Notes under the pieces: generated by a model
Told to the model about the DNA's origin: nothing
What the model saw: the letters and a program-made list of their open reading frames with translations, nothing else
The model's database searches: none
Translations under genes and position numbers: made by a program
Shown: piece after piece, positions 1 to 64,000 of the stretch
How the letters are laid out: each line of letters opens with the position of its first letter
How positions within the stretch are numbered: position 1 is the stretch's first letter
DNA from: a virus
Taxonomy: Duplodnaviria > Caudoviricetes
Virus record (IMG/VR): IMGVR_UViG_2808606779_000004
Location: 688 to 64,687 of that record
Length of the DNA: 64,000 bases
Strand: one strand, 5' to 3'

Positions 1-417
1 ATTGTCCTGGACGTGCGTTGCGGTGTTCCAGGCAAAGAACACCTGCGCGGGGTGCGTACCAAAGCGCTGTTCGCACACCCGGTCCCAGCCATAGTCAGGA
101 TCGGCAATATAGGAGCAGAACAACCGCAGCCCGTTCTGGTAGCCCCGCACGGTGGACTGCTTGACAGCCTTGATGCTGCGGAGGTCACCGAAAAACTCCT
201 CGACGATGGCCGGCGTCCACGACCAAGGGAACTCGTTGGTGTCGGCGATGAAGCGGCGGACGAGTGCGATCCGACCGGCGATCGTGTCGTGATCGAGGTT
301 TCGACATAGTTGCTGGTTGCGCCACCCATCCAGCATCTCGTCGACGGTTTGGACCTCGGGATGCAGCAGGGGGACCGAGCCGACGAGGTACACGCGACCG
401 CTCTTATCGACAGGCAA
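1..417 (-). CDS. Tyrosine recombinase/integrase, N-terminal part (runs off the window; absent from the ORF track)
   Basis: Open frame from TTG at 417, GGAGG 5 nt upstream: LPVDKSGRVYLVGSVPLLHPEVQTVDEMLDGWRNQQLCRNL...FPWSWTP...FGTHPAQV..WNTATHVQ. Recognised from memory as an actinobacterial XerC/D-like integrase N-terminus; catalytic residues not visible. Confidence 0.75.
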   Translation of the reverse strand, partial: MPVDKSGRVYLVGSVPLLHPEVQTVDEMLDGWRNQQLCRNLDHDTIAGRIALVRRFIADTNEFPWSWTPAIVEEFFGDLRSIKAVKQSTVRGYQNGLRLFCSYIADPDYGWDRVCEQRFGTHPAQVFFAWNTATHVQDN

Positions 418-435
418 ACCGGCCTCCAGGCTGTC

Positions 436-471
436 TCATCTGATGCATCATTGAATCATCTAATGAATCAT
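436..471. repeat. Two direct 16-bp repeats, TCATCTGATGCATCAT (436-451) and TCATCTAATGAATCAT (456-471), upstream of the recombinase
   Basis: Read directly; 14/16 identity, 20-bp period. Confidence 0.85.
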
Positions 472-543
472 TACCACATCGGTGCAGGTAGAGCCATCGC
501 TTCCAGGAGGCTTTTATCAGCGCGTCGAGGCGACCCCGCGCAA

Positions 544-1743
544 CTACCGGCGTAGCAGGCCCGTCGTGTTGACCCACAACTTCAGTGGGCCAACGACTTT
601 CGCCTGGAATCCCCGGAATGACGGCGCCCATGCCAATCGGGGCGATCGGGCCGGAAATGATTCATCTGATGAAAACGGAGACTTTGCCGTCGCATAGGTG
701 TAGTTACCGGAACCGCCCTGGCGGTACAGGATCACGTAGATGTCGATCGCCATGTCCTTCGGGATTCGGCCCACCGCAGACTCCGGCGACACCGCACGCG
801 ACGGGTTCGACGTGTCCGACCAGTGATCGCGGATGTGAGCGATCGTCTCGGCGTCCAGGGTCGACGGATCGTAGAGCGCCTTGCCGATGAGCTGGCCGGT
901 CTCGGGGGCGTCGTCGCTGCCCGATTCCAGATAGCGGACCTCGACACAGATCTGAGCTGAGTTGAACAGGCCGGACCGCTTCCAGCGGACGTGGCCGCCG
1001 ACCTTCGGGTAGTAGGCGATTGGCTGCGCGACGATGGTCGGCCCGGCGATCACTGTCCGCGACGAGCTGAACGTGCCTGCGGGGCCGAAGCTGCCCTCAG
1101 GGATGGTGATGTACTTGACGGTCTGTTGCGACGCATCACCGGGCACCCAGCGGCCATCACCGCCGGCGGCCGAGGCGTCCCACAGGATCGTCTGTCCGTC
1201 GAGCGGTTCGCCTTGGAAGTCCAGCGATTCCGAGATCCGGCTGTTGTCGCCCTGCGGGCCAGGAATGCCGGGGATCAGCAGGTGGAACGACGGCGCTTCG
1301 TCGGTGCCGCCCGCCTGAACGGTGATCGTGCCGTACGGCGATCCGCCGGTCATCTCGACCTGTTCGGCGGTCATCGACAGGACCGGCGTCAGCCCCGGCG
1401 GGCCGGGGATCGCGCCCAGAATGACCTGCCAGTTGTCGCCGTCCCAGATGTGCCAGAAGCCCGCGATGTACCAGGCGCGGCCGGCGTCCGCCTCGCCGAG
1501 CGAGTCTGGCAAGTCCGCGGGGTTGGTGATCGTGGATTGCCACTCCGGCCGCCAGAACGGCGCAGGCAGCCCGCGGGGCCCGGTCGGGCCGATGAGTGCA
1601 TCCAGTGTCAACGCCGCTTCGTCAGGCATCAGCGTCAGCGTCCCGGCGATCATCTGCGGATCGCCCGGGTTGCGCGGCATCGCGTAGAACTTGATGTAGC
1701 AGTACCGTCCGCCGATCGGCACCGGCTCGGCTGCGATGGTCAT
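544..1743 (-). CDS. Minor tail protein (collagen-like GPxG repeats); last ~45-50 codons probably read into inserted DNA
   Basis: MTIAAEP start, GPTGPRG/GPPG/GPQG repeats, position after tail-tip genes; character changes after GNYTYA. Confidence 0.8.
   Translation of the reverse strand: MTIAAEPVPIGGRYCYIKFYAMPRNPGDPQMIAGTLTLMPDEAALTLDALIGPTGPRGLPAPFWRPEWQSTITNPADLPDSLGEADAGRAWYIAGFWHIWDGDNWQVILGAIPGPPGLTPVLSMTAEQVEMTGGSPYGTITVQAGGTDEAPSFHLLIPGIPGPQGDNSRISESLDFQGEPLDGQTILWDASAAGGDGRWVPGDASQQTVKYITIPEGSFGPAGTFSSSRTVIAGPTIVAQPIAYYPKVGGHVRWKRSGLFNSAQICVEVRYLESGSDDAPETGQLIGKALYDPSTLDAETIAHIRDHWSDTSNPSRAVSPESAVGRIPKDMAIDIYVILYRQGGSGNYTYATAKSPFSSDESFPARSPRLAWAPSFRGFQAKVVGPLKLWVNTTGLLRR
657..672. repeat. 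Third, inverted copy of the 16-bp repeat near the putative element end
   Basis: ATGATTCATCTGATGA; reverse complement TCATCAGATGAATCAT matches both upstream copies at 14/16. Confidence 0.8.
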
Positions 1744-2327
1744 AGCTTGCCTTCCTGTCGAAGTCTTGCGGCTTGCGCCTGAAGTTCTTTCGCCTCGTCG
1801 GTCTGCTCGGTGGCGTGCGAATGGCGGCGCGCGGCCTGGCGGGCTCCGGCGCTGAGTGCTTGGCGGGCGGCCGGCGCGAACATCTCGCGGAATTCCTTTT
1901 GCGCCTCGGGTGTCATCTGCGCCAGCTGGACGTCCATCGCCTGCTTGCGCCGTTTGGCTTCCTCGCGCGCGTCTTCCTTGCGTGCCTTCTCCGTGTCGAA
2001 CGACAGCGGGATCCACTCGACCGCGTCGACCAATCGGCCTTCCCCGTCCGGCAATACCTTTGGCCGGATCAGTGCGAGATCGGGATCGTGGGTGACACCG
2101 GTAAGCACCGCGTGCAGCACCAGCAATTGCAGTGTGGCGTCATCGATTCCGATGACCGTGCCGTCCGTGACTTTCACGGCGTCGCGGAAGTAGCGCATCA
2201 ACTGGTCCTTGCGGGCCAGCGCAGCGTCCCACTCTTCGGTCGTGAATGCGCCCGCGTACGGCGATTGCGCGATCCCTGGTATCGACTGCTGGCGGCGCTG
2301 CCCGCGCAACCGACTTGCCTTGCCCAT
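1740..2327 (-). CDS. Minor tail-region protein (DUF2744-like)
   Basis: Synteny and stop/start overlaps; resembles the mycobacteriophage gene after the tail hub. Confidence 0.65.
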   Translation of the reverse strand: MGKASRLRGQRRQQSIPGIAQSPYAGAFTTEEWDAALARKDQLMRYFRDAVKVTDGTVIGIDDATLQLLVLHAVLTGVTHDPDLALIRPKVLPDGEGRLVDAVEWIPLSFDTEKARKEDAREEAKRRKQAMDVQLAQMTPEAQKEFREMFAPAARQALSAGARQAARRHSHATEQTDEAKELQAQAARLRQEGKL

Positions 2328-4063
2328 CAGAACATCTCCCCGGATCCGGCCAACATCGCGGCGAAGTTGGCGACGTTGCCGATCGAGCGGAAGCCCCGCG
2401 CGATCGGGTTCTCTTCACGACGGTCGTCGCCGAAGCTGATTTGCACATCGCCGGGCAGTTCGCGTGTCCCTTCGGCGCGGGCCGCGAGGATCTGGTCGGT
2501 ATAGAGGACCAGCCGGATCTCGGCCGAGACGCGGTCGCCGAGGGTGTAGTCCTGGCCCCACACATAGGGCCCGTCCCCGACGTCGAACTTCATCGAGGAA
2601 TAGGCGGACATTTCTTCGTCACCGGCGGCCAATCCCTGAATGGCGTTGATGACGTACGCGGTGCCGCTATTCTGCGCAAAGTGCTCGCGGAATGCGTGGC
2701 TACCAGTTTTGGTCGAGCGAATCGGATTCACGTACCGCTGGAAGGCCAGGAAAACGTCATCTAGCTGGCCTTGATACAGATTGTCGAGGCCCGAGGTTCC
2801 GTATTGCTGATACGCGCCGAGGCCATAGTTAATGACCTGCTCCAATTGAGCCAGGCCATAGCGAATAGCGAATGTGATCGCCTGGTTCACCCATTGCGGC
2901 GAGCGTCCACCGACGATTATGTCGGTGGCCTGCGATTTATGAATTACGCGCCGCTTTTTCTTCACATTGCCGTAGCCGACATCGCGGAACACGATCGGCG
3001 GCTGCTTCGGCGCGACCATCAGCAGCTTGCGGAAGAACGGATCCGTCTCGCCGTCGCCGTCCTGGTCGAGCGGAATGATCGTCTCGGTGATCAGGTCGTC
3101 CAGCGTGGCCGCAGCCAGGTTCAGGCCACCGTCCAGAGCGGTACCGGTCGGGCCGGTGACACCGCTCTTGTCCTCGAACGACAGGATGGTGCAAGCCCTT
3201 GTGGGCTTGAGGATTTCGCCGATCTCTGGGCCGAAGAAGTCCGCGTACGGGGCGGGGTCGCCGGGCAGCCACACGTACGCGCGGCAGATCACACCGGCGT
3301 CCTTCATCACCGGCGAGAGCACGCTGTGCGCGTCCTTCCAGCGGGATCCGATGGTGCACCAACGTGATTGGTCCAGCACCGGGTTGATCGGCATCACCTG
3401 GACCGGCCAGTTCAGCGGCGAAATATTCTGCAGCCACGTTTCCGGTGCGAACGGGTTGCGCGGGATCGGGAACCAACCGTTGAGCGTGTAGAGCCGGAAC
3501 AGGTTGATGAAAACGCTGCTCGCGCAGGTGAAAGCGCAGGGCCCACCCCAGAGGTACATCTTCGGCAGCTGCACTTCCATCGGGAAGATGGGGTTGGCAG
3601 CGAGGTAGATTCCCTTCAGGTGCCGCCGCATCGAAATGCACTTGAGCGTCGTCTTCGGCGCTTCGCCGGCGGTCTCGTCGTCCTCGATCGTGAGGACCTT
3701 GCCGCCCCAACGGTTCTTGAAGTCGGTCGGATTGTCCGGGTCCGGGTCGATCGTGATGTGAAGGTCTTCATCGACACCGGTGTCGATTGTGATGATGTCG
3801 CGCAGCCAGTCGAGGTGCTTGCCGGAGAACGACAGCTCGGCGGTGCCGTCCTCGGTGGCCAGTTCCTCCCACATCCACCGGTCGACGTGCGGATCCATCC
3901 GAGTGATGAAGTTGAATTCCTTGTCCCACAAACGGATAAGCGGCTGCTTGACCTTGCGGTTCAGGTAGGAATGGCGACGTTCGAGCAGCTGCATGTAGAC
4001 CTGCTCGGTCAGCTGCCCATCGAGGGTCTTCGGGTCCAGTCCGCGGTCCAGCGTGATCGTCAT
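2327..4063 (-). CDS. Minor tail protein (tail tip/hub)
   Basis: 578 aa, second gene after TMP, P.IRLWDK motif typical of mycobacteriophage minor tails. Confidence 0.85.
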   Translation of the reverse strand: MTITLDRGLDPKTLDGQLTEQVYMQLLERRHSYLNRKVKQPLIRLWDKEFNFITRMDPHVDRWMWEELATEDGTAELSFSGKHLDWLRDIITIDTGVDEDLHITIDPDPDNPTDFKNRWGGKVLTIEDDETAGEAPKTTLKCISMRRHLKGIYLAANPIFPMEVQLPKMYLWGGPCAFTCASSVFINLFRLYTLNGWFPIPRNPFAPETWLQNISPLNWPVQVMPINPVLDQSRWCTIGSRWKDAHSVLSPVMKDAGVICRAYVWLPGDPAPYADFFGPEIGEILKPTRACTILSFEDKSGVTGPTGTALDGGLNLAAATLDDLITETIIPLDQDGDGETDPFFRKLLMVAPKQPPIVFRDVGYGNVKKKRRVIHKSQATDIIVGGRSPQWVNQAITFAIRYGLAQLEQVINYGLGAYQQYGTSGLDNLYQGQLDDVFLAFQRYVNPIRSTKTGSHAFREHFAQNSGTAYVINAIQGLAAGDEEMSAYSSMKFDVGDGPYVWGQDYTLGDRVSAEIRLVLYTDQILAARAEGTRELPGDVQISFGDDRREENPIARGFRSIGNVANFAAMLAGSGEMF

Positions 4064-5169
4064 CAGGCGACCGCCATCTCGAACCGCTGCGGGACCTGGA
4101 CGTAGATCTTCCCGCCCACCGTCGAGTGCTTGATCGGCAGCGTCGCCGAGGACCGCGGCGGGATCGGCACCGTGAAGCCCTGGCCCTTGAACCGTTGCAG
4201 CAGAGGAATACCGGTGTTCCCGTACTCGCCGACGATCCAGTTCAGAAGCTCGCTGTTCCGGATGAACTTCTTCACGAGGTTGTCGACCGGATCCTTCGTC
4301 GTGATCGCCATCCGGTGCGACGGATCCGTGTCGATGATCGCGTGCTCACCCGGCGCCAACTCGGGGATCTCCACCATGTTCGTGTCAGTGCGCTTGCGGG
4401 TCAGCGTGCCGAGCAAGTCATCGATGAACGGGATCCCGAACAGCCGGCCGAGCTGCGGCCAGTCCGACAAGATGCCCGATTCGACTGTCGGCGTGGTGAA
4501 TGCGTTCGGCCCGTCCGGCAGCCACACCTTGCCCGGCGCGCTGATGACGTAGATCGGCCAGGCCGGTTCAGTGCCGCGGTTGACCGCGCGCAGCACACCA
4601 TCGGCCTTCGGGCCGACCGGGCGGACGAACGGGCCCGGGCGGACGTCGGGCCGGCGCCAGCACGGATCGCCGTCGACCGCGAGGACCACATCGTGAATCG
4701 AGAACCGTTGCCGCGCCGGATCGTCGGCGAGCGTGCACTTCGCGTCGAGCAACTGCATCGGAATGTAGAGCTCGCCGAACCGGCGCGTCGTCACGGTGAA
4801 GAACCCGGTCTCATCCTTTTTGCAGCCGCGCCACCACCGCGAGCCAGTGTCGTACCAGCCCAGCGACGAGTCCGACATCAGGCCGAGCGGAAACGCGATC
4901 TCTTTGCGGCCACGGATCGCCCGCTGGAATCGCGGTGGCCCGTATGCGGGTTTCGTCCAGACCGAGTCGAACGGAATATGGACCAGGCCCTCGATGTCGC
5001 CGGCGATGAACGCGCCCTCGACACCGCCTTCGAGTCCGGCCAGCGGCCACACCTTGCCGTCGCTGCCGATCCACTTCAGCGTGATTGCTTCGTCGCGGAT
5101 CTCGGCGGGCAGGCTCGACCACGGATGTAGATCGGGCCGCGGGAATCCCGGCGCTTCAATGGTTGTCAT
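4063..5169 (-). CDS. Minor tail protein (distal tail, Dit-like)
   Basis: 368 aa directly after TMP; N.G...AWP motif. Confidence 0.8.
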   Translation of the reverse strand: MTTIEAPGFPRPDLHPWSSLPAEIRDEAITLKWIGSDGKVWPLAGLEGGVEGAFIAGDIEGLVHIPFDSVWTKPAYGPPRFQRAIRGRKEIAFPLGLMSDSSLGWYDTGSRWWRGCKKDETGFFTVTTRRFGELYIPMQLLDAKCTLADDPARQRFSIHDVVLAVDGDPCWRRPDVRPGPFVRPVGPKADGVLRAVNRGTEPAWPIYVISAPGKVWLPDGPNAFTTPTVESGILSDWPQLGRLFGIPFIDDLLGTLTRKRTDTNMVEIPELAPGEHAIIDTDPSHRMAITTKDPVDNLVKKFIRNSELLNWIVGEYGNTGIPLLQRFKGQGFTVPIPPRSSATLPIKHSTVGGKIYVQVPQRFEMAVA

Positions 5170-5174
5170 CGCGG

Positions 5175-8100
5175 CTACCCCGTTCCCTTAGGCGCGTAGC
5201 TCATGACGCGGTCGGCGTTGAAGATCTGGCGGCGGACGTTGTCGGCGACCTTGTTCTCATCGACGCCGTTGACGGTCACTGCGACGTGGCGGGACTGGTC
5301 GATAGGGCCGGGCGCCGGGCCGCCGCCGATGCCGGACGCGGGGGAGCCCGGTGGGGCGGCGCCTGGCTGCTGCTGGCCGGCGAAGTCGAACGGAGACGGC
5401 ACCATCCCGAACGGAAGACCGCTGGCGGACTGCGGAACCTGCACCGGGGCCCCGGGTGTCCAGCCGGGCTGCTGGATACCGAGGCCGCCTTCCGCGGCGC
5501 CGAGGATCGGGCCCTTGAACGCGGACAGCAGACCGCCGGCCAGCTTCACCGGCGCCAGCTCGGCCAGGTCCGGGAACAGGCTGCCGTCGAACCCGAACGT
5601 CTCCTTCAGGAACGATCCGAAGATGCCGCCAACCTCGCTGAGATCACCGTTCTTCCCGCCCTGCTGCTTGGCCTTCTTCGCGGCGGTGAACTTGCCCTGG
5701 CGCGCTTCCTCGGCGTCCTGGATCGCCCACTGAGCGTCTTCGCGGGCCCGGCGGGCTGCTTTCTCGGCGTTGGCGATCTCACGGTCAGCTGCGGCGCGAT
5801 CCTCGGCGGTGACGTTGATCTCGTCTTCCAGGTCGGCGCGCTTCTGCTTCGCTTCCAGGATCCGCTGATCGGCGTCGGCGATCGCCTGCTGTGTGTCCTC
5901 GGCCCGGCGCTGCGCCTGCGCGACCTGTCGCGGATCGACCTCGTAGTAGCCGGGCTCGCCGAGCTCGTTGTAACCCGGCGTTCCCGTCCCGGGCTTGTAT
6001 CCGGTGCCGAATGCGTTGACCAGCGAGACGGGTCCGCTCTGGTTGATGCCGGTCGGGACACCGCCGCCCCCGGCGAGAGCTTGCTCGAACGCCGCCGCCA
6101 TCCCGTCCTTCACGGCGACGTGGACGTGGTTCTGGTGCTCGCTCATCGTCTTGTTGCCGTAGTCGAACGGGCCGCCCGCGTTCAGGCTCACCCCGGGGAC
6201 CGAGGGGTCGGAGTAGATGAGCTCTTGCAGGTACTGGCCGAAGTTCTGGTTCAGCCATGCCGCGAATTCGGCCTGCTGCGGGCTGTTTCCCGACGAGTTG
6301 GAGAAGTCGCCAGCCTCGCCGGTCAGATGGAAGCTCTTGCCGGAAGCTGTTCCCGCCCAGTCGCGTTTGCCGGATGTCAGGTCGAGACCGAACCGATCCT
6401 TGGCGATCTGAGCGAGCAGGCTGATCTGCGGGTTCGTGCCCTGCACGGATGGCACGCTGCCGGTGGGCACTGCGACCGGGCCCGGAGCCGCGGCGCCGCG
6501 GGGCGTGTTCACGGTGACGCCGGGAACCATGCCCTTGGTGATGGCTTCCCACGCGCCGAGCCCTTGCGGCTTGGTGCCCTGGTATCCGGTGAAGGCGATC
6601 CGCTCGGCGACGGCGATCTGTTGTTCCTTGCTCGCCAGGTTCGCCGTTGGCGCGAACTCGGTACCGCCGAACGACTTCCATGTGCCATCAGTGATCTGAA
6701 GACCACCTCGCGGCGCTCCGGATGAGGTCGTGTGTCCGCCGGAGTTGTTGTCGTCCCACCGGCCGCTCGATTCGGCCTGCGCGACCGCGTCCCAGTTGAA
6801 CGTGCTCGAACTGCGCGTACCCGCGCTCGGTGCGCCTGCCGGCGCGGTCAGTGCCGGAATGCCGAGCGTCGCCGACTGGCCCGCGTGGATCGGATTGCCC
6901 GCCGCGTCAGTCAGATTGACAACAACGTCTTTGCGATCCGGAAGCCCGTCCAGTTCGTTTCTGAGACCCTTGGTCCCGTCCTTGGCGTCGCCGGTCTGGT
7001 CCCTGAGATCGCGGAGCGACTGCTTCCAGTCGTCCATCTTCTCGGAGTTGGCAATCATGTCGTTGCCGAGCTTCTGAATGCCCTCGCCCCAGCTGAAATA
7101 CTCCTCAGCCTCGGCGCGCAGCTGCTCGGCCTGATCGTGGTCGCCGCGGATGTCGGCTTGCCACGCTTGGAATTTCGTTACCGCGCCCTGGATGTTGCCG
7201 ATCCCGCCGGCCAACTGTCCGACAGCAACGACGATGTTGCCGGTCGACTTCACTACGTCCTGGGACACCGAGATCGCCGCGATACCAAGGTTTATGAACG
7301 TGTCGGCGATGTCGTCTTCGTGCTGCTTGACCCAATCGGCAGCCTGTTTCATGCCGGGCCCGAACGCCTCGGCCAGCTTGTCCTGAACCGCGTCGAGGCT
7401 GACTTCGATCGAACGACGCGCTTCCTCAAACGAATTCGCGACGTTGTCGTTCATCGTGTCGGCGGCGTCCTGCGCAGCACCATCGACATTGCCCAGCTGC
7501 GTGACCGCGTTCGACAGGTCCATCTCGTTGAACGCGCCACCGAGATCCTCGGCCTGAGTACCGAATAGCGACACGGCGATCTGCGACTGCTTCAGAGGAT
7601 CCCGGATCGACCCGATCGCGTCGAGGATCTGCCGGAACGCTTCACGCGCGACCGGGCCGCCCTCCGCGAACCGCTCGCTCATGTCCTTCGCGCTGAACCC
7701 GAGATCGCGGTACGCCTGCATCGTGGTCTTCGACCCGTCGACCGCGCGGATCGCGAATTCCTTGATCGCGTCCGCGGCTTTGTCTGAGTTCTGCGCACCA
7801 CCCTTAAGTGCCTGCGACAGCAGCCCAAGCGTTTCCTGGCCAGAGAGCCCGAGTCTTTGGAACTCGACAGGGTATTCACCGAACGTGTCGAGCAGGTCGT
7901 TCGCGACGTTCACGCCCCGCTGCTCGCCCTTAACGAGTAGGTCGAACGCCTGATCTGCGTTGTCGACCAGGCCCGTCTTGACCATCTGACCGGCGGCGTG
8001 AGCCGCACTGGGGATCTCTTCCCCGATGATCTGGGATACCGCGGTGAGTTGTTCGATTACGTGCTGCGTTCGAGGGTCGTCAGCGCCGGCAAGAAGATCG

Positions 8101-8894
8101 TTGTTGATGGCGGACTTCGCTGTCACCAAGTTGTCTTGGGGGGACGCGCCGAAGTTGTCGGCATACGCCTTGCTCGCAGACTTGGCCAGCTGCGCCATCG
8201 AGGCCGCGTCCAAGCCCAGCTGCGCCTGGACAAGATCGCGCCCGGGCTCGCGCTCGATCCCCGCCATGACGTTCTTCATCAGCAGGCCACCGCCGACCAG
8301 GCCGGCTGCCGACAGCGCCAAACCGATAGGCCCACCGGCCGATCCGAGTCGCAGCAGTGCCGACGAACCGGCGAAGCCTTCAGCGAAGCTGGCCGCCGCT
8401 TCCGACCCGGCCGACCCTGCGCCTGCCATGCCGCCGCGCAGCCCCGCGAGGAACCCTGTTCCGCTGCTACGGCCGGCGTTCTCTTGCTCGTTGGCCAGCC
8501 GCTTCTGCGCGTCGGTCAGCGACTCGGTTTCGCGCTCGATCTCGCGCAGCGCCGACAACTGCGCGCGGTGCGCCGCGTTGCGTTGCGCCTCAGCCCGTTT
8601 GAGTGCGGATCCGCCCTTTTCGCGGACCTCTTCGACGCGGGCCTCGGCCGCCGCCAGCTTGTCCGCCGCGCCGGCTTCTTTGTCGCGAAGCTTCGCGATG
8701 TTGTCCGACGACTTCTTGATCGCGGCCTCGGCCTCGGCGACACCGTCACGAACCCCACCGGAAAGCGCTTGCGAAGCCTGCTTGGACAGGCCCGCGAACT
8801 GCTTTCCGAGCCTGCGATCGATCTCCGGGCCGATACCTTCGATGCTCGGGATGATCGGCAAAACGTAGCGGCCTACCTCTTGGCTGTCGGCCAT
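5175..8894 (-). CDS. Tape measure protein with Rpf-like transglycosylase and M15-like peptidase motifs
   Basis: 1239 aa, Ala/Gly-rich helical; NWDAVAQAESSGRW...GGLQI...TW (Rpf); FHLTGEAGD...HQNHVHVAV (peptidase-like). Confidence 0.95.
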   Translation of the reverse strand: MADSQEVGRYVLPIIPSIEGIGPEIDRRLGKQFAGLSKQASQALSGGVRDGVAEAEAAIKKSSDNIAKLRDKEAGAADKLAAAEARVEEVREKGGSALKRAEAQRNAAHRAQLSALREIERETESLTDAQKRLANEQENAGRSSGTGFLAGLRGGMAGAGSAGSEAAASFAEGFAGSSALLRLGSAGGPIGLALSAAGLVGGGLLMKNVMAGIEREPGRDLVQAQLGLDAASMAQLAKSASKAYADNFGASPQDNLVTAKSAINNDLLAGADDPRTQHVIEQLTAVSQIIGEEIPSAAHAAGQMVKTGLVDNADQAFDLLVKGEQRGVNVANDLLDTFGEYPVEFQRLGLSGQETLGLLSQALKGGAQNSDKAADAIKEFAIRAVDGSKTTMQAYRDLGFSAKDMSERFAEGGPVAREAFRQILDAIGSIRDPLKQSQIAVSLFGTQAEDLGGAFNEMDLSNAVTQLGNVDGAAQDAADTMNDNVANSFEEARRSIEVSLDAVQDKLAEAFGPGMKQAADWVKQHEDDIADTFINLGIAAISVSQDVVKSTGNIVVAVGQLAGGIGNIQGAVTKFQAWQADIRGDHDQAEQLRAEAEEYFSWGEGIQKLGNDMIANSEKMDDWKQSLRDLRDQTGDAKDGTKGLRNELDGLPDRKDVVVNLTDAAGNPIHAGQSATLGIPALTAPAGAPSAGTRSSSTFNWDAVAQAESSGRWDDNNSGGHTTSSGAPRGGLQITDGTWKSFGGTEFAPTANLASKEQQIAVAERIAFTGYQGTKPQGLGAWEAITKGMVPGVTVNTPRGAAAPGPVAVPTGSVPSVQGTNPQISLLAQIAKDRFGLDLTSGKRDWAGTASGKSFHLTGEAGDFSNSSGNSPQQAEFAAWLNQNFGQYLQELIYSDPSVPGVSLNAGGPFDYGNKTMSEHQNHVHVAVKDGMAAAFEQALAGGGGVPTGINQSGPVSLVNAFGTGYKPGTGTPGYNELGEPGYYEVDPRQVAQAQRRAEDTQQAIADADQRILEAKQKRADLEDEINVTAEDRAAADREIANAEKAARRAREDAQWAIQDAEEARQGKFTAAKKAKQQGGKNGDLSEVGGIFGSFLKETFGFDGSLFPDLAELAPVKLAGGLLSAFKGPILGAAEGGLGIQQPGWTPGAPVQVPQSASGLPFGMVPSPFDFAGQQQPGAAPPGSPASGIGGGPAPGPIDQSRHVAVTVNGVDENKVADNVRRQIFNADRVMSYAPKGTG

Positions 8895-9592
8895 TACTTC
8901 ACCGCCTTAAGATGGCGCTGGCGGCTCGCGTTGGCTATCAGGTATTTCTTGGCGTTTTCGAGCCGGTCGACACTGTCGCGCGCGTGGCCGAGAAGTAGGT
9001 TGCATTCCTGACACAGCAAACCCCGTACGCATTCGCCGCAAGATCCGATGCCGGGACAGCAGGCGTGATCGTGGTCGATGAACCAGCCGCGTGGGCCGGG
9101 TTCCTCCGTGGCGCAGATGCCACAGGCTCCGCGCTGAAGAATCAGCAGTTCATCGAACTGAGCCTGAGTCAGGTTGTACAGCTTCAGCTTCCGCTCGCGG
9201 CCATACCCACTCCGGTCGCGCCTGTCCGGTTTGCAGTCGACACACACCGGCTTGCCGACCTTGGCGACATCCAGAGACCCGCACGCGCAGCGTCGGGGAG
9301 CTCGTCGCGCCTCACGAATCGCCGCGTGCGCGTTGGCCCTACACCGTTCCGTGCAGTACTTCCGGCGTGTCCCTGGTCGCGCGGTGAACGTGAACTCGGT
9401 GTCGCAGTGCGGGCATGTCTTGGTGAGAGTCTGAGGCCGACGATCGCGGCGGGGGCGTGCCCGGTCGATCTCCCGTAGGCATTCCGAGCAGCGCCAGGAC
9501 AGACCGTCCGGGCTGGCATTGTCGCGCCCGAACTCGCTGACGGGCTTGGATTCCCGGCAGCGAGTACAGGTCTTGACGACGTCTACGGACAC
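8894..9592 (-). CDS. Endonuclease VII-family HNH endonuclease with N-terminal Zn fingers
   Basis: CGIC...IDHDHACC...C..CVRGLLCQECNLLLG motif. Confidence 0.85.
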   Translation of the reverse strand: MSVDVVKTCTRCRESKPVSEFGRDNASPDGLSWRCSECLREIDRARPRRDRRPQTLTKTCPHCDTEFTFTARPGTRRKYCTERCRANAHAAIREARRAPRRCACGSLDVAKVGKPVCVDCKPDRRDRSGYGRERKLKLYNLTQAQFDELLILQRGACGICATEEPGPRGWFIDHDHACCPGIGSCGECVRGLLCQECNLLLGHARDSVDRLENAKKYLIANASRQRHLKAVK

Positions 9593-9594
9593 GG

Positions 9595-9951
9595 TCAGCT
9601 CTCGCCGTTACCCTCGGCCGCGGTCCCGTCGCCGTCCTCGTCGTCTTTGTCGGCCTTGTCGTCTTTGTCGGCTGCCGGCTTGTTCACCGTGGCGAGGAAC
9701 GTGCCGAAGAACTCCCAGAACTCCTCCATAGACGGCGCGATCGTGTTCAACCGCTCCCACTGCGCCGGGCCGAGCAGATACTCGATACCGTCCGCGTTGT
9801 TCTTCCGCTGGAATGCCTGATGTGCCCGGGTCGGCCACTTCGCGCGAGACAGCGGGAACGTGAACTTCTGTCCGCGGAACTCGACGGTCGCTTCGTCGGA
9901 GTTCGCCTTCGCGGCGGGGTTTTGCGCTGCGGTGCGTGAGCGAGTTGCCAT
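9595..9951 (-). CDS. Tail assembly chaperone, G-like
   Basis: FRGQKFTFP...KWP...LLGPAQW motif; upstream of TMP. Confidence 0.7.
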   Translation of the reverse strand: MATRSRTAAQNPAAKANSDEATVEFRGQKFTFPLSRAKWPTRAHQAFQRKNNADGIEYLLGPAQWERLNTIAPSMEEFWEFFGTFLATVNKPAADKDDKADKDDEDGDGTAAEGNGES

Positions 9952-9952
9952 G

Positions 9953-10789
9953 TCAACTGGCCTTTCGTGGTTGGGATTCGAGATCGCGGCGGCGTGCCGC
10001 CATCGCCTTGTCGACCGCCGACAGGACCGCCGGCGGGGGTTCAAGGGTTCGGCGCGACGAGCCAGCGCGAACCTCTTCAGTGGCGGCCGACACCGCGGCC
10101 TTGCGCGCCTCGGCGCGCGCCCGGCTGGCCTCCGGGCTGTAGTAGTCCTGCTTGTCCGAAAGTTCCTGCATCTGCGCTTCGTTGGCCCGCTTCTGCGCAA
10201 GCAGCTCGGCGAGTTCCTCGGCGGTCAGCGGCCGGCCAAAGTACGGCTTGCGGGCGATTTGCTCCCAGATCTGCGCCAGCACGACAGCGGTCTTCGTCCA
10301 GGGCTCACTTCCGCCGTTGCGCGCGATCGCCAGCGCCGACGTCGGCTTCGGGCGCCGCACATAAACCCAGATCTGGCGAAGCGTCAGGTCACCGCGCCAC
10401 CGGTCCGCATAGTCGACGTGCCAGAAGTGCCGAAGATCGGACGCGACGTCGTCCTCGTAGTTGTCGAGGCAGTCGAGCAGCATCGGCACCGCGCCGAAGA
10501 TGTGCGCACCGAAGTACTTGTCGGGCAGCGGTTTCGTCTCCGGCAGCCGGGACACTCCGACCGCGGCGGCCATCGCATCGGACAGGGAAACGAGATCCTC
10601 GTAGAGGGGGACCGGGGCGGTCTGCCCGGCGAGCAGTTCCTCGACGGCATCGACGTAACCGCCGGTGCGGATCGCGTCGAGCGGCCAATCTTCCAGCGCC
10701 CGCGGGATAGTCAGCCGGTGGCCACGCCAGACGAACCCGACCTCGGGTTCGCCGAGCGCTTCCAATCGCGCTGCGTCACACGTAGTCAC
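9953..10789 (-). CDS. Tail assembly chaperone, GT-like (G domain in frame with T domain)
   Basis: N-term WRGHRLTIP...DWP...ELLAGQ aligns with the 9595 ORF; C-term DL...W..DY...W...LTLRQIWVYVR...SALA is T-like. Confidence 0.7.
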   Translation of the reverse strand: MTTCDAARLEALGEPEVGFVWRGHRLTIPRALEDWPLDAIRTGGYVDAVEELLAGQTAPVPLYEDLVSLSDAMAAAVGVSRLPETKPLPDKYFGAHIFGAVPMLLDCLDNYEDDVASDLRHFWHVDYADRWRGDLTLRQIWVYVRRPKPTSALAIARNGGSEPWTKTAVVLAQIWEQIARKPYFGRPLTAEELAELLAQKRANEAQMQELSDKQDYYSPEASRARAEARKAAVSAATEEVRAGSSRRTLEPPPAVLSAVDKAMAARRRDLESQPRKAS

Positions 10790-10925
10790 CTGTCGGCATC
10801 GCTCCGGCTTTCGCTTGCTCGCCGTGTCCTCGCCCCGATCGCCAGCGCTCGCGACCGTGCCGTCCTACCTGCAAATGCGACGGTAGAAAATTTGCGCCTG
10901 GTCTGCTGACGAGCTCCAAACGCAA

Positions 10926-10960
10926 ACCGCCCCCGTCGAGTCGAAACTCGCGGGGGCGGT
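10926..10960 (-). terminator. GC-rich hairpin, probable terminator
   Basis: ACCGCCCCCG...CGGGGGCGGT stem followed by TTTGCGTTT on the minus strand. Confidence 0.6.
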
Positions 10961-10992
10961 CCGGGGCGCAACTCCCGGTGCTGCGCGGGTAG

Positions 10993-11208
10993 TCAGGTGC
11001 GGCTGTCGATCACGCGCTGGCGGACGAAACAATCCTTCGCCTCGACCAGCTTTCGCAGTCCAGCGGTGAGCTCAGGGCCGTCCTTCAGTTCAGCGGCCAT
11101 TGTGTGGCCGAGAACCGACAGCGGTCGCGAGATCTCTTGCAGATGCGGCGGAAGGTGCTCGTACTCAAGCAGGCTGAGCAGATGGTCGGTGCCGGGATGC
11201 CGCGCCAT
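10993..11208 (-). CDS. Small conserved phage protein
   Basis: HLPPHLQ...LP.GPELTAGLRKLVEAKDC-type motif; coupled to the upstream gene. Confidence 0.7.
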   Translation of the reverse strand: MARHPGTDHLLSLLEYEHLPPHLQEISRPLSVLGHTMAAELKDGPELTAGLRKLVEAKDCFVRQRVIDSRT

Positions 11209-11588
11209 CAGTTCTCGCCGAGCTTGTCGAGCAACTGCTTCTTCGTGAGCGCCTTCGCTTCGTCCTCGGTGACCTTGCCAGCCTGGACGGCGCGTGCGCG
11301 GAGTTCGGTCAGCGACTCGGCATTCGGCTCGACCGGCGCGGATTCCTCGGCGCCGGCAGGCTTCTCGTCAGCGGCCGGCGCGCTCGGGATGTCGGCGTCG
11401 ACCACCGCGACCGCAGTCACATTGCCGCGCGGCGGCGCAGTGCGTTCCGCGGTGGCCTTGTCGCTCGCCGGATCGAACTCCTTCGCGTCGCCACGCTTGA
11501 CCAGCGCGGCAGCCGACGCGGAATCCAGTTCGAGGACTTCGCCCGGCTGCCGTACCCCAACCGGCTTGATGAGCTTGACCAGCTTCAT
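11208..11588 (-). CDS. Hypothetical virion-region protein
   Basis: 126 aa in the tail operon. Confidence 0.6.
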   Translation of the reverse strand: MKLVKLIKPVGVRQPGEVLELDSASAAALVKRGDAKEFDPASDKATAERTAPPRGNVTAVAVVDADIPSAPAADEKPAGAEESAPVEPNAESLTELRARAVQAGKVTEDEAKALTKKQLLDKLGEN

Positions 11589-11617
11589 ATTCGAGATCTC
11601 CGTTCGTCAGTCGAGGA

Positions 11618-12181
11618 TTACGCGGCGGCGCCGTGCTGCCACTGAAAGAGTTCCCGAGCAGAGTTCGGGAAGATCCGCGCCGACAGCTGACGCGGCGTGC
11701 TGTCGCCCTCGACGTCCTTGTCGTTCGGAATCCACAGGCGCGAAGGCCGCTTCGTGATCTTGCGATCCACGTAGCCGTCCGCCGTGCGCTTCTCGAACGC
11801 GAAGAACAGATGAGCCGGATCGGGCACGTTCAAGGTGGTCTCGGTCGACCCGGGCCACAGAATCGACTGCATCACCGCGTTATCCTCGCGCGCCGACACA
11901 CTCACGGTGGCCTTGAAGTCCTTGGACGCGACCAGGATCGTGCCGTAGCCCCAGCCGGTGATGTCGGTCTCGGACCACTCGCGCTGAGTGTCGATACCGT
12001 CCGCGCCGACCAGAATACCGAGGTAACCCCACTTGACACCGGTCGCGGCGTCCCAGGCCACGGTAGTGTCGAACGGGTCGGTCACTGCGGCTGGAATATC
12101 AGCGGTCGGCAGTGTGGCGCCCTTGTAGACGAAAACGTCGGCCTCGGTGTAAAGCCGGACATTGCTCGGGTTGCCCGCCAT
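11618..12181 (-). CDS. Major tail protein
   Basis: 187 aa, NPSNVRLYTEADV start, W..LG.L...G motif, synteny. Confidence 0.85.
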   Translation of the reverse strand: MAGNPSNVRLYTEADVFVYKGATLPTADIPAAVTDPFDTTVAWDAATGVKWGYLGILVGADGIDTQREWSETDITGWGYGTILVASKDFKATVSVSAREDNAVMQSILWPGSTETTLNVPDPAHLFFAFEKRTADGYVDRKITKRPSRLWIPNDKDVEGDSTPRQLSARIFPNSARELFQWQHGAAA

Positions 12182-12199
12182 GTCGTAACTCCCTGTCGT

Positions 12200-12610
12200 T
12201 CAGGCGATGATCTCGGTTCGGATCACCGCGGTCACGGTCCCGGATGCAACATCCGCCCCGGTTTGCGAGTGCTGCGCCTTTGTTAGTGCTGTCCCGTTTT
12301 TCCGGATTGCTGCTAGTCCTTCAGGCAGGTTAGCGAGGATGTGACCTAAGCACTTGCGAGCTATATCCGAGCTCGTCGGCACATCATCAGACCCGACCGT
12401 GATCCGGATCGTGTGATCGGATTTCACCGGGTAGTCGAACGGTCCGCCGTCGTCGGCGACCAAGACCAGCGGCCGGCCATCGGCCAGCGTCCAGTCCTTC
12501 GGCCACTTGTGCGTCGCGATCCGCGCGACGATGTTCTGATCGGCCAAATACGTGACCAGCGCAGCCTTTACCGCGTCCGCCGGCAAGCCCTGCACACGTG
12601 TCGGACTCAC
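12200..12610 (-). CDS. Tail terminator protein
   Basis: P.V.VADDGGP motif; immediately before the major tail gene. Confidence 0.7.
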   Translation of the reverse strand: MSPTRVQGLPADAVKAALVTYLADQNIVARIATHKWPKDWTLADGRPLVLVADDGGPFDYPVKSDHTIRITVGSDDVPTSSDIARKCLGHILANLPEGLAAIRKNGTALTKAQHSQTGADVASGTVTAVIRTEIIA

Positions 12611-12849
12611 GACAGCGTCAACCCTTGCTCACCGAGCGCCCGCGTCGCGACGCCGTCCACCGCCTGCGCCTCGGCGTCAACCTCGACCGACACCACCTGT
12701 CGATCCGTCACGTACTTGCGTTTCGTCCCACCAGACCGGGCCGCGGTCGGATCCGCGACCGCATCCAACGCCGCTGCCACGCCCGGGTCTTCGCGGAGAA
12801 TCCGGCCAATGTTCTTGCGGTTCGGGATGAATCCCTGCTTGCGTGCCAT
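12607..12849 (-). CDS. Neck protein (HK97 gp10-like)
   Basis: QAVDGVATRALG motif; synteny. Confidence 0.6.
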   Translation of the reverse strand: MARKQGFIPNRKNIGRILREDPGVAAALDAVADPTAARSGGTKRKYVTDRQVVSVEVDAEAQAVDGVATRALGEQGLTLS

Positions 12850-13529
12850 CAGTCACCACCGCCCCGGAACTTCGCCAGGATCACGTCCTGGTCGCGCTGC
12901 TCATGCTGCGAGAACCGCCGCTGGATCCGGGCCACGCACCGCCGGCCGCGGACCGTGATCCAATCGCCATCGCGGACACCGGAACCGAGCCGCAGCACCA
13001 CCGTGAAGTCCGCTTCGTCTACCGTGCCCTCGGCGCCGTACCGCTCGGCCGTGTTGCCCGGGTCGACCCGGATCGCCTCGACCTCGAACGGTGTACCGTC
13101 CGCCAGCCGGTGCCCGTCGTCGTCCTGGCCACCGCGCGGCGTGATCGTGACCAGCTCGGCCACGCTGCCGACCTCTTCCTCACGTGAACAGATCGCGCGC
13201 ACATGATGATCCAGGCCATCGATGAGGGTCCGCTTCAGCCGGGCATCGCCCGACATCTCGAACACCTTGCCGTCGTGGCGGATCGCGTCCTTCGTGGCCA
13301 GTGCGAGCGCGTCCGCGTCGACCTGAAGCGCGCACTTCGCCGAATACACCGCGACCGAGCCGTTCTCAGTGATACCGGTGATCGTGAATTTCGCGCCCGA
13401 CTTCGACACGATACGATCCGCGTACACCGGGCGGCCGGTGCCCGGGTCATAGGTGGGCTGGCCGGCGTCGAGCACCGGATCCCGGAAGATCAGCTCGACA
13501 GTGTCCGCGCCGATGTGCCAGCCAGGCAT
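12849..13529 (-). CDS. Head-closure (stopper) protein, apparently two tandem domains
   Basis: Two ~110-aa halves, each with D..G.P and D.I...G motifs. Confidence 0.6.
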   Translation of the reverse strand: MPGWHIGADTVELIFRDPVLDAGQPTYDPGTGRPVYADRIVSKSGAKFTITGITENGSVAVYSAKCALQVDADALALATKDAIRHDGKVFEMSGDARLKRTLIDGLDHHVRAICSREEEVGSVAELVTITPRGGQDDDGHRLADGTPFEVEAIRVDPGNTAERYGAEGTVDEADFTVVLRLGSGVRDGDWITVRGRRCVARIQRRFSQHEQRDQDVILAKFRGGGD

Positions 13530-13915
13530 CAGTAGTCACCGATAGGGAAGCATCCGCGCGGTGCCGCGGACATGCTGATTCCGAGCCGTTCCCACTGCGC
13601 ATCGGTGATCGTCAGCAGCGTTTCGGGGTTGGCGAACACGCGCTGTTCGTTCGCGTCGTCCGTGAGCACCGTGACGGACTTGTACCCGGCGAACTGGCCG
13701 GGCCGCAGGACCGCGGCGACAGCCTCGAATACGACGAGCTCGACCTCGGGATCGGATTCGTCCAGGGTCAGGCCGGCCGCAGTGAAGCGGCGCCGAATCT
13801 GGTTCGACGCCGCGTTCAGCAGCAGATCAGCGAGTTCGTCCTCTGCGCCGACCAGCGGCCGGAACAGTTGGACGAAACGCTGTTTGGTGACGATCGGCGT
13901 CACGACGCCGGCCAC
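13529..13915 (-). CDS. Head-tail adaptor
   Basis: LLNAASNQIRR...VV.EAVAAVLR pattern; synteny. Confidence 0.7.
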   Translation of the reverse strand: MAGVVTPIVTKQRFVQLFRPLVGAEDELADLLLNAASNQIRRRFTAAGLTLDESDPEVELVVFEAVAAVLRPGQFAGYKSVTVLTDDANEQRVFANPETLLTITDAQWERLGISMSAAPRGCFPIGDY

Positions 13916-13917
13916 CG

Positions 13918-14481
13918 TCAGACCTTGATCGCTTGGAGCTCGTCCTTGGACAGCTCGGCGAGTTCGTCGGCCGGGCGGCCGGTGGCTGTGGCGACGTAAT
14001 CGACCCACTTCTCGTGAGCCGCAGCCTTGGCGGGACGCTTCAGCTCGGCCGCCGGTGGCTGGTCGGCCTGTGCCGCATCGGTGTTGGCGTCAGGATCGCC
14101 AGCGGGCGCCTGGTCGTCGTCACCGGTGGCCGGTGCCGGCTCGGTCTCGGTCTCGTCCTCAACCGCAGGCTCATCGTGCAGTGCCAGGACGCGAGCGACG
14201 GACCGATCTAGCGCGGGCTGAATGTCGTGATGCAGTGGCGCCGCATCGGATTCGTCCGAGCCCGCAGGCAATGGCACCCGCGAGAGGATGTCGGCGAGCT
14301 TGCGATCGACGTCCGCCGAACGGGTCTCGGGGATCGGGGCCGGCGTGAACACGCCTTCATGGTCGCCACGCTCGACCTCAGCCTCCGGCAGATCGACTTC
14401 CTCGCCGAACTGCGAGATCCGATAGCCGCCATCGGTGGTCTTGTGCCGCCAGTGCCGAACTCGGATGGTCCGCTTCGCCAT
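13918..14481 (-). CDS. Hypothetical protein after major capsid
   Basis: 187 aa, acidic linker, C-terminal KWVDY..L.K.EL small helical domain. Confidence 0.6.
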   Translation of the reverse strand: MAKRTIRVRHWRHKTTDGGYRISQFGEEVDLPEAEVERGDHEGVFTPAPIPETRSADVDRKLADILSRVPLPAGSDESDAAPLHHDIQPALDRSVARVLALHDEPAVEDETETEPAPATGDDDQAPAGDPDANTDAAQADQPPAAELKRPAKAAAHEKWVDYVATATGRPADELAELSKDELQAIKV

Positions 14482-14548
14482 GCTTCCTCCGTTGTCGAGA
14501 TGTCGAGCCCGGACCGGCCGCCGACGCGCGGCCGGCCGGGACGACGTC

Positions 14549-15457
14549 TTAGCCTGCGAGACCGGTGATCTTCTTCACGGCGAAGACGTTGGTAACACCC
14601 ATGATCGGCATCACGAACGACTGGACCCAGCTGGTCCGCTTGCCCGGCTCGCGCCAGGTCTCCGTCTGAAGCTGCTTCTCGTAGTCGAGGAAGCCAACCT
14701 GGCCGCGCTGCGCGGCGTAGGCCACGCCCGGGGTAACCCGGTTGGAGCGGAAAGTGGATACACCAGCCTTGTTCAGGATGGTTTCGGCGTTGCCGTCGTA
14801 GGCAACTTCGAGGTTGTACCACTCCTGCGGATTCATGATCCACACGTTGTACTCGATGCCGAGTTCCTCGACGTCGGCCGCAAGCTGCGCGCCGAGCAGG
14901 TCGGCCAGCGGTCGTTCCTGCATCGGAGTCGGGGACGTGCCGCCGGTCTGGATGTTCGACCAGTCGTGACCGGGGATCACCGCGGCGCCCGCGGTGCTGG
15001 CGATGACATCCTCGAGAACTGCGACGGCGCGCTGATTGACCTTGCGGACAATCGTGTTCGCCAGCTGAGTCGTCTGAATATCGAAGTAGACGCGATCGTT
15101 GCGGGTGACCGCTTCGTCGGACACCGGGAACTTGCCGCCCCAGTCTTCGGACCGAGCGACCTTCGGCGCCAGCCGCTCCGACACAACGGTCGGGTACTCG
15201 TCGGTGGGCCCGCGCTGCTCGACGTCGTTCTTCAGGTACAGCTCGTTCGCTGTGACCGCGTCGTAGATGATCGCGCCGGACGTGGTCGACGCGCCCGACT
15301 GGCTGAACAGCTCCGTGGTGATGAACCGCTGAAGCGTCAGATCGGAGATCCGCTTCGTGATCCGGCCCGGAGTCTTCAGTGCCGTATCGACGGTGATCTC
15401 CGGCCCGTTGACCTTGGGAGGTCCCAGCGGGTAAGTCACCGGTGATGCGTATGCCAT
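14549..15457 (-). CDS. Major capsid protein
   Basis: 302 aa, YP...P...G..ITVD..L..P.RI start, follows scaffold and decoration genes. Confidence 0.9.
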   Translation of the reverse strand: MAYASPVTYPLGPPKVNGPEITVDTALKTPGRITKRISDLTLQRFITTELFSQSGASTTSGAIIYDAVTANELYLKNDVEQRGPTDEYPTVVSERLAPKVARSEDWGGKFPVSDEAVTRNDRVYFDIQTTQLANTIVRKVNQRAVAVLEDVIASTAGAAVIPGHDWSNIQTGGTSPTPMQERPLADLLGAQLAADVEELGIEYNVWIMNPQEWYNLEVAYDGNAETILNKAGVSTFRSNRVTPGVAYAAQRGQVGFLDYEKQLQTETWREPGKRTSWVQSFVMPIMGVTNVFAVKKITGLAG

Positions 15458-15471
15458 TGCTGGTTCCTTCC

Positions 15472-15846
15472 TCAGTAGAGCGAAATCTCGGCGTCGGCAC
15501 CGTTGGCCGCCGCGGTGAGTGCGTATCCGAGCTTTGCGCCGGCCGCCGCGACGATCGCGACACCGCCAGCACCGGCCTGAACTTCGTCGCCGGCAGCCAG
15601 CGCAGCGCCGGCCGTCACGCGGACCACGCGCGAATTGCCGCGTGCCACACCGACGATGTCGCCGGACGCAGCGTCGTACTTGGCCACGCCGCAGCTGCGG
15701 TCACCGGCGGCGCATGGCGCAACGGCGATGTTGCCGCCGGTGCGGTTGCCGGAGATCTTCAGGAATCGCTTGCCGGTGACCGCTGCGGTCGCCCGGCCGG
15801 TGATGTCGCGGCCCGGGTCGTAGATGTCGTGCATCTCGTTCGCCAT
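15472..15846 (-). CDS. Capsid decoration/cement protein
   Basis: YDPG.DIT..A...VTGKRF; Ala/Gly-rich; between scaffold and capsid genes. Confidence 0.75.
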   Translation of the reverse strand: MANEMHDIYDPGRDITGRATAAVTGKRFLKISGNRTGGNIAVAPCAAGDRSCGVAKYDAASGDIVGVARGNSRVVRVTAGAALAAGDEVQAGAGGVAIVAAAGAKLGYALTAAANGADAEISLY

Positions 15847-15877
15847 GTTCGTCAGTTCCCTTCGGTGCGATCAGATC

Positions 15878-16390
15878 TCAGTCGTTGGCCTGGCCGCTGG
15901 ACGGTTCGAGCGGGGCCGCATCGAACCAGGCCAGGTCATCCGGTGCGGACATCGACGCGCCCGGGTCCGGGTTCATGCCGTGCCCGACTTCCTGAACGGG
16001 GATAAAGCCGGATGCCATCGCGTCCAGAATCGCGGTGGTCTTGTCGCGGTCGACCTCCATCAGACCGAGGTACTGATCGCGGTCGACAGGCCGGATCTTG
16101 CCGGCACGAATCGCGCCGTCGACCACGCCTTCGTCGTTCTGGCGCTGCATCGACGCGAACGCGGTCGCGCCCTGCTGCGCTGCGGCGACCGTGCTTGCCC
16201 ACTGGTCGCGGTTGACAACAGCCAAGCCGTTCGCGTCGGCGAACGCGGCGAGCTGCTGCGCGTCGGCTTCAGCTGCCGCCGGTGCAGCCGGCCCGGGCAG
16301 AGCCGCTTCCAGCGCGGCGTTGAATGCGTCGTCGTCCAGTTCCGGGTCCAGCCCGTACTTCTCGGCGAGTTGTTCCTTCAGGGTCGCCAT
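15878..16390 (-). CDS. Scaffold protein from a nested in-frame start
   Basis: AGGAAGGAAG purine tract upstream of ATG GCG ACC CTG at 16390. Confidence 0.55.
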   Translation of the reverse strand: MATLKEQLAEKYGLDPELDDDAFNAALEAALPGPAAPAAAEADAQQLAAFADANGLAVVNRDQWASTVAAAQQGATAFASMQRQNDEGVVDGAIRAGKIRPVDRDQYLGLMEVDRDKTTAILDAMASGFIPVQEVGHGMNPDPGASMSAPDDLAWFDAAPLEPSSGQAND

Positions 16391-17194
16391 CTTGGCTTCC
16401 TTCCTCGATCGGTCGTTACGAACCTGGTTCCGGATCACCGGCGCCGGTGCGGTCCGACGTCCGGCGAAGTTGAACACGGTCAAGTCGAACCGATTCTTGA
16501 GCGAATCCGCCTCGTCTGCTGCGGAACTCTCGTCGGCCGGCTCGATGATGGTGTCGGCCAGGCCCGCGGCGACCATTTCGTCGGCGGTGAACCAGGTCTC
16601 GTTCTTCATCAGCTTCAGCCAGTCCTTGACGTCGCCGCCGGCCCGGTCCGCGTAGACCGATGCGATCGATTCGTTGTGACGAATCAGCAGGTCGCGCATC
16701 TCTTTGAAGTCGTCCGCGGTGCCCATCACGACGCCGCGCGCTTCGTGAATCATCATCTCGGCGTACTTCGATGTCTGGATCTCGTCGCCTGCCATAGCGA
16801 TAAAGCTCGCGGCGCTGGCGGCCAAGCCGTCGATCCGGGCAATCACCTTCGCCGGGTGCCGCTTCAGCGCGTTCATGATCGCGATGCCGTCGAACACGAT
16901 GCCGCCCGGGCTGTTGATCCCGACGACGATCTCGTCGGCTTCCAGCGCATTGAGTTCGTTCGCGAAATCGCCTGCCGAGACACCGAACCACGGATCGATT
17001 TCGTCGTAAATCAGAATCTCGGCGGTCTTCTTCCCGCGCGCCTGGTTGATTGAATACCACGGCTTCGCTTCGTCCTTCGGCGCCCGGTGAAGCATCCGCG
17101 CGAGCCGCTGCTCGACATCAGCGTTCGCCGACATCATCGCGAGCGAGTTGCCGAACCGCTGGTAGACCTCTGCTATGTGCGCGTAGACACTCAT
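15878..17194 (-). CDS. ClpP-like (S14) prohead protease fused to scaffold
   Basis: INSPGG.VFDG, GLAASAASFI, MMIHEA motifs; helical C-terminal scaffold. Confidence 0.9.
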   Translation of the reverse strand: MSVYAHIAEVYQRFGNSLAMMSANADVEQRLARMLHRAPKDEAKPWYSINQARGKKTAEILIYDEIDPWFGVSAGDFANELNALEADEIVVGINSPGGIVFDGIAIMNALKRHPAKVIARIDGLAASAASFIAMAGDEIQTSKYAEMMIHEARGVVMGTADDFKEMRDLLIRHNESIASVYADRAGGDVKDWLKLMKNETWFTADEMVAAGLADTIIEPADESSAADEADSLKNRFDLTVFNFAGRRTAPAPVIRNQVRNDRSRKEAKMATLKEQLAEKYGLDPELDDDAFNAALEAALPGPAAPAAAEADAQQLAAFADANGLAVVNRDQWASTVAAAQQGATAFASMQRQNDEGVVDGAIRAGKIRPVDRDQYLGLMEVDRDKTTAILDAMASGFIPVQEVGHGMNPDPGASMSAPDDLAWFDAAPLEPSSGQAND

Positions 17195-18645
17195 CAGAAC
17201 AGCACCCCTTGATCCTTGGTCAGCGTCATCTTCCCGAGATCGCGCTTGCTGCGCTGACGAGCGCTGTTCGCCGGTTCCGGCGCGGGCGGTTCGTTGACCG
17301 GATCCGACTCGGGGACCGGGTCGGCCTGCGGCGCAGCGGGTTCGTAGTTCGGATCGAGCGCCGGCGCGCCGAGCTGCTGCCGGATGAACGCCTTCAGCGC
17401 GTCGTCCGGATCCAGAAGACCGGCCTGGACAAGCAGATTCAGCGCCGCGGCGGTCGCATCCTGTCGCGAGCCGATCTCGTCGCACACCAGCAGCGGCGCG
17501 CCGACGTCGATCGAATAGTTCGAGTCCAACAGGTCTTCGATGACGTGCTGGTTCGTGACGTCGGCGATGTCCTCGGCGATCGACTGGACCGATTGAACGA
17601 ACACGTCGGCCTGGACGCTGGCCAGCGCGTAGCTTCCGCCCCGGTCGAGGTTGAGGAAGTGAGCGAGCCCGGCCAGCGCGATCTGCTTGTCGTGGTACTC
17701 GATCGCCTGTTGCATATCGGGCAAGTTGCCCTGGACGCCGAGGATTTCGAGCTTCGCGCCGAACGGCAGCGCGGCGCCGGCCGACATACCGCCACGGAAC
17801 CGAGTCGCGATCTTCTCGTAGTCCTTGATCCGCTGTTCAGCGTTCGGGCCCTTGGATTCGTCGTCGGCCATCGTGGCGACCGGGACACCGATACCGTTGC
17901 GCCGAGCCGCTGCGGCCTGGATCCGCATCAGCTCGTCTTTCAACAGCCAGTGCTTGTAGCTCGGCCGCAGCAGCGACGTACCGATCCACACTCCCGGCTC
18001 TGGCTCGTTGCGGTAGACCACAAGTCGTGACACGTCGACCCGGCGCGGTTGCAGATTCACGGCACGCCCGGCGCCCATCGGCGGATCCTGCTCGATCCAC
18101 ATCAGCCCGCCGTCCTCGGCGACTGCCCACGATCGGATCGTGAACTGCGGTCGCGGTGCGAGCTTTCGGAGCCTGAACTTCCCGGCGAACGGGCCGCCGG
18201 TGTCGTCGTACCGGTAGACCTGCTCGAACACGGAATGGCCATAGCGCAGGTGTGACAACGAGTCCCGTAGGTGCGACTTCCAGCTGAACCGATCGCGCTG
18301 GCGCGGCTTGGGCTTCGGGTCGCCACCGTTGTCGCCCAGGATCGGCAGGCCGAGATCGTCGGCGATGTGCGCAACGACGCTGTCTTCGGCGCCGTTCGGA
18401 TCGATGCGCCACTGAGTTCGCCGGATCGGAAGGCCGATCGCCGACAGTAGCGACCAGCACCGGGCGTCCTCGCGGGGCATCCGCGAGTAGGTGACCAACG
18501 ACAGCGGCCAGCGCAATTCCGGTACCTGCTCGGTGAGTTCCCACCACCACATGTCGGGGACCGACCCTGGCATCCATGAAGCCGTGTCGGTGGGGGTCGG
18601 GTTGAGGTAGCCCGTTTCTGTGGTGAGCGCCGGTGGCCGCGCCAT
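17194..18645 (-). CDS. Portal protein (DUF935/Mu gp29-like)
   Basis: 483 aa; W..DPNGA, G.S.LRP.YKHW..K motifs; precedes the protease. Confidence 0.9.
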   Translation of the reverse strand: MARPPALTTETGYLNPTPTDTASWMPGSVPDMWWWELTEQVPELRWPLSLVTYSRMPREDARCWSLLSAIGLPIRRTQWRIDPNGAEDSVVAHIADDLGLPILGDNGGDPKPKPRQRDRFSWKSHLRDSLSHLRYGHSVFEQVYRYDDTGGPFAGKFRLRKLAPRPQFTIRSWAVAEDGGLMWIEQDPPMGAGRAVNLQPRRVDVSRLVVYRNEPEPGVWIGTSLLRPSYKHWLLKDELMRIQAAAARRNGIGVPVATMADDESKGPNAEQRIKDYEKIATRFRGGMSAGAALPFGAKLEILGVQGNLPDMQQAIEYHDKQIALAGLAHFLNLDRGGSYALASVQADVFVQSVQSIAEDIADVTNQHVIEDLLDSNYSIDVGAPLLVCDEIGSRQDATAAALNLLVQAGLLDPDDALKAFIRQQLGAPALDPNYEPAAPQADPVPESDPVNEPPAPEPANSARQRSKRDLGKMTLTKDQGVLF

Positions 18646-18739
18646 CCTTGTCCAACCTTCCGACGTGCGAACGTGGTTGGTGGTCAGTGTGGCGTTTTCG
18701 TGGGGTTAGTGCCGGTGAGCTCTGGTTGTAAACGAACAG

Positions 18740-18774
18740 TTGACACTGTGGGCTTGTAAACGTATTATTTACAT
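18740..18774 (+). promoter_or_regulatory. SigA-type promoter TTGACA-N17-TATTAT giving a leaderless transcript, overlapped by inverted repeat TGTAAA-N7-TTTACA
   Basis: -35 at 18740-18745, -10 at 18763-18768, ATG at 18775; TTGTAAACG also repeated at 18726. Confidence 0.85.
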
Positions 18775-19005
18775 ATGCAGATCGAAGACAGCGCCCGCAA
18801 GCACGGCATCACCGAAGCTGCCATGCGCCACGCGGTCGCCAACGCGCTCCGCATCATCGAACAGGAATACGACGGCGAGCTCCGTCAGCTCGTCATCGGT
18901 GCCGACCAGTCGGCGCGCCTGCTCGAAATCGTCGTGGTGACCGACGAACCCGTTCGGATCATCCACGCCGACGTCCTCCGTCCGAAGTTCTACGACTACC
19001 TGTGA
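18775..19005 (+). CDS. RelE/BrnT-fold toxin-like protein
   Basis: SARKHGI......A......IG.D.S.RLLEIVV....IIHA..LR pattern of small actinobacterial type II toxins. Confidence 0.7.
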
Positions 19006-19018
19006 AGGGGTGATACCT

Positions 19019-19276
19019 ATGGCTACCAAGCACACTGAGAAGACCGACGTCGAAACCTGGCTCGACAACCTGGAAGTCGACCCGGCCAAGGCCCGCGACG
19101 CGCGCCACATGCGCCGGATCGCCGCGGCGGCAACCGCGTGCGACGCCGCCGAAACTGAATTGAACGATGCCGTTGCCGAAGCACGCGCAGCCGGCGACAC
19201 CTGGGCAATGATCGGAACGGCGCTCAGCATCAGCCGCCAGGCCGCTTACCAGCGATTCGGAAAGTCCGAGCAGTGA
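19019..19276 (+). CDS. HTH antitoxin-like protein
   Basis: [34 protein letters not shown]; directly follows the toxin. Confidence 0.75.
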
Positions 19277-19560
19277 GCCGCGGCTTGTACGGCGTGGTCA
19301 GCGCTGGTCCCGGCAACATCGTTCCAATCAGCAAGGCCAAGGCCAAGTTGTCCGAACTGGTCCGACAGGCAGCCGAGGAAGACGTTGTCCTGATGAATCA
19401 CGGGACGCCGGCCGCCGTGCTGATCTCGGCTGAACGGTACGACTCGATCCTTGAAGAACTGGAAGACCTACGCGACCGTCTCAGCGTGCATGAGCGCAGC
19501 GGCGTAACCATCTCGGCCGACAAGCTCATGACCGAACTCGGATTGGCGTCTGAGCAGTGA
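19273..19560 (+). CDS. Phd/YefM-family antitoxin
   Basis: [34 protein letters not shown] motif. Confidence 0.85.
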
Positions 19561-19808
19561 GCACGTTGGGTCAGTACGCGCGCGGCGTGATCGCGGCGCG
19601 CGGCGTGAAGGTGTCCGACTACGTGAAGTTCGCCAGCGGGGGTGACACGTGGCACGGCGATCGATGTGGCTGCCCGGATGACCGATGCAGCGGTGGTTAC
19701 CACCACGACGGCGGCGACGACGACTGCGGGTGTCTTCCGGCAGTCCTGGACGAGATGCTCGGCCAAGGCGTGTGGGCGACTATCAAGGGTCCCGCTCATG
19801 CCACGTAG
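19557..19808 (+). CDS. Small Cys/His-rich hypothetical protein
   Basis: GTGA overlap with the previous gene; CGCPDDRC..GYHH....CGCL. Confidence 0.6.
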   Translation: MSTLGQYARGVIAARGVKVSDYVKFASGGDTWHGDRCGCPDDRCSGGYHHDGGDDDCGCLPAVLDEMLGQGVWATIKGPAHAT

Positions 19809-19998
19809 GAATCTGTTCATCCGGACGCCGAAGATGTCGCACGGGGACGCCGGCCGTATCGCCGAGCTGTGCGAGCGGTCCGGCCAGCCGCTGGTCCCGT
19901 GGCAGCGGGAATGGCTGGACCGAGCCGAATCGGCATCGATGGCCGAGCAGTTCGGCGAGATCGTGCGCGCGAACCGACTTGGAGGGATGAGCCGATGA
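19798..19998 (+). CDS. Hypothetical protein
   Basis: Overlapping coupling; contains LVPWQREWL. Confidence 0.5.
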   Translation: MPRRNLFIRTPKMSHGDAGRIAELCERSGQPLVPWQREWLDRAESASMAEQFGEIVRANRLGGMSR

Positions 19999-20204
19999 GC
20001 GACGGGCCGATCTACGCCACCGGCACCTTTGAGGTTGAGTTCAGCGACCCCGAAGACGCTCGCCGCGTGCATGAGTTGATGCAGGGTGGGCTGTTCTTTC
20101 AGCAGGCGGTCGACCAGTTGGAGCTGCGGCCGAACGTCCATTTCTCGCTGACGCGGACCGACAATGGACCGGACGGCCGCGGCGCCTCAACCGACCACAC
20201 GTAG
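19995..20204 (+). CDS. Hypothetical protein
   Basis: ATGA overlap with the previous gene; GGAGG upstream. Confidence 0.5.
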   Translation: MSDGPIYATGTFEVEFSDPEDARRVHELMQGGLFFQQAVDQLELRPNVHFSLTRTDNGPDGRGASTDHT

Positions 20205-20207
20205 CGG

Positions 20208-20438
20208 TCAGAGCTCGCGGACCGGCGCCGGGCCCTGCGGATCGCACGCGGCGCCGGGCTCCGGGAACGCTGCCACCGCACCACAGGGACACGTCCAGTT
20301 CCGGTGGCCATCGTGCGCCGTGCATGGCCGGTAGCTGACGATCATCCGCCCCGGGATGAACGGGTGGCCGGCCGGGCAGTGTGTCGGCGCCAGCTGCTTC
20401 CAGCCGCCCGACGTCGACCGCACCAGATCACCAACCAC
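20208..20438 (-). CDS. Small zinc-finger protein
   Basis: PTHCPAGH...C..H.GH..WTCPCG; start uncertain. Confidence 0.6.
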   Translation of the reverse strand: MVGDLVRSTSGGWKQLAPTHCPAGHPFIPGRMIVSYRPCTAHDGHRNWTCPCGAVAAFPEPGAACDPQGPAPVREL

Positions 20439-20499
20439 CGCCGCCACCCCACAACCGTATGACCGGGAACTGACAGGCCGCCAGCAGCGTCCAACCTTC

Positions 20500-20643
20500 A
20501 TGCGAACTATCGAGGACGTTGACGCCGAGCTCCGGGCACTGGCCGCGTACCGGGCCGCGTGCGCCGAGGCCGGCGACCCCGTCCGGACAACTACCGCCGT
20601 CGACCGGCTGCTCGATGAACGGTCAGAATGCGGCCTCGAGTAG
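20500..20643 (+). CDS. Small helical protein overlapping the terL 3' end in antisense
   Basis: MRTIEDVDAELRALAAYR...DRLLDER, a pattern familiar from mycobacterial prophages. Confidence 0.55.
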   Translation: MRTIEDVDAELRALAAYRAACAEAGDPVRTTTAVDRLLDERSECGLE

Positions 20644-22305
20644 GTCCAGTTCGTCCAGGTCGTGACCGTCGTCGGACGTCATCGGCGCCGGCGACGAACC
20701 CAACTCTTCGGCGAACATCTGCACACCCCAGTGGGCCAGAGTCACCGCCGACCACTGCGGAACACCGGCATCAGCGTCGTTCCACACGAAATCGCCCATC
20801 TTGAGTTCACGCTTCTCGACCACCTTCAGCGCGTCTTCCAAGATCGGCTGCCCGGTGTGCGACAGCTCGGCGGCCAGCGCCGCGTCCACGAAACCGCTAC
20901 ACGCCTTCGCCATCTGCGGTGTGCTCGCCTCGGTCAGCTCGTAACCGAGATCCCGCATCCGCGCGACCAACACGTTCGCCTTGCCGCGCCCGTCGACAAT
21001 GATCGCCGCCGGATCCCACAACTCGATCAGGATCACCAGGAACAGCGCCACGTCTGGAAGCTTCGCGTTCCGCAGATACCCGACTTCCAGATGAACCTTC
21101 CCGCCGGCCGTGCGCGAGCCGCCGGCGATCGCCCACCGCCGGCGGTCCCACGATCGGTGAATCGCGATCACGCGCTCACCGACCAGCTCAGGCGACCTGT
21201 CTTCCATCGCCGTCCACGTTTCCAGCGGAAAGACTGGTTCGCGATCCGATTCATCCGGCGGATAGATACCCCAGCCGAGGAAATCAGCGTCGTACAAGGC
21301 GAGCGCATCCGCAGTGGTGGCCGAACGCCGCTCGGCGTCCATGTCGCGCTGCCGGTGGATCACGCCGTGCGACGGGTTGCCCATCCTGGCCGCGTCCGGA
21401 TGGTCCCGGGCCGCGGCCAGCGCCCGCGCGTCGACGTTGAGGTCGCCGGTCGGCTCCGGTCGCGGCGCCATCCATTCGGCGAAGAACAAATCCGGCGACT
21501 TCTTCCGGCCGAGCCTGCGCATCGACGCCAACACGTGGCAATGCACGTACTTCGGATCGGTGTACACCGGTGGCGTCGACAGGTAGATCGTCTGTGGGTT
21601 CAGCGCGGCCAGCTGCGCACCAGTGAGGCCGGTCTTCTGCGCGGCGGTCAGCTTGTACGCCTCATCGAAAATGACCAGGTCAAGCTTCGTCAGACCAACG
21701 CCCATATCGGCGCTCCGCAGCCCGACCCGGAGCTCGGCGCCGTTGGCTAGTTCGATCGTGCCGCGGTCTTTGTCCTTGGAGTACCCGTACGGCAGGCCGA
21801 CGCGCGGCTGAAGCTGCGCCAGCAGTTCCGGCGAACCCTTGATGATCTCGACCAGCCGGTCGTAGACGTCTTCAGCCGTGGCCCACCGCTGCGCCGAGTA
21901 GATGATCTTCTCGCCGAGCACGAACAGCCCGAACAAGATCCGCCAGAGCGCGATCTCCGTTTTGCCGTTCTGCCGGGGAACGATCAGGCAGACGTCGCGG
22001 TGCGTCCACAACCGGATCCCGTCGTCGTCGGCCGGCATCCGCGAGCAGATCTTGCGCAGCGCCCACCACTGCCACGGCATACACCGCGTACCGAACTGGT
22101 CGGCGAGCGCGGCGGTTACGTCGCCGTCGCGCTCGTCACCCTTGAAGCCGTGCCAGAACTCCGGCTCTTGCCGACCGGTCAGCCGTGGCCACGCTCCGAT
22201 GAACTTCGGGTACGGCTTCGGAAGGAAATCCTCGGGCAGCTCGGCCCGGCCACGCGCGGCCTGCGCGACCGCGGCTTCGGCCTCGGCGAGTTTCGGCGGC
22301 GTCAT
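20623..22305 (-). CDS. terL: Terminase large subunit
   Basis: PWQ, VPRQNGKT (Walker A), IFDEA (Walker B), C-terminal RuvC-like nuclease. Confidence 0.95.
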   Translation of the reverse strand: MTPPKLAEAEAAVAQAARGRAELPEDFLPKPYPKFIGAWPRLTGRQEPEFWHGFKGDERDGDVTAALADQFGTRCMPWQWWALRKICSRMPADDDGIRLWTHRDVCLIVPRQNGKTEIALWRILFGLFVLGEKIIYSAQRWATAEDVYDRLVEIIKGSPELLAQLQPRVGLPYGYSKDKDRGTIELANGAELRVGLRSADMGVGLTKLDLVIFDEAYKLTAAQKTGLTGAQLAALNPQTIYLSTPPVYTDPKYVHCHVLASMRRLGRKKSPDLFFAEWMAPRPEPTGDLNVDARALAAARDHPDAARMGNPSHGVIHRQRDMDAERRSATTADALALYDADFLGWGIYPPDESDREPVFPLETWTAMEDRSPELVGERVIAIHRSWDRRRWAIAGGSRTAGGKVHLEVGYLRNAKLPDVALFLVILIELWDPAAIIVDGRGKANVLVARMRDLGYELTEASTPQMAKACSGFVDAALAAELSHTGQPILEDALKVVEKRELKMGDFVWNDADAGVPQWSAVTLAHWGVQMFAEELGSSPAPMTSDDGHDLDELDLLEAAF

Positions 22306-22628
22306 CAGTCCCGCCACACCGCCAGATAGAACGGGCCGCCCTCACCGTCCGACCAGCGCGCCGCGAACACTTCGTAGATCCAGCATCCGTTTGCACATTC
22401 GACGCGCAGGAACCCGTCCCGTGTCACAGTGCCCACCGCGCCGAACCAGTCAGCACCGTCTGGCTGTAGCGCCTCGACAAGGTCTTCCATCGACATCAGA
22501 GTGATCGGTGGCGGCGGTGGGTCATTCAACCGGCCGGCGTAGATCCGCGGCGCCGAGCTGGCCATCCCGAACCGCGTCTCGCCGAAGCGTTTCTCGTCCT
22601 CGCCGACATAGACCTCGACCACATCCAC
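22305..22628 (-). CDS. Hypothetical protein between terS and terL
   Basis: 107 aa, translationally coupled to terL. Confidence 0.55.
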   Translation of the reverse strand: MDVVEVYVGEDEKRFGETRFGMASSAPRIYAGRLNDPPPPPITLMSMEDLVEALQPDGADWFGAVGTVTRDGFLRVECANGCWIYEVFAARWSDGEGGPFYLAVWRD

Positions 22629-22629
22629 G

Positions 22630-23130
22630 TCACTTCGCCTTGCCGTAGATCTCGGTGATGATCCGAGCGATCGTGTCGGGCTTGCTGTTTGATCCATCAC
22701 CACTTCCCGCCGGCCGCATCCGCTGAATGTCCATGATGAGCTTTCGCAACACTTCGGACTGCTGAGCTTCCTCGCGCACCGTGCCGACAAGCCGGACCTC
22801 GGCCACCTGATCGGCGATCTTCACCGCCAACCACACGCCCGGATCGCCCGTGTGCATCCGATCGAGCACTTCCAGCCGATCAGCAACACGGCACGCCTGC
22901 GCCATCAACAGTTCCGCGGCCGGTTCCATCTTCGGCCAAGCCAATTCGCGCCGTAACCGCGCGCCGGCCGACAACCGCGGACCCTTACGCACAACTTTCG
23001 CCGATTTTGGCGCCGATTCTGTCCGTTTACGGGCCGGTTGTTTGCCCTGATCAGGGGCCGGTTTCTCGCTACTTGGGGTGGTTTTCGTCCGTTTCGTTGT
23101 CCGGGCCGATGTCCGTTTCTGCGCCGTCAT
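22630..23130 (-). CDS. terS: Terminase small subunit
   Basis: First gene after the cos-like dyad; L.QACR.ADRL..L...EE.QQ..VLRKLI pattern. Confidence 0.75.
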   Translation of the reverse strand: MTAQKRTSARTTKRTKTTPSSEKPAPDQGKQPARKRTESAPKSAKVVRKGPRLSAGARLRRELAWPKMEPAAELLMAQACRVADRLEVLDRMHTGDPGVWLAVKIADQVAEVRLVGTVREEAQQSEVLRKLIMDIQRMRPAGSGDGSNSKPDTIARIITEIYGKAK

Positions 23131-23160
23131 CGGGGCCCGCCGGCCGAATTTGAACTCGCG

Positions 23161-23227
23161 CCCCGAAAAAAAGAACGACTCACCCCGGGGTAGTCGCCTA
23201 CCCCCCGGGGGTCTGATTTTTTCGGGG
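23161..23227. other. cos-like packaging site with dyad symmetry
   Basis: CCCCGAAAAAA (23161-23171) and TTTTTTCGGGG (23217-23227) flank CCCCGGGGTAG-TCGC-CTACCCCCCGGGG; lies between HNH and terS. Confidence 0.7.
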
Positions 23228-23259
23228 GGCATCGTCGCAGGTCAGAGCCTCGCTGGCGA

Positions 23260-23856
23260 TCAGCCGATGAGTGCAAGTTGCTCGCCTCCTCCGCCTGCGA
23301 GCTTCAGCAGGTTGCATTCCCAGTGCGAGCATTGGGTATTGGCGTAGGTGTGCCCGCCGCCGCGGGCCATCGGGATCACGTGGTCGAGGCTGGCGCTACG
23401 TGGGTGTGGGTATTTCAGCCGCTTGTCGACAGGCTCATGGCAAATGCCGCAGCACCAGCGGTCACGCCTGAATACCCGGAGTCTGTCGACGTATTCGTAC
23501 TCGACGCCGTATCGCTTCGCACGCGCTCGGTGGTTGCCTGGCGATAGGGCCAGGCCGAGCTGTCTGCGATTGCGTTGGTACTCGCGGCCTTGTGCTCGGC
23601 GTTGTTCGGCGTAGTCGGGTCCGTACTGCTCGCGATGGATCTTGCGGCAGCTGTGGCAGATCAGCCCATCGCGGGATCGTGCTGCGGTTGGTCGGAGTTG
23701 GCCGCACTTCGCGCACGGTCTGCGAATCGTCTTGCCGGTCTTGTTGTAGGTGTGTCTGGTTGCGGCTGCTTGGCGGCATGTGATCGAGCAGTAGGTTGCG
23801 GGGCGGCCTCGGCCTGTCCGTGGCGGTAGGGCGACGTCGCACGTGGCGCAGTTCAT
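23260..23856 (-). CDS. HNH endonuclease (terminase-associated position)
   Basis: WCCGIC...SLDHVIPMARGGGH...N..CSH..CN motif. Confidence 0.9.
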   Translation of the reverse strand: MNCATCDVALPPRTGRGRPATYCSITCRQAAATRHTYNKTGKTIRRPCAKCGQLRPTAARSRDGLICHSCRKIHREQYGPDYAEQRRAQGREYQRNRRQLGLALSPGNHRARAKRYGVEYEYVDRLRVFRRDRWCCGICHEPVDKRLKYPHPRSASLDHVIPMARGGGHTYANTQCSHWECNLLKLAGGGGEQLALIG

Positions 23857-23860
23857 CGCG

Positions 23861-24094
23861 TCAGTCCTCTTGTTGGGTGATCCAGTCGTAGAACTCTTGG
23901 GCGGTGGCGAGGACTTCGGCGGCGACGTTGGCGCGGTCGAATATGGCCATTGAGTCGCCGGTTTCGCAGTGGAGTTGGGTGGCGTTGTAGAGCGCACGTT
24001 CGCGCATCTCTTGGCGTTGGCGGCGTGTCTCGTCGGCGCTCCGGGCGATCCACTCTTCGGCGCCGGCCCACGGTGGGATGTTCATCTGTGTCAT
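23861..24094 (-). CDS. Hypothetical protein
   Basis: 77 aa; RERALYNATQLH...VLATAQEFYDWI. Confidence 0.6.
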   Translation of the reverse strand: MTQMNIPPWAGAEEWIARSADETRRQRQEMRERALYNATQLHCETGDSMAIFDRANVAAEVLATAQEFYDWITQQED

Positions 24095-24096
24095 GG

Positions 24097-24294
24097 TCAG
24101 ACCTCCGGGTTGTGTGTTGCGTCGGGGTGGGTTGGTTCAGGATCGCCTGGTAGCCAGGTGGTTACGGTGATGGCTGGCGGGTGTTCGCCGAGCCAGTCGC
24201 ACCAGGGCGAGCCGCACGTCGGGCAGCAGGTGCAGTCGGCGGGCCGCTCGTCGCCTTCGGCCGCTTCGCATGAGTGACAGGTGCCCTTACTCAT
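24097..24294 (-). CDS. Small Cys-rich protein
   Basis: CHSC...CTCCPTCG..WC; overlapping coupling. Confidence 0.55.
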   Translation of the reverse strand: MSKGTCHSCEAAEGDERPADCTCCPTCGSPWCDWLGEHPPAITVTTWLPGDPEPTHPDATHNPEV

Positions 24295-24616
24295 CGGCCG
24301 GCCCGTCTGCGAGTGCGGGGTAGCGGTCCAGGAGCTGCACGGCCAGGCCATTCATTGACCGCATGTGACTCACTGAGGGCATGGGGTCCCACCCGTAGGT
24401 CATTTCGATCAGCTCGTTGGTCAGTTGCTTGATGCGCTTGTCCCGCTTGGCTTCTTCGGCTTGCTCGCGCTCGCGGCGTACGGCGATGTTGTCCAGAAGT
24501 ATCGCAGCGCGCGCCATGCCGTCGTGCTCGCCTCCGGTCCAAACGTGGGGAGGGACGCTGAATGCGCGCACCACTTCGGCGGCGTCTCGGATGCGTTCGG
24601 GAGTGAGATCGGTCAT
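24287..24616 (-). CDS. Hypothetical protein
   Basis: 109 aa, coupled on both sides. Confidence 0.55.
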   Translation of the reverse strand: MTDLTPERIRDAAEVVRAFSVPPHVWTGGEHDGMARAAILLDNIAVRREREQAEEAKRDKRIKQLTNELIEMTYGWDPMPSVSHMRSMNGLAVQLLDRYPALADGPADE

Positions 24617-24960
24617 CAGCTTGCCTTGTCTCTCAGGTAGTTCCGGATTTCGGGTGGGGTTTGTGCGCAGTTGCAGATGTATTCGTAGCCGCCGATTTCG
24701 ATGACGTGGTCGCAGCCGGCTTCGTCGTGGTCTTCGATGTCGTGGGGGCACCAGGGGCAGATGATGCGGGCGGCTTCGGGTGCTTGTTGGTGGCGGCGCC
24801 ATGCTGCGATTGCTGCGCGGGTGGTTCCGTGTCGGCGGATGGTGCCGTCGAGTTTGACCTGTGTTTTCTTGCCGCAGTCGGGGCATGTGCCGCGCCAGGG
24901 TCCGTCTTGGGTGTTGGCTTTGGTGTCGCTGCCGGGGCACCGGATCCGGGTTGCTTTCAT
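24616..24960 (-). CDS. Zinc-ribbon protein
   Basis: CPG...CPDCG...V..DG.IRRH and CPWCPH...H...C motifs. Confidence 0.55.
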   Translation of the reverse strand: MKATRIRCPGSDTKANTQDGPWRGTCPDCGKKTQVKLDGTIRRHGTTRAAIAAWRRHQQAPEAARIICPWCPHDIEDHDEAGCDHVIEIGGYEYICNCAQTPPEIRNYLRDKAS

Positions 24961-25106
24961 GCGGGTTTCTTTCGTGTGCAGTCGGCGCGGTGTGTGCCGT
25001 GTACGGCGTGGTAGTAGCCGCAGCCGGAGCAGAACGTTTCGGGGCGGTCGTGGGCGGATTGGTAGAGCTGGCGCCACCGGTCCCGAGGCTTCGATTCCTT
25101 GCTCAT
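24957..25106 (-). CDS. Small Cys/His protein (below the ORF-track cutoff)
   Basis: MSKESKPRDRW...FCSGCGYYHAVHGTHRADC; ATGA overlaps at both ends. Confidence 0.55.
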   Translation of the reverse strand: MSKESKPRDRWRQLYQSAHDRPETFCSGCGYYHAVHGTHRADCTRKKPA

Positions 25107-25315
25107 CGGATGCTCGATCCGAATGCCCACGGCGCCAGCGATTCAACGACGCTGGCAAGGTGCTCGGCGGCGATGTCGTAGCGGTGTGGGTGGCGTTCGA
25201 TCGTGCTGTCGTCTCGGACCCGGCAGACCCGGCCGCACTGCGGGCAGTAGTCCGAATCTTGACTGATGTCGCCGATCGCGCCGGTTCCCGGGCACGGCTT
25301 CAATTCCTTGCTCAT
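25103..25315 (-). CDS. Zinc-ribbon protein
   Basis: CPG...CPQCGR...V.DD.TIERH, similar to the 24616 ORF. Confidence 0.55.
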   Translation of the reverse strand: MSKELKPCPGTGAIGDISQDSDYCPQCGRVCRVRDDSTIERHPHRYDIAAEHLASVVESLAPWAFGSSIR

Positions 25316-25500
25316 GGCAGCGGTCCGCCGAGTGCGGTAACCACTTCATCGACGGTCATGCCGGCTTCGTATGCGTCGCGAATTGGCCTGTTAGCTGCGG
25401 CCATCGCTGCATCGAGTTGCTGCTTGCGGTGTTTCACTTCCGCCCCGATATGAGCGAGTTCGGCGCATATGGTGTCGCGGTCGATCATGCTGCGGGCCAT
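25312..25500 (-). CDS. Small HTH-like protein
   Basis: IRDAYEAGMTVDEVVTALG. Confidence 0.5.
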   Translation of the reverse strand: MARSMIDRDTICAELAHIGAEVKHRKQQLDAAMAAANRPIRDAYEAGMTVDEVVTALGGPLP

Positions 25501-25874
25501 CCCATCGCGAGTTCGCCGAGTGGTGTTTCGGTGCGGATGAGTCGGAGTGCGGGCCGTTCGTGGTCCCGGGATCCGTCGCCGCGCTGTTTGTTGCACAAGC
25601 CGTGTAGCAGGCGGTTTGCGATCTTGCCGGCGCCTTTGCCGTCTGGGTGGTCGCCTGCGAGCTGTCCGGATGTGGTGTCGGGCTTGCCATCTGATCGGGT
25701 GGCGGTGGGGTCGTAGTCGTGGTTCTTTGTGCGGTCGCGGAACATCGGCAGGCCGCACCACCAGCAGATCGTGCCGTCAACGTGGTTGGCGCGCAGGCGA
25801 TCAGCCTGGACGCGATGGCTGTAGTCGTAGCCGCGTTCCGAGGGCGACGGGCGGCGTTTACGTGGCGCGGCCAT
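25485..25874 (-). CDS. HNH-like protein
   Basis: CWWCG.PM...LAGDH...RLLHGLCNKQRG. Confidence 0.7.
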   Translation of the reverse strand: MAAPRKRRPSPSERGYDYSHRVQADRLRANHVDGTICWWCGLPMFRDRTKNHDYDPTATRSDGKPDTTSGQLAGDHPDGKGAGKIANRLLHGLCNKQRGDGSRDHERPALRLIRTETPLGELAMGWPAA

Positions 25875-27010
25875 CAGGCGAACGCCGGTCCGTCACCGCG
25901 GGGTAGCGGCTTGATGGGGTCGCGGCCGGCTTGGCGTAGTGCGGCGTCGATGGCGGCCTCGCGCTCGACGTCGAGTTTCGGCCTGTCGAGTTTCGGCCAG
26001 GGCTTCCAGGCGATATCGAGCTCGCCCAACGCTTCAGCGATCCACGCCTTGCCGCACCAGCAGCGCCATTTGTCGCCGGGTGCAGCGTTGGGCTGGTCGC
26101 ATCGGTGGGAACTGTCCGCGATCTGCGTGACTGTCGCGCCGCACTGGTTGCATACCCACGGTCCCGCCGGGCCGGGCCCGTGAAGCGTCTTGTGTGGGCA
26201 GAGCGGAAGCGTGGCATCGGGTGTGACATTTCCGTGAATATCTTTCGCGGGAATGTCACTTTCGGTCTGTTCTGCCTGTTCGGCGATAGCTTGGCCGGCC
26301 TGTTCGGCGAATTTGTCGAGTACGGCGCGGTTGTGGAGTTCGCCGCCGTTGGCGTACGCCTCGCGGAGCCGCTGGTTGGCGGCTTCGTATGCGTCTTGTG
26401 CCCGGGCGACTTCGGCTTGCGCCGCGGAGATCTCGATCGAGGCCAGGCGGCGTCGGGTCTCGTCATCGACCGGCCCGGCGCCGGCCGCGAGCTTGTCGAA
26501 CGTGGTCTCAGGCTCGGGCGCGCGGTGTCGGCCGCCGGCGGGCCGCTGCTTGCCTGCGGGGTGGCGTTCCATCGCTGCGAGTTCGTCGGCGGACTTCTCG
26601 CGCACCACATGCAGAGTCGGCGATGTGCGGTGGTACTTCGGATCTGACGCAGCGAGAGCGTCCTCGGCCGCGGTGCCTTCCTGGCGGGCCCGGGCTTCGC
26701 GGATCCGCTTCGATGCCTGCGCGCTGTCCTCGGCGATCATCTGCGTGTCGGCGATCGACGCATCGACCGGGGTTGCGGGGATCGCTTCGCAGTGGCCGAG
26801 GACGCCGCGTAGCTGCTGGCAGATCGTCAGGAACAGCGGCATTTCGGCTTCGGTGACCTTGACGACGAACGATTTGTCGCCGGCGAGTTGCACGATGTGG
26901 AACTTGCCGGGCTGTTTGAGGAATGCCTTCATCTGGTCGGCGGGGCTGTCGCTGGCGAAGGGTCGGCGGTTCTTCTTCGCGCGGCGGGCTTTGCGGTTGA
27001 GCATCGACAT
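25874..27010 (-). CDS. Hypothetical protein (coiled coil, C-terminal Cys motifs)
   Basis: 378 aa open frame in the operon. Confidence 0.6.
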   Translation of the reverse strand: MSMLNRKARRAKKNRRPFASDSPADQMKAFLKQPGKFHIVQLAGDKSFVVKVTEAEMPLFLTICQQLRGVLGHCEAIPATPVDASIADTQMIAEDSAQASKRIREARARQEGTAAEDALAASDPKYHRTSPTLHVVREKSADELAAMERHPAGKQRPAGGRHRAPEPETTFDKLAAGAGPVDDETRRRLASIEISAAQAEVARAQDAYEAANQRLREAYANGGELHNRAVLDKFAEQAGQAIAEQAEQTESDIPAKDIHGNVTPDATLPLCPHKTLHGPGPAGPWVCNQCGATVTQIADSSHRCDQPNAAPGDKWRCWCGKAWIAEALGELDIAWKPWPKLDRPKLDVEREAAIDAALRQAGRDPIKPLPRGDGPAFA

Positions 27011-27014
27011 CGGT

Positions 27015-27815
27015 TCAGTTCCCTTCGGTGGTGGTGGCCTGGACGTAGGGGTAGGGCCAGCCGCAGCGGTGCGGGTTCTCGCAGTAGCAGGCGTCTTTCG
27101 CGCAGGTGTGCGCTCCGGACTGGCAGCCGGGGCAGGATCCGCGGCCGGTGTTGGCCAGCGTCTCGGCGAGCTCTACGAATCCGGTCATCGCGGCGTGTGC
27201 GCGCTTCAGGACGTCCGGGGCGGGTTCGGCCACGCCGGGGAACGGTGACCGGCCGAGCACTTCGTTGAGAGTGATCGGAAGCTGAACCAGCGCGCCTGAT
27301 TTGAGCGTGACAGCGACACCGAGGTCGGGAAACGCCGGGTTTGGCGGGACGGTCACGGACGGAAGCCAGCGCTCGGCGTCGAGGGTGAGCCGTTCGCCGT
27401 CTTCGTGGGTCTGAACGTCACTGGCCAGGATCGAGTGAATTCGCTTGCCGTCGACCAGGATCTCGACGTGGCGAAACGGCGGGTGCTGCGGCGCGCAGCT
27501 CTGGACTTCGCCGTGTTCGGGGATAGCGCGCGCCGGAGGGTTGCCGTCCTCCGACTGGCCCAGGCTTGCCGGCGTCTGCTCACTTTCGCCGATTTGACGC
27601 GCCGCAGCGGCTTCGACGGTAGCGAGATCGGGGCTCTCGGGTGTGTGAGCTACCGCAGCCAGGTATGCGGCTTCGGCGACCTTGTCCCAGCACGGTTCAC
27701 CGTCGAGCGTTCCCCATTCGTCGCGATTCCAGTAACCGGCGCCTTCGATCTCGCCAGCTTCGTGTTGGCGATCCAGCTCATCGAAGATCGCCGCTTTCGT
27801 GCGTTCGACGGTCAC
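27015..27815 (-). CDS. Hypothetical protein
   Basis: 266 aa, C-terminal CPGC...H.C...C..C motif. Confidence 0.55.
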   Translation of the reverse strand: MTVERTKAAIFDELDRQHEAGEIEGAGYWNRDEWGTLDGEPCWDKVAEAAYLAAVAHTPESPDLATVEAAAARQIGESEQTPASLGQSEDGNPPARAIPEHGEVQSCAPQHPPFRHVEILVDGKRIHSILASDVQTHEDGERLTLDAERWLPSVTVPPNPAFPDLGVAVTLKSGALVQLPITLNEVLGRSPFPGVAEPAPDVLKRAHAAMTGFVELAETLANTGRGSCPGCQSGAHTCAKDACYCENPHRCGWPYPYVQATTTEGN

Positions 27816-28135
27816 CAGGCCGATCCCTTCGTGATGGCGAGCAGCATTGCGAACGCGACGAGCGCCAGGACGATCCCGAATCCGATCAGCGCGGCTGAGA
27901 TGAGGTCGTGGCCACGCTCGTTGTCGAGGTCCGCGGCGACGAGCTCGGCGAGCGTCGGGATCCGCGTCAGTGCCTCGCCGGTGTCGACTGCGATCGCGAT
28001 GTAGGTGTGTCCAAGGGGTCCGAACGGCCGGCGCGGATCGATTGGCTTCATGCTGGTTTCGGTGCGGCGGTAATCGAGCAGGCCGGCCGCGTCGCCGAGC
28101 GGGAAACGAGCCTCGAGGATGGGATCAGCGGGCAT
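27812..28135 (-). CDS. Membrane protein
   Basis: C-terminal hydrophobic helix. Confidence 0.55.
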   Translation of the reverse strand: MPADPILEARFPLGDAAGLLDYRRTETSMKPIDPRRPFGPLGHTYIAIAVDTGEALTRIPTLAELVAADLDNERGHDLISAALIGFGIVLALVAFAMLLAITKGSAW

Positions 28136-28541
28136 CGTCGGACCTCGCGATCTCGGGGTCGGTGTCGCCGAGTCGCAGACGTATCCACTCGGTGAACGGG
28201 ATGCAGTGGATCCGCCAGCTCTGCAACTCGTCGCGGTGCGCTTCGAGCGGCTGCCACAACAGTTCTGGCGTATGAAGGATGGTCAGCTTGATCTGGTCGC
28301 TGATCCCGCGCACGGTGACGTCGGCGGAGTTCATTCCCATCGGTCCGGCGGACGGGGCGATGACGACCAGGCCGGGAATCATGCGGGTCTCGCGGTGAAC
28401 GAACGGGTCGCCGGGCGTGTGGTGCGCGACCTGGACCTCGATCGGCTGCCGGGACAGCACCGCCTTGAACCGGGCGCCCTCGGCGCTGAGATCGGCGGGC
28501 CATGCCCGAACTAGGACATCGGTTTGGAGAGCAGTGGTCAT
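28125..28541 (-). CDS. Hypothetical protein
   Basis: 138 aa, coupled to the whiB-like gene. Confidence 0.5.
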   Translation of the reverse strand: MTTALQTDVLVRAWPADLSAEGARFKAVLSRQPIEVQVAHHTPGDPFVHRETRMIPGLVVIAPSAGPMGMNSADVTVRGISDQIKLTILHTPELLWQPLEAHRDELQSWRIHCIPFTEWIRLRLGDTDPEIARSDDAR

Positions 28542-28951
28542 GTGTGGCTGGTTCCTTCCTGTGACGATCGGAGTCGAGCGGGGTTGCTGCGGGTGTGGTC
28601 GCGGTCGAATTCGTCTCGGCCGCCCCACAAGCCATTGGGGTCCTGCAAGCTGGCCCGGTACTGCTCGCAGGCCGCTTTGACGGGGCAGGATTCGCAGAGC
28701 GCTTTGCCGAGAGCGATATTGGCCGCGTATTCGCGTTTCGCGCGGTGGCTGCGGCCGGAGACTGGGAAGAACATCAGGTCGAGTTGGCGGCCGAGTTCGC
28801 GTTTCTCGGCGGGGGTTGCGTCGGGCGACAACACGTTCCGGCATTCGGCTTCACTCATCCAGTCGCGGTCGAGGTCGCCGAGGATGCCGCGCAGGAACCC
28901 GGGGCGTCCGCGGCGCGGGATCCGGGTCCGGTCGTAGTGCCCGACAGGCAT
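28538..28951 (-). CDS. whiB: WhiB-family transcription factor
   Basis: W...A.C...FFP...C..CPV...C...GLWGG. Confidence 0.9.
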   Translation of the reverse strand: MPVGHYDRTRIPRRGRPGFLRGILGDLDRDWMSEAECRNVLSPDATPAEKRELGRQLDLMFFPVSGRSHRAKREYAANIALGKALCESCPVKAACEQYRASLQDPNGLWGGRDEFDRDHTRSNPARLRSSQEGTSHT

Positions 28952-29382
28952 CAGATCGCCTTCAGTGCTGCGACGATGTCGGCCGGTGGGGTCCAGAGTC
29001 CGAGTGCGCCCTTGCAAGGGATCGGCTCGGGAAGCGGTCGCGGGTTTTCGAGCACTAGGTGTGTGATGCGGCGGCGTTCCCGTCCGCCGTGCTCGACGTA
29101 CGCGGACTCTCCCCACGGTTGGCAGCATCCGGCGTCGGGGTGGCAGTCGACCAGGTCGACCACACCGAGGATTGCGCCCATGTGCATGTCCTCAAACAGT
29201 GGGCCGCCGGCTTGGCGCCACGCATCGGCGACGAGCGGGGACTCAGCACCGCGGTCGGACCAGCGCGCGCCAGCGTGGATGGCCAGAGGTCCGCGGTAGG
29301 ACCAGAGTTGTGTCCGGTTCTCGATGAGCTTGCCGTGGAAGATGGCCCATGCCCACGGCTGTTGAACGGTAAGCGCTTTCAC
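28951..29382 (-). CDS. ASCH-domain protein
   Basis: KALTVQQPWAWAI..GK.IENR.....YRGPLAIHAG. Confidence 0.9.
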   Translation of the reverse strand: MKALTVQQPWAWAIFHGKLIENRTQLWSYRGPLAIHAGARWSDRGAESPLVADAWRQAGGPLFEDMHMGAILGVVDLVDCHPDAGCCQPWGESAYVEHGGRERRRITHLVLENPRPLPEPIPCKGALGLWTPPADIVAALKAI

Positions 29383-29383
29383 T

Positions 29384-29998
29384 TCACACTCCCTGGAATC
29401 GTCGTGAGCCGATCGCGTTGATCGGCGGGGCGGCAAGGTCTTCCGGCCACTGGACTGTCACCAGTCCTTCCAGGTGCCGGCGGCGCGTGGCGAATGGGAG
29501 TTGCCAGCCGAGACGCTTCGCGCACATCGCGGCGCACACGGCAGCGTCGGCGATATCGTGATTCGGGATGTGAATTCCGGGCCACCACTTCGACACCTCG
29601 GCGAGGATCTGTTCCTTTTCGGCCCGGCCGTAGCCGGTGGCCCACGCCTTCAGCGTCGGCGGCTGGATGATCGCCCGCGGGATCTTCCTGGCCCACAATG
29701 CCGACCAGATGCCGTACCAGAGCGCGCCGCGTTCGAGGTACGACGGCAGCGCGTTCTTCGGCGGGATCATCGCCTCGATCAACACCAGTTCGGGCTGGTA
29801 CTTGTCGATGACGCTGGTGATTTTCTGCGCCTGTGACACGATCCGCTCGGCGGACTCATCGAAACCGGACGTGTTCGGCAGTGAATAGCCGCAGTCGCGT
29901 AGCACTTTCGGGCGAGCGATGCCGTCCGCACCGAGCTTCAGCACGGTCATGCCGGTGCGGGTCAGGCTCGAATCGATACCCATCACGTGCCGGCTCAT
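29384..29998 (-). CDS. RuvC-like Holliday junction resolvase
   Basis: MGIDSSLTRTG, VLIE, P.TLK..ATG.G.A.K, DIADA motifs. Confidence 0.85.
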   Translation of the reverse strand: MSRHVMGIDSSLTRTGMTVLKLGADGIARPKVLRDCGYSLPNTSGFDESAERIVSQAQKITSVIDKYQPELVLIEAMIPPKNALPSYLERGALWYGIWSALWARKIPRAIIQPPTLKAWATGYGRAEKEQILAEVSKWWPGIHIPNHDIADAAVCAAMCAKRLGWQLPFATRRRHLEGLVTVQWPEDLAAPPINAIGSRRFQGV

Positions 29999-30186
29999 CG
30001 GCCTGCCTCGATCCGGTGTAGCCGCTTCCCGGGCATCGTGGCGGTTTCGTCCCGTCCACCGAGCGCGAGTTCGACTGACAGGTCGCCGATGTGGCGGGCC
30101 AACGCTTTCGCGGTGGTGTCGTCGCCACGCTTGGACACGATGCCGGTCGCGATCCGGAGCGCGGTCAGATCGTCTTGTGCGCTCAC
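29995..30186 (-). CDS. Hypothetical protein
   Basis: Coupled small ORF. Confidence 0.5.
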   Translation of the reverse strand: MSAQDDLTALRIATGIVSKRGDDTTAKALARHIGDLSVELALGGRDETATMPGKRLHRIEAGR

Positions 30187-30323
30187 CGGAACACCACCGG
30201 GCCGCAGCAGGTGCAGATGTCCGTACCGGGCCGCGTGGGGCGTCTACAGACGGCGCACTGGCCGGACTGGACACGAACCTCAGGCCCGCTGAAGTCGAGT
30301 TTCGACAGGTCGATGGTTGTCAC
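30183..30323 (-). CDS. Small zinc-finger protein (46 aa)
   Basis: MTTIDLSKLDF...CAVC...CTCC; GTGA overlaps at both ends. Confidence 0.5.
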   Translation of the reverse strand: MTTIDLSKLDFSGPEVRVQSGQCAVCRRPTRPGTDICTCCGPVVFR

Positions 30324-30601
30324 TGGACACCGTCCTTGGCGGACAGTCGGCGGATTGCCTCGGTGAGCAGTTCGGCGGTGAATGTCAGCGCGTTGGACAT
30401 GTCGGGTGGCAGGGTGTCGCGCGGGTCCACTTCGTGGAGGACTGTGGCGACTCCGACGATGAATGCGTGATCTTCGCCGTTCAGCGCGACGGAGTCCCTG
30501 TAGCCCTGGATGATGGCGTCGAGCGCTTGCTTGGCTTGCGCACGCTGCTGGTCGACCTGCGCGAGGTGAGCGGTGGTTTCGTTGGGGTCGATGGTGGTCA
30601 C
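30320..30601 (-). CDS. Hypothetical protein
   Basis: 93 aa helical ORF, coupled. Confidence 0.5.
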   Translation of the reverse strand: MTTIDPNETTAHLAQVDQQRAQAKQALDAIIQGYRDSVALNGEDHAFIVGVATVLHEVDPRDTLPPDMSNALTFTAELLTEAIRRLSAKDGVQ

Positions 30602-30867
30602 TGTTCGGCTGCCTTCCGTGCGAGGGTGATTCGGGTCGGGTGAGCTGGCATGTGGTTCAGCGGGTGTGGTTCCTCGCCGGTGAACCGGGCCACGCACGGC
30701 GCGCCTACCGGCATTCCGCAGCCCTTCGGCGGCGGCGGACAGGCGACGGTCTCGGCGAGCTTCTTCAGCTCGGCGGATTCCTTGCGGGCGTTGGCCTGCC
30801 GTGCGTGCCACTGCTGGCCGCGGCTGTAGTCCTGGCGATCGTCGTCCAGGTCGACCGGCCTAGACAT
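30598..30867 (-). CDS. Zinc-finger protein
   Basis: VACP...C.M..G.PC......H..R. Confidence 0.55.
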   Translation of the reverse strand: MSRPVDLDDDRQDYSRGQQWHARQANARKESAELKKLAETVACPPPPKGCGMPVGAPCVARFTGEEPHPLNHMPAHPTRITLARKAAEQ

Positions 30868-31231
30868 CGATCGACCTTCCGAACACCTTTGCGCCGCCGA
30901 CCAGTTCGGCCATGCGTCGCCGGTTGGCTTCGAGCTCTGCGTCGCGGCGATCCTCACGGGCTTCACGCTCGGCGCGCGACTCGCGCTCTGTGCGATCTCG
31001 CCGGATCGCGATCGAGGATTCGATGAGATCCTTCGGCAGCGGCCGGAACCCGTCGCCGTGGTCTGCGTACATCTTCGAGACGCCGGCGAGGACATCCTCG
31101 AGTCCGAGTTCGCGGCGGGCGATCTGGCCGGCCCATGCTTCGACGGTGGCCCGGTTCGGCTGCGGGAACCACGGGTCGTGTGCTGCGCAGTATGCGAGTG
31201 CTCGCGCGGCGATCTGGTGGTAATCGTTCAC
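30860..31231 (-). CDS. Replication accessory protein (loader-like) after the initiator
   Basis: DPWFP.P....V.AW...V..MY...FRPLPKD pattern; follows rep. Confidence 0.6.
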   Translation of the reverse strand: MNDYHQIAARALAYCAAHDPWFPQPNRATVEAWAGQIARRELGLEDVLAGVSKMYADHGDGFRPLPKDLIESSIAIRRDRTERESRAEREAREDRRDAELEANRRRMAELVGGAKVFGRSIDV

Positions 31232-32142
31232 TGTCCGAGCGCCTTCCGGTCTGTGTGTGCGGGTGTGGAGTTGCCGCCGAGTGCTGCCCAGCCGGCGACC
31301 TTGGCTTCACCGGCAGTGAGTCCGCCTGTTGATCGGCCGACGGACTGCGCGAGCGCGGTCTGTTCGCGGACGACGTCGGCCGCGATGTGGGGCAGCAGTC
31401 CCGTCCCGGATCCCGGTTTCGCGGCCCAGCGGCGAAGCGACTCGGCGACGACTTCGGCCGGCATTCCGTCGCCGACCATGAGCTGAGATGCCGAGAGCCG
31501 AAGCGCGGTCTTGACTGCGGCGGGGATGTTGCTCGGGATCAGCGTTGCGACGAGCCGGGACGCTGACGGGTCGACTGGATCTGATCGACCGCGTTCTTGC
31601 CCGCGCTCCGGCCCGCGCCGCTCGCCTACGTTTCGTGACGGTGCGTGACCAACTTCAGCGCTATATGTCTCTGTCTCTGTCTCTGTCTTAGGGTCGCGAT
31701 CGTCCGGCCGATGTCCGGCCGAGGTCCGCTCGGACGTTTCGCCGTTTCCTCTGGTAGAGGGATTGCGCCGACCGCTACGTTCGTTCCGCTTACGTTCTGC
31801 GTCTGCGTCGCGATATGCCTTAACTTCGGCGCGGGAACGTTGGTACTTAACCCACTTCGTGAACTGAATGCCGCCGTCCCGGGCCTCGACCCACAACGGA
31901 TCCGACTCGCCGTCAGGGCCCTTCGTTGCCTTCAGCGCCGCGCGGATTGCGTCCGTGCAACCGAGTTCTTTCAGCGTCTCCGGGCCGACGTAGCCGTCCT
32001 GAAGTTTGTTAGCTGAGAAGGTGCCGCAGAGGGTCCACACGCCGACCGCGGCCGCACGGATGCGGCGCGGAATCGACTTGACCTCTGGCCCGTCATAGAA
32101 GCCAAGAGGGACGTTGAAACCCGGGGGGCGGCGCTCGGCCAT
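31228..32142 (-). CDS. Phage replication initiator (lambda O/RepA-like)
   Basis: A.GVW.L.G......L.DG.V; YQRSRAEV...R.....RK; low-complexity middle with short repeats. Confidence 0.7.
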   Translation of the reverse strand: MAERRPPGFNVPLGFYDGPEVKSIPRRIRAAAVGVWTLCGTFSANKLQDGYVGPETLKELGCTDAIRAALKATKGPDGESDPLWVEARDGGIQFTKWVKYQRSRAEVKAYRDADAERKRNERSGRRNPSTRGNGETSERTSAGHRPDDRDPKTETETETYSAEVGHAPSRNVGERRGPERGQERGRSDPVDPSASRLVATLIPSNIPAAVKTALRLSASQLMVGDGMPAEVVAESLRRWAAKPGSGTGLLPHIAADVVREQTALAQSVGRSTGGLTAGEAKVAGWAALGGNSTPAHTDRKALGQ

Positions 32143-32325
32143 TACGCGCGATCTCCCTTCAGAATCGTTGTGGTGGTGGTCATGTGCCGGACATCTCCCC
32201 GCCGATCGTGAGCGGCTGATGTCGGGCGCAGCAGGGGCAGACAGCGACGATCGCGGGGGTCTTGAATGCCTGGCCGCAGTGACGGCAGAGCAGCGTGACG
32301 AGCGCCGCCACAGCGGCCCGGGCCG

Positions 32326-33333
32326 TCACGCGCCGGCCTCGAAATCGAGGGTGGCGCCCTGCAAGCGTTTCGGGTGCGTCAGGGACAGGTCGAGGTATTC
32401 AGCGTTGATGTCGATTCCGATGTAGCGCCGGCCTGTCCGCTGTGCCGCGACACCTGTTGTCCCAGACCCGCTGAATGGGTCCAACACCGTGCCACCAGGC
32501 TTGCAGCCGGCAAGGATGCACCGCTGTGGCAGTTCGACGGGATATACCGCGAAGTGCGAGCCAGGGAACGGCTGTGTCGGGATGCTCCACACGTCGCCCG
32601 GATTGCGGCCGGCCGCCGCGGCGGCCACGTGCCGTGTCCCGGTCGCGACCATGTTCGTCTGCGGAGTCTGCCCGGGTGGCGCGGTGTGGTCCTTGCGCCG
32701 GCGGTCGCTCTTGCCGTTGGCGCGATAGGACGGATCGCTGGGATCGAGTGAGCTGCAAGCGATGCGGATCGGATCGAGGTCGAACCAGTAGCGTCGCGAC
32801 TTGCTGAACAGGAACACCAGCTCGTATCGCCCGGATAGCCGGTCTGTGACACTCTCAGGCATCGCATTCGGCTTGTGCCAGATGATGGCGTTCCGCAGGA
32901 TCCAGCCGGAGTCTTGGAGCGCGAAGGCGACACGCCACGGAATGCCGAGCAGGTTCTTCGCTGGCCGGTCGGCGGACTTGGAGGGAACGTTTTGCATGAG
33001 CCGGACGCGGCGCCCCTGTAATGCGCTGGTCTCGCCGGGGTCGGTGTGTCCACCTGCGGCTGAGTAGCTGTCGCCGAGGTTGAGCCACAGCGTTCCGTCG
33101 TCGGCCAGCACGCGGCGCAGCTCGGCGAACAGGTCGCGCATGTTGTCGACGTACTCGGCCGGTGAATCTTCCAGCCCGTATTGGCCTTCGGCGTGGTAGT
33201 CCCGCAGCCCAAAGTAGGGCGGGCTGGTCACGATGGCATCCACGGCGCCGGCGTTCAGTTCGCGCGTGATGTCGAGCGCTCGACCGTGATACAGGGTCAC
33301 CTGGTCGTCGGTGTAGTAGGGCGCGGGGGTCAC
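32326..33333 (-). CDS. Orphan DNA methyltransferase (N4-C/N6-A, beta class)
   Basis: IVTSPPY (motif IV) before VLDPFSGSGTT (motif I); no neighbouring REase. Confidence 0.92.
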   Translation of the reverse strand: MTPAPYYTDDQVTLYHGRALDITRELNAGAVDAIVTSPPYFGLRDYHAEGQYGLEDSPAEYVDNMRDLFAELRRVLADDGTLWLNLGDSYSAAGGHTDPGETSALQGRRVRLMQNVPSKSADRPAKNLLGIPWRVAFALQDSGWILRNAIIWHKPNAMPESVTDRLSGRYELVFLFSKSRRYWFDLDPIRIACSSLDPSDPSYRANGKSDRRRKDHTAPPGQTPQTNMVATGTRHVAAAAAGRNPGDVWSIPTQPFPGSHFAVYPVELPQRCILAGCKPGGTVLDPFSGSGTTGVAAQRTGRRYIGIDINAEYLDLSLTHPKRLQGATLDFEAGA

Positions 33334-33515
33334 TCGTTACCGCCGACGAATCGGAGCCGGCTGTCGGCGATTTCGAGCTTGCGGGTCCGGACGCTGGTGG
33401 TGTTGGTGGCGGGGTCGTAGCTGACGGTGGTGACCTCGTGCCGGATGCCGTTGGCGTCCGGGCCGAGCCGGGTACCGGGCGCGAACTGGCCGGTCTTGTT
33501 GCCTCGGAAGTTCAT
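33330..33515 (-). CDS. Hypothetical protein
   Basis: Coupled small ORF. Confidence 0.5.
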   Translation of the reverse strand: MNFRGNKTGQFAPGTRLGPDANGIRHEVTTVSYDPATNTTSVRTRKLEIADSRLRFVGGNE

Positions 33516-33682
33516 CAGTAGTCCCTCGGTCCGTTGAGTTCGAGATCTCGGGCATCGTTCGCGGTGTGCAGCTCGTCGGCGACGCGCTCCAGCGCGGTCA
33601 CGGCGCGCTCGGCGAGCTTCATCGCGTCCTTCGCGAGGTCCATCAGGTCGCGGGCCGGGACGAGACCGGATAGCAGGCTCAT
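33515..33682 (-). CDS. Hypothetical protein
   Basis: Coupled small helical ORF. Confidence 0.5.
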   Translation of the reverse strand: MSLLSGLVPARDLMDLAKDAMKLAERAVTALERVADELHTANDARDLELNGPRDY

Positions 33683-34074
33683 TTCGTGGTGACGACCTTC
33701 GGTAGTGGCGCGAGGAAGACGGTTGCGCCGAACTGGTTCTCTTGGTCGGCGATCCAGGTGAGGATCCCGGTGTCGGTGGTGGCCCGGGTCTTCGTGACTG
33801 CTTTGAGTTCTGGCCGCTGGCGCAGGATCTCGGGCCGGCACACTGCGATCGCGGTATCGATCAGCTCGGCCCGGGGGATACCGCGGGCGTCCGGGTCGTC
33901 GGGGTCGACGCTGCGGTCCTTCAGTAGGAAGCCGAGGATCCGGTAGAGGTTGCCGAGGGTGCAGAACGGGCGGTCGTTGGATCCGTGCAGCACGGTCAGC
34001 ACTGCGGCCAAAGGGAATTCGTCCCCGTTCATCGCGTTCACGGGGTTGTCGGGGGCAGTGTCGGGGTGCGTCAT
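33679..34074 (-). CDS. Hypothetical phage protein
   Basis: FPLAAVLTV...R.FC....LY.IL.FL pattern. Confidence 0.55.
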   Translation of the reverse strand: MTHPDTAPDNPVNAMNGDEFPLAAVLTVLHGSNDRPFCTLGNLYRILGFLLKDRSVDPDDPDARGIPRAELIDTAIAVCRPEILRQRPELKAVTKTRATTDTGILTWIADQENQFGATVFLAPLPKVVTTK

Positions 34075-34406
34075 CGGATCGGCTCCGTCCGGCCGGTGCC
34101 TTCCCAGCTGACGACGGTCAGGTCGACGTGCTCAGGCTTGTCTTCGTCGTCGCCGAGGATGGCTAGGAGATCGGCGGTTTCGATGAGAGCGCGGGGATCG
34201 GCGCCGTCGACCAGTGCGCGGATTTCGCGGAGCTTCCGGCCGGCCGGGTCGCCGAACAGTCGGCGCGCGACGTCGACTGCGTCCGAGGCGTTCTCGTAGC
34301 CCTGGTGGGAGTAGACCAGCAGGTTGCCGTTCGGGTCGCTGGCCCGGATGTCGTACTTGCCGGCCATCGCGCCGTCGCGATGTGGCTCGACCTTGACGTC
34401 GATCAT
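34071..34406 (-). CDS. Hypothetical protein (DUF1508-like N-terminus)
   Basis: KY.IR..D.NG.LL..S.QGYEN..DA. Confidence 0.5.
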   Translation of the reverse strand: MIDVKVEPHRDGAMAGKYDIRASDPNGNLLVYSHQGYENASDAVDVARRLFGDPAGRKLREIRALVDGADPRALIETADLLAILGDDEDKPEHVDLTVVSWEGTGRTEPIR

Positions 34407-34705
34407 GTTGGCTCACTTTCACTATCAGGGGCAGGCGCCTTCATGCGCTGTAGCGCCTGGACCAGGCGGGCTTTGTGTGCCTGGCTCTTGAACTGCTCGG
34501 CGAGTCGCTGCCGGGCGCGCTGCTGGCCGTAGGCGACGAGCGCGCCGAACACGATCCAGCCGCAGACGAATCCGGCGATGCAGGCGCCGACGATCAGCCA
34601 TCCGGCGGGGTAGCGGAACGCGGCGGCGATCGATGCGCCGAACACGATCGCGGCCAGGATCAGGTTCGAGATGATCCGCTGTTTCGCCTGCCGTATCCCG
34701 TTCAT
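34403..34705 (-). CDS. Membrane protein with two TM helices
   Basis: Two hydrophobic stretches, basic C-terminus. Confidence 0.6.
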   Translation of the reverse strand: MNGIRQAKQRIISNLILAAIVFGASIAAAFRYPAGWLIVGACIAGFVCGWIVFGALVAYGQQRARQRLAEQFKSQAHKARLVQALQRMKAPAPDSESEPT

Positions 34706-34935
34706 GCGGGCTGGCCTTCCGGTTGTGGCCGCAGAATCGCGATGTCCCACTCCGACATGTCGTAGGGGTCGACAAAACTGGACGGCAACGCGCCGCCGTA
34801 TGCCAGCCCGGCGAGCGACAGACCCGGGCCGGTGAACACGAACGCGGGCCCGATACCCAGTGGGTCTGCGACGGTCTGCGCGCCGTCCGCGATCAACTGC
34901 TCGGCGCGCTCCGCGGTGATGGTGAGCTGAATCAT
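34702..34935 (-). CDS. Hypothetical protein
   Basis: Coupled small ORF. Confidence 0.45.
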   Translation of the reverse strand: MIQLTITAERAEQLIADGAQTVADPLGIGPAFVFTGPGLSLAGLAYGGALPSSFVDPYDMSEWDIAILRPQPEGQPA

Positions 34936-35174
34936 GCGAACACCACTTCGATTCCAAGTCCGGAGAGATCGCGGACCTTGACAGGCCGGCCGATACGCCG
35001 GAAGTTCCTGTCGTAGAACGTGACGGTCGGCTGGCGGCGCTCGGCGCGGACCTCGGCGGCGAGCTGCGCCCAGAACCGGATCAGCGCGGCGTCAGCAGCT
35101 CGGCGGTTGCGGCGCCGACCACGGATCCCGAACGGTCCGCACGCCGGGCAGCGGAGTAGATGAGCGAGTGTCAT
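34932..35174 (-). CDS. Hypothetical protein
   Basis: Coupled small ORF with CPAC. Confidence 0.45.
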   Translation of the reverse strand: MTLAHLLRCPACGPFGIRGRRRNRRAADAALIRFWAQLAAEVRAERRQPTVTFYDRNFRRIGRPVKVRDLSGLGIEVVFA

Positions 35175-35464
35175 TAGTCGAGTCCCGTCTCTGGCGGTGC
35201 GAGCCGGACCAGCGCAGCCAGTTCCTCGAACGTCTCTGCCAGAAACTCGCGGCGCTCATCGGACTTGGGTAGCCAGAACGTGATCGCGCTGCGGTCGTCG
35301 TCCTCCGGCGGGTGATGCAGCCGTTCCGAGCTGTGCAGGAACATGCGAACAGCGCTGTAGGTGAGGCCGGTGTTAGACGTCTTGGTGTCCAACTCATAGG
35401 CAGGGTGGTCCGGCGCCTCGGCGTAATCGGTGATCAGCTCTTGGCTGTAGACGTTGATACGCAT
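35174..35464 (-). CDS. Hypothetical protein
   Basis: MRINVYSQEL...HH...DDDRSAITFW; coupled. Confidence 0.55.
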   Translation of the reverse strand: MRINVYSQELITDYAEAPDHPAYELDTKTSNTGLTYSAVRMFLHSSERLHHPPEDDDRSAITFWLPKSDERREFLAETFEELAALVRLAPPETGLD

Positions 35465-35898
35465 CAGCGGATCGCCACCGATCCTGTTGGCAGCCAGCCG
35501 GGCTCATCCGACAACACCGTGGCGTCGGTGACCGGGTACTCCTCGTAGGCCACGGTGCCGCGCTCGCGGTAGTAGCCCTGTGAGCAGCTGCTGAAGTATC
35601 CGAACGTGCAGTAGCCGCGAACCCAGCCTGCCGGTACCCAGACCTCGCGGGCCCGGGTCCACGATCCGTCCGCTCGACGTGGGGTGTCGCATACCGTGCG
35701 GCGCTGTGCACCGAACAGTCCCCAGTGGATCGTTTCGCAGCCCACACCGGGGGCGGCGGCGGCCCGCGGCGTCGACAGGCCCATAGCGCCGCCGAAGATC
35801 AGCATCGCGGCGAGCAACCAGGCGAGCGGAATGATCCGCTCGCGGACGACGGAACGACGCGCCACCGCGCCGCCCGCCATCCCACGAGACCGCGACAT
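35464..35898 (-). CDS. Secreted protein (CDGP-domain-like)
   Basis: Signal peptide ending AAA; C......G..RRT.CD.P...DGSW.R.R...YPV...VL.DEPG. Confidence 0.7.
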   Translation of the reverse strand: MSRSRGMAGGAVARRSVVRERIIPLAWLLAAMLIFGGAMGLSTPRAAAAPGVGCETIHWGLFGAQRRTVCDTPRRADGSWTRAREVWVPAGWVRGYCTFGYFSSCSQGYYRERGTVAYEEYPVTDATVLSDEPGWLPTGSVAIR

Positions 35899-36317
35899 CA
35901 GGCTTCGCCGCCCTTGTCGTCGCTGAACGCCGGCCCGCTGGTGTCGAGCTCGTCGTCATCCTCTTCGTCGCCGTCGTCCTCACCGGCAGCCTGCGGGGTG
36001 ACCTGCCCGTCCTTGTCGAACATGCCGGTCTGGACCTGATCTGTGGGCGGCTTCGACCCAGCCGGGCCGACCCATTCGACCTTGAGCGAGCGCTTGGGCC
36101 GCAACTCGCCATCGGCCATCAGCTGATGCCCGTCGCCGATGCACTTCACCCGGACAACCAGGGTCAGGCTGTCGCCGATCTCCGGCGGGTTTTCGAGCTT
36201 CATATTCGTAGCCCGGAAACCGATGTAGGCGCCGCCGGTGTCGACGCTGTTGTCTCCGTGCTTGTCGAGTTCGTTGGTCGACGGGTGGTCAGAGGCTTTG
36301 GTGGTGTCCACGCCCAT
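35898..36317 (-). CDS. Beta-rich protein with acidic tail (possible ssDNA-binding protein)
   Basis: Beta-rich core plus EDDGDEEDDDE tail near recT; function inferred. Confidence 0.35.
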   Translation of the reverse strand: MGVDTTKASDHPSTNELDKHGDNSVDTGGAYIGFRATNMKLENPPEIGDSLTLVVRVKCIGDGHQLMADGELRPKRSLKVEWVGPAGSKPPTDQVQTGMFDKDGQVTPQAAGEDDGDEEDDDELDTSGPAFSDDKGGEA

Positions 36318-36340
36318 GTTGTCCCGATTCCTATCTGTGT

Positions 36341-36550
36341 TCAGCGGGCTTGTGCCGCTTGGTTTCCGCTGCCCGGTTGGGCGGCGGCGTCTTCGATGAC
36401 GGCGATACGGACCGCGCGTCGGTTCCCGGCCAGCGGCGTCCGAAAGTCAAGTAGGCAGTTGTCCGGGTGGCCTGCCTTGTCCGCATCGCTGACGAGCCGG
36501 CGCAGGTGGCCGAGGGTCAGCGATTCGCCGCGGGGATCGACTCCGGTCAT
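36341..36550 (-). CDS. Hypothetical protein
   Basis: Small ORF after recT. Confidence 0.45.
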   Translation of the reverse strand: MTGVDPRGESLTLGHLRRLVSDADKAGHPDNCLLDFRTPLAGNRRAVRIAVIEDAAAQPGSGNQAAQAR

Positions 36551-36554
36551 GGCG

Positions 36555-37733
36555 CTACTCGGCGGTCTCTGCGGGGGATTCGTCGGCGGTGGCGGCGTCC
36601 TGGCGCAGCGTTTCGAGGTTCAGCCACTCCGTAACGTCGGAGTCGAGGGTGCCGGCCTGCTTCCGCGAGATCAGACCGTTCCGGAGCTGCTGAAGCTCGT
36701 CGTCGGTGAGTTCCTTCGAGGATCCGATTTCGCGGCCGACGATCTCGCGGATCACGATCAGCCGGTCAGCGCGCTTGTCGTCCCCGTTCAGGCCGAGCTC
36801 ACCGAACGTCGCGAAGATCGCCGAGTTCAGCCGGGTTCGGGCCGACTTGCGCAGCTCGGCCATCTCCTCACTCGGCCGGACATTCGTCGGCTGCGCGGCC
36901 GGCACTTCCTCGGCCGCCGGCTGAGGGTCGTCGGGGACGATCTCGGCGTCGACCGGTTCCTCGGTGGCCTGCTGCGCTGCCTGCTTCCGCTCCCGGGCCG
37001 CGCGAACACCGGCCACACCGGATCGCGGCCGACGCTGCGTCTGCGAGGCCGGCGGCTGTGACCAGTCCTCGGTGTCCAATTCGTCGGACGAGAACGGCAT
37101 TCCGAGCAGAATGTGCGGTGCGATCTCTCGGCACACCACCGCCGTAGCCTTCGCCCGGAGCATGTTCTTCGGCTCGGTGATGTACTTCATGTTGCCTTGG
37201 AGCTTGTTATTCGAATTCTTCTTGTACTCACCGGGTTTGCCCTCAATCTCGACGGGCACGTACTGCGCTTTGATGGCGTCCTCCATCGTGAAGCGGCAGC
37301 GTTCCGACTCGGACCCATCCGGAGACCACGCCTCGATATCGCAAGCGGTATCGCTGATTTCGTGGGTCTTGAACTTGTAGCCCTTGGCCTTCAGGATCGC
37401 CTTCATCGTGCGGGCTTCCAGCCCGGGTTGTCCGTGGATGACGATCACCGAGCGAAGCGACGCAATGGGGGATAGGCCGATCTCTGCGCCGAACAGAATC
37501 GCCGCGGCACCGTCGCCGGGCTTGCCGCGGAACCGGTCCGGAACCAACGCGCTGTAGCACATGCCTTCGGCGAAGAACTTTGCGTCGCGCATCGCGCCGA
37601 CGTGCTCGCGCAGGGTGGTAATCGCCGCCATATCAGGCAGGCGGGCCGGCGGAAGAACTTCCAGTGTCCCCGAGTCGAGTTGGTCCTCGTATGCCTCGAT
37701 GGTGTCTTCGAGGTCGGTCGTGAAGTCGGTCAT
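36555..37733 (-). CDS. RecT-like single-strand annealing protein
   Basis: VP..FRGKP.D.AAAIL.G.E.GL.P..SL..V.VIHG.P...KNML.A.A; follows the YqaJ nuclease. Confidence 0.8.
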   Translation of the reverse strand: MTDFTTDLEDTIEAYEDQLDSGTLEVLPPARLPDMAAITTLREHVGAMRDAKFFAEGMCYSALVPDRFRGKPGDGAAAILFGAEIGLSPIASLRSVIVIHGQPGLEARTMKAILKAKGYKFKTHEISDTACDIEAWSPDGSESERCRFTMEDAIKAQYVPVEIEGKPGEYKKNSNNKLQGNMKYITEPKNMLRAKATAVVCREIAPHILLGMPFSSDELDTEDWSQPPASQTQRRPRSGVAGVRAARERKQAAQQATEEPVDAEIVPDDPQPAAEEVPAAQPTNVRPSEEMAELRKSARTRLNSAIFATFGELGLNGDDKRADRLIVIREIVGREIGSSKELTDDELQQLRNGLISRKQAGTLDSDVTEWLNLETLRQDAATADESPAETAE

Positions 37734-38128
37734 GCTGCGGCCTTCCGTTGCTGGTTGGAGACGTGAGTTCCGTGTTTGACGGAATCGAGGACGTTCGCGC
37801 TGCGGGTGTCCCACCGCAGGTTGTCGACGTGGTTATTGCTGGGATCGCCGTCGCCGTGGCACGCTTCGAGCCCATCGGGACGCGGGCCAACGAACGCGGC
37901 GAGCACCAGAGCGTGAACGCGGAGCGTGCGCGGACCGGTACCACGGCCATAGAGCCGAACGACGGGATGGCCAGATTTCAACGGGCACAACGTCAGAAGC
38001 TTCGGATTGCGGCGATAGGTGCGGCCACGGCGGTCAGTCCGAACACGTCCGAGAGACCGCACGCGACCACGGTCGGACACCTCGTAGAGGCCCACATATC
38101 CGGGGACCGAACGCCATACCTCCATCAC
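37730..38128 (-). CDS. NUMOD4/HNH homing endonuclease
   Basis: EVWRSVPGY.GLYEVSD.GRVRS; VH.LV..AF.G..P......H.DG...NN...NL.W. Confidence 0.9.
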   Translation of the reverse strand: MMEVWRSVPGYVGLYEVSDRGRVRSLGRVRTDRRGRTYRRNPKLLTLCPLKSGHPVVRLYGRGTGPRTLRVHALVLAAFVGPRPDGLEACHGDGDPSNNHVDNLRWDTRSANVLDSVKHGTHVSNQQRKAAA

Positions 38129-39045
38129 TTCGCCCCCTTGGCCACGAACAGCGCGACCGATCCACGTGACGACGGCTGCCGGCGGGCGATCAGAGTCCCG
38201 TTGCAGCGGGCGTACTGCGCGTTCTTCATCGCGTCGAGAACTCGGGTCTTGGCCAGTCGCGCGGCGGTCTCGACCACCTTCAGATCAGCTGTGGCGGTCA
38301 GGTATTCGTCGGCCAGCTCCGAGGACAGCTCGACCTCGGCGCCCTTCTCGATGTCGGGGTGTTGCAGCCGGACCGTCTCGTAGGTGGCGACGCTGTCATC
38401 CAGCTCGGGCGGGGTGTCGCCGCCGAGCGACCGGTAGAACCGCCGGCATTCCTCGATGATGAACATCGCCTCTTGCTTGGCGTCGGTGTCGTAGGCGACC
38501 TCGTAGATCCGCTCGTCACCGAGGCGGGGCCCGATGGCCAGCAGTTGGCCGGGCAGATCCGTCCAGCCGGTGAACAGCATTGAGACGAGTACCTGCGTCC
38601 AGTAGTCGGCCGGCAGATCGCCCGACAGGTCATCGCCCCACTTGTCGGAATCGTTCTGGTCGCGGGCCATCTTGAACTCGACCACTCGGCGGCTGCGGCC
38701 CCGGACGCCGCGACGGTCGAGGGTGGCCATCGCGGGAAAGCCGAAATGGTCGGGGTCCACGACGAACTGGACCTCGCCGGGGGACAGCAGCCAGCCGGGG
38801 TTCTTGCGGCGCCACCGGTTGGCCGCGAACGGTTCGACGTCGTGACCGAGGTCGTAGGCGTCCTTCGGTTCCTCGTCGGGGAGTATGCCTTTCATGCGGC
38901 ACCACAGCGAGTAGGGCGATTCCCACCGGGACAGGCCCAGGATGGCGCCCACCTTGCTCGGCGAGATCGTGGCCAGGTGCTCCGGCGATCCGGGTGTGAT
39001 CCAGTCCGTGTCGCCCGGCTGGTGGACTGCGATGATGTGGTTCAC
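38125..39045 (-). CDS. RecE/YqaJ-like exonuclease
   Basis: ISPSKVGAILGLS.WESPY.LW; ATLD; VEFK; YWTQ motifs. Confidence 0.88.
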   Translation of the reverse strand: MNHIIAVHQPGDTDWITPGSPEHLATISPSKVGAILGLSRWESPYSLWCRMKGILPDEEPKDAYDLGHDVEPFAANRWRRKNPGWLLSPGEVQFVVDPDHFGFPAMATLDRRGVRGRSRRVVEFKMARDQNDSDKWGDDLSGDLPADYWTQVLVSMLFTGWTDLPGQLLAIGPRLGDERIYEVAYDTDAKQEAMFIIEECRRFYRSLGGDTPPELDDSVATYETVRLQHPDIEKGAEVELSSELADEYLTATADLKVVETAARLAKTRVLDAMKNAQYARCNGTLIARRQPSSRGSVALFVAKGAK

Positions 39046-39602
39046 CAGGTATCCCCGTCTGTGATGGATTCGTAGAGGTCGCGGCACCACTCGACGTCGC
39101 CGAGGGCGGTGTGCCGCTTGTATTCGTCCGGGTCGAGCCCGACGAGCCGGGTCAGTTCGTCTGATTTCCAAGGCCGGGGCGGTGTGCGTCCGTGAATGCC
39201 GGTCAGCCAGCCGACCGCGATCGTCGGCACGTCGAGCGGGTGGTAGTGCCATTCGGGCTCGATGTCGAACTCGGCCAGCAGATCCCCGAGGCGTTCCATA
39301 TCGAAACCGGGGTTCGATCCGGCGATCACAGCCTTACCGGCGACGATCTTGGCGATCCGGTCCGCCGCGTCGACCATGTCGATTGCCTGATCGAATCGGT
39401 ATCGCGCTTGGTAGTCCCGTTGGAACCACTCGGGCAGCGTTGCGGCCCAGTCGATCCCGTACCGCTTCTGCTGGTGGCGGATCTGGAAGTGTTCGCGCGC
39501 CGACTCGGTCCCGTCGTCCTCGATCCGGATCGCGGCGAACTCCCAGATCGGGGCACGGCGGTCGAGGCCAAGAGTTTCCGTGTCGAGGAATGTTGTTGTC
39601 AC
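39042..39602 (-). CDS. DnaQ-like 3'-5' exonuclease
   Basis: FLDTETLGL, N..FD, HTALGD (DEDDh). Confidence 0.88.
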   Translation of the reverse strand: MTTTFLDTETLGLDRRAPIWEFAAIRIEDDGTESAREHFQIRHQQKRYGIDWAATLPEWFQRDYQARYRFDQAIDMVDAADRIAKIVAGKAVIAGSNPGFDMERLGDLLAEFDIEPEWHYHPLDVPTIAVGWLTGIHGRTPPRPWKSDELTRLVGLDPDEYKRHTALGDVEWCRDLYESITDGDTW

Positions 39603-39811
39603 AGTTGAACCCACGTCCAGGTCGTCGCGGTCGGTGTCGGGGTGGAGCGCAGCCAGTAGCCGTCCACGAGGCCGGCGAGCATCGTGATCTCGGTCAGCGT
39701 CGTGTCGGCTTCGTAGCGCTTTGCGGGCTGGCCGGGGCGGCGGGTCAGCGACCAGACAAGAGAGCGGTTGTCGCGGATCAGGACGATTCCGGTCGTCGTC
39801 TTCGGCGGCAT
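39599..39811 (-). CDS. Hypothetical protein
   Basis: Coupled small ORF. Confidence 0.45.
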   Translation of the reverse strand: MPPKTTTGIVLIRDNRSLVWSLTRRPGQPAKRYEADTTLTEITMLAGLVDGYWLRSTPTPTATTWTWVQL

Positions 39812-39963
39812 CACGCCACCGCCCGCGCGGCGAGTTCGACCGGCTTGCCGGACATCTCGCAGAACGAGTAGCGGCGCCGGTGCTTGTCCGTAATCATGTG
39901 CACTGCGACGCATCCCACGCTGTTCTGTGGCACGTCACGCTTGCAGATCGGGCAGCGGATCAT
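39811..39963 (-). CDS. Small zinc-finger protein (50 aa)
   Basis: CPIC.R.V......H........C..SG; overlaps at both ends. Confidence 0.55.
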   Translation of the reverse strand: MIRCPICKRDVPQNSVGCVAVHMITDKHRRRYSFCEMSGKPVELAARAVA

Positions 39964-40793
39964 GACGCCACCGCCTCAGGCTGAAGCTCGATCCCGAACT
40001 TCTTGTAGCGCTTCTGAAGTGCATCGATGGTGATGTGCATCGCGGCTGCAATCTGCGCGTCGCTGTGGCCCAGTGCCCGGTGGTCGGCGACGATGTCGGC
40101 GAAGTCCGGCGGAATAACGATGTGAGTCGGACGCGGCGGGACACCTTCAGGGACTGCGTTCGGATCGTCCAGGGCGGCAGTCGATTCCCACGCGAACGGG
40201 GCGGCCCACCCAAACTGACGGGCCTGCTTGCGTGCGTCGGCGCTCGGTCCGGGCACCATGTGCAGCTGGTCGTAGAGACCCGCGATCGCGGCGGCCAGGT
40301 CCGCGTGAATCATCGGCGGACGCTTCACCGCTACCGTGGCGAGTTCCTGATCGGTGACATGGATTCGGTGTGCGATCTCGAACAGCGGGTAGCCGAGAGC
40401 AACCAGGGCTTGAACGCGACGGATCGCGCCGAGCGCTGCTACCTGGTTCTCGGGGATCTGGACCGCGAAGATCCGGTCAGCGGTCTTGCGGTGCACGCGA
40501 GTAAGCGGCCGGCGGCGGTCGTGGTCGCTCTGTCCTCGCAGGATGAGCTGGATCCGCGTTGGCTGGACACCGGCGGCCCGGGCGATGGCGGCCTGGTGGA
40601 GCCCGGCGGCGAGCAGTGCCTCGATGTGCTGCCGGACGTGCTCGGGGTCGACGCCGAACGGGTCGAATGTGCCGTCCTCGATGGCAGCGGCGCGCCAACG
40701 CTGGTAGCACTTGGCGCACATGCCTCGCCGGAGCTTCTTGAACTCTCGGCTGCACTTGGCGCAAGTCGGGGTAGTAGTGTCGGGGTCTGACAC
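39960..40793 (-). CDS. Multi-HTH DNA-binding protein
   Basis: VRQHIEALLAAG...IARAAGV; RRVQALVA.G; GWAAPFAW; C-terminal HTH. Confidence 0.75.
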   Translation of the reverse strand: MSDPDTTTPTCAKCSREFKKLRRGMCAKCYQRWRAAAIEDGTFDPFGVDPEHVRQHIEALLAAGLHQAAIARAAGVQPTRIQLILRGQSDHDRRRPLTRVHRKTADRIFAVQIPENQVAALGAIRRVQALVALGYPLFEIAHRIHVTDQELATVAVKRPPMIHADLAAAIAGLYDQLHMVPGPSADARKQARQFGWAAPFAWESTAALDDPNAVPEGVPPRPTHIVIPPDFADIVADHRALGHSDAQIAAAMHITIDALQKRYKKFGIELQPEAVAS

Positions 40794-40852
40794 GGATTGA
40801 CCTCCAATGTCGTGACGCCGGTTCCGCGCCCACCGCGGACCGGCGTCGGTCG

Positions 40853-41299
40853 TTAGTGGGTGGTAGAAGCGGGGCGCGCCGGGCCGGGTGAGGGGGACAC
40901 CGGCCCGGCGCTCTCACCACTGCCATCCCCAGCAGTGGTGGGAATCCAATTCATCGCGGCGAGCACGTCGGCGACGACGCCGGCCCAGAACGGGTACGGA
41001 TGCAGAGGGTGCTTAGCTGCGAGTTGTTCGGCTGCCCGGTCCTTGCGGGCGTCGAACGTGATGGTTGGCCATTCACCCTGGACGCGTTGTAGAGCTCCGC
41101 AGTTGTCGCAGATCGGATCGGCCGGTTGGCGGGATCCGACCACGCCGACCAACTGGCCGACGCTGTCGACCAGGGCGCCGACGAGACTGAGTGCCTGCTT
41201 CTCGAATTCGGTCATGCCGGCGCGCCGCTGCGCTTCCTCGGCGGACCGCTGGATCGCGGCCTGTTCGTCCGGCGACTGCCAGTCGCCCCACCCCGACAT
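40853..41299 (-). CDS. Hypothetical early protein
   Basis: 148 aa downstream of cro. Confidence 0.5.
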   Translation of the reverse strand: MSGWGDWQSPDEQAAIQRSAEEAQRRAGMTEFEKQALSLVGALVDSVGQLVGVVGSRQPADPICDNCGALQRVQGEWPTITFDARKDRAAEQLAAKHPLHPYPFWAGVVADVLAAMNWIPTTAGDGSGESAGPVSPSPGPARPASTTH

Positions 41300-41490
41300 C
41301 AGGAATCGCCGCCGGAGGGGTGGCCCAGGCCAAGGCACTGCGACGGCCCCGCCGTCGATGCAGAACGTGTACTGGGAGCTGGCCGTGTCCTGATGTGCCG
41401 GTAGGTGGCGGCGTCCCATTCGCGTGTGACGCCGTCACCGTCATCGGTAATGAGCCGGTCGCCGGCCAGGGCGACAACGCGGGCGTTCAC
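41299..41490 (-). CDS. Hypothetical early protein
   Basis: GTGA overlap with the cro stop. Confidence 0.4.
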   Translation of the reverse strand: MNARVVALAGDRLITDDGDGVTREWDAATYRHIRTRPAPSTRSASTAGPSQCLGLGHPSGGDS

Positions 41491-41690
41491 GCGCTGGCCT
41501 TGGTCGTATCGATGAATTCTGGAAACCATCCGCGCACGGTTTCGCGACTGACGACGACGCCGGTTTGCTCATGGATCTCGTCTGCGATGGATTGCCAGCT
41601 GTGGCCGGAGCGGCGAGCTGCGCCGACCAGCGCTCGTAGGGTTCGACCTTTGAGGCTGAGCTCAATCAGGTGCCTGGTTGGAGTTGCCAC
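41487..41690 (-). CDS. cro: Cro-like HTH protein
   Basis: SWQSIADEIHEQTGVVVSRETVRGWF; divergent from the repressor. Confidence 0.8.
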   Translation of the reverse strand: MATPTRHLIELSLKGRTLRALVGAARRSGHSWQSIADEIHEQTGVVVSRETVRGWFPEFIDTTKASA

Positions 41691-41814
41691 GCGCTAAAGC
41701 TTGCACTGCAAGCTAATAGCTGTCAACGACCGAGTATCAGTGTGTAGATGCTAGATGCAGGTCACACCGGCAAAAATATTGCAATTGCGGCAGATGGCGT
41801 GTCATGATCAGCGC
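41691..41814. promoter_or_regulatory. Divergent cro/rep promoters with a palindromic operator
   Basis: Minus strand TTGACA (41726-41721)-N17-CAAGCT; AGCTTGCA-C-TGCAAGCT at 41698-41714; plus strand TTGCAA (41779)-N18-CATGAT (41803), 6 nt before ATG 41815. Confidence 0.7.
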
Positions 41815-42129
41815 ATGACGATTGCAGTGGATAACGGCGCGTGGCGACCGAGGGACACTCTGGCTGCACGCTTCAAGTTGCTCCGCGGCGAGTTGGATAT
41901 GTCGCAGCGGGAGTTCGCGATGGCGACGGGGATACCCGTGTCGCAGGTTCAATCCATCGAGGACGGAAAGAGTCCTCGCGGCCTCGACGTCAAAGTGAAG
42001 AAGGTGGTCGACGCTTTCAAGGTCGATCGGGACTGGCTGATGTGGGGTGGCGAACTTGCCGATCCCACAACGCCAATCCCGCCGGATGGGTGCCCCCACC
42101 AGGGCTCGAACCTGGGACCTGCGGATTAA
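41815..42129 (+). CDS. Immunity repressor (XRE HTH), prophage form ending inside tRNA-Lys
   Basis: LAARFKLLRGELDMSQREFA..TGI...E.GKSPR...VD.DWL.WGG; last residues and TAA encoded by the tRNA antisense strand. Confidence 0.9.
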   Translation: MTIAVDNGAWRPRDTLAARFKLLRGELDMSQREFAMATGIPVSQVQSIEDGKSPRGLDVKVKKVVDAFKVDRDWLMWGGELADPTTPIPPDGCPHQGSNLGPAD

Positions 42130-42163
42130 AAGTCCGTAGCTCTACCAACTGAGCTATAGGGGC
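42091..42163 (-). tRNA. tRNA-Lys(UUU); 3' half is the prophage att core
   Basis: GCCCCTATAGCTCAGTTGGTAGAGC...GACTTTTAATC...GGTTCGAGCCC...GGGGGCA cloverleaf. Confidence 0.97.
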
Positions 42164-42296
42164 GCGAGAAGACAGGGTACAAGATGGTCGAAATTGGTGT
42201 TGCGACCACCGGGTTTGAAGATTTGGGCATCCGTACCCTAAGCTATCGAAGCTCCCAACGGACACGTTGTGAACACCCCGGAGAGATTCGGATTAG

Positions 42297-42369
42297 GCCC
42301 CCATCGTCTAGTGGCCTAGGACGCCGCCCTTTCACGGCGGTAGCACGGGTTCGAATCCCGTTGGGGGTA
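42297..42369 (+). tRNA. tRNA-Glu(UUC)
   Basis: Cloverleaf, loop CTTTCAC, GGTTCGAATCC. Confidence 0.97.
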
Positions 42370-42404
42370 CGCAACACGGAAACGTGGAGCATGCTGGAAA
42401 GTAA

Positions 42405-42481
42405 GGCCCTGTGGCGCAGTTGGTTAGCGCGCCGCCCTGTCACGGCGGAGGTCGCGGGTTCGAGTCCCGTCAGGGTCGCCA
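42405..42481 (+). tRNA. tRNA-Asp(GUC)
   Basis: Cloverleaf, loop CTGTCAC, ends GCCA. Confidence 0.97.
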
Positions 42482-42522
42482 TCACGGCGAGGCAGTTCGG
42501 TTTGCGAGAGCCGGTGCCTTCC

Positions 42523-42596
42523 GGCCAGGTAGCTCAGTTGGTACGAGCGTCCGCCTGAAAAGCGGAAGGTCGCCGGTTCGATCCCGGCCCTGGCCA
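42523..42596 (+). tRNA. tRNA-Phe(GAA); likely attachment site of the right-hand island
   Basis: Cloverleaf, loop CTGAAAA; integrase gene ends 140 bp downstream. Confidence 0.97.
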
Positions 42597-42600
42597 CTTC

Positions 42601-42630
42601 AAGAACCACCTGGTAACGGGTGGTTTTTCT
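42601..42630 (+). terminator. Intrinsic terminator after tRNA-Phe
   Basis: AACCACC-tggtaacg-GGTGGTT followed by TTTCT. Confidence 0.75.
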
Positions 42631-42662
42631 GTATCCGGAGACGTTCAGTGCGAGGCGTCCGA

Positions 42663-42722
42663 TGACCCACGTTGACCCATTCCGAAATTAATGACCCGGA
42701 GCGGTGACTCCGTTGACCCACG
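42663..42722. repeat. TGACCC(A/G) repeats, probable integrase arm-type sites
   Basis: TGACCCA at 42663, 42673 and 42714; TGACCCG at 42692. Confidence 0.65.
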
Positions 42723-42736
42723 GCTCGGTCACCCGG

Positions 42737-43942
42737 TCACTCCGAAGCGGCGGCGTTTGGCTTCGCGCTCGTGATCGAGTTGAGCACCGCGGCGGCGTCG
42801 TTCAGCGCGTCGTTCGTCGAGTGCGCGTAGGTGCGCAGAGTGAACCCGGCGTCCTGGTGTCCGAGCCACGCGGCGATCACCACAACCGGTACCCCGCGCA
42901 TGTGCATCAGCGTCGCGCAGGAGTGCCGCGCGTCGTGCAGCCGGACGTGGGGGAGACCGGCGCCGGCGAGGGCGTTCTTCCATGCGTGCGTAATCGTGTC
43001 CGGGTGCGGGGCGTTGCCGAACTCGTCGACCACGACGAGACCGGAGTCCCGCCACTTCGACCCAAGCGCGAGCTTCGCCTCCCGCTGCCGCTTCCGTTCC
43101 GCCTTCAACGCGCGAGCCAGGTCTTCCGGCATCGGCAACGTCCTGGTACTCGTCTTCGTCTTCGTCGCGCCGGTGACGCTGCCGCCCGAAACGGCTAGGC
43201 GTGCGGCGGAGATCGCGACGGTTCCAGCGTCGAAGTCGACGGCGCCCCAGCTGAGCGCGAGGATCTCACCGCGGCGCAGACCGTAGACCGCCAGGTGCCA
43301 GGCGATCCCGAACGCATCGCCCGCCGTCGCGCTGAGCAGTTTCGTCACCTGGTCGGCGTCGAGCGTGTGCATCTCAGCCTTCTCCGTCGGCAACGACTTC
43401 ACGAGCGCGGCGGGGTTACGGACGACGATGCCCTGGTTCGTCAGGTCCTCGAAGATCGATCGGGTGCGGGCGAGCATCGGGTTGATCGACGTCGCGGCCC
43501 ACGCGGACCTCATCGTCTTCCTGTTCCTGGTGAGCTTCTCCGGCGCGTGCCAGGTGCCCATCTCTGACTTGCCCTCGCGCAGCGCGGTGACCACCTTCTC
43601 GATGTCGTCCTTCGTCACCTGTTGCACGGGCCGATCGCCGAGAGCGTCGACGAGCGGCCGCAGCGACGTCACATACGCCGACATAGTCTTCGGCCGGATG
43701 CGCTGACCGATCAGCCATGAGTCCACAGCCTGGCGCACTGTGATCTCCGACGGCGCGACATGCGTCCCGTGCGCGAGCTCGGAGACGACGGTGCTGCGCC
43801 ACTTCACCGCCGCCTCGACCGACTCGAACCTCTTCTTGTGCTGGAATCGGCTGCCGTCCGCACGCTGGCCGTGCACCCGCACCTCATACCTACGCCCCGC
43901 CGTCGTCTCGACGGGCTTCACCCAATCCGGTCGTCTCGCCAT
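42737..43942 (-). CDS. int: Tyrosine integrase of the island
   Basis: GLRRGE (R), LHDARH (HxxR), LGH, TYAH (Y); N-terminal arm-binding-like domain. Confidence 0.95.
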   Translation of the reverse strand: MARRPDWVKPVETTAGRRYEVRVHGQRADGSRFQHKKRFESVEAAVKWRSTVVSELAHGTHVAPSEITVRQAVDSWLIGQRIRPKTMSAYVTSLRPLVDALGDRPVQQVTKDDIEKVVTALREGKSEMGTWHAPEKLTRNRKTMRSAWAATSINPMLARTRSIFEDLTNQGIVVRNPAALVKSLPTEKAEMHTLDADQVTKLLSATAGDAFGIAWHLAVYGLRRGEILALSWGAVDFDAGTVAISAARLAVSGGSVTGATKTKTSTRTLPMPEDLARALKAERKRQREAKLALGSKWRDSGLVVVDEFGNAPHPDTITHAWKNALAGAGLPHVRLHDARHSCATLMHMRGVPVVVIAAWLGHQDAGFTLRTYAHSTNDALNDAAAVLNSITSAKPNAAASE

Positions 43943-44063
43943 GCGCTGGAGCATCCCAGGGTTTGCGGGGACCGTCGCCAGACCCGTAGGACACGCCGAG
44001 TGCCTTCGGCGTGTCGTCCCGGCTCGCGTGCAGTCGTCGGCTTCGTGGGCTTCGCTGAGTCAC

Positions 44064-44324
44064 ATGAGCACGAACTCGAACGAGCTGGCCGCCGCGATCG
44101 CCGCGTTGCTGACCGCCGCGCAGACCACACCCACAGAGCCGGCCGCCCCAGCGCCCACGTTGCTGACCGTGGCCGAGACCGCGGAGTTGCTGCGGTGCGG
44201 GCAAACCATGGTGTACCAGCTCCTGAAGGACGGCAGGCTCGCATCGGTGAAGATCGGTCGGCGCCGGTTGGTGAGGGCTGCGGCGGTCGAGACGTTCATC
44301 GAGCGTGGGGGAGCGGCGGCATAG
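44064..44324 (+). CDS. xis: Excisionase-like HTH protein
   Basis: LLTVAETAELLRCG...VYQLL..G.L.SVKIGRRRLV. Confidence 0.85.
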   Translation: MSTNSNELAAAIAALLTAAQTTPTEPAAPAPTLLTVAETAELLRCGQTMVYQLLKDGRLASVKIGRRRLVRAAAVETFIERGGAAA

Positions 44325-44355
44325 GGGTTGGCGAGGGCGCCTGCCGTGTCTTCCG

Positions 44356-45444
44356 TCAATCTGCGGCGGCGTCGCCCTCCGTCTCCTTGAGGCGGGGCGT
44401 CATCCCGGTGGCTTCTCGGAAGCCCTCAGCTGTGCTGCACCGCTTGATGAGGTGGCTCACGTACGCCCTTGTGTACCGGTACGACTTTGTGGGCTCGTCG
44501 TACTCGCAGAAGTCGGAGTTCGTGCGATCCGGATTCGAGTCGCCGGGCAATGGCCGAACTTCTCCTCGTTTCCAGGCCGACGTGAAGTGGCTGACGTTGA
44601 ACACGAACGGGATCTCCGCTTCCACCTCTGCGGCGGCGGGTTTCGGCATTAGTCGCCCGAGGCCTGAGACCGGCCGCTTGCGATCCCTCACGATGACCTG
44701 GCCCTTGCGGCCCATCTCCTCCACAGCTGCGCGCTCGTCGTCGGTCATGTCGTCGTAGCGCGTGAACTGCACGGCGACGGCATCCGGATCCTTGGGGGCC
44801 AGCTCGACGGTCGCCCGGAGCCTGAACTCGTACCGGGGGTCGGCCGCTACATTCGGGTTGAGTCCGGACTCGAAGTCGGTGAGGAAACCGCGGAGGTCGG
44901 TGGGGAGCGTCTTGCGGAGTCGTCGGAGCGCCTGTTCGCCCTGCTGGCTGAACGTGCCGACGAAGAGTGGGATACGGAGCCGGAGGGCGAGGGAGTGGTC
45001 CGCTCCGAACTGGTTCGTGAGCTCCTGCTCGTAGTTGAGCAGGAGTGCGTGGGAGTGGCCCGACAGCGTGACCATGAGCGCGGCGTCGGCGTGAGCGTGC
45101 CGATGCTCCAGCCGGTTTCGCAGCCGTATGAAGAGCCTGAGGTTCGCCCGTACCACGTCGGTGTCGTCGTCCCAGCGTTCGCGAAGGCAGCGCTCCAGTT
45201 CCCAGGTCTTGGGCTCCCCGTCGACCTTGAGCAGACGCCTCTTGTACTGCGGATCCCAGTACCGGTAATCGATCCCGTCGCGGATGAACTCTGCGTGCAG
45301 CAGGTAGAGCCACGCCAGGTGCATGTGGATGACGAAGCCTTCGAAGGAGCGGCTCTCCGCGGGGTCGTTGTAGAGCCTGACCGCGAGACATGCTTCCTCG
45401 ACGCTGGCGTCCAGCGTCGCTTGCCAACGGGGAGGGCGTGCCAT
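44356..45444 (-). CDS. DUF3644-like HEPN-domain protein
   Basis: EACLAVRLYN.P...SFEGF..HM..AW..LLHA; RNRLEH (RxxxxH). Confidence 0.8.
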   Translation of the reverse strand: MARPPRWQATLDASVEEACLAVRLYNDPAESRSFEGFVIHMHLAWLYLLHAEFIRDGIDYRYWDPQYKRRLLKVDGEPKTWELERCLRERWDDDTDVVRANLRLFIRLRNRLEHRHAHADAALMVTLSGHSHALLLNYEQELTNQFGADHSLALRLRIPLFVGTFSQQGEQALRRLRKTLPTDLRGFLTDFESGLNPNVAADPRYEFRLRATVELAPKDPDAVAVQFTRYDDMTDDERAAVEEMGRKGQVIVRDRKRPVSGLGRLMPKPAAAEVEAEIPFVFNVSHFTSAWKRGEVRPLPGDSNPDRTNSDFCEYDEPTKSYRYTRAYVSHLIKRCSTAEGFREATGMTPRLKETEGDAAAD

Positions 45445-45533
45445 GCGCCGACTCTATTGGCGGCCCGCGTAACTACGGCGGCGGCGCTCCGGCGGTGTCT
45501 GCGCTGTTCGCCGCGCTGGCGCCGGGGCCAGGG

Positions 45534-45866
45534 CTACTCCTCGTCTTCCCGCTCCTCGCGCCGGAGCACCAGCGCCACCATTGGATCGCCGACCCGCTTC
45601 GGCAGTGGGCCGGGATCGCTGACCATCCACGCCGCGGCATCGTCTCCCGCGACCGCACGCGCCGCGTCGCCCGGGTGCTCGAACCGGCCGAGGTAGCTCG
45701 GTCTGCCGGACAGCTCCTGCACCTCGGTGAGCGCGACGGCGCCGATCGCGGCGTAGGCGGCCTCGTACCCGTCTACGAGCACAGGCATGCCCCCGGGCAG
45801 CTGGTCGAGGATGCGCCGCAGCTCGGCGACGGTAGTCGGCGGCGGATACTCGCTCTCGTCGGTCAC
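45534..45866 (-). CDS. Hypothetical protein
   Basis: TVAELR..L..LP..MPVLVDGYE; GTGA-coupled. Confidence 0.6.
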   Translation of the reverse strand: MTDESEYPPPTTVAELRRILDQLPGGMPVLVDGYEAAYAAIGAVALTEVQELSGRPSYLGRFEHPGDAARAVAGDDAAAWMVSDPGPLPKRVGDPMVALVLRREEREDEE

Positions 45867-46246
45867 TTCTCGCCACCCCGTTGCTCTCCGCATTCCCGAT
45901 CCCGCTGCGATTCGGTCCAGGGCGCGGTGATCACTACGTCGATCAGGCCTGTGTGCGCTGGGGTCCAGCCCTCGCAGCTGCCGCCAGGGCACCGTCCGGT
46001 GACAGCGTGCTCGTGGAGCGCGTCGGGCGCGAGATCGATCAGCTGACCGTCAGGCAGTTGCCACCCGATCGTGTCGCCGTCCACCAGGTGCACCGCGGCG
46101 ATCATCTCCGCGGTGAGCGCGGCGAACACTCCGCTCCGGCCGACGAGGTAGCTCATGTCGTGGTCGGCCACTACGCCGTCGCGAAACCGGGTGCGGACGA
46201 TGGTGCCGCCGCGGGACTCGACGGCCACGATGTCGTAGGCGCTCAC
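45863..46246 (-). CDS. DUF2442-like protein (antitoxin-type)
   Basis: RF.DG...D.D...L....GVF..L........V....T..W.....IDLAPDALHE. Confidence 0.7.
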   Translation of the reverse strand: MSAYDIVAVESRGGTIVRTRFRDGVVADHDMSYLVGRSGVFAALTAEMIAAVHLVDGDTIGWQLPDGQLIDLAPDALHEHAVTGRCPGGSCEGWTPAHTGLIDVVITAPWTESQRDRECGEQRGGEK

Positions 46247-46872
46247 CGGTCCCCCTCATCCACCTCGATTGACATCGGTTCCGCGAGGATGCGGGCCACG
46301 ACGTCGAGCTGCTTCTCCGTCAGATCCTCCTGGCTGCGGCCGTGCAGCATCAGCGCCGCCCAGACGGTCTCACTCATCGGGCAACTGCCGCACGTGCGGG
46401 GACTGATCACGCCGAACTGGCCCATCCGCGGCGGGTAATCCCAACCGGCGTCGAAAGCCTCAGCGGGTGTGAGGATTTCGTCGCGGCCGCACACTTCGCA
46501 GAGATGCCTGAGCCTCCAATGTGTGGTGTCCGATTCCAGCACCTCACCTGAGCTGGGCATGACCACGATCCCGGACGGGCGCGAGGTGTAGTGCGCGGCG
46601 TCCGGCACGCTGCGCACCGTGATCCCGGCGACGGTGACGGTGGTGCCCTCGACTCCGAGTTCGGCGAGCTGCGCGCGGGTCACGGTGACGACGCCCTCGG
46701 CGGCGGCCGCAGTCACCTTGTCGGCGGCGGCGGTCTCGACGGCATGGACGGTGGCCTTCCCGTCGCCGGACTGCAGCATCCGAGCCGAGGCGGGATCATC
46801 CAGCTTGGCGGTGAGCGCGGCGATGTTGCGGGCGGTGAGTTCCAGCGTTCGCGTGTCGGCGTCGTACCTCAT
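46243..46872 (-). CDS. Hypothetical protein with C-terminal Zn motif
   Basis: HLCEVCG...WDYPP..G.FG..SPRTCG.C. Confidence 0.6.
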   Translation of the reverse strand: MRYDADTRTLELTARNIAALTAKLDDPASARMLQSGDGKATVHAVETAAADKVTAAAAEGVVTVTRAQLAELGVEGTTVTVAGITVRSVPDAAHYTSRPSGIVVMPSSGEVLESDTTHWRLRHLCEVCGRDEILTPAEAFDAGWDYPPRMGQFGVISPRTCGSCPMSETVWAALMLHGRSQEDLTEKQLDVVARILAEPMSIEVDEGDR

Positions 46873-47477
46873 CAGCGGCCGCTCTGCGCGCACGCGCCGC
46901 ACAGCGACTGGTACCAGCCGTCGGAGCGCTGCTGGATCCGCCCGGGCCGCCCGCAGCACTCGCACGTGACGGCCGACTGCGCCTCGGCGGCGGCGATCCG
47001 GTCATGCACCGCGTCGGCCAGCGTGGGGTCACTCGCCTCGGCCCATACGCACAGCTGGCCTCCCTTCTGCTTCACCTGCCGCACAACGAGTCCCGGATCG
47101 ATGCGCTCCAGGTCCGCTCTGAGTTCGGTGAGGAGCTTCGCCCAGCCGTCGTCCGGATCGATCGGTGGCCACCCGCTGGGGCGCGTGAGGTCGATCGCCT
47201 CCTCTGCGTCGAGGGACATCACCGTCGCGAACCATCTCCGCGTCGACCGGTAGCCGGTGCGGGCGTCGGCGTCTGCTGCGCCGGCGCCCCACAGCGTGGG
47301 TGCCCAAGTCTCGACCGCCGCGTCGACGGCTCCCGGCTCACCGAGTACCGCCCGGACCCCAGCGACCTCACCGGAGCTCCACGTCGATGCGTACGGATTC
47401 CAGCCGTCGCGGCGCACGAGAGCGGCGCGCTCCCGGAGGTCTGCTGCGCGGCGGTCACGGGATTCAGCGGTGGGCAT
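46872..47477 (-). CDS. Hypothetical protein with conserved C-terminal Zn ribbon
   Basis: QVKQKGG.L......AE..S..TCECCG.PG......GW...LC..C. Confidence 0.65.
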   Translation of the reverse strand: MPTAESRDRRAADLRERAALVRRDGWNPYASTWSSGEVAGVRAVLGEPGAVDAAVETWAPTLWGAGAADADARTGYRSTRRWFATVMSLDAEEAIDLTRPSGWPPIDPDDGWAKLLTELRADLERIDPGLVVRQVKQKGGQLCVWAEASDPTLADAVHDRIAAAEAQSAVTCECCGRPGRIQQRSDGWYQSLCGACAQSGR

Positions 47478-47673
47478 GGGGTCAGTGTGACCGGCTGCCC
47501 CGACACGTCGCGAGTGATTTCCTCGATGCACGTTGCGATGCACCTGCAACGGAACCAGCAACATCGCCGGGACCAGCGACTACTCCATGGAGTGTTGCCG
47601 ACTCGGCGAACAGCCTTGAGGCGCTGGAGTTTTCGATCAGAGCGGTGTCGGCAGCCCGTGACACGATCCGGGC

Positions 47674-47850
47674 ATGACTGCAATCGCAACCCGCCCCGTC
47701 ATCCGCGCGAACGTCTCAGACGTGGCGCGTCTCGCGGAATTCCTGTCGATGCTCCTCGACGCGCCGGTCTTGATCACCTCGGCGCGCGACGAGGTGCCCG
47801 CCCCAGAGGGGCACCACTTGGTCCTGATCGTCGCGGAGTCTGCGCCGTGA
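47674..47850 (+). CDS. Small hypothetical protein (58 aa)
   Basis: MTAIATRPVIRANVSDVARLAEFL...; GTGA overlap with the next frame. Confidence 0.4.
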   Translation: MTAIATRPVIRANVSDVARLAEFLSMLLDAPVLITSARDEVPAPEGHHLVLIVAESAP

Positions 47851-47932
47851 AGCTGTCCCTGATCGTGCTGTACGTGCCGGATGGTGGCTGCACGACCCGA
47901 CCGGGAACACAGTCGTGTTGCTGCGGGAGTAG
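47847..47932 (+). pseudogene. Internally deleted VOC/glyoxalase-like gene remnant
   Basis: MKLSLIVLYVP joined out of frame to WWLHDPTGNTVVLLRE-stop. Confidence 0.55.
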
Positions 47933-48074
47933 TCCCCGCGCTGATCCCTCGCGCCCCGCATCCGTGTTCCGGCCTGGAGGGAGTACACCCCACAGCATGA
48001 ACGAGATCGGCACCGCAGGGGACGTGACACGTTGTTCTACAACATGTTTGGATCCGCGTGGGAGAATCGAACGC

Positions 48075-48953
48075 GTGAGCAAGACTCGGCTGGCACTGGT
48101 CGCCGCCGAGGCAGTAGCTGCGGTGGCCCTCTCGGCGTGCGGCACGTCCACCGCCGGGGAAGCAGTGTCCGATCGTGGCGGCCCGGTCAAGCCAGTGTGG
48201 GTGGACCCCACCGCCGACGGCCCGGTGGCCGTTCAGCTCGACGACTACCAGGAGCAGTTCAACCTGGTGCCGGTTCCCGGCGTCAAGATCACGCACACTA
48301 CGGACGCAGCCGGCGGCGACATGTGCACCATCGGCCCCGCAGTGTCCCCGGCCGCGCTACCGGAGGCGCGAGGCTTCCTGACTGCCGGCCACTGCAACTC
48401 CACCATCGACCCCTCCCAGGTCATCTTCCGTGACCGGCACGGTTCGGTGCGCACACGTCTGGCGCCCGCGACCGGCGTGGTGAACGAACTCGACCCAGAT
48501 ACCGGGAAGTGGGTCGACGCCGCCGCCCTCTGGACCAGCACCGTGGACCCCACCGCGGTGAAGATCGCCGGCCGGTGGTCGGTGGCAGGCGTCCTCACGG
48601 TGGCGGGGGTGAAGGACCTGCTGCCGGTCGGCGCTCCGCTCTGCAGCACCGGCGCGAACAGCGGGGTGAAGTGCGGGAAGGTGCAGGACACGAGCGGCGA
48701 CCGCATCCGTTTCGACGCGAAGGGCGGCCCGGGCGACTCCGGCGGCGCCGTGTTCACGGTCGACGATCAAGGTCGCGCGCACCTTGTCGGCATCGTCAAG
48801 GGTGGCGCCGAGGACGGCAGCGACACCACCGCGACGTACCTGGACCCGGCGTTGGGGCGACTCGGAGCGCACGCGCTGGTCGACCCCCTGAAGGCAGTCG
48901 ACCCCGCGTCGATGGCCGGCTGGTACTCGACCAGGTTCACCCTCGCCTCTTAA
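48075..48953 (+). CDS. Lipoprotein trypsin-like (S1) serine protease
   Basis: Signal peptide with lipobox LSAC; LTAGHC, DAA and GDSGG triad motifs. Confidence 0.88.
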   Translation: MSKTRLALVAAEAVAAVALSACGTSTAGEAVSDRGGPVKPVWVDPTADGPVAVQLDDYQEQFNLVPVPGVKITHTTDAAGGDMCTIGPAVSPAALPEARGFLTAGHCNSTIDPSQVIFRDRHGSVRTRLAPATGVVNELDPDTGKWVDAAALWTSTVDPTAVKIAGRWSVAGVLTVAGVKDLLPVGAPLCSTGANSGVKCGKVQDTSGDRIRFDAKGGPGDSGGAVFTVDDQGRAHLVGIVKGGAEDGSDTTATYLDPALGRLGAHALVDPLKAVDPASMAGWYSTRFTLAS

Positions 48954-48992
48954 TCGTGTCGTCGGGCTAACTACCCGTTCCCACCAGGGATA

Positions 48993-50513
48993 ATGGAACA
49001 CATGGCTTACCCAGAGGACCCCGACTTCGGCAGCGTCGACGCACTCCCCGATCCCGCGTCGGCCCCGAAGCTGAGCACTGAGCTTGAGGGTCTCGCCGGC
49101 GCGATCCAGGACACCACCACTGGAGTCAGCGGCACCACCAGCGGTAAGACACCCGAGGAAGTCGTGGCTGCGACCGCCGCTGCGCAGCAGGCCGCGCGCG
49201 ACGCCGCCACGAACGCGGCCACTGCCGAGGCGGCGATCAAGATCCTCAAGGATGCTGTTGCGGCCTGGAAGAAGAACGCGCCGAAGAAGGCCGAGCTCGA
49301 CAAGGCTGAGAAGGCAGTGACCGACGCGAAGGCAGCGCTGGCGACTGCTCAACAGGCCGAGGACGATTCGCTCAGCGACGGCGCGAAGGCTCTCGCGAAG
49401 CAGCAGGTCAAGACGGCAAGTGACGCGCTGGACAAGGCGGTGTTGGATCTGCAGACGCTGCAGAAGAAGCGCAAGGACGCGGACGAGGCGTACGAAACCG
49501 CGCGGAAGCAGGCCGCCGAGAAGATGAAGACGCTGAAGGGTGGCGACAAGGACCGAGGCGGTTCGACGAACGGCCCCACGGGGGCAACCGATACGCCCGA
49601 CACCGGAACGGGTACCGGCACCCCCGCTCCGTCCTCGGGTGCCGGCAACGGCCGCACCGCCCCCAGTTCAGGCACCCCCGCTGCCCCGAGCAGCGGCAAG
49701 CCCGCCGGCACCCCGGCTCCGTCGAGCACCGCCTCGCCCACCTCGCCGTCGAGCACGACCACCTCGACCAGCAGCGGCGTCGACCCGAGCACAGCCGCCA
49801 TCGCTGCTCTCCTCGCGCAGAGCCAGCAGCCACAGCAGGCAGTACAGATGCCGACCCAGCAGACGACCCCGACGGCAACGGCACCGCAACAGTCCGCTCA
49901 GCAGCCGCAGAACCAGCAGGCGAAGAACGCGAAGCAGGAAGGCGTCCTCGACCTCGACGGTGTCCGCGAGCTCCTGGGTGAGACGGGTACCGGCCTCGCC
50001 CTCGGTCTCGGCGGGGGCGGGTCTCCCAGCACGTCGTCGACCCCGTCCCCCGCCGCGTCCGAACAGCACGGCACCTCGTTCCGCCCCGCCGGTACGCCGA
50101 TCACCGGCACCAGTCTCGGTGGCGCCCCGGCGGTGAACGCGCAGGCCGCACCGACCAGCGGCACCAGCGCGACCGGCCTCCACACGAGCTCCGATGTGTC
50201 CGGGCGCTCGACGCCGGCCGCCACCGCCTACTCACAGAGCCCGGAGACCAAGACCAGCGGCGCTACCGGGACCGGCACCCAGGCCCCCGCTGGACAGCAG
50301 CAGACCGGCGCGCGGCCGATGGGCGGCGGGATGCCGATGATGCCGATGACTCCGATGGCCGGCGGCGCTCCGGCCGGCGGCCACCGCGGCGGCGATGGCG
50401 AGGAGAAGAAGATCACCACGTACGGCGCGGGCGGCCTGCTCCACGGTGAGGACACGATCGCCGAAGCGGTGCGCGGCGGCACCATTGCTCAGAACAAGCC
50501 CGACGCGGCCTGA
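48993..50513 (+). CDS. Helical plus Pro/Ser/Thr/Gln-rich protein resembling ESX substrates
   Basis: N-terminal Ala/Lys coiled coil, long low-complexity linker, PMGGGMPMMPM motif near the C-terminus. Confidence 0.55.
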   Translation: MEHMAYPEDPDFGSVDALPDPASAPKLSTELEGLAGAIQDTTTGVSGTTSGKTPEEVVAATAAAQQAARDAATNAATAEAAIKILKDAVAAWKKNAPKKAELDKAEKAVTDAKAALATAQQAEDDSLSDGAKALAKQQVKTASDALDKAVLDLQTLQKKRKDADEAYETARKQAAEKMKTLKGGDKDRGGSTNGPTGATDTPDTGTGTGTPAPSSGAGNGRTAPSSGTPAAPSSGKPAGTPAPSSTASPTSPSSTTTSTSSGVDPSTAAIAALLAQSQQPQQAVQMPTQQTTPTATAPQQSAQQPQNQQAKNAKQEGVLDLDGVRELLGETGTGLALGLGGGGSPSTSSTPSPAASEQHGTSFRPAGTPITGTSLGGAPAVNAQAAPTSGTSATGLHTSSDVSGRSTPAATAYSQSPETKTSGATGTGTQAPAGQQQTGARPMGGGMPMMPMTPMAGGAPAGGHRGGDGEEKKITTYGAGGLLHGEDTIAEAVRGGTIAQNKPDAA

Positions 50514-50528
50514 GCCGGAACAGCACGA

Positions 50529-50558
50529 AGCCCCCGTACCAGTTGAGGTACGGGGGCT
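50529..50558. terminator. Hairpin between convergent genes
   Basis: AGCCCCCGTACC-agttga-GGTACGGGGGCT perfect 12-bp stem. Confidence 0.75.
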
Positions 50559-50578
50559 CTGTCGGTCCGGGGTGCGGA

Positions 50579-50872
50579 TCACTCCTCGCCGAGCAGCTGC
50601 CGGATGACCTCCGGGCCGAGTTCCCGTTCCCAGCGGCGGCGGCCACCGCGTGCGCAGGCGTGGATGATGCTCTCCCGCTCCCAGGCGTCGAGGCTCCGGA
50701 TACGCCGCTGCACGCCTTCCCACCCCGCGGCGTAGGAGCGGACGGTGCTCGGAGAGATGTTGAACTCGGCGGCCAACTGGTCGACGGGGATCCCGTCGCG
50801 CACGGCGAGGGCGATGTCGCGGCGGACGCTCGGGTTGGGGACGGCGTGGGTGAACGGGGTGCGCTCGGTCAT
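50579..50872 (-). CDS. HTH protein
   Basis: GIPVDQLAAEFNISPSTVRSY. Confidence 0.7.
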   Translation of the reverse strand: MTERTPFTHAVPNPSVRRDIALAVRDGIPVDQLAAEFNISPSTVRSYAAGWEGVQRRIRSLDAWERESIIHACARGGRRRWERELGPEVIRQLLGEE

Positions 50873-51188
50873 GCGAGACACCATGTCGGCCGCACCGCCA
50901 AGATGGTGTGCGGGGCGCGGGAATGGAAACAGGGAGCCCCTCAGTGGCACTTAGGGTTCAACCCGTAGCTGCCGATTTCCGTACCAGGGTGTCGGTACTG
51001 CCGACACTCTCCACCCGTTTTCGTACCCGGCGGCTACGGTCGCCTTCGTTGTTGCAAACACCCCGGCCGCATGGGAGCGCGGTCGGGGTGTCCTCGGTTC
51101 GGGGTGGGGTCAGCTGACCGTGGGGCAGTCGCGGCCGAGTTCTACCCGTCCAACTGGGGTGTACCCAAACGCGTCGCGGGCGGGCTTC

Positions 51189-51265
51189 TGTCAGCGCGTA
51201 CATCTAGGGTCCGAAACATATTGTTCGACAACGTGTCTAGGCAACTCCTAGATGTCAGCTGTACA
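51189..51265. promoter_or_regulatory. res-like site upstream of the resolvase
   Basis: ACATCTAGG (51200) / CCTAGATGT (51247) inverted; TCTAGG-N5-CCTAGA; TGTCAGC..GTACA twice. Confidence 0.55.
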
Positions 51266-51285
51266 AACTGAGCGAGAGGACCATC

Positions 51286-51861
51286 ATGGGCGAGCGCATC
51301 GGGTATCAGAGGGTGAGCACCACCGACCAGAACACCGAGCGGCAGCTCGACGGAATCGCCGTCGACCGCGTCTTCACCGACAAGGCGAGCGGCAAGGACA
51401 TCGATCGTCCTGCACTCGCTGAGGCGCTGCGGTACCTGCGCAACGGCGACACGTTCGTGGTCCACAGCATGGACCGGCTCGCCCGCAACACCGAGGACCT
51501 GCTCCGCACGGTCCGGGAACTGACCGAGCAGCACGTGCGGGTGGAGTTCGTGAAGGAGGGGCTCACCTTCACCGGGGACGACTCCCCGATGAACGAGCTG
51601 ATGCTGACCATGCTCGGGGGCATCGCCAAGTTCGAGCGGGCGCTGATCCTGGAGCGGCAGCGCGAGGGCATCGCGCTGGCGAAGGCGAAGGGAGCCTATA
51701 AGGGACGCAAGGCCAAGCTCACCACCGATCAAGCAGAGGAGCTGCGGTCCCGGCTCGCGGCGGGTGAGTCCGCGACGAAGCTCGCCACGGAGTACGGGAT
51801 CAGCCGGCAGAGCGTCTACAACTACCGCGCGCCGGCCGAGGCGAAGGAGAGCGCCGCATGA
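51286..51861 (+). CDS. Serine resolvase/invertase
   Basis: IGYQRVST.DQN..RQ, VHSMDRLARN, C-terminal HTH. Confidence 0.95.
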   Translation: MGERIGYQRVSTTDQNTERQLDGIAVDRVFTDKASGKDIDRPALAEALRYLRNGDTFVVHSMDRLARNTEDLLRTVRELTEQHVRVEFVKEGLTFTGDDSPMNELMLTMLGGIAKFERALILERQREGIALAKAKGAYKGRKAKLTTDQAEELRSRLAAGESATKLATEYGISRQSVYNYRAPAEAKESAA

Positions 51862-52283
51862 CCCCCTCCGACCGCGCCGCCGAAGCACTCCGCGACCGAT
51901 TCCGCCGTGAAGAAGCGGCGCTGCACGCCGAGGGTTACCTCACCATCGCCGACACCATGGAGCTGCTCGGGGTCGCCCGCTTCACCGTGAACCGGATGAT
52001 CAAGGACGGACGCCTGCATGTCACGCGCTTCGAGGATCGCATCGTCACCCGACCGGAGTGGGTCGCCGCGGTGCCCCGCAGCCGTAAGGCCTCACCCGAG
52101 TGGCGGCGCGAACACGGGTGGCTCAGCACCGCCGAGGCCGCCGAGCTGGCGGGCATCACACCGCAGGCGATGAACGTGCGCATCCGCAAGGGGCAACAGG
52201 CTGCGGTGCGTGCCGGCGCCGACGCACCGACGCCCGGCGTGTGGCTGATCCGGGAGGCGGATGTGCGGGGGCAGGTGGCGTAG
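51858..52283 (+). CDS. Tandem Xis-like HTH protein
   Basis: YLTIADTMELLGV and WLSTAEAAELAGIT winged-HTH repeats; ATGA-coupled to the resolvase. Confidence 0.7.
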   Translation: MTPSDRAAEALRDRFRREEAALHAEGYLTIADTMELLGVARFTVNRMIKDGRLHVTRFEDRIVTRPEWVAAVPRSRKASPEWRREHGWLSTAEAAELAGITPQAMNVRIRKGQQAAVRAGADAPTPGVWLIREADVRGQVA

Positions 52284-52316
52284 TTCCCGCGCCGGGGGCC
52301 TACGACAAGTTGAGGG

Positions 52317-54857
52317 TCACGTGTACGCCATGCCCTCCTCGGCGAACATCGCCTCGATCAGGTTCTTGTTCGTGGCCTCGGCGATGCGCTCGTCGATGCC
52401 GTCCTTGGTCAGGTCGAGCGCCCGCATCACGCCATCGATCTCGGCCACCGCCAAGCACCGCCGAACTCGGTCGGGGTGGTCCTGGGCGTACTTGGAGAGC
52501 GCGGCCCACTTCGCGTGAGTGTCGGCGAGGCTGTGGTTGTGCGGATCGACGATGTCCATCACGTACTTGCCGTCACCCTCGTCATGCCAAAACAGGAAGT
52601 CGGGGTGCATCAGCTGGTACTTGTCGCCGAACTCATACGGCACCGCGAGGGCGTGCTTCCCCGAGGACGGGTTCCGGTACCAGCCGACGAGGGTGGTCGC
52701 CTTGAGCTCAGCTCCGAGCACCGCGGCTTCCCAGGACGACCGGGAGGTGTCGACGGGGAACTCGCCGGCGTTCGGCTTCCCGTCCGGGATCACGTACAGA
52801 TGCGACGGGTACGTCGTGATCGGCTCAGTGGTCCCACCGCGCACCTTCTCAGTCGCCGCGGCGTAGACATCGCGGGCCTCGACCGTCGTCGGCAGCATGG
52901 GCGTGGAGCCGGTGTGCCACAGCGGTTCGATCTGGTCCCGGATGTGGCGGGGTTGCCGTGATACCTCGGACTGATACTGGTTGCGCCACGTGCTCATCAG
53001 CGCCGCGGCTTGGGTCTCGACGGTCTCCTTGAATCCGAGCTCGGCCATCGCGGTCAGGCGCGCCATTGCGTCGACCTCGTCCTCGCCGCGGTCGCACAGG
53101 TCGTTGAAGTACCAGTTGGCCGAGCCGTCTGGCAGGACGCGGCGAGCGCGGCGGAAGTACCCGTCGAGATCACGCTCGTTCGTGGGGATGTCGCTCTTCC
53201 CCTCGCTGAGCATGATCATCTCGCCGTACTCGACAACCGTGGTGTTGATCGTCAGCGACAGGATGTCCTTGGTCTTCGCATCGACTTCGCCGCTACGCTG
53301 GCCGTCCGCGGCCCGCATCTGGTCGACGATCCACTGTCTGGCCTTCGCCGACCCCTGCTCCACGAAGTTGTGCTCGGTGAGCGCCGCTGCGAGACGCATC
53401 AGCTGCGCGGTACGCGAAGCGAACGTGGCCCGCTGCCGCGTGTACGACGGCAAGGTGTCGAGCAGGTCGAACACTTCGGTCGGCACCTTGGAGGAGCGCT
53501 CGCACACCACCGGGGCCACCACGATGTCGACCTCGACGGTCTCGTCCTCGGTCAGCGCGTTCACGACCTTGGCGACGTGCTCGGCCCGGAAGCCTGGGAG
53601 GTAGGCGGCCACTTCGTTCAGGCGATCGTCGCCGTCGACGCGCTTGGCCAGCGGAGTGCGCACGAGCCGGCCGATCAGCTGCGCGATCTCGGTGAAGCTG
53701 TCCTTGTTCTGGAAGCTGATCATCACCTCCGCGCGGGGGCAGTCCCAGCCGGTGGTCAGCGCCGACTTGAACAGCACCACCCGCGCCCGGTCGTCGCCCG
53801 CGATGGCCTCCGGGGCCAGGTACCGCACGGTCTTCTCGCCCACCTTGAGCGGGCCGTGCGGGTCGCCGAAGGCATGCGCGATGGCGTAGTCGGTGAGCTC
53901 CGGCCAGGTCGACGAGATCACTGAGAGGATCTCCGCCAGCCGAGCTTCGGTGACCTTCGGCTCCACCTGGACCACAAGCAGCGGTTCCACCGGCCGGTCG
54001 CCCGTGGTCTCGTGGTGGGTCCGCCACGCCTCGTCGGAGGTCTTCAGGTCCTCGACAGCCAGGGCGAGCATCGTGTTGTCGGCCGCCTGGGTCTCACCGA
54101 CGCTGCGGAGCAGGATGCGGTCCTTGAGCAAGCCGGACTCGCGGACGTCGCCCGGCCGGACTGCATACAGACGTTGCGTGCGGTTCGCCGCCTTCATCGC
54201 TGCATCGAACTTGTCGGGGGTTGCCGAGATGCCGAGAACGACCGGCGCCGCCGGCTGGACCGTGCCGATGTTGGTCGGGCCGCCACCGACGATGGTGCCG
54301 GCGATCGTCTTGCGGTCGGTTGCAGTCGTTCCAGATCCGCGGTGCGCCTCGTCCCAGATCACAATGAAGTCCTCGCCGCGCTCGCGCACGGTGTTGGCGA
54401 TCATGTCCCACACGCCGTGGGTCCGCTTGTCGTTGCGGGTGCCGTCGGCGCGCACCGCGTGCAAGGTGGAGTTCTTCTGCAGTGCCTGGATGTGCACGAA
54501 GTAGATCAGTCCCGGTTCGAGGGTGCGCTGATCTTCCTCGGCGAGGAACCGGATCCGGTTGACGTCGATCCTGCCGCCGGACGCGGTGGTGATCTTGCTG
54601 ATCGTCTGGGCGTTGAGTGCGCGGTCGTCAGTGATCCACAGAACGGTGGTGTTCGGCCTCGGATCCCGGGTCGGTGTACCCAGGTAGATCCCTTCGAGCA
54701 CCGCGGTCGCGATCACGGTCTTCCCCGCGGCGGTCGGGGCGGTGAGACCGACAGCCGTGTGCTCGCCGTCCTCCATGTAGTCGCGGCGCGCCTTGGTAAG
54801 GCTGGACAGCAGTGCATCGACGGCATCGCTCTGGTACGGCTCGAGCGTGAACTTCAT
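52317..54857 (-). CDS. res: Type III restriction endonuclease subunit (SF2 helicase plus nuclease)
   Basis: APTAAGKT, WDEAH, TGWDCPRA, Q..GR..R, C-terminal PDFLF...D..DPH. Confidence 0.9.
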   Translation of the reverse strand: MKFTLEPYQSDAVDALLSSLTKARRDYMEDGEHTAVGLTAPTAAGKTVIATAVLEGIYLGTPTRDPRPNTTVLWITDDRALNAQTISKITTASGGRIDVNRIRFLAEEDQRTLEPGLIYFVHIQALQKNSTLHAVRADGTRNDKRTHGVWDMIANTVRERGEDFIVIWDEAHRGSGTTATDRKTIAGTIVGGGPTNIGTVQPAAPVVLGISATPDKFDAAMKAANRTQRLYAVRPGDVRESGLLKDRILLRSVGETQAADNTMLALAVEDLKTSDEAWRTHHETTGDRPVEPLLVVQVEPKVTEARLAEILSVISSTWPELTDYAIAHAFGDPHGPLKVGEKTVRYLAPEAIAGDDRARVVLFKSALTTGWDCPRAEVMISFQNKDSFTEIAQLIGRLVRTPLAKRVDGDDRLNEVAAYLPGFRAEHVAKVVNALTEDETVEVDIVVAPVVCERSSKVPTEVFDLLDTLPSYTRQRATFASRTAQLMRLAAALTEHNFVEQGSAKARQWIVDQMRAADGQRSGEVDAKTKDILSLTINTTVVEYGEMIMLSEGKSDIPTNERDLDGYFRRARRVLPDGSANWYFNDLCDRGEDEVDAMARLTAMAELGFKETVETQAAALMSTWRNQYQSEVSRQPRHIRDQIEPLWHTGSTPMLPTTVEARDVYAAATEKVRGGTTEPITTYPSHLYVIPDGKPNAGEFPVDTSRSSWEAAVLGAELKATTLVGWYRNPSSGKHALAVPYEFGDKYQLMHPDFLFWHDEGDGKYVMDIVDPHNHSLADTHAKWAALSKYAQDHPDRVRRCLAVAEIDGVMRALDLTKDGIDERIAEATNKNLIEAMFAEEGMAYT

Positions 54858-56938
54858 CGGATACCCCCGGAGAAGTTGACCGTGCAGTTCAGCAGGTAGT
54901 CCTCGTAGAGCTGGACGGTGTCGACCCCGACAGGTAGTCGCTCGACCGCCTGCTGATACTCGGCGAGGGAGTCGGTGACGATGAACAGCACCCCGGGTGG
55001 TTCGCCGGTGGTAGCGGCGGTGGTGACGGCATCCGCGAATGCGACGAGGGTGTCGATGTCGAACAGCACCCCGTAGGTAGCGGTGAGCGCCCAGCCCTCA
55101 CCGGGGTCGGCTTCGATTCGATCCCCACGGGCTCCGCCCTGGAGCCAGAACAGCGGTGCCAACCTGGGGAACTCGATGCCCCGCCGGGCCGAGGAGGGGT
55201 CGAGGTAGACGAGATCGAACATCTCCACGTTCGCCGGCAGACCATCGGAATACTCGGAGCCGTCCGGGCGCACTCCCTTCACCACGGTCGAGATCCGCGG
55301 GCGGCACACGTACTCGAAGATGCCCTTGGACTCCCACTCGGCATCACCCGGATGGAGGCCGGCCTTCCGCAGCTTCTTTGCCTCGGTGGCCGACAACTCG
55401 TTGTTGGTCACCAGGATGGCCTGCCGGTTCCCACCATCCTCAGCGTTGAGACGCATCACCGCTTCGGTGGTGGTGCCGGAGCCGGCGAAGAAGTCGAGGA
55501 TGACGGCGTCGGGGTTGCCCTGACCGAACCCCAACAGGATGTCGGTGAGGAGATCGAGCGGCTTCGGATACGGGAACCGCGCTTCGCCCAAGATTTCGGA
55601 CAGTGCCTTGTTCCCCCGGTTGGTTCGATGGCCGGGTTCGCGCCAGATGGTTGGGACTGAGGTCCCAGCGGTCGTGCCCGCACCGAAGATGAGAGTGGGC
55701 ACTCCCTCCTCCTGCCCGCTCGGAACGAGCACACCCTGCTGGTACTTCTTCTGGTTCCCTCCCGCGATGTACTGGATCCGGTAGTTGTCCTTGCCCTGCA
55801 ACTTCTCGGGGGTGATCCGGATGAGCCCCGCCTCCCAATCCGCGAGCAGCGACTCGGGGATCAGCCGCCATACGCATTCCTTGCCCTGACTGGTTATCGG
55901 CCACACGGCCATGCAGCCGTCCGGGGTCTCGTCGGTGTCGAACACGAAGTCGGCCTTGTCCCCGGTGTACTCACCGCTGCTGATCAGTTGGCCGAGGCTC
56001 TTACCGACTCCTCGCAGGGCGCCAGTCTCGATGTCGACGAAGATCGGGTAGGCCTGGTTGGGCCGCGTCACCGGCGTGAAGGTGGTCAGAGTCATCCGTT
56101 CCCACGGGCTTCGGGCTACTCCTCCGGTGAACGTGGTGGCGCACGGCTCGAATGTCTCAGGGGTAATCGCGATGAGGTACTCGTGCATGTAGTCGAGGCC
56201 GTTGGAAGGCTTGCCGCCACTGGTCTGGACCGTGATGCACTGCACGGATCGAGAACGGAACAACTGCTCGCACAAGCACATGAGGCGATGCACTTCCTGC
56301 GTCCCGATGCTGATGCAGATGACGCCGCGCGGCTTGAGCAGGTCCCGCGCGATGACCAGTCGCCGCTCCAAGAACGACAGCCACTTCGACGACTTCGCCC
56401 GGTCGGCCTGGTCCACGTACCGGTCGTTGTAGATCCAGCCGTCGTTGCCGGTGTTGTAGGGCGGATCGATGTAGATCAGGTCGATCTTCTCGCGGTGGGT
56501 CGTGCGTAGCGCCTGCAGAGCGTGGTAGTTCTCGCCGTTGATCACCACGTGCCACGGGGCGTCCTCGGGACCGTTCGGGATCTGCTCCACCGAGCGCAGG
56601 CCGGGGTAGATCGGCTCCCCGAACTCCCGGACGACGGCGAGGTCGTCCACCGGTCGCTCGCCACCGTCACCGCTGAGGACGGCGACCTTGCGGTCCTGGT
56701 CGGCGAACCCTACGACGATCCAGGTGTCGGTGCTCGACTCGTCACGCAGCGAGACACGGACGCCCTTGCGGATCGGGTAGTCGACCAGGCGGACGGACTC
56801 CGGCAGGTGCCGGTCGAAGACGAGACCGAAGTGGCGGGAGCCGCGCAGCAGGTCCACCTCACGGGCAAGGTGGCTGCGCAGTGACTCGTCCCCGACACGA
56901 CTGATCAACTGGTCGAGGATGTTGGTCTCGTCGGCCAT
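54854..56938 (-). CDS. mod: Type III methyltransferase subunit
   Basis: GENYHAL, IYIDPPYNTG, FPYPKP..LL, LDFFAGSGTT; ATGA overlap with res. Confidence 0.92.
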   Translation of the reverse strand: MADETNILDQLISRVGDESLRSHLAREVDLLRGSRHFGLVFDRHLPESVRLVDYPIRKGVRVSLRDESSTDTWIVVGFADQDRKVAVLSGDGGERPVDDLAVVREFGEPIYPGLRSVEQIPNGPEDAPWHVVINGENYHALQALRTTHREKIDLIYIDPPYNTGNDGWIYNDRYVDQADRAKSSKWLSFLERRLVIARDLLKPRGVICISIGTQEVHRLMCLCEQLFRSRSVQCITVQTSGGKPSNGLDYMHEYLIAITPETFEPCATTFTGGVARSPWERMTLTTFTPVTRPNQAYPIFVDIETGALRGVGKSLGQLISSGEYTGDKADFVFDTDETPDGCMAVWPITSQGKECVWRLIPESLLADWEAGLIRITPEKLQGKDNYRIQYIAGGNQKKYQQGVLVPSGQEEGVPTLIFGAGTTAGTSVPTIWREPGHRTNRGNKALSEILGEARFPYPKPLDLLTDILLGFGQGNPDAVILDFFAGSGTTTEAVMRLNAEDGGNRQAILVTNNELSATEAKKLRKAGLHPGDAEWESKGIFEYVCRPRISTVVKGVRPDGSEYSDGLPANVEMFDLVYLDPSSARRGIEFPRLAPLFWLQGGARGDRIEADPGEGWALTATYGVLFDIDTLVAFADAVTTAATTGEPPGVLFIVTDSLAEYQQAVERLPVGVDTVQLYEDYLLNCTVNFSGGIR

Positions 56939-57081
56939 GCGGTCCTTCCCATTGCGGGCAGCAGTAGGTACGAAGAACTTCTAAATATCTGCGGGCAGAT
57001 TGACCATCGTGAACTCCGCAGTTGACCAGCCTAATCTGTGGCGCCGACACTCTTGGCGAGGCGCGAAGGTCAGTCGTGGAC

Positions 57082-57936
57082 TCAGAAGTCCTGGTCCACC
57101 CGGCGCAAGATGTTCGCGAGCATGATCACCGAGTCCGCGGCGATGCCGGCCTCCCGCCGCGTGGGCGCGGTCGAGTGCTTCACGCTGTGCGCCAGCTCGA
57201 TCACCTTGTTCGCGACACCGCGGATCGCCTCGTTGTCGCTGCCCGCGAGCGAGTCCTCGACGTACCTGCCGATGCGCTGCTTGGTCTTGTCGGCCGGCGG
57301 CTCGGTCTCGCCATCGCGGAGGTGCACGTCGGGGTCGTAGATGGTGCGGCTGAGGGCCTCCAGCACGCCGACGGCGCGGTTACCGACGTCGCGGTAGTCC
57401 TGCGTGGTGGTGGCGGTGCGGAAGCGCCGGCGAAGCTCGGTGAGCTCCTCATCCACCTTCGGCCAGCCCGTCTTAGTGTGCGGCGACACCGCCTCGGCGT
57501 TCACTGCTCGGAACTGGGCGTCCTCCTGCCGATCCAGCTCCGCTTGTACCGGGGCGAACAACTCGTTGAGCAGCTCGCGGCGGGCGTGCCAGGAGTTGTA
57601 GCAGCCGTTGCGCAACCAGTGAGCCTTGAAGCTGGTGAAGTCCCGCCACGGGAAGCTCAGCGTGATACCGATGCGCGAGAGGGTTGCGGTGAGTGCGCGC
57701 TGCGCGATTGCGACTTCCTTGTCGTCGAGGGTGTTACCACCGCCGGTGCCGAACGCGATCAGCTCATCCCATACGAGGTGGGTGAGCGCGACCGCGGCGT
57801 CGAGGTCGTCCGTTCCGGCCACGGGACCGGCCGCCAGTTCCTTCAGGAATGCTCGACGCAGCTTGGTCGTCGTGGTCGTGCCGCTGGTCCACGGACTGAT
57901 CGTCTCGCGCTCTTCGAAGAAATCATCCGGCCCCAT
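57082..57936 (-). CDS. Abi/HEPN-like protein (AbiJ/Abi_C-type, tentative)
   Basis: W..V..E...L.RRF..A....DYRDVG......LEALS...K.....AH.VKH pattern; all-helical. Confidence 0.6.
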   Translation of the reverse strand: MGPDDFFEERETISPWTSGTTTTTKLRRAFLKELAAGPVAGTDDLDAAVALTHLVWDELIAFGTGGGNTLDDKEVAIAQRALTATLSRIGITLSFPWRDFTSFKAHWLRNGCYNSWHARRELLNELFAPVQAELDRQEDAQFRAVNAEAVSPHTKTGWPKVDEELTELRRRFRTATTTQDYRDVGNRAVGVLEALSRTIYDPDVHLRDGETEPPADKTKQRIGRYVEDSLAGSDNEAIRGVANKVIELAHSVKHSTAPTRREAGIAADSVIMLANILRRVDQDF

Positions 57937-58011
57937 GAGGGTCGACGCTACCGATTCCCCGCGACATGCATCGCATGCTGATCTGCGGGATTCGGCTCCC
58001 TGCCCAGCTGT

Positions 58012-58689
58012 CTACTTCCGGCCCCGCTGGAACCGCCAGATCGCGTGGTCGAGAGCCGTGGGCGACATGTCGAGTTCTGGCGCCGCGGCGGTCACGATCT
58101 CGGCGGCGTACGCCGTGTCGACGCTGCGACGAGGTACCTCCAGCGCGTCGGCCACGAACCTGATGATCATCCGATCGGGCTTCACGCCGGGGACACCGGC
58201 GAGCATCAGCACGTACCGCCACGTAATCCCCGAGCGCTGGCCCTTCACCTCGCACCACGCCTTCCGCACCCGCTCCAACCGCGCCTCGTCGTCGGCGGCC
58301 GCGCGGAGAGCGGTGGTGCTGTCGATCCCCTCGGCGGCGAGCACGCGGGCCGCGTCCCGGATCGCCGCCGCCTTCAAGACCCCGCCGCGGGTGGAGGTGC
58401 GGTTACGGGTGCCGATCCGCGCCGCCCAGCCGTCCGGGCCACCGCACTCGTCGAAGGTGGCCAGCAGCTCCGCGGCGCCGTCAGCCGCCGGTTCGCCGTC
58501 CTGTTCTCGGCGGTAGGCGCGGTAGCGGTCGAGTACCTTTCCCACGCTGCTGTAGGTGACGCCGGTGGACTGCACGCTGTCGATCATGCAGAGGGCGAGA
58601 CCGTCCCGGTAACCCTTCGGTGCCTCCGAGCCGCGGAACTGCTCGCAGGCGGCGACGAGGGCGTGGAGCTGCTCGGCTGTGTGGGGCAT
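58012..58689 (-). CDS. HhH-fold DNA glycosylase-like protein
   Basis: LALC.IDSV.S..V.Y..V...; VKGQRSGITWRY.LMLAG.PGVKPDRMI.RFV (HhH followed by conserved Asp). Confidence 0.7.
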   Translation of the reverse strand: MPHTAEQLHALVAACEQFRGSEAPKGYRDGLALCMIDSVQSTGVTYSSVGKVLDRYRAYRREQDGEPAADGAAELLATFDECGGPDGWAARIGTRNRTSTRGGVLKAAAIRDAARVLAAEGIDSTTALRAAADDEARLERVRKAWCEVKGQRSGITWRYVLMLAGVPGVKPDRMIIRFVADALEVPRRSVDTAYAAEIVTAAAPELDMSPTALDHAIWRFQRGRK

Positions 58690-58728
58690 GGGCGACAGCG
58701 TCGCACGGCGGGGTGACAGCGCGGACCG

Positions 58729-59238
58729 CTATTCGCCGCCGAGCGCCCTGGCGAACGCGACCTTGAACTCCGCCTGCCGTCCCGACGACGGGAACGGGAT
58801 GCGCACCTTGCTGACCGGCAGGCCCGTGTCGGCCACCGCGGTGTACGCCGCGTCGTAGACGTCGGTCTTGATCAGGATGATGCGTTCGGGTTCCAGCTCC
58901 GCGATCCGGTGCAGTAGAGCCGGAACGTGCGGCCTCAGCTCCGACAGGCTGGCCCGGCTGTTCACGATGGGGTCAGGCTTCAGATCGATCAGGAACACGC
59001 CGCGGTCGCGCAGCTGCTCCAGGAGGGCCGCCTTGTTGTCCCTGGTGAGTCCGGCGTCCGGCAGGAGCGCCCGCACGACCGCCCAGAACAGCCAGTCGTG
59101 CTGCGCCACGTCGGGGAAGTAGAAGTAGCGATCGTCGGCCTCGGGCGGAGCTTGCGCTACCAGGAGCAGCCGGATTGTGTCGGGCTGGTACTGCCTGGCA
59201 GCAGCAGCCCGGCGCTCGCGGACCTCGGCGTTGGTCAT
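58729..59238 (-). CDS. UDG-fold protein
   Basis: Y.P..IRLLLVAQAPP....YFY; GVFLIDL...P; IPFPS. Confidence 0.7.
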   Translation of the reverse strand: MTNAEVRERRAAAARQYQPDTIRLLLVAQAPPEADDRYFYFPDVAQHDWLFWAVVRALLPDAGLTRDNKAALLEQLRDRGVFLIDLKPDPIVNSRASLSELRPHVPALLHRIAELEPERIILIKTDVYDAAYTAVADTGLPVSKVRIPFPSSGRQAEFKVAFARALGGE

Positions 59239-59549
59239 TCCCCGGCGCGGTCCACGCACTCCCACCGCTTCCACGTGCCGACCGGATACGTCCGCAGCAC
59301 CACACCGAGGTAGATGATCTCGAGGGTGCCCTCGTTCTCGTCGGCGCGCAGCTTCTCCACGTCGAGGTATCGGGTGCCCGCGACGTGCTCCACTTCGCCG
59401 GAGCTCAACCACACTGTGACGGCTCCCCGCCCGGACATCAGGCACTCGGCGTAGTAGCGCGAGTCGCACTCCATCACCGACGTGGCCATCGGCCCCGACG
59501 CTGCGTAGAACCGCTCGGCCGCCGTCACATCACTGCTGCTGTTAGTCAT
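59235..59549 (-). CDS. Hypothetical protein coupled to the UDG-fold gene
   Basis: ATGA overlap at 59235-59238; start uncertain. Confidence 0.45.
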   Translation of the reverse strand: MTNSSSDVTAAERFYAASGPMATSVMECDSRYYAECLMSGRGAVTVWLSSGEVEHVAGTRYLDVEKLRADENEGTLEIIYLGVVLRTYPVGTWKRWECVDRAGE

Positions 59550-59631
59550 GCTGGAAACGCTACTTCGGGACCGTGCAGACGCCCCCGCGCGTGAACCGCT
59601 GGTGATTGCGCGGCGGGTCGCCTCCCCGTAG

Positions 59632-59937
59632 GTGTTCTCTGTTTTAGAGAATCAGCGCGTGTACAACGAGGTCCGTGTTCCGTTCTCCCTCGACGATCTT
59701 CCCGAGGGTGAATCGATCGCCCTCCACGATGTCGACGGCTTCATCCCGTACCTGACCGAGCGATGGCCGGAAGGCGGGCGGCCCGACCGCGTGGAGATAT
59801 CCGGGCCGGGTGCCCCCAAGAGCGTCGATGGGTGGATCGTGTTCCGCCTACCGCCGCGGGAGCAAGAAGCGGATCCGGATGCGAAGGTCATCGACTGGGA
59901 GCAGTTGCGGCCGCAGCAGCGGGAGAAGGAAGACTAG
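59632..59937 (+). CDS. Hypothetical protein
   Basis: 101 aa with normal composition. Confidence 0.45.
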   Translation: MFSVLENQRVYNEVRVPFSLDDLPEGESIALHDVDGFIPYLTERWPEGGRPDRVEISGPGAPKSVDGWIVFRLPPREQEADPDAKVIDWEQLRPQQREKED

Positions 59938-60008
59938 CTTCTGCGGTCCAAGGCGGTAAGCCGCCCAAACTCGGCGGAGTTTCCGGAGTGTCGCGGCTCT
60001 GCGGCACT

Positions 60009-60350
60009 CGCGGTCGCGCGGTCAGGATCGCGGTCGTGAACCGCGGTGGATTCCGCTGGTCACAGCGTTTCGCGGTCGCGCGGTCGCCGCGGTCGAGGGG
60101 GACCCCCTGGGTGCCTCTCTCCGCGTAGGAGAAGTAGTTAGAAGAAGCAAGAAAATTGGTGCTTCGTATCTAGGACATTTCGGACATTTTCAAGAGACAG
60201 ACCCTCAGAGCGTTTCCCTGGGGGGGGTACCGACCGCGGCGACCGCGCGACCGCGATTGAGGCAAAAACATGTCCTGAACTGCACGAACCACCGCGGTCA
60301 TTCGCAACGCTAACGACCGCGATCGCGGTCGTTTCCGCGGTTTCGCGGTC
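60009..60350. repeat. Iteron array (CGCGGTC/GACCGCG) around an A/T-richer core: putative replication origin
   Basis: Six CGCGGTC at 60009-60094, three GACCGCG at 60232-60255, 26-bp perfect IR 60070-60095/60231-60256, 22-bp palindrome 60312-60333. Confidence 0.8.
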
Positions 60351-60363
60351 GCCCGATACGCAG

Positions 60364-60390
60364 AACGCCCCGCCGAGATGGCGGGGCGTT
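60364..60390. terminator. Hairpin downstream of the helicase gene
   Basis: AACGCCCCGCC-gagat-GGCGGGGCGTT. Confidence 0.7.
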
Positions 60391-60406
60391 CCTGTTAGCC
60401 GGTGTG

Positions 60407-62758
60407 TCAGTTGGCCTGCGGGACGATCGCATAGGCCCCCGCGTTATCCACGCGGAGGACGCCGCCGGCCCCGCACATCTTCCCGAGCTTGCGCAGGACG
60501 TGCGGCTGCTGCTTCTTGCTGCAGCGCCGCATGATCGCTGCCGCCGTGGGCGTCTGGTGCTTCGACTGGAGCTGCCCGATGACCACGACGATGCGCGCCC
60601 CGAGGTCCATGTCGAACTGGGTGGCCGCCGCGTCCTCGGCGAGCTTGGCGGTGGCGCGCTGGATTCCCTGCTCCTCGCCCTTCGCCTCCGCTGCTGCCTT
60701 GCCCGCGCGGGTAGCACGGGCCTTCGTCCGTCGCATGCACAGCTCGCGGAGCTGCATCACGATGCCGGCCGCCTCCCAGTGCGTATCGGTCGGCTGCTCC
60801 AGCCCGTCCATGATCGCGAGCAGGGCCATGATCTTCAGCCGCATGAACGTCGAGTGGCCGAGCAACTTCATGACCTCGTCCTCCTCGTCGTCGTCACCCT
60901 CGCCGTACGGGTCGTCGTCCACCTGCAGTGCCTCGAGCTCCGCCTCGATGAAGCGGCGGGCGGCGGTCGGCCACTCGATCCACTGCGGCTCCGGCTCGGG
61001 GGCGACGTAGTTGCCGACCGTCGAGATCTCCGGCTCCGTCGTGATCACCGGCGGCCGGTACCCGTTGGGCAGCCCGACGTGCTCCGGCGTCGGCTCCGAC
61101 TGGTACGCGAGATCGAGCGGTCCCGGGATCGGCTTCCCGTTCGGCTTCCTGCGGGTGCATGGCGCCCAGTGGATGCGCTGTGGGGTTCCGCGGTTGCCCT
61201 CTTCCCACAGCGCCACCGTCGCCTCCGGCTGGCAGCCGAGCAGGGCACCGAGACGGTAGGTGTGCGGGAGCAGCTTCGTGCGCAGCTCCACGTTGCCGGT
61301 GGTGGTGCCGACCATGGCGCCCATCCACATCGACCGCCACATCGACGCGAACTTCGTGCCCTGTCGGCACATCTCCGCGAAGACCGCGTCGACCTCGTCG
61401 GCCGCCATCAGGACCTGCTCGGCCATCCGCTCGAACTCGTACGTGTAGTAGGCGTCCTCGCCGTTGCCGTGCTTCTCGCGACGCATGAACCCGAACGACT
61501 TCACGATGCCCTCGCCGGTCCCCTCCGGGATGAGGGCGTCGTCCGAGAGCGGCACCAGGTAGGCGCCGGCATCCGCCGCCTCGGTCTTGCCGGCGTTCGG
61601 CTTGCCGACCAACGCCGCGTAGAAGTTCAGCGAACCGCCCTGCCGCGCCGTTCCGCGCATCCCGCTCGCGGTGAGCAGACGCACGTGTGGTCCCACTGCG
61701 ACGGAGGTGCGGGTCAGAGTGACGGCGAGGACGCCCTGCCGGCCCGCGCCGAGGGCATCGGCGACCTCAGCAGTACGGCGCAGCCCCGCGGTCATGCCGA
61801 ACAGCTTCGCCTCGAGGGGCGCCACCTCCTCGCGCCAGTTCGACTTCCGCTTCGGGGGCTCCGGCTCAGCCACCTGCACCCGATGCTGCGGCCAGGTCCG
61901 CATCGCGGCGAGCTGCTGTTCCATGGAGTCGGCGAGACCGTTGTGGTCGCGACTCCGCATCGCTGCAGCCTGCTCCTCGAGCTCGACGAGGCCCGGAGCC
62001 TCGCCCGGGAGTGCGGGGCGCGTGGCGGCCTTGGCTTCCGCCAGGCGCGCCTCCAGGTGAGCCTGCACCGTGGCAGTGTTGCCGAGGTCCACCCCGTCGA
62101 GCACCTTGTCGTACTCCGCTGCGGTCACTACAGAGCGGAGCTCCTCGAACAGAGGGTCTAGGTTCGCGGTTCCGTTAGCCGCGAGGCCCTCCGCCTCTGC
62201 TGCGTCGCGGTCGGCCTGTGTCACGGCTGCGAGCGGGCCCGCGGCGGCGAGCACACGGTCCTCGGCCTCCCACTCCATGGTGTCCCGCAGGCCGGCCTCG
62301 CTGACGCCACGCAGCGCGGCACCGAGCGTCACGGCGGTGACGAGCACGTTGGGCACGAGGTCGAACTCGGCACAGAAGTCGTTGCCATGCGGCTGCGCCT
62401 GCCCCGCGACGCCCTGCGCGCACCCGTTGACGTGCAGCACGATCGCCGCGTTGCCTGGGCACCTGCAGTAGCCGCCTTCCACCGCGACCAGAGGATCGAG
62501 ACCGACGTGCGTAGGGATGAACCGGCTCCACGCGTTGAGGCTTGCCGGCGGCGCGGGAGTCCATGGAGGAGCCGCGGGGCCGACCATCTCCATGATCCGA
62601 GCGTCAGCCTCGTCCGCGAGATGCTCCAGCGACTGCAGCTGCTCAGGGGTGAACTTGCCCGACGCCACGGCGCCGTCGTAGTGCACGCGCTCGGCGGTGA
62701 GAGGGATCGGCGTGTCGCGTTCGGCGCTTGCGTCGGCGATTCCGACAGGTACAGTCAT
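60407..62758 (-). CDS. DUF3987/YfjI-like P-loop protein (replicative helicase-like)
   Basis: GSLNFYAALVGKPNAGKT (Walker A), GTGEG, ADEVD (Walker B), YRL...GCQP, GTPQR. Confidence 0.8.
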   Translation of the reverse strand: MTVPVGIADASAERDTPIPLTAERVHYDGAVASGKFTPEQLQSLEHLADEADARIMEMVGPAAPPWTPAPPASLNAWSRFIPTHVGLDPLVAVEGGYCRCPGNAAIVLHVNGCAQGVAGQAQPHGNDFCAEFDLVPNVLVTAVTLGAALRGVSEAGLRDTMEWEAEDRVLAAAGPLAAVTQADRDAAEAEGLAANGTANLDPLFEELRSVVTAAEYDKVLDGVDLGNTATVQAHLEARLAEAKAATRPALPGEAPGLVELEEQAAAMRSRDHNGLADSMEQQLAAMRTWPQHRVQVAEPEPPKRKSNWREEVAPLEAKLFGMTAGLRRTAEVADALGAGRQGVLAVTLTRTSVAVGPHVRLLTASGMRGTARQGGSLNFYAALVGKPNAGKTEAADAGAYLVPLSDDALIPEGTGEGIVKSFGFMRREKHGNGEDAYYTYEFERMAEQVLMAADEVDAVFAEMCRQGTKFASMWRSMWMGAMVGTTTGNVELRTKLLPHTYRLGALLGCQPEATVALWEEGNRGTPQRIHWAPCTRRKPNGKPIPGPLDLAYQSEPTPEHVGLPNGYRPPVITTEPEISTVGNYVAPEPEPQWIEWPTAARRFIEAELEALQVDDDPYGEGDDDEEDEVMKLLGHSTFMRLKIMALLAIMDGLEQPTDTHWEAAGIVMQLRELCMRRTKARATRAGKAAAEAKGEEQGIQRATAKLAEDAAATQFDMDLGARIVVVIGQLQSKHQTPTAAAIMRRCSKKQQPHVLRKLGKMCGAGGVLRVDNAGAYAIVPQAN

Positions 62759-62838
62759 GAGCGTTCTCCTGTTGTGGTGACGGGGGCAAAGCAAAGTGAT
62801 TGGGCCGGCCGGTAACCGGCCCTTTCGCATGTCTGGGG

Positions 62839-63207
62839 TCAGGCGACGTCGAGATCGACGGGCACCTGCACCTCCTCGACGCGGACGCCCGGATACTGCG
62901 CGCGCAGCTCTCTCGCGATGGCGCCCTTGCCGGAGCCGGTCGGACCGATGATCACGAAGTAGTCCTTGCTGTGGTCGCTGTGCGCCGCGCCCAGCACCTC
63001 CGCCTGTCGGCGCGGCTTGCTTAGGAACCCGTCCAGGTCGCTGCGGCGGACGCGCCACTGGCGGCCGACCTTGGTGGCGGGGATGACGTTGGTGCGCAGC
63101 AGCTTGAATGCCGTGTTCAGGTGCACGCGCAGGTACTCGGCCGTCTCCTCAGCGGTGAGCACCGGATCGTTGGTCTCGATCTCAGCGGGGGTCATGGTCT
63201 CGGTCAT
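62839..63207 (-). CDS. Xis-like HTH protein with a C-terminal Walker-A-like segment
   Basis: VLTAEETAEYLRVH...IPATKVGRQWRV; then VIIGPTGSGKG. Confidence 0.75.
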   Translation of the reverse strand: MTETMTPAEIETNDPVLTAEETAEYLRVHLNTAFKLLRTNVIPATKVGRQWRVRRSDLDGFLSKPRRQAEVLGAAHSDHSKDYFVIIGPTGSGKGAIARELRAQYPGVRVEEVQVPVDLDVA

Positions 63208-63552
63208 GGTGTGGTCTCCTCGTAGCCGTTGGCGCTTGTTGTCGTTTGCTGTGATGTCTACCGTACTGGCCGTATCCACCTCTGTCGACAGCAAACACGC
63301 AGGTAAAGACAATTTTCTGGACCGCCGCCGTCGAATTGGATAGTTAGCTGTGTCAAGCAGACCGGCGCGACACGCCGCGACAGCTCACGAATCCGCAGGT
63401 CAAAAACTTCACTACACATCCCGTTGCGCCACAACGATTCTCGGAAACGGAGAATCGGGCCGGGCGTCCCTCGATCCCACCTGTTGAGATACGCGAACGC
63501 GCCTGTGCCCCCGACCGAAACAGCCGGGGGCGCAGTGCGGATCGTGTTCGGC

Positions 63553-63681
63553 TCAGATGTCGAGGTCGTCGCCGGGTCCGTCACCTGTGAAGTAGGTGAA
63601 CGGGTCACCGTCGCGCTCGGGGATGTCCATCCGCTCCCAGGTGCGGGCCTCAGAGCTGTCGGTGGTGTTGGGATCGGTCAT
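63553..63681 (-). CDS. Small hypothetical protein (42 aa)
   Basis: AAGGAGGAG RBS upstream of ATG; hairpin follows at about 63506-63532. Confidence 0.4.
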   Translation of the reverse strand: MTDPNTTDSSEARTWERMDIPERDGDPFTYFTGDGPGDDLDI

Positions 63682-63772
63682 CTTCTTCTCCTCCTTGTCG
63701 AGATGTTCGTTGTGGTCCGGCGGACCCGGCACCCCACATCGCTGCCGACATGGAGCACCGCCGCTCGTCGGA

Positions 63773-64000
63773 TCAGCGATCCCCGGCGTCCAGCGCCGCG
63801 TCGCGGAAGTAGCTGCGGACGGCGTGCAGCAGGTCGTGCAGGTCGCCGGAGTCGGTCCCGTACAACGTGGAGAGCGTGTCGGCCTGCATGACCTGCTCCT
63901 CGTCGGTGGACCAGGCGCCGATCGCGGCACGAGCCTCGACGGCAGGCGGCAGGCCCGCCGTGTTCCAGCGCTCGTCGACGGTGGTGATGGTCTTGATCAT
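63773..64000 (-). CDS. Hypothetical protein, possibly 5'-truncated by the window
   Basis: Open frame reaching the window edge. Confidence 0.4.
   Translation of the reverse strand: MIKTITTVDERWNTAGLPPAVEARAAIGAWSTDEEQVMQADTLSTLYGTDSGDLHDLLHAVRSYFRDAALDAGDR

Follow-up and report, generated by a model that had tools for sequence, protein, structure and literature searches.

The locus analysed here raises the question of how a phage repressor gene comes to end inside a bacterial tRNA gene, and whether integration of the phage thereby sets which form of the repressor is made. It lies in a stretch of 64,000 nucleotides (the window; bases 688-64687 of a 64,687-base IMG/VR provirus record). We consider it highly probable that a Rem711-like temperate siphovirus has integrated here in tRNA-Lys(UUU) of a Mycolicibacterium of the fortuitum group, that its rep-side junction lies in the window, and that it has the type of integration-dependent immunity described for phage BPs. 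The rep-side junction is attL in the Hatfull convention.

The repressor gene and its junction with tRNA-Lys

The truncated, prophage form of the immunity repressor (rep), assigned by homology, is encoded on the plus strand at 41815..42129 (104 codons plus TAA) and carries an HTH_3 domain (PF01381, E 3.9e-07, Pfam). Because the homologues with which it aligns begin MT.A...W.P, the ATG at 41815, giving 104 aa, is favoured as the start over the upstream ATG at 41755. In the ORF list, this plus-strand frame has the C-terminal end ...PPDGCPHQGSNLGPAD, and the sequence reads TAA at 42127-42129. On the opposite strand, ARAGORN identifies tRNA-Lys(UUU) at 42089..42163, with its 5' end at 42163 and the anticodon TTT starting at position 34, which places U34 at 42130, U35 at 42129, U36 at 42128 and A37 at 42127. 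Thus, the antisense strand of the 3' half of this tRNA encodes the whole of repressor residues 93-104 (CPHQGSNLGPAD). The original prediction had the repressor frame entering the tRNA at 42091 and stopping at the complement of U35-U36-A37; the overlap is real, the tRNA starts at 42089 instead, which is a trivial difference, and the sequence and the ARAGORN coordinates agree on the position of the stop codon. Moreover, the overlap is not a product of chance, since the homologous repressors of several phages also read antisense through the 3' half of a tRNA.

Comparison with an empty attB of Mycolicibacterium porcinum (L020) and with the attP of two relatives, the contig L012 and phage Rem711, shows that this tRNA is a chimera. 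Its 5' part, from U35 outward (42129-42163), is host DNA, and its 3' part (42089-42115) is of the phage type. Between them lies a common core of 13 bp, GACCTGCGGATTA (42116..42128; tRNA positions 36-48), which was delimited with the empty M. porcinum attB and the attP of Rem711 and is the only sequence common to all six att sequences that we compared side by side, that is, attB, attP and both junctions. As the core is identical in all of these forms, strand exchange must occur inside those 13 bp. The repressor frame crosses the core and ends 1 nt beyond it. The stop codon made at the junction (42127..42129, plus strand) is therefore of mixed origin: T42127 and A42128 belong to the core and occur in attP too; host specificity begins with the final A, A42129, opposite U35, the sole host-specific base of the codon. 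Immediately to the right of the core, attB has A and all three attP sequences have T or C, which gives a Tyr codon. The idea that the host tRNA supplies the stop of the repressor thus holds for the third base of the codon and not for the first two.

To the left of the core, lysogeny also changes the T stem of tRNA-Lys, from the native GTAGG/CCTAC to the phage-type CCAGG/CCTGG (42099..42115), with CC at 42099-42100 and GG at 42114-42115 replacing the native GT and AC. These are two compensating base pairs; the stem still pairs, and ARAGORN finds the tRNA-Lys at the junction intact with its phage-type T stem. The same stem is present in the attP of Rem711 and of L012, and the native 3' part that was displaced is found both in the empty attB and at the int-side junction of a relative in M. 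porcinum (L017). On the host side, 42129..42598 contains the rest of tRNA-Lys followed by tRNA-Glu, tRNA-Asp and tRNA-Phe, all three on the plus strand (ARAGORN), and is 100% identical to the unoccupied M. porcinum site.

These features suggest the following switch. In the free phage, attP would lie inside the repressor gene, just upstream of a short tyrosine integrase, and the viral repressor frame would cross, in antisense, 40 nt that copy the tRNA 3' part, then a Tyr codon (TAT/TAC) and some 15-21 residues more, to end in -AA. Strand exchange within the core would place host A42129 after the ...TA of the core, creating TAA and a 104-aa repressor without the tail. By analogy with gp33 of BPs, the viral form is presumably unstable, its -AA tail serving as a degradation tag, and would be degraded and provide no immunity. 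By the same analogy, the truncated 104-aa form of the prophage would be stable and would repress the divergent early promoter. For this to apply here, the attP of the window prophage itself would have carried a base other than A at the position of 42129, as its relatives do.

The prophage body, its left end and a neighbouring element

The siphovirus prophage body occupies 1..41690 on the minus strand. Its early genes encode a YqaJ-type recombinase, an exonuclease, a methylase and RuvC. The prophage further encodes an HNH protein, a portal, a protease of the Clp type, a tape measure that contains a transglycosylase domain, minor tail proteins and Sipho_Gp37-type tail proteins. The ORF at the terminase position (20623-22317) has no Pfam match, and its match in Rem711 is annotated as the terminase large subunit. 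Over 62-64% of window 2000-24000, the virion module shares ~78% nucleotide identity with mycobacteriophages Rem711 and 32HC.

As had been noticed originally, no integrase lies on the phage side of the junction: the ~41 kb of phage DNA to its left contain no PF00589 integrase, and a PF00589 search of the record gave only two matches, neither of them the phage's own. One is the integrase of an island to the right of tRNA-Phe (42737-43954), which we rejected because it lies beyond three host tRNAs, where the identity to the empty site ends. The other is an unrelated recombinase at the extreme left, which was rejected because it shares only the catalytic motifs with the phage-type integrase P0015 and is 88% identical to plasmid genes. 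This left-end tyrosine recombinase, of at least 367 aa, is encoded on the minus strand, starts at window 417 and runs off the record (the region is window 1-700 plus the 687 nt of the record to its left, L018 1-1400); the genes that it resembles are multi-copy 'site-specific integrase' genes of Mycobacterium plasmids. Similarly, searches of the record for a second copy of the tRNA 3' half (by pattern with 3 mismatches, by BLAST and by k-mers) found none, the only weak match being tRNA-Phe.

At the left end of the prophage, the homology of the adjacent minor tail protein to gp27 of Rem711 stops ~8 codons before its natural end, near window 670-695. In Rem711, another ~10 kb come after this gene, with further tail genes, lysin A/B and int, and then rep; the counterpart of these ~10 kb, up to and including int, is absent from the window record. 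The int-side end of the prophage is therefore missing from the record, either because it lies beyond an inserted mobile element or because it was lost; insertion of a mobile element into the left end, or truncation by one, is probable. It is tempting to speculate that the prophage is now defective, its tail-lysis-int end having been cut off or displaced by the mobile recombinase element, so that excision can no longer take place and all that is left of the switch is a stable repressor giving permanent immunity. The early end of the gp27 homology, the plasmid-type recombinase next to it and the missing ~10 kb all point in that direction. However, the prophage may be complete apart from the insertion of a repeated element, with the end of the record simply falling inside that element, and all the other phage genes examined retain long open frames, so we regard the loss of the switch as possible but rather doubtful. 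In any case, it would concern the present state of the prophage and not the origin of the junction, and it is compatible with a BPs-type switch having produced the 104-aa repressor.

A second integrated element lies to the right of tRNA-Phe. This tRNA marks the limit of the identity to the empty M. porcinum site, which breaks off precisely at its 3' end (42598/42599), and the element occupies window 42599-64000, with its far end beyond the window. It encodes a tyrosine integrase (42737-43954, minus strand), an HTH_17 excisionase-like protein (44064-44321), a small serine recombinase (about 51298-51696), a type III restriction-modification pair (res 52317-54857, mod 54854-56938) and a DUF3644 protein.

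attP and the tailed repressor in relatives

The int-side junction of the window prophage lies outside the 64.7-kb record, and attP was reconstructed on close relatives. An exact protein look-up of the 104-aa form gave no record, and that of a 124-aa call of the same gene led to nothing more than a 1.2-kb contig sharing this junction. No phage matched the rep region by blastn. Of the two contig searches with rep, that among genome contigs gave only an irrelevant Luteolibacter match, and that among viral contigs gave a single 52% relative, located at a contig end.

The first informative relative is L012, a contig of 1.7 kb whose rep DNA is ~90% identical to that of the window and which has the order rep-attP-int. 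Its sequence is identical to the window through the 40-nt tRNA-like segment up to GGATTA and diverges after it. Where the window has TAA, L012 has TAT, and the frame runs on for 15 residues (YQPVVVPFPARKTAA), ending in -KTAA before a stop codon. Downstream lies a tyrosine-type integrase (PF00589), which has 85% identity with its counterpart in the M. porcinum prophage described below. The L012 tail was read in the frame of the window and not in the called gene: as assembled, its rep (539-883) carries a 1-nt insertion and a 3-nt deletion, and it was called as a frameshifted product of 114 aa (P0004). This reflects either an assembly error or a repressor-defective phage.

The second relative was reached through P0002, a protein 75% identical to the repressor and with the same C terminus, which is encoded on a 75.9-kb contig that we walked end to end by exact-protein look-ups. 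A flanking MFS protein on this contig is an exact Mycolicibacterium porcinum protein. The contig contains a complete prophage of 53.7 kb, which shares only the immunity/att region with the window phage, and its rep-side junction is identical to that of the window. Its int side (L017) consists of host genes, the native 3' half of tRNA-Lys, phage DNA and then the integrase, a tyrosine-type protein of 294 aa with the C-terminal end -LRAA. When the two sides are joined at the core (L011 + L017), the rebuilt attP encodes a repressor of 125 aa ending in -KARAA, vs 104 aa in the prophage, and the rebuilt attB can be folded into a complete tRNA-Lys. This rebuilt attB equals an actual unoccupied site, that of M. 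porcinum GCA_039645115.1 (L020). Thus, the check that had been proposed for this locus, when run on relatives, found rep reading on into an -AA tail beside a tyrosine integrase, both in L012 and in the M. porcinum prophage. The third attP comes from the virion DNA of Rem711, where the phage's repressor gene contains the identical 40 nt with TCAG directly after them, and its product ends in -KDAA.

These relatives bear on whether this is an ordinary repressor with no switch, in which case the identity between att sites would extend past the anticodon loop, attP would carry the same TAA, both phases would produce identical proteins, and the overlap with the tRNA would be a mere by-product of attP adjoining rep. 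That the whole anticodon loop belongs to the core in many tyrosine-integrase phages is established knowledge, and the attP of the window prophage is outside the record. However, all three attP that contain the 40-nt segment (L012, Rem711 and the rebuilt L011+L017) have T or C after GGATTA, and the frame beyond GGATTA is open, conserved at the protein level and ends in -AA. Indeed, the tails of L012 and of the rebuilt M. porcinum repressor share Y..VV..FP.RKT although their DNA differs at synonymous positions, which indicates that the frame is translated. In addition, the viral rep of phiGD57-1 has Tyr (TAT) where the matching M. abscessus prophage record ends at TA, and stops completed by the first bacterial base have been published for several clusters of M. 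abscessus prophages (PMC8092301). We therefore consider an ordinary repressor very unlikely, and the use of an integration-dependent immunity switch by this prophage, as originally proposed, is supported by the attP, the tails and the integrases of its relatives.

A scan of viral contigs for an attP of the L012 type gave nothing. Another, for int-side junctions, returned three other phages (IMG/VR) at tRNA-Lys-like sites with other repressors (L026, L027 and L028), which exemplify the general pattern and do not bear on the window phage. They have a tRNA-Lys-like 3' half followed by TCAG or CAAG, and none of the three encodes a homologue of the window repressor. The frame that crosses the tRNA-Lys-like segment of L026 ends in -DAA, and this gene is probably another integration-dependent repressor.

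The wider family supports the identity of the gene. By tblastn, the repressor is 45-48% identical to genes annotated as 'immunity repressor' in Gordonia phages and M. abscessus prophages. About 25 phage records carry this annotation at the same position and in the same orientation, and in every case the gene lies upstream of int and diverges from a small HTH gene. Records of the M. abscessus prophages begin at the att site, and a record note places attP within the repressor; the viral genome phiGD57-1 encodes a repressor of 129 aa with a tyrosine integrase directly after it. Among 14 homologues in a large protein database, seven end in -AA and six do not (three at the same tRNA-Lys stop and three with other short C-termini), the remaining one being the frameshifted P0004; the C-terminal CPHQGSNLGPAD is shared by 3 close relatives. 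That the ORF encodes some other small HTH regulator, such as an antitoxin or a Cro-like protein, which merely abuts the att site is extremely unlikely, for although Pfam finds only the generic HTH_3 domain, the position and orientation are conserved, the identity to annotated immunity repressors is 45-48%, and tailed and untailed forms coexist within this repressor family.

Divergent from the repressor, a small gene of 67 aa in the cro position (41487..41690, minus strand) is the first gene of the leftward early operon. It gives only weak, sub-threshold Pfam HTH matches; HTH genes hold this position in phiGD57-1, Santhid and Clown. The 124-nt spacer between both genes (41691-41814) contains a perfect palindrome of 17 bp, AGCTTGCA-C-TGCAAGCT (41698..41714), 8 nt upstream of the cro-like start, and a further half-site, TTGCAGTG, is found at 41822-41829. 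Conserved in L012 and L011 within a spacer that otherwise diverges, the palindrome is a candidate operator.

Frame use and comparison with known systems

Rem711 and 32HC (Trigintaduovirus) are related to the window prophage in their virion module, and the attP of Rem711 has the same 40-nt tRNA-Lys-like segment, with TCAG after it. The tyrosine integrase of Rem711 is 53% identical to that of the M. porcinum relative. Unlike the window repressor, that of Rem711 differs in sequence and reads the tRNA-like segment in another frame (GAPTRARTWDLRI...), in which the complement of the anticodon is not a stop. Rem711 (L019 13170-13320) and P0006/P0012 of Rhodococcus hoagii (...DLRIKS...) thus have repressors that translate this tRNA-Lys-like attP segment, or a similar one, in a frame other than that of the window; they likewise end in -AA.

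An attP with A opposite U35 would encode a viral repressor that is already truncated; hence, attP would have to lack this A and the core would have to end at U36. Moreover, the same 40-nt attP is used in two frames, that of the window repressor and that of the Rem711 repressor and P0006, which points to an exchange of int-attP cassettes, with the tRNA-like segment seemingly acting as a joint between exchangeable repressor and integrase modules. It also points to the target anticodon (UUU, antisense TAA) serving as a latent stop in one frame only. Taken as a whole, the proposal that the immunity switch sets the edge of att identity, that int-attP cassettes swap between repressor genes and that UUU is a latent stop in one frame is a tentative one, which we think has a minority chance of being right. 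If it were true and general, the sequence of a tRNA and the frame would predict which att sites can support such a switch.

Our understanding of the mechanism itself is unchanged, as it is established and widely annotated in actinobacteriophages. The analysis adds a natural example of integration-dependent immunity in the Mycolicibacterium fortuitum group, in which all four att forms are covered across relatives (one empty attB, three attP and both junctions) and in which a single host nucleotide changes the repressor from the tailed to the untailed form, at single-base resolution. In practice, gene callers will report tailed and untailed repressors as different proteins, and an immunity marker should be cloned as the 104-aa form rather than as the viral ORF.

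Integration-dependent immunity was described for BPs, Brujita and Charlie (Broussard et al. 2013, Mol Cell 49:237; PMC4557955; PMC3694055). In BPs, gp33 in its viral form has 136 aa, bears an ssrA-like tag and undergoes degradation; integration gives a stable and active repressor of 103 aa, and Int is likewise tagged (PMC4557955, PMC3694055). The penultimate Ala of gp33 has been exchanged in the mutant A135E. The window, read together with its relatives, shares with these phages the rep-attP-int order, the divergent cro-like gene and an attP placed within rep at a tRNA 3' end. As in BPs, the prophage repressor is short (104 aa here, 103 for gp33) and the viral form, seen here in relatives, is longer and ends in -AA; a short integrase ending in -AA is seen in the M. 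porcinum relative. In contrast to BPs, the target is tRNA-Lys and not the BPs site, and the extension has 15-21 residues rather than 33. BPs was not retrieved by the repressor sequence in the phage search.

The original note had described the mechanism as known, and this applies even more strongly than it said, since the exact way in which the stop is made had already been published. Dedrick et al. (2021) reported, for M. abscessus prophages, stops created by the first bacterial base and the use of attB sites that overlap tRNAs (PMC8092301). The repressor of prophi57-1/phiGD57-1 is homologous to that of the window (47.6% identity over residues 1-82), whereas the M. abscessus prophages differ from it in host genus, attB and phage cluster. 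Compared with them, in the window the stop is completed by the base that pairs with the middle anticodon position of the target tRNA. This point may be new, as may the use of the same tRNA-like attP in a different frame in the Rem711 repressor and P0006, although both are modest.

Similarly, integration-dependent immunity is known in Gordonia phages, where GMA5, GRU3, Jeanie and McGonagall use attB sites in tRNA-Lys (Pope et al. 2017; PMC5559632). Both stops completed by the first bacterial base and attB sites in tRNA-Lys are thus already on record, in M. abscessus and Gordonia phages. Among the latter, the Santhid group (Santhid, YungMoney and Clown) has repressors 44-48% identical to that of the window. 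Their viral repressors read a tRNA 3' half antisense in the same frame, where the T loop gives rise to a ...GSN... motif, and their C terminus, -VA or -AA, is closely followed by a tyrosine integrase. Unlike the window, however, these three phages carry a tRNA-Thr-like segment in which the complement of the anticodon is TAC, a sense codon, and the stop of their prophage repressors must therefore arise elsewhere.

Follow-up and report, generated by a model that had tools for sequence, protein, structure and literature searches.

A UDG-like gene ('A1' family) and an HhH-like gene ('A3' family) lie side by side, both unannotated, on a mobile island in a Mycobacterium-like host genome (Table 1). 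The window, that is, the whole stretch of 64,000 nucleotides that was analysed, comes from an IMG/VR provirus record, and a prophage lies on the opposite side of the same tRNA cluster. All of the features named in a preliminary description of this DNA are found on the minus strand between positions 52317 and 59549. A UDG-type motif A, an atypical PFPS motif B, the aspartate of an HhH KPD motif and a small coupled ORF are all present, and the mod and res genes placed downstream are recognized by both Pfam and PADLOC models.

Table 1. Coordinates of the genes and other features discussed in the text
Feature	Positions	Strand	Remarks
104-aa ORF	59235-59549	-	Stop overlaps UDG-like start (ATGA); translationally coupled
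UDG-like gene, 169 aa ('A1' family)	58729-59238	-	UDG-superfamily fold (modelled)
HhH-like gene, 225 aa ('A3' family)	58012-58689	-	HhH-GPD fold (modelled)
284-aa gene	57082-57936	-	No family model matched (Pfam, PADLOC, NCBIfam)
Type III R-M Mod	54854-56938	-	Pfam N6_N4_Mtase 9e-27; PADLOC MTase_III PDLC03645 4e-119 (4.4e-119)
Type III R-M Res	52317-54857	-	Pfam ResIII 3e-11; PADLOC REase_III 4.9e-10
Putative island origin, CGCGGTC/GACCGCG repeat-rich non-coding stretch	59990-60395	no strand	Repeats visible in sequence
Tyrosine integrase	42737-43954	-	Pfam Phage_integrase 4.5e-20; marks island end
tRNA-Phe	42523-42597		Adjoins tyrosine integrase

The UDG-like gene begins at the ATG at position 59238 rather than at the upstream GTG of a 246-aa ORF. 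The coupled 104-aa ORF, which matches no model in Pfam, NCBIfam, PHROG or PADLOC, is kept directly 5' of the UDG-like gene in a related island (L005, 80% identity) and in Gordonia bronchialis (L073, 88%). Other members of the UDG-like family have a PIN_3 or PhdYeFM gene upstream in its place. At the other end of the array, the start of res overlaps the end of mod, and these genes form the overlapping Mod and Res pair of a type III restriction-modification (R-M) system. The iteron-like, repeat-rich stretch separates the cargo cassette from a gene for an 883-aa replication-type protein, and in related islands 430-850 bp likewise separate a Prim-Pol/AAA_25 gene from the leading gene of the cargo. 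A scan of positions 52000-60400 for promoters and terminators gave no signal exceeding shuffled expectation. Two RNA-seq runs carrying the same species label have no bearing on expression: 0 of their reads map to the stretch, and the strains were therefore probably without the island.

The window is a mosaic in which a cassette of the 104-aa, UDG-like, HhH-like and 284-aa genes abuts a separate type III mod-res cassette, and the two are separately mobile. Proteins encoded by the four-gene cassette are 82-98% identical to those of a Tn7-like element in G. bronchialis, whose R-M system is a different one. The mod-res proteins are 89-90% identical to those of another island (L005; Mod 89%, Res 90%), and Mod is 85% identical to its counterpart in L137. 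The mod-res cassette also has its own clade of HhH paralogues, and the HhH copy of the window falls outside that clade.

The AF2 model of the UDG-like protein (pLDDT 92.8) has an alpha/beta fold built on a central four-stranded parallel sheet. Its best Foldseek match is E. coli MUG (1mug; TM 0.61, E 2.8e-4), and the probability is 1.00 for MUG, TDG and SMUG1. VIA alignment with 1mug superimposes 147 residues with Z 11.7 and an rmsd of 3.3. TDG, SMUG1 and family-4 UDGs come next in the structural ranking, and Z values of 8.6-11 are obtained with UDG families 1-4 and UdgX. As modelled, the 169-aa protein is a member of the UDG superfamily at the level of its fold. The protein scores 16.7 bits (E 0.008) against the Pfam UDG model PF03167, below the cut-off of 24.3, and reaches no threshold in Pfam, NCBIfam or PADLOC. 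Neither single proteins nor the A1 profile found a meaningful match among PDB sequences, and phage and plasmid collections contained no match to the UDG-like protein.

Motif A of the UDG-like protein, LLLVAQAPP, directly follows beta-1, and motif B, IPFPSSG, follows beta-4. Motif A could be located in 62 loci: 41 have AEAPP, two AEGPP and two GEAPP, for a total of 45 with Glu, and the window and 16 other loci of a mycobacterial subclade have AQAPP. The AEAPP-type motif resembles the GEAPG of family-4 enzymes, and the position and form of its loop are those of the UDG motif A loops (GQDPY, GINPG and GEAPG types) that bear the water-activating polar residue. The unusual motif B singled out in the preliminary description is real and holds throughout the family: FP[GS]SG occurs in 79 of 91 ORF matches, and the position occupied by His in the UDG superfamily is Phe in all 79 and His in none. 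Catalysis by the UDG-like protein is not assured, because the subclade of the window has Gln in motif A and the whole family lacks the motif-B His.

Other positions in the family alignment are invariant, including D85, D48, D129, K124, Q155 and a YFYF cluster. Asp85 follows beta-2 and aligns with the Asn of canonical UDGs in a weak hhalign match (E 0.12). An acidic residue in place of this Watson-Crick-face Asn would point, by analogy with Glu147 at the corresponding place in Brig1, to a target other than uracil, such as an amino-bearing pyrimidine. In four loci, a DUF6308 domain is fused to the UDG-like domain; no relation of DUF6308 to the HhH-like profile (hhalign E 0.14) or to PDB sequences was found.

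Anti-phage glycosylases with the UDG fold have been described as Brig1, Brig2 and Brig3 (PMC11078745; bioRxiv 10.1101/2025.10.29.685425; bioRxiv 10.64898/2026.02.25.707755), and Brig3 forms a two-gene glycosylase operon with BapA. Like the UDG-like family, Brig1-3 are small proteins with a UDG fold that escape standard family models. Many come from Actinobacteria, and they lie in defence islands, as do some members of the accessory UDG-like family. Brig1 and Brig3 are reported with an ADP-ribosylglycohydrolase neighbour, and a gene of this type also follows one UDG-like gene (L043). Uracil enzymes have Asn at the Watson-Crick-face position where Brig1 has E147, and the invariant Asp85 of the UDG-like family probably sits at a topologically equivalent place. 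The differences are also considerable. After beta-1, Brig1 reads LGLNPG, whereas the UDG-like family has A[EQ]APP together with FP[GS]SG, and the Gln in motif A of the window's subclade is a further departure from Brig1. The tested Brig1 homologues are 266 and 475 aa long, compared with 169 aa for the UDG-like protein, and the family's motifs are absent from the Brig1 supplementary files (PMC11078745). The UDG-like proteins appear to form a sequence family distinct from Brig1, from which they are set apart by the printed gene and motifs only.

The HhH-like protein is modelled with higher confidence (AF2 pLDDT 97.5) as a two-lobed, all-helical fold. Its best VIA match is H. pylori MagIII (1pu6; Z 15.5, rmsd 2.6, 187 residues aligned), and the best 50 matches are all HhH-GPD enzymes or a related queuine-salvage enzyme. 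By its modelled fold, the 225-aa protein is a member of the HhH-GPD superfamily. For both genes, the structural comparisons thus bear out the glycosylase folds that had been proposed. Sequence models are again uninformative: the protein reaches no Pfam, NCBIfam or PADLOC threshold, and the glycosylase models of Pfam are reached by none of the 67 members of its family.

The product of this gene contains GITWRYVLMLAGVPGVKPDRMIIRF, and its hairpin is followed by the loop GVPGVKPD with Asp172 and, near the C terminus, by LDHAIW with Trp218. Asp172, Trp218 and Lys106 are invariant across 67 diverse sequences, which share the pattern PGQxSGI(S/T)W...LAGxxGVKPD; G150, K170 and D214 are nearly so. Alignment of the family profile to Ogg2-type enzymes (9o02/9o00) puts Asp172 on the catalytic Asp (IIDRHI) and LDHAIW opposite MDLRIW. 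The canonical catalytic Lys of these enzymes (GLGMKEAS, in the second HhH helix and about 18 residues before the Asp) corresponds to Gly in the HhH-like protein, which does not show the residue pattern of a bifunctional enzyme; its conserved lysines K106 and K170 are at other positions. A monofunctional purine-type glycosylase is predicted, because the catalytic Asp occurs without the catalytic Lys and the C-terminal D-x-x-x-W is as in Ogg2-type enzymes. A role as an AP-lyase partner that nicks abasic sites left by the UDG-fold enzyme was considered and set aside, as the canonical Lys is missing.

HhH-fold enzymes also have published anti-phage relatives. Dag1, Dag2 and other integron-borne Dag proteins act against 7-deazaguanine DNA (bioRxiv 10.1101/2025.10.29.685425), and the Brig and Dag precedent invoked in the preliminary description is a direct functional parallel in published enzymes. 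Dag and HhH-like proteins share the HhH-GPD fold, a length of about 200-250 aa, residence on mobile DNA and invisibility to sequence family models. Dag1 requires D184, W188 (D-x-x-x-W) and a Lys, and is reported to be bifunctional with a Lys-Asp pair (bioRxiv 10.1101/2025.10.29.685425). D214 and W218 of the HhH-like protein have the same spacing and are joined by the invariant K106, in a comparison that extends to the described residues only. However, Gly stands at the canonical catalytic-Lys position of the HhH-like family when it is aligned to Ogg2, in contrast to bifunctional Dag1. The hosts differ as well: Dag genes occur in Vibrio integrons, and HhH-like genes in islands of Mycobacteriales. 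For Dag and Brig2, enrichment beside defence genes of roughly 40-45% versus 3% has been reported. A literature search found no paper describing either the UDG-like or the HhH-like family.

Enzymes of base-excision repair are the closest structural relatives of both proteins. MUG, TDG and SMUG1 (UDG families 2 and 3) are the best matches of the UDG-like model (Z 11.7-10.5), and MagIII, Mag1, Ogg2 (MjOgg) and EndoIII are the best matches of the HhH-like model (Z 15.5-13). The overall topology and the catalytic Asp after the hairpin are kept at sequence identities of 10-17%, whereas the recognition residues are changed, with Asn replaced by Asp, His replaced by Phe and no Lys. Repair glycosylases also belong to the core genome, in contrast to the patchy, mobile families of the window, which fall below the thresholds of curated models.

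Members of the HhH-like family are encountered in several other contexts. The domain lies C-terminal to SIR2_2 in proteins of 743 and 674 aa, one of them in a BREX/Pgl island, and is also fused to MazG-like and DnaB_C domains. The window protein matches PHROG 29694 (2e-16). The 'N-glycosylase' of the Bacillus jumbo phages AR9, PBS1, Goe21 and Internexus is a true sequence homologue, about 30% identical across 94-95% of the window protein (E 1e-15 to 3e-14). The DNA of these phages carries uracil in place of thymine, and the enzyme may serve them in offence or in counter-defence. A frameshift interrupts the HhH-like gene of G. bronchialis just before the KPD motif.

Both families consist of patchy accessory genes. 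In a survey of 401 Mycobacteriales genomes centred on the Mycobacterium genome that carries locus L009, the UDG-like gene was found in one genome with a strong match and in two with marginal matches (<1%), and the HhH-like gene in 29 (~7%). Both occur on islands and Tn7-like elements, and the HhH-like gene is also present on eight plasmids. Island copies of the HhH-like gene split into paralogous clades, with at most two copies per island.

The preliminary description had cast the two genes as a conserved twin heading an R-M/Abi block. This arrangement does not hold up. None of 67 species-level UDG-like loci has an HhH-like gene within 10 kb, and only one of five genomes with a UDG-like gene has an HhH-like gene at all, on a different contig. 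Apart from the Gordonia Tn7-like element, close linkage was seen in a single group of Mycobacteriales islands, including L005, L137 and L138, in which the genes lie 1-3 kb apart. The linkage across lineages that is expected of a multi-gene defence system is not observed. The UDG-like and HhH-like genes do not make up a set pair of enzymes; each is carried as cargo independently of the other and is shuffled by horizontal transfer.

Gene neighbourhoods are suggestive of defence in some settings and not in others. In the window, both genes lie directly upstream of the type III R-M genes. Close relatives neighbour type III R-M, type IIG/ISP R-M, AIPR and DISARM-like genes, BREX/Pgl genes, a MmeI/GHKL/PLD-SNF2 cluster, or Mrr, Abi_alpha and PIN genes. 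In at least six related islands, the co-directional genes that follow the Prim-Pol/AAA_25 gene and the origin-like gap begin with the glycosylase-fold genes. The defence-island setting that had been proposed stands for these relatives but not for most of the sampled chromosomal copies of the HhH-like gene. In an unbiased chromosomal sample of 15 species-representative Mycobacteriales genomes, the larger neighbours of this gene are mostly housekeeping or unknown; they include the suf operon (three genomes), an MFS transporter, a sigma factor and an oxidoreductase, with few integrases or AriA/GajA-like ATPases nearby. Islands of Mycobacteroides abscessus offer a pairing of UDG and HhH folds by other families, with PF03167 next to PF21790; an hhalign comparison of the HhH-like profile with this PF21790 'OGG' gene found nothing. 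The complementarity of the window's two genes with the adjacent type III R-M system would be loose clustering of defence genes, rather than that of subunits of one machine.

The 284-aa gene had been called Abi-like. This label finds no backing in Pfam, PADLOC or NCBIfam, where the protein matches no model, and none of 36 members of its family matches an Abi model; the sole support is the name 'Abortive infection protein-like C-terminal domain' that two homologues bear in UniRef. Even so, no other gene accompanies the AQAPP subclade of the UDG-like gene so faithfully, and the 284-aa family occurs only with AQAPP members. The 284-aa gene directly follows the UDG-like gene, with no HhH gene between, in L007, L008/L091, L010, L060 and L092, and it shares an island with the UDG-like gene in L073, L093-95 and L137. 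Within 10 kb of four AQAPP members (L005, L006, L009 and L019), the 284-aa gene is absent.

The explanation that we favour, with a probability of about 0.5, is that the two genes of the window encode defence glycosylases that act alone, are monofunctional and depend on modification of the target DNA. Both would belong to new sequence families and be analogous to Brig and Dag. From the folds, conserved residues, mobility, patchiness and neighbourhoods described above, we infer catalysis, a substrate and phage protection along the following lines. Each gene would encode a small, single-domain DNA glycosylase-like enzyme that is carried as island cargo and provides anti-phage base excision on its own. 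A non-canonical base placed by phages in their own DNA would be flipped out and its N-glycosidic bond cut, and replication would be blocked at the resulting abasic sites. The host's DNA, with its canonical bases, would be left alone. Several observations count against this explanation. These are the Gln of motif A, the loss of the motif-B His, the ordinary chromosomal neighbours and the frameshift in G. bronchialis. The homologues in Bacillus phages with uracil DNA, which indicate that the HhH-like fold serves phages too, also weigh on this side.

Other readings of the same genes are all unlikely, to differing degrees. The one ranked highest among them holds that the glycosylase folds are base-flipping readers of modified foreign DNA which, with weak or no catalysis, switch on linked effectors. 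The same low probability attaches to the partners envisaged, namely the 284-aa protein for AQAPP UDG-like proteins and SIR2, MazG or other domains for HhH-like proteins, and to the idea that mycobacterial islands collect arrays of readers and enzymes, with up to four glycosylase-like genes in each, as interchangeable specificity cassettes. In favour are the change from Glu to Gln in motif A, which coincides exactly with the subclade accompanied by the 284-aa gene, the absence of the motif-B His from the whole UDG-like family, and the SIR2_2, MazG-like and DnaB_C fusions of the HhH-like domain. However, Asp172 and other polar pocket residues of the HhH-like family are as invariant as in an enzyme, and the four AQAPP members that lack a nearby 284-aa gene do not fit. 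Next in rank, and improbable in its own right, is that the genes work for the island rather than for host protection, for example, through interference with helper or competing phages or plasmids, by countering host defences or by processing the element's own replicating DNA. Their position behind the Prim-Pol/AAA_25 gene and origin-like gap in at least six related islands would suit this role, as would the provirus record, the prophage across the tRNA cluster and the homologues in PBS1/AR9 jumbo phages. On the other hand, the same genes are found on Tn7-like elements, on plasmids and alone on chromosomes. The distinction from stand-alone defence is also blurred, because satellite cargo that blocks phages in practice defends the host as well.

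A single cooperative system is doubtful and is placed below both of these. It would unite the UDG-like and HhH-like proteins at the head of a layered R-M/Abi operon, and equally doubtful is the layered scheme itself, in which Res would cut unmodified DNA, the glycosylases would attack differently modified DNA and the 284-aa protein would act as an abortive fail-safe. In the window, the two genes have the same orientation with little space between them, and the order 104-UDG-HhH-284 is repeated in G. bronchialis. The short distances in L005, L137 and L138, the recurrence of a UDG-fold/HhH-fold pairing in M. abscessus and the precedent of the Brig3-BapA operon are also in keeping with cooperation. 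These points are outweighed by the distribution of the genes: the 67 UDG-like loci have no HhH-like neighbour within 10 kb, four of five genomes lack the partner altogether, and in at least five loci the 284-aa gene comes directly after the UDG-like gene without any HhH gene. Moreover, the HhH gene is frameshifted in G. bronchialis, mod-res moves separately with an HhH clade that excludes the window's copy, and the Abi assignment is unconfirmed. Least probable of all is that these are ordinary base-excision repair paralogues for common lesions that happen to reside on mobile DNA. Their folds are those of repair enzymes, and some HhH-like copies have conserved chromosomal synteny, for example, with the suf operon, or form a distant subgroup (L133-L136). 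Housekeeping glycosylases, however, are near-universal, as opposed to the <1% and ~7% of Mycobacteriales genomes noted here; other residues stand in place of the uracil-recognition Asn and the motif-B His, and no curated repair family model is reached.

If the favoured reading is correct and the proteins are active, they would add two further sequence families of defence glycosylases, and would be the first candidates from Mycobacteriales, including islands of M. abscessus. For some mycobacteriophages, 7-deazaguanine has been reported as a DNA modification. Active glycosylases of this kind may help to account for the failure of some mycobacteriophages on clinical strains, and may bear on whether phages with modified DNA are disadvantaged there. 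The fusions of SIR2 with HhH-like domains and of UDG-like domains with DUF6308, together with the islands that carry several glycosylase genes, provide handles on whether base flipping serves sensing in addition to destruction.

The UDG-like and HhH-like genes are probably not a two-gene system. All of the genes in the preliminary description are present and co-oriented on the minus strand, with type III mod and res genes downstream, but the linkage of the two that it proposed is not conserved. Among 67 species-level loci of the UDG-like family, from Actinomycetota, Planctomycetota, Bacteroidota and others, none has an HhH-like gene within 10 kb. One of the five mycobacterial genomes carrying the UDG-like gene also has an HhH-like gene, on a different contig. 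Of 401 Mycobacteriales genomes, one carries the UDG-like gene (plus two marginal matches) and 29 carry the HhH-like gene, with no genome in both sets.

The two are found together only in one Mycobacteriales island group and one Gordonia element. Locus L005 has the order HhH, 104, UDG, HhH, mod, res, while L137 and L138 have rep, a gap, a 185/189-aa gene, UDG, an MDMPI_N gene, (397 aa) and HhH, followed by further genes. A Tn7-like element of G. bronchialis (L073) has the order 104, UDG, HhH, 284, and its cassette proteins are 82-98% identical to those of the window, whereas its flanks differ (DUF488 and a type IIG R-M system). In this element a frameshift near profile position 168, immediately ahead of the KPD motif, carries the HhH-like gene into the 284-aa frame, and the annotation shows a single 529-aa protein. 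This state is common to two assemblies and two Logan contigs.

Features of the window and of related loci
Feature	Position	Strand	Remark
104-aa ORF	59235-59549	-	stop overlaps start of 169-aa gene (ATGA)
UDG-like gene, 169 aa	58729-59238	-	from sequence
HhH-like gene, 225 aa	58012-58689	-	39-nt gap after 169-aa gene
284-aa gene	57082-57936	-	downstream of HhH-like gene
Type III methyltransferase (mod)	54854-56938	-	PADLOC MTase_III, 4e-119
Res subunit	52317-54857	-	overlaps mod; Pfam ResIII
Repeat-rich, origin-like stretch	59990-60395		visible in sequence
101-aa ORF	59632-59937	+	divergent orientation
G. bronchialis HhH-like gene	L073:8511-10136, 9034-9270		frameshifted
mod-res-linked HhH-like paralogues	L005:12008-12688, L093:19290-19973, L137:17038-17721		directly upstream of mod-res
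SIR2_2-HhH-like and other fusions	L088:8001-10232 (P0300); P0340, P0245, P0256
UDG-like-DUF6308 fusions	L011:9995-11119, L012:9995-11122, L014:4414-5541, L071:3696-4403
Phage HhH-like homologues	KU878088.1 (AR9), MF360957.1 (PBS1), OM728297.1, MW749003.1
Four glycosylase-like genes	L093:10001-13194, L094, L095		M. abscessus islands
HhH-like homologue beside suf	L119, L121, L122 (~9700-10400)		three Mycobacteriales genomes
PIN_3 and UDG-like genes	L077:7346-8504		Solirubrobacterales; 4-bp overlap
PhdYeFM and UDG-like genes	L091:9657-10528		Mycobacterium sp. ST-F2

The island that holds the block begins at a tyrosine integrase next to tRNA-Phe and carries an 883-aa replication-type gene upstream of the cargo; IMG/VR lists the whole window as a provirus record. 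Within the cargo, the UDG-like subclade of the window keeps company most consistently with the 284-aa gene, which follows the UDG-like gene directly at L007, L008/L091, L010, L060 and L092 and whose family accompanies only members with the AQAPP form of motif A. Mod and res form a cassette of their own, which shares 89-90% identity with that of L005. Three island types place a particular clade of HhH-like paralogues (support 100/99) directly upstream of it, with a PIN gene before the paralogue in two of them; the window copy falls outside this clade. The divergent 101-aa ORF has no family match; it shares 61% identity with an ORF in M. abscessus islands L080-L084 and may be an island regulator. 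A 246-aa reading of the UDG-like gene from a GTG was rejected: it extends too far upstream, into the small ORF in a different frame.

The 104-, 169-, 225- and 284-aa proteins all stay below every Pfam, NCBIfam and PADLOC threshold; the 169-aa protein scores 16.7 bits against the Pfam UDG cut-off of 24.3, and the 225-aa protein matches one uncharacterised PHROG. The folds proposed from motifs alone were nevertheless right, since confident AlphaFold2 models built from the family alignments match known glycosylases. The UDG-like model (pLDDT 92.8) is closest to E. coli MUG (Foldseek TM 0.61, E 2.8e-4; VIA Z 11.7, rmsd 3.3 over 147 residues), followed by TDG, SMUG1, family-4 UDGs and UdgX. For the HhH-like model (pLDDT 97.5), all 50 matches listed are HhH-GPD enzymes or the related queuine-salvage enzyme, best MagIII (Z 15.5, rmsd 2.6 over 187 residues) and then Mag1, MjOgg, EndoIII, OGG1 and MutY.

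The UDG-type motif A and atypical motif B are real. In 41 loci motif A, the loop that follows beta-1, reads AEAPP, similar to GEAPG of family-4 UDGs; the window and its whole mycobacterial subclade (17 loci) have AQAPP. Members of this subclade are putative enzymes whose catalysis is in doubt, given Gln in motif A. Motif B, wherever it was found in the family, is FP[GS]SG, with Phe and never His at the His position. Asp85, invariant after beta-2, falls in a weak profile alignment on the base-recognising Asn of uracil enzymes. Brig1 has Glu147 there, which is required for immunity (PMC11078745). An acidic residue at this position would argue against uracil as substrate and would suit a base with an amino group or some other modification.

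In 67 HhH-like sequences (33-65% identity), K106, D172 and W218 are invariant, and D37, S41, Y56, W145, G150, Y159, K170 and D214 nearly so. The profile aligns weakly (E 0.11) to Ogg2-type 8-oxoguanine glycosylases in the PDB, placing D172 on the catalytic Asp, LDHAIW on MDLRIW and Gly at the catalytic-Lys position, so a monofunctional enzyme is predicted. Full-length homologues (~30% identity), annotated as N-glycosylases, occur in uracil-DNA Bacillus jumbo phages.

The use of these folds as sensors joined to effectors is an unlikely alternative. SIR2_2 proteins of two lengths (743 and 674 aa) end in an HhH-like domain, and the gene for the longer one adjoins PglX/PglW-like and Schlafen/AlbA genes. 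Elsewhere the domain is fused to MazG-like, DnaB_C, EcsC and TPR domains. Four Mycobacterium-type loci join the UDG-like domain to a C-terminal DUF6308 (Pfam 3e-50), whose LPGVDWVIAGKLLAAKRPRLIPILD resembles an HhH hairpin with an Asp after it. If DUF6308 is an HhH-type domain, these would be natural UDG-fold and HhH-fold fusions. Cooperation between twin glycosylases, as first suggested, has the adjacency in the window in its favour and is improbable given the linkage counts.

The defence-island context holds for close relatives, whose surroundings are defence-rich mobile DNA: type III, type IIG/ISP and MmeI-type R-M, a GHKL/PLD-SNF2 cluster, AIPR together with DISARM-like PLD/MZB/helicase/MmeI-methylase genes, AAA_13, DUF4365, Hypoth_Ymh, PIN and Phd modules, Mrr and Abi_alpha. 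Chromosomal HhH-like copies, which branch separately from those on islands and plasmids (eight plasmids, actinobacterial and other), speak against a purely defence-island picture. In a sample of 15 species-representative genomes, their larger neighbours are mostly housekeeping genes or genes of unknown function; the suf operon adjoins in three, and only a few integrases or AriA/GajA-like ATPases are present. Ordinary repair enzymes, which those chromosomal settings would suit, are very unlikely overall. Roles serving the element itself are also unlikely, rated slightly below the sensor-effector reading.

Three Mycobacteriales genomes carry a close HhH-like homologue in the variable interval that separates the suf operon from an ABC-F-type gene. 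The unknown genes next to it differ from genome to genome, and the site is a possible small hot spot for integration. In other lineages a gene of toxin-antitoxin type, PIN_3 (L077) or a PhdYeFM antitoxin gene (L091), lies just upstream of the UDG-like gene, and the 104-aa ORF is absent from that position in both. In L093-L095, a Prim-Pol/AAA_25 replication gene is followed by the UDG-like gene, a PF03167 UDG directly before a PF21790 OGG and, further on, PIN, HhH-like and type III mod genes.

Known defence glycosylases include the UDG-fold proteins Brig1, acting on alpha-glucosyl-5hmC (PMC11078745), Brig2, on modified thymidines (bioRxiv 10.1101/2025.10.29.685425), and Brig3 with its helper BapA, on 5hmC (bioRxiv 10.64898/2026.02.25.707755). 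The HhH-fold Dag1, Dag2 and many integron-borne Dags target 7-deazaguanine DNA, and a D184/W188 pair is essential in Dag1 (bioRxiv 10.1101/2025.10.29.685425). The HhH-like D-x-x-x-W echoes this pair as described, as a lead only. Both families resemble Brig and Dag proteins in fold, size, mobility and invisibility to family models. In sequence they appear distinct from Brig1, a protein some 100 residues longer that carries GLNPG, and a literature search found no paper on either. The observation stands and its interpretation is partly supported. For both proteins we infer catalysis, substrate and protection. With a probability of about one half, they would be two independent, stand-alone, modification-dependent candidate defence glycosylases carried as island cargo. 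They are classed not as a new system but as what appear to be sequence families apart from Brig1 within the established kind of defence glycosylases.
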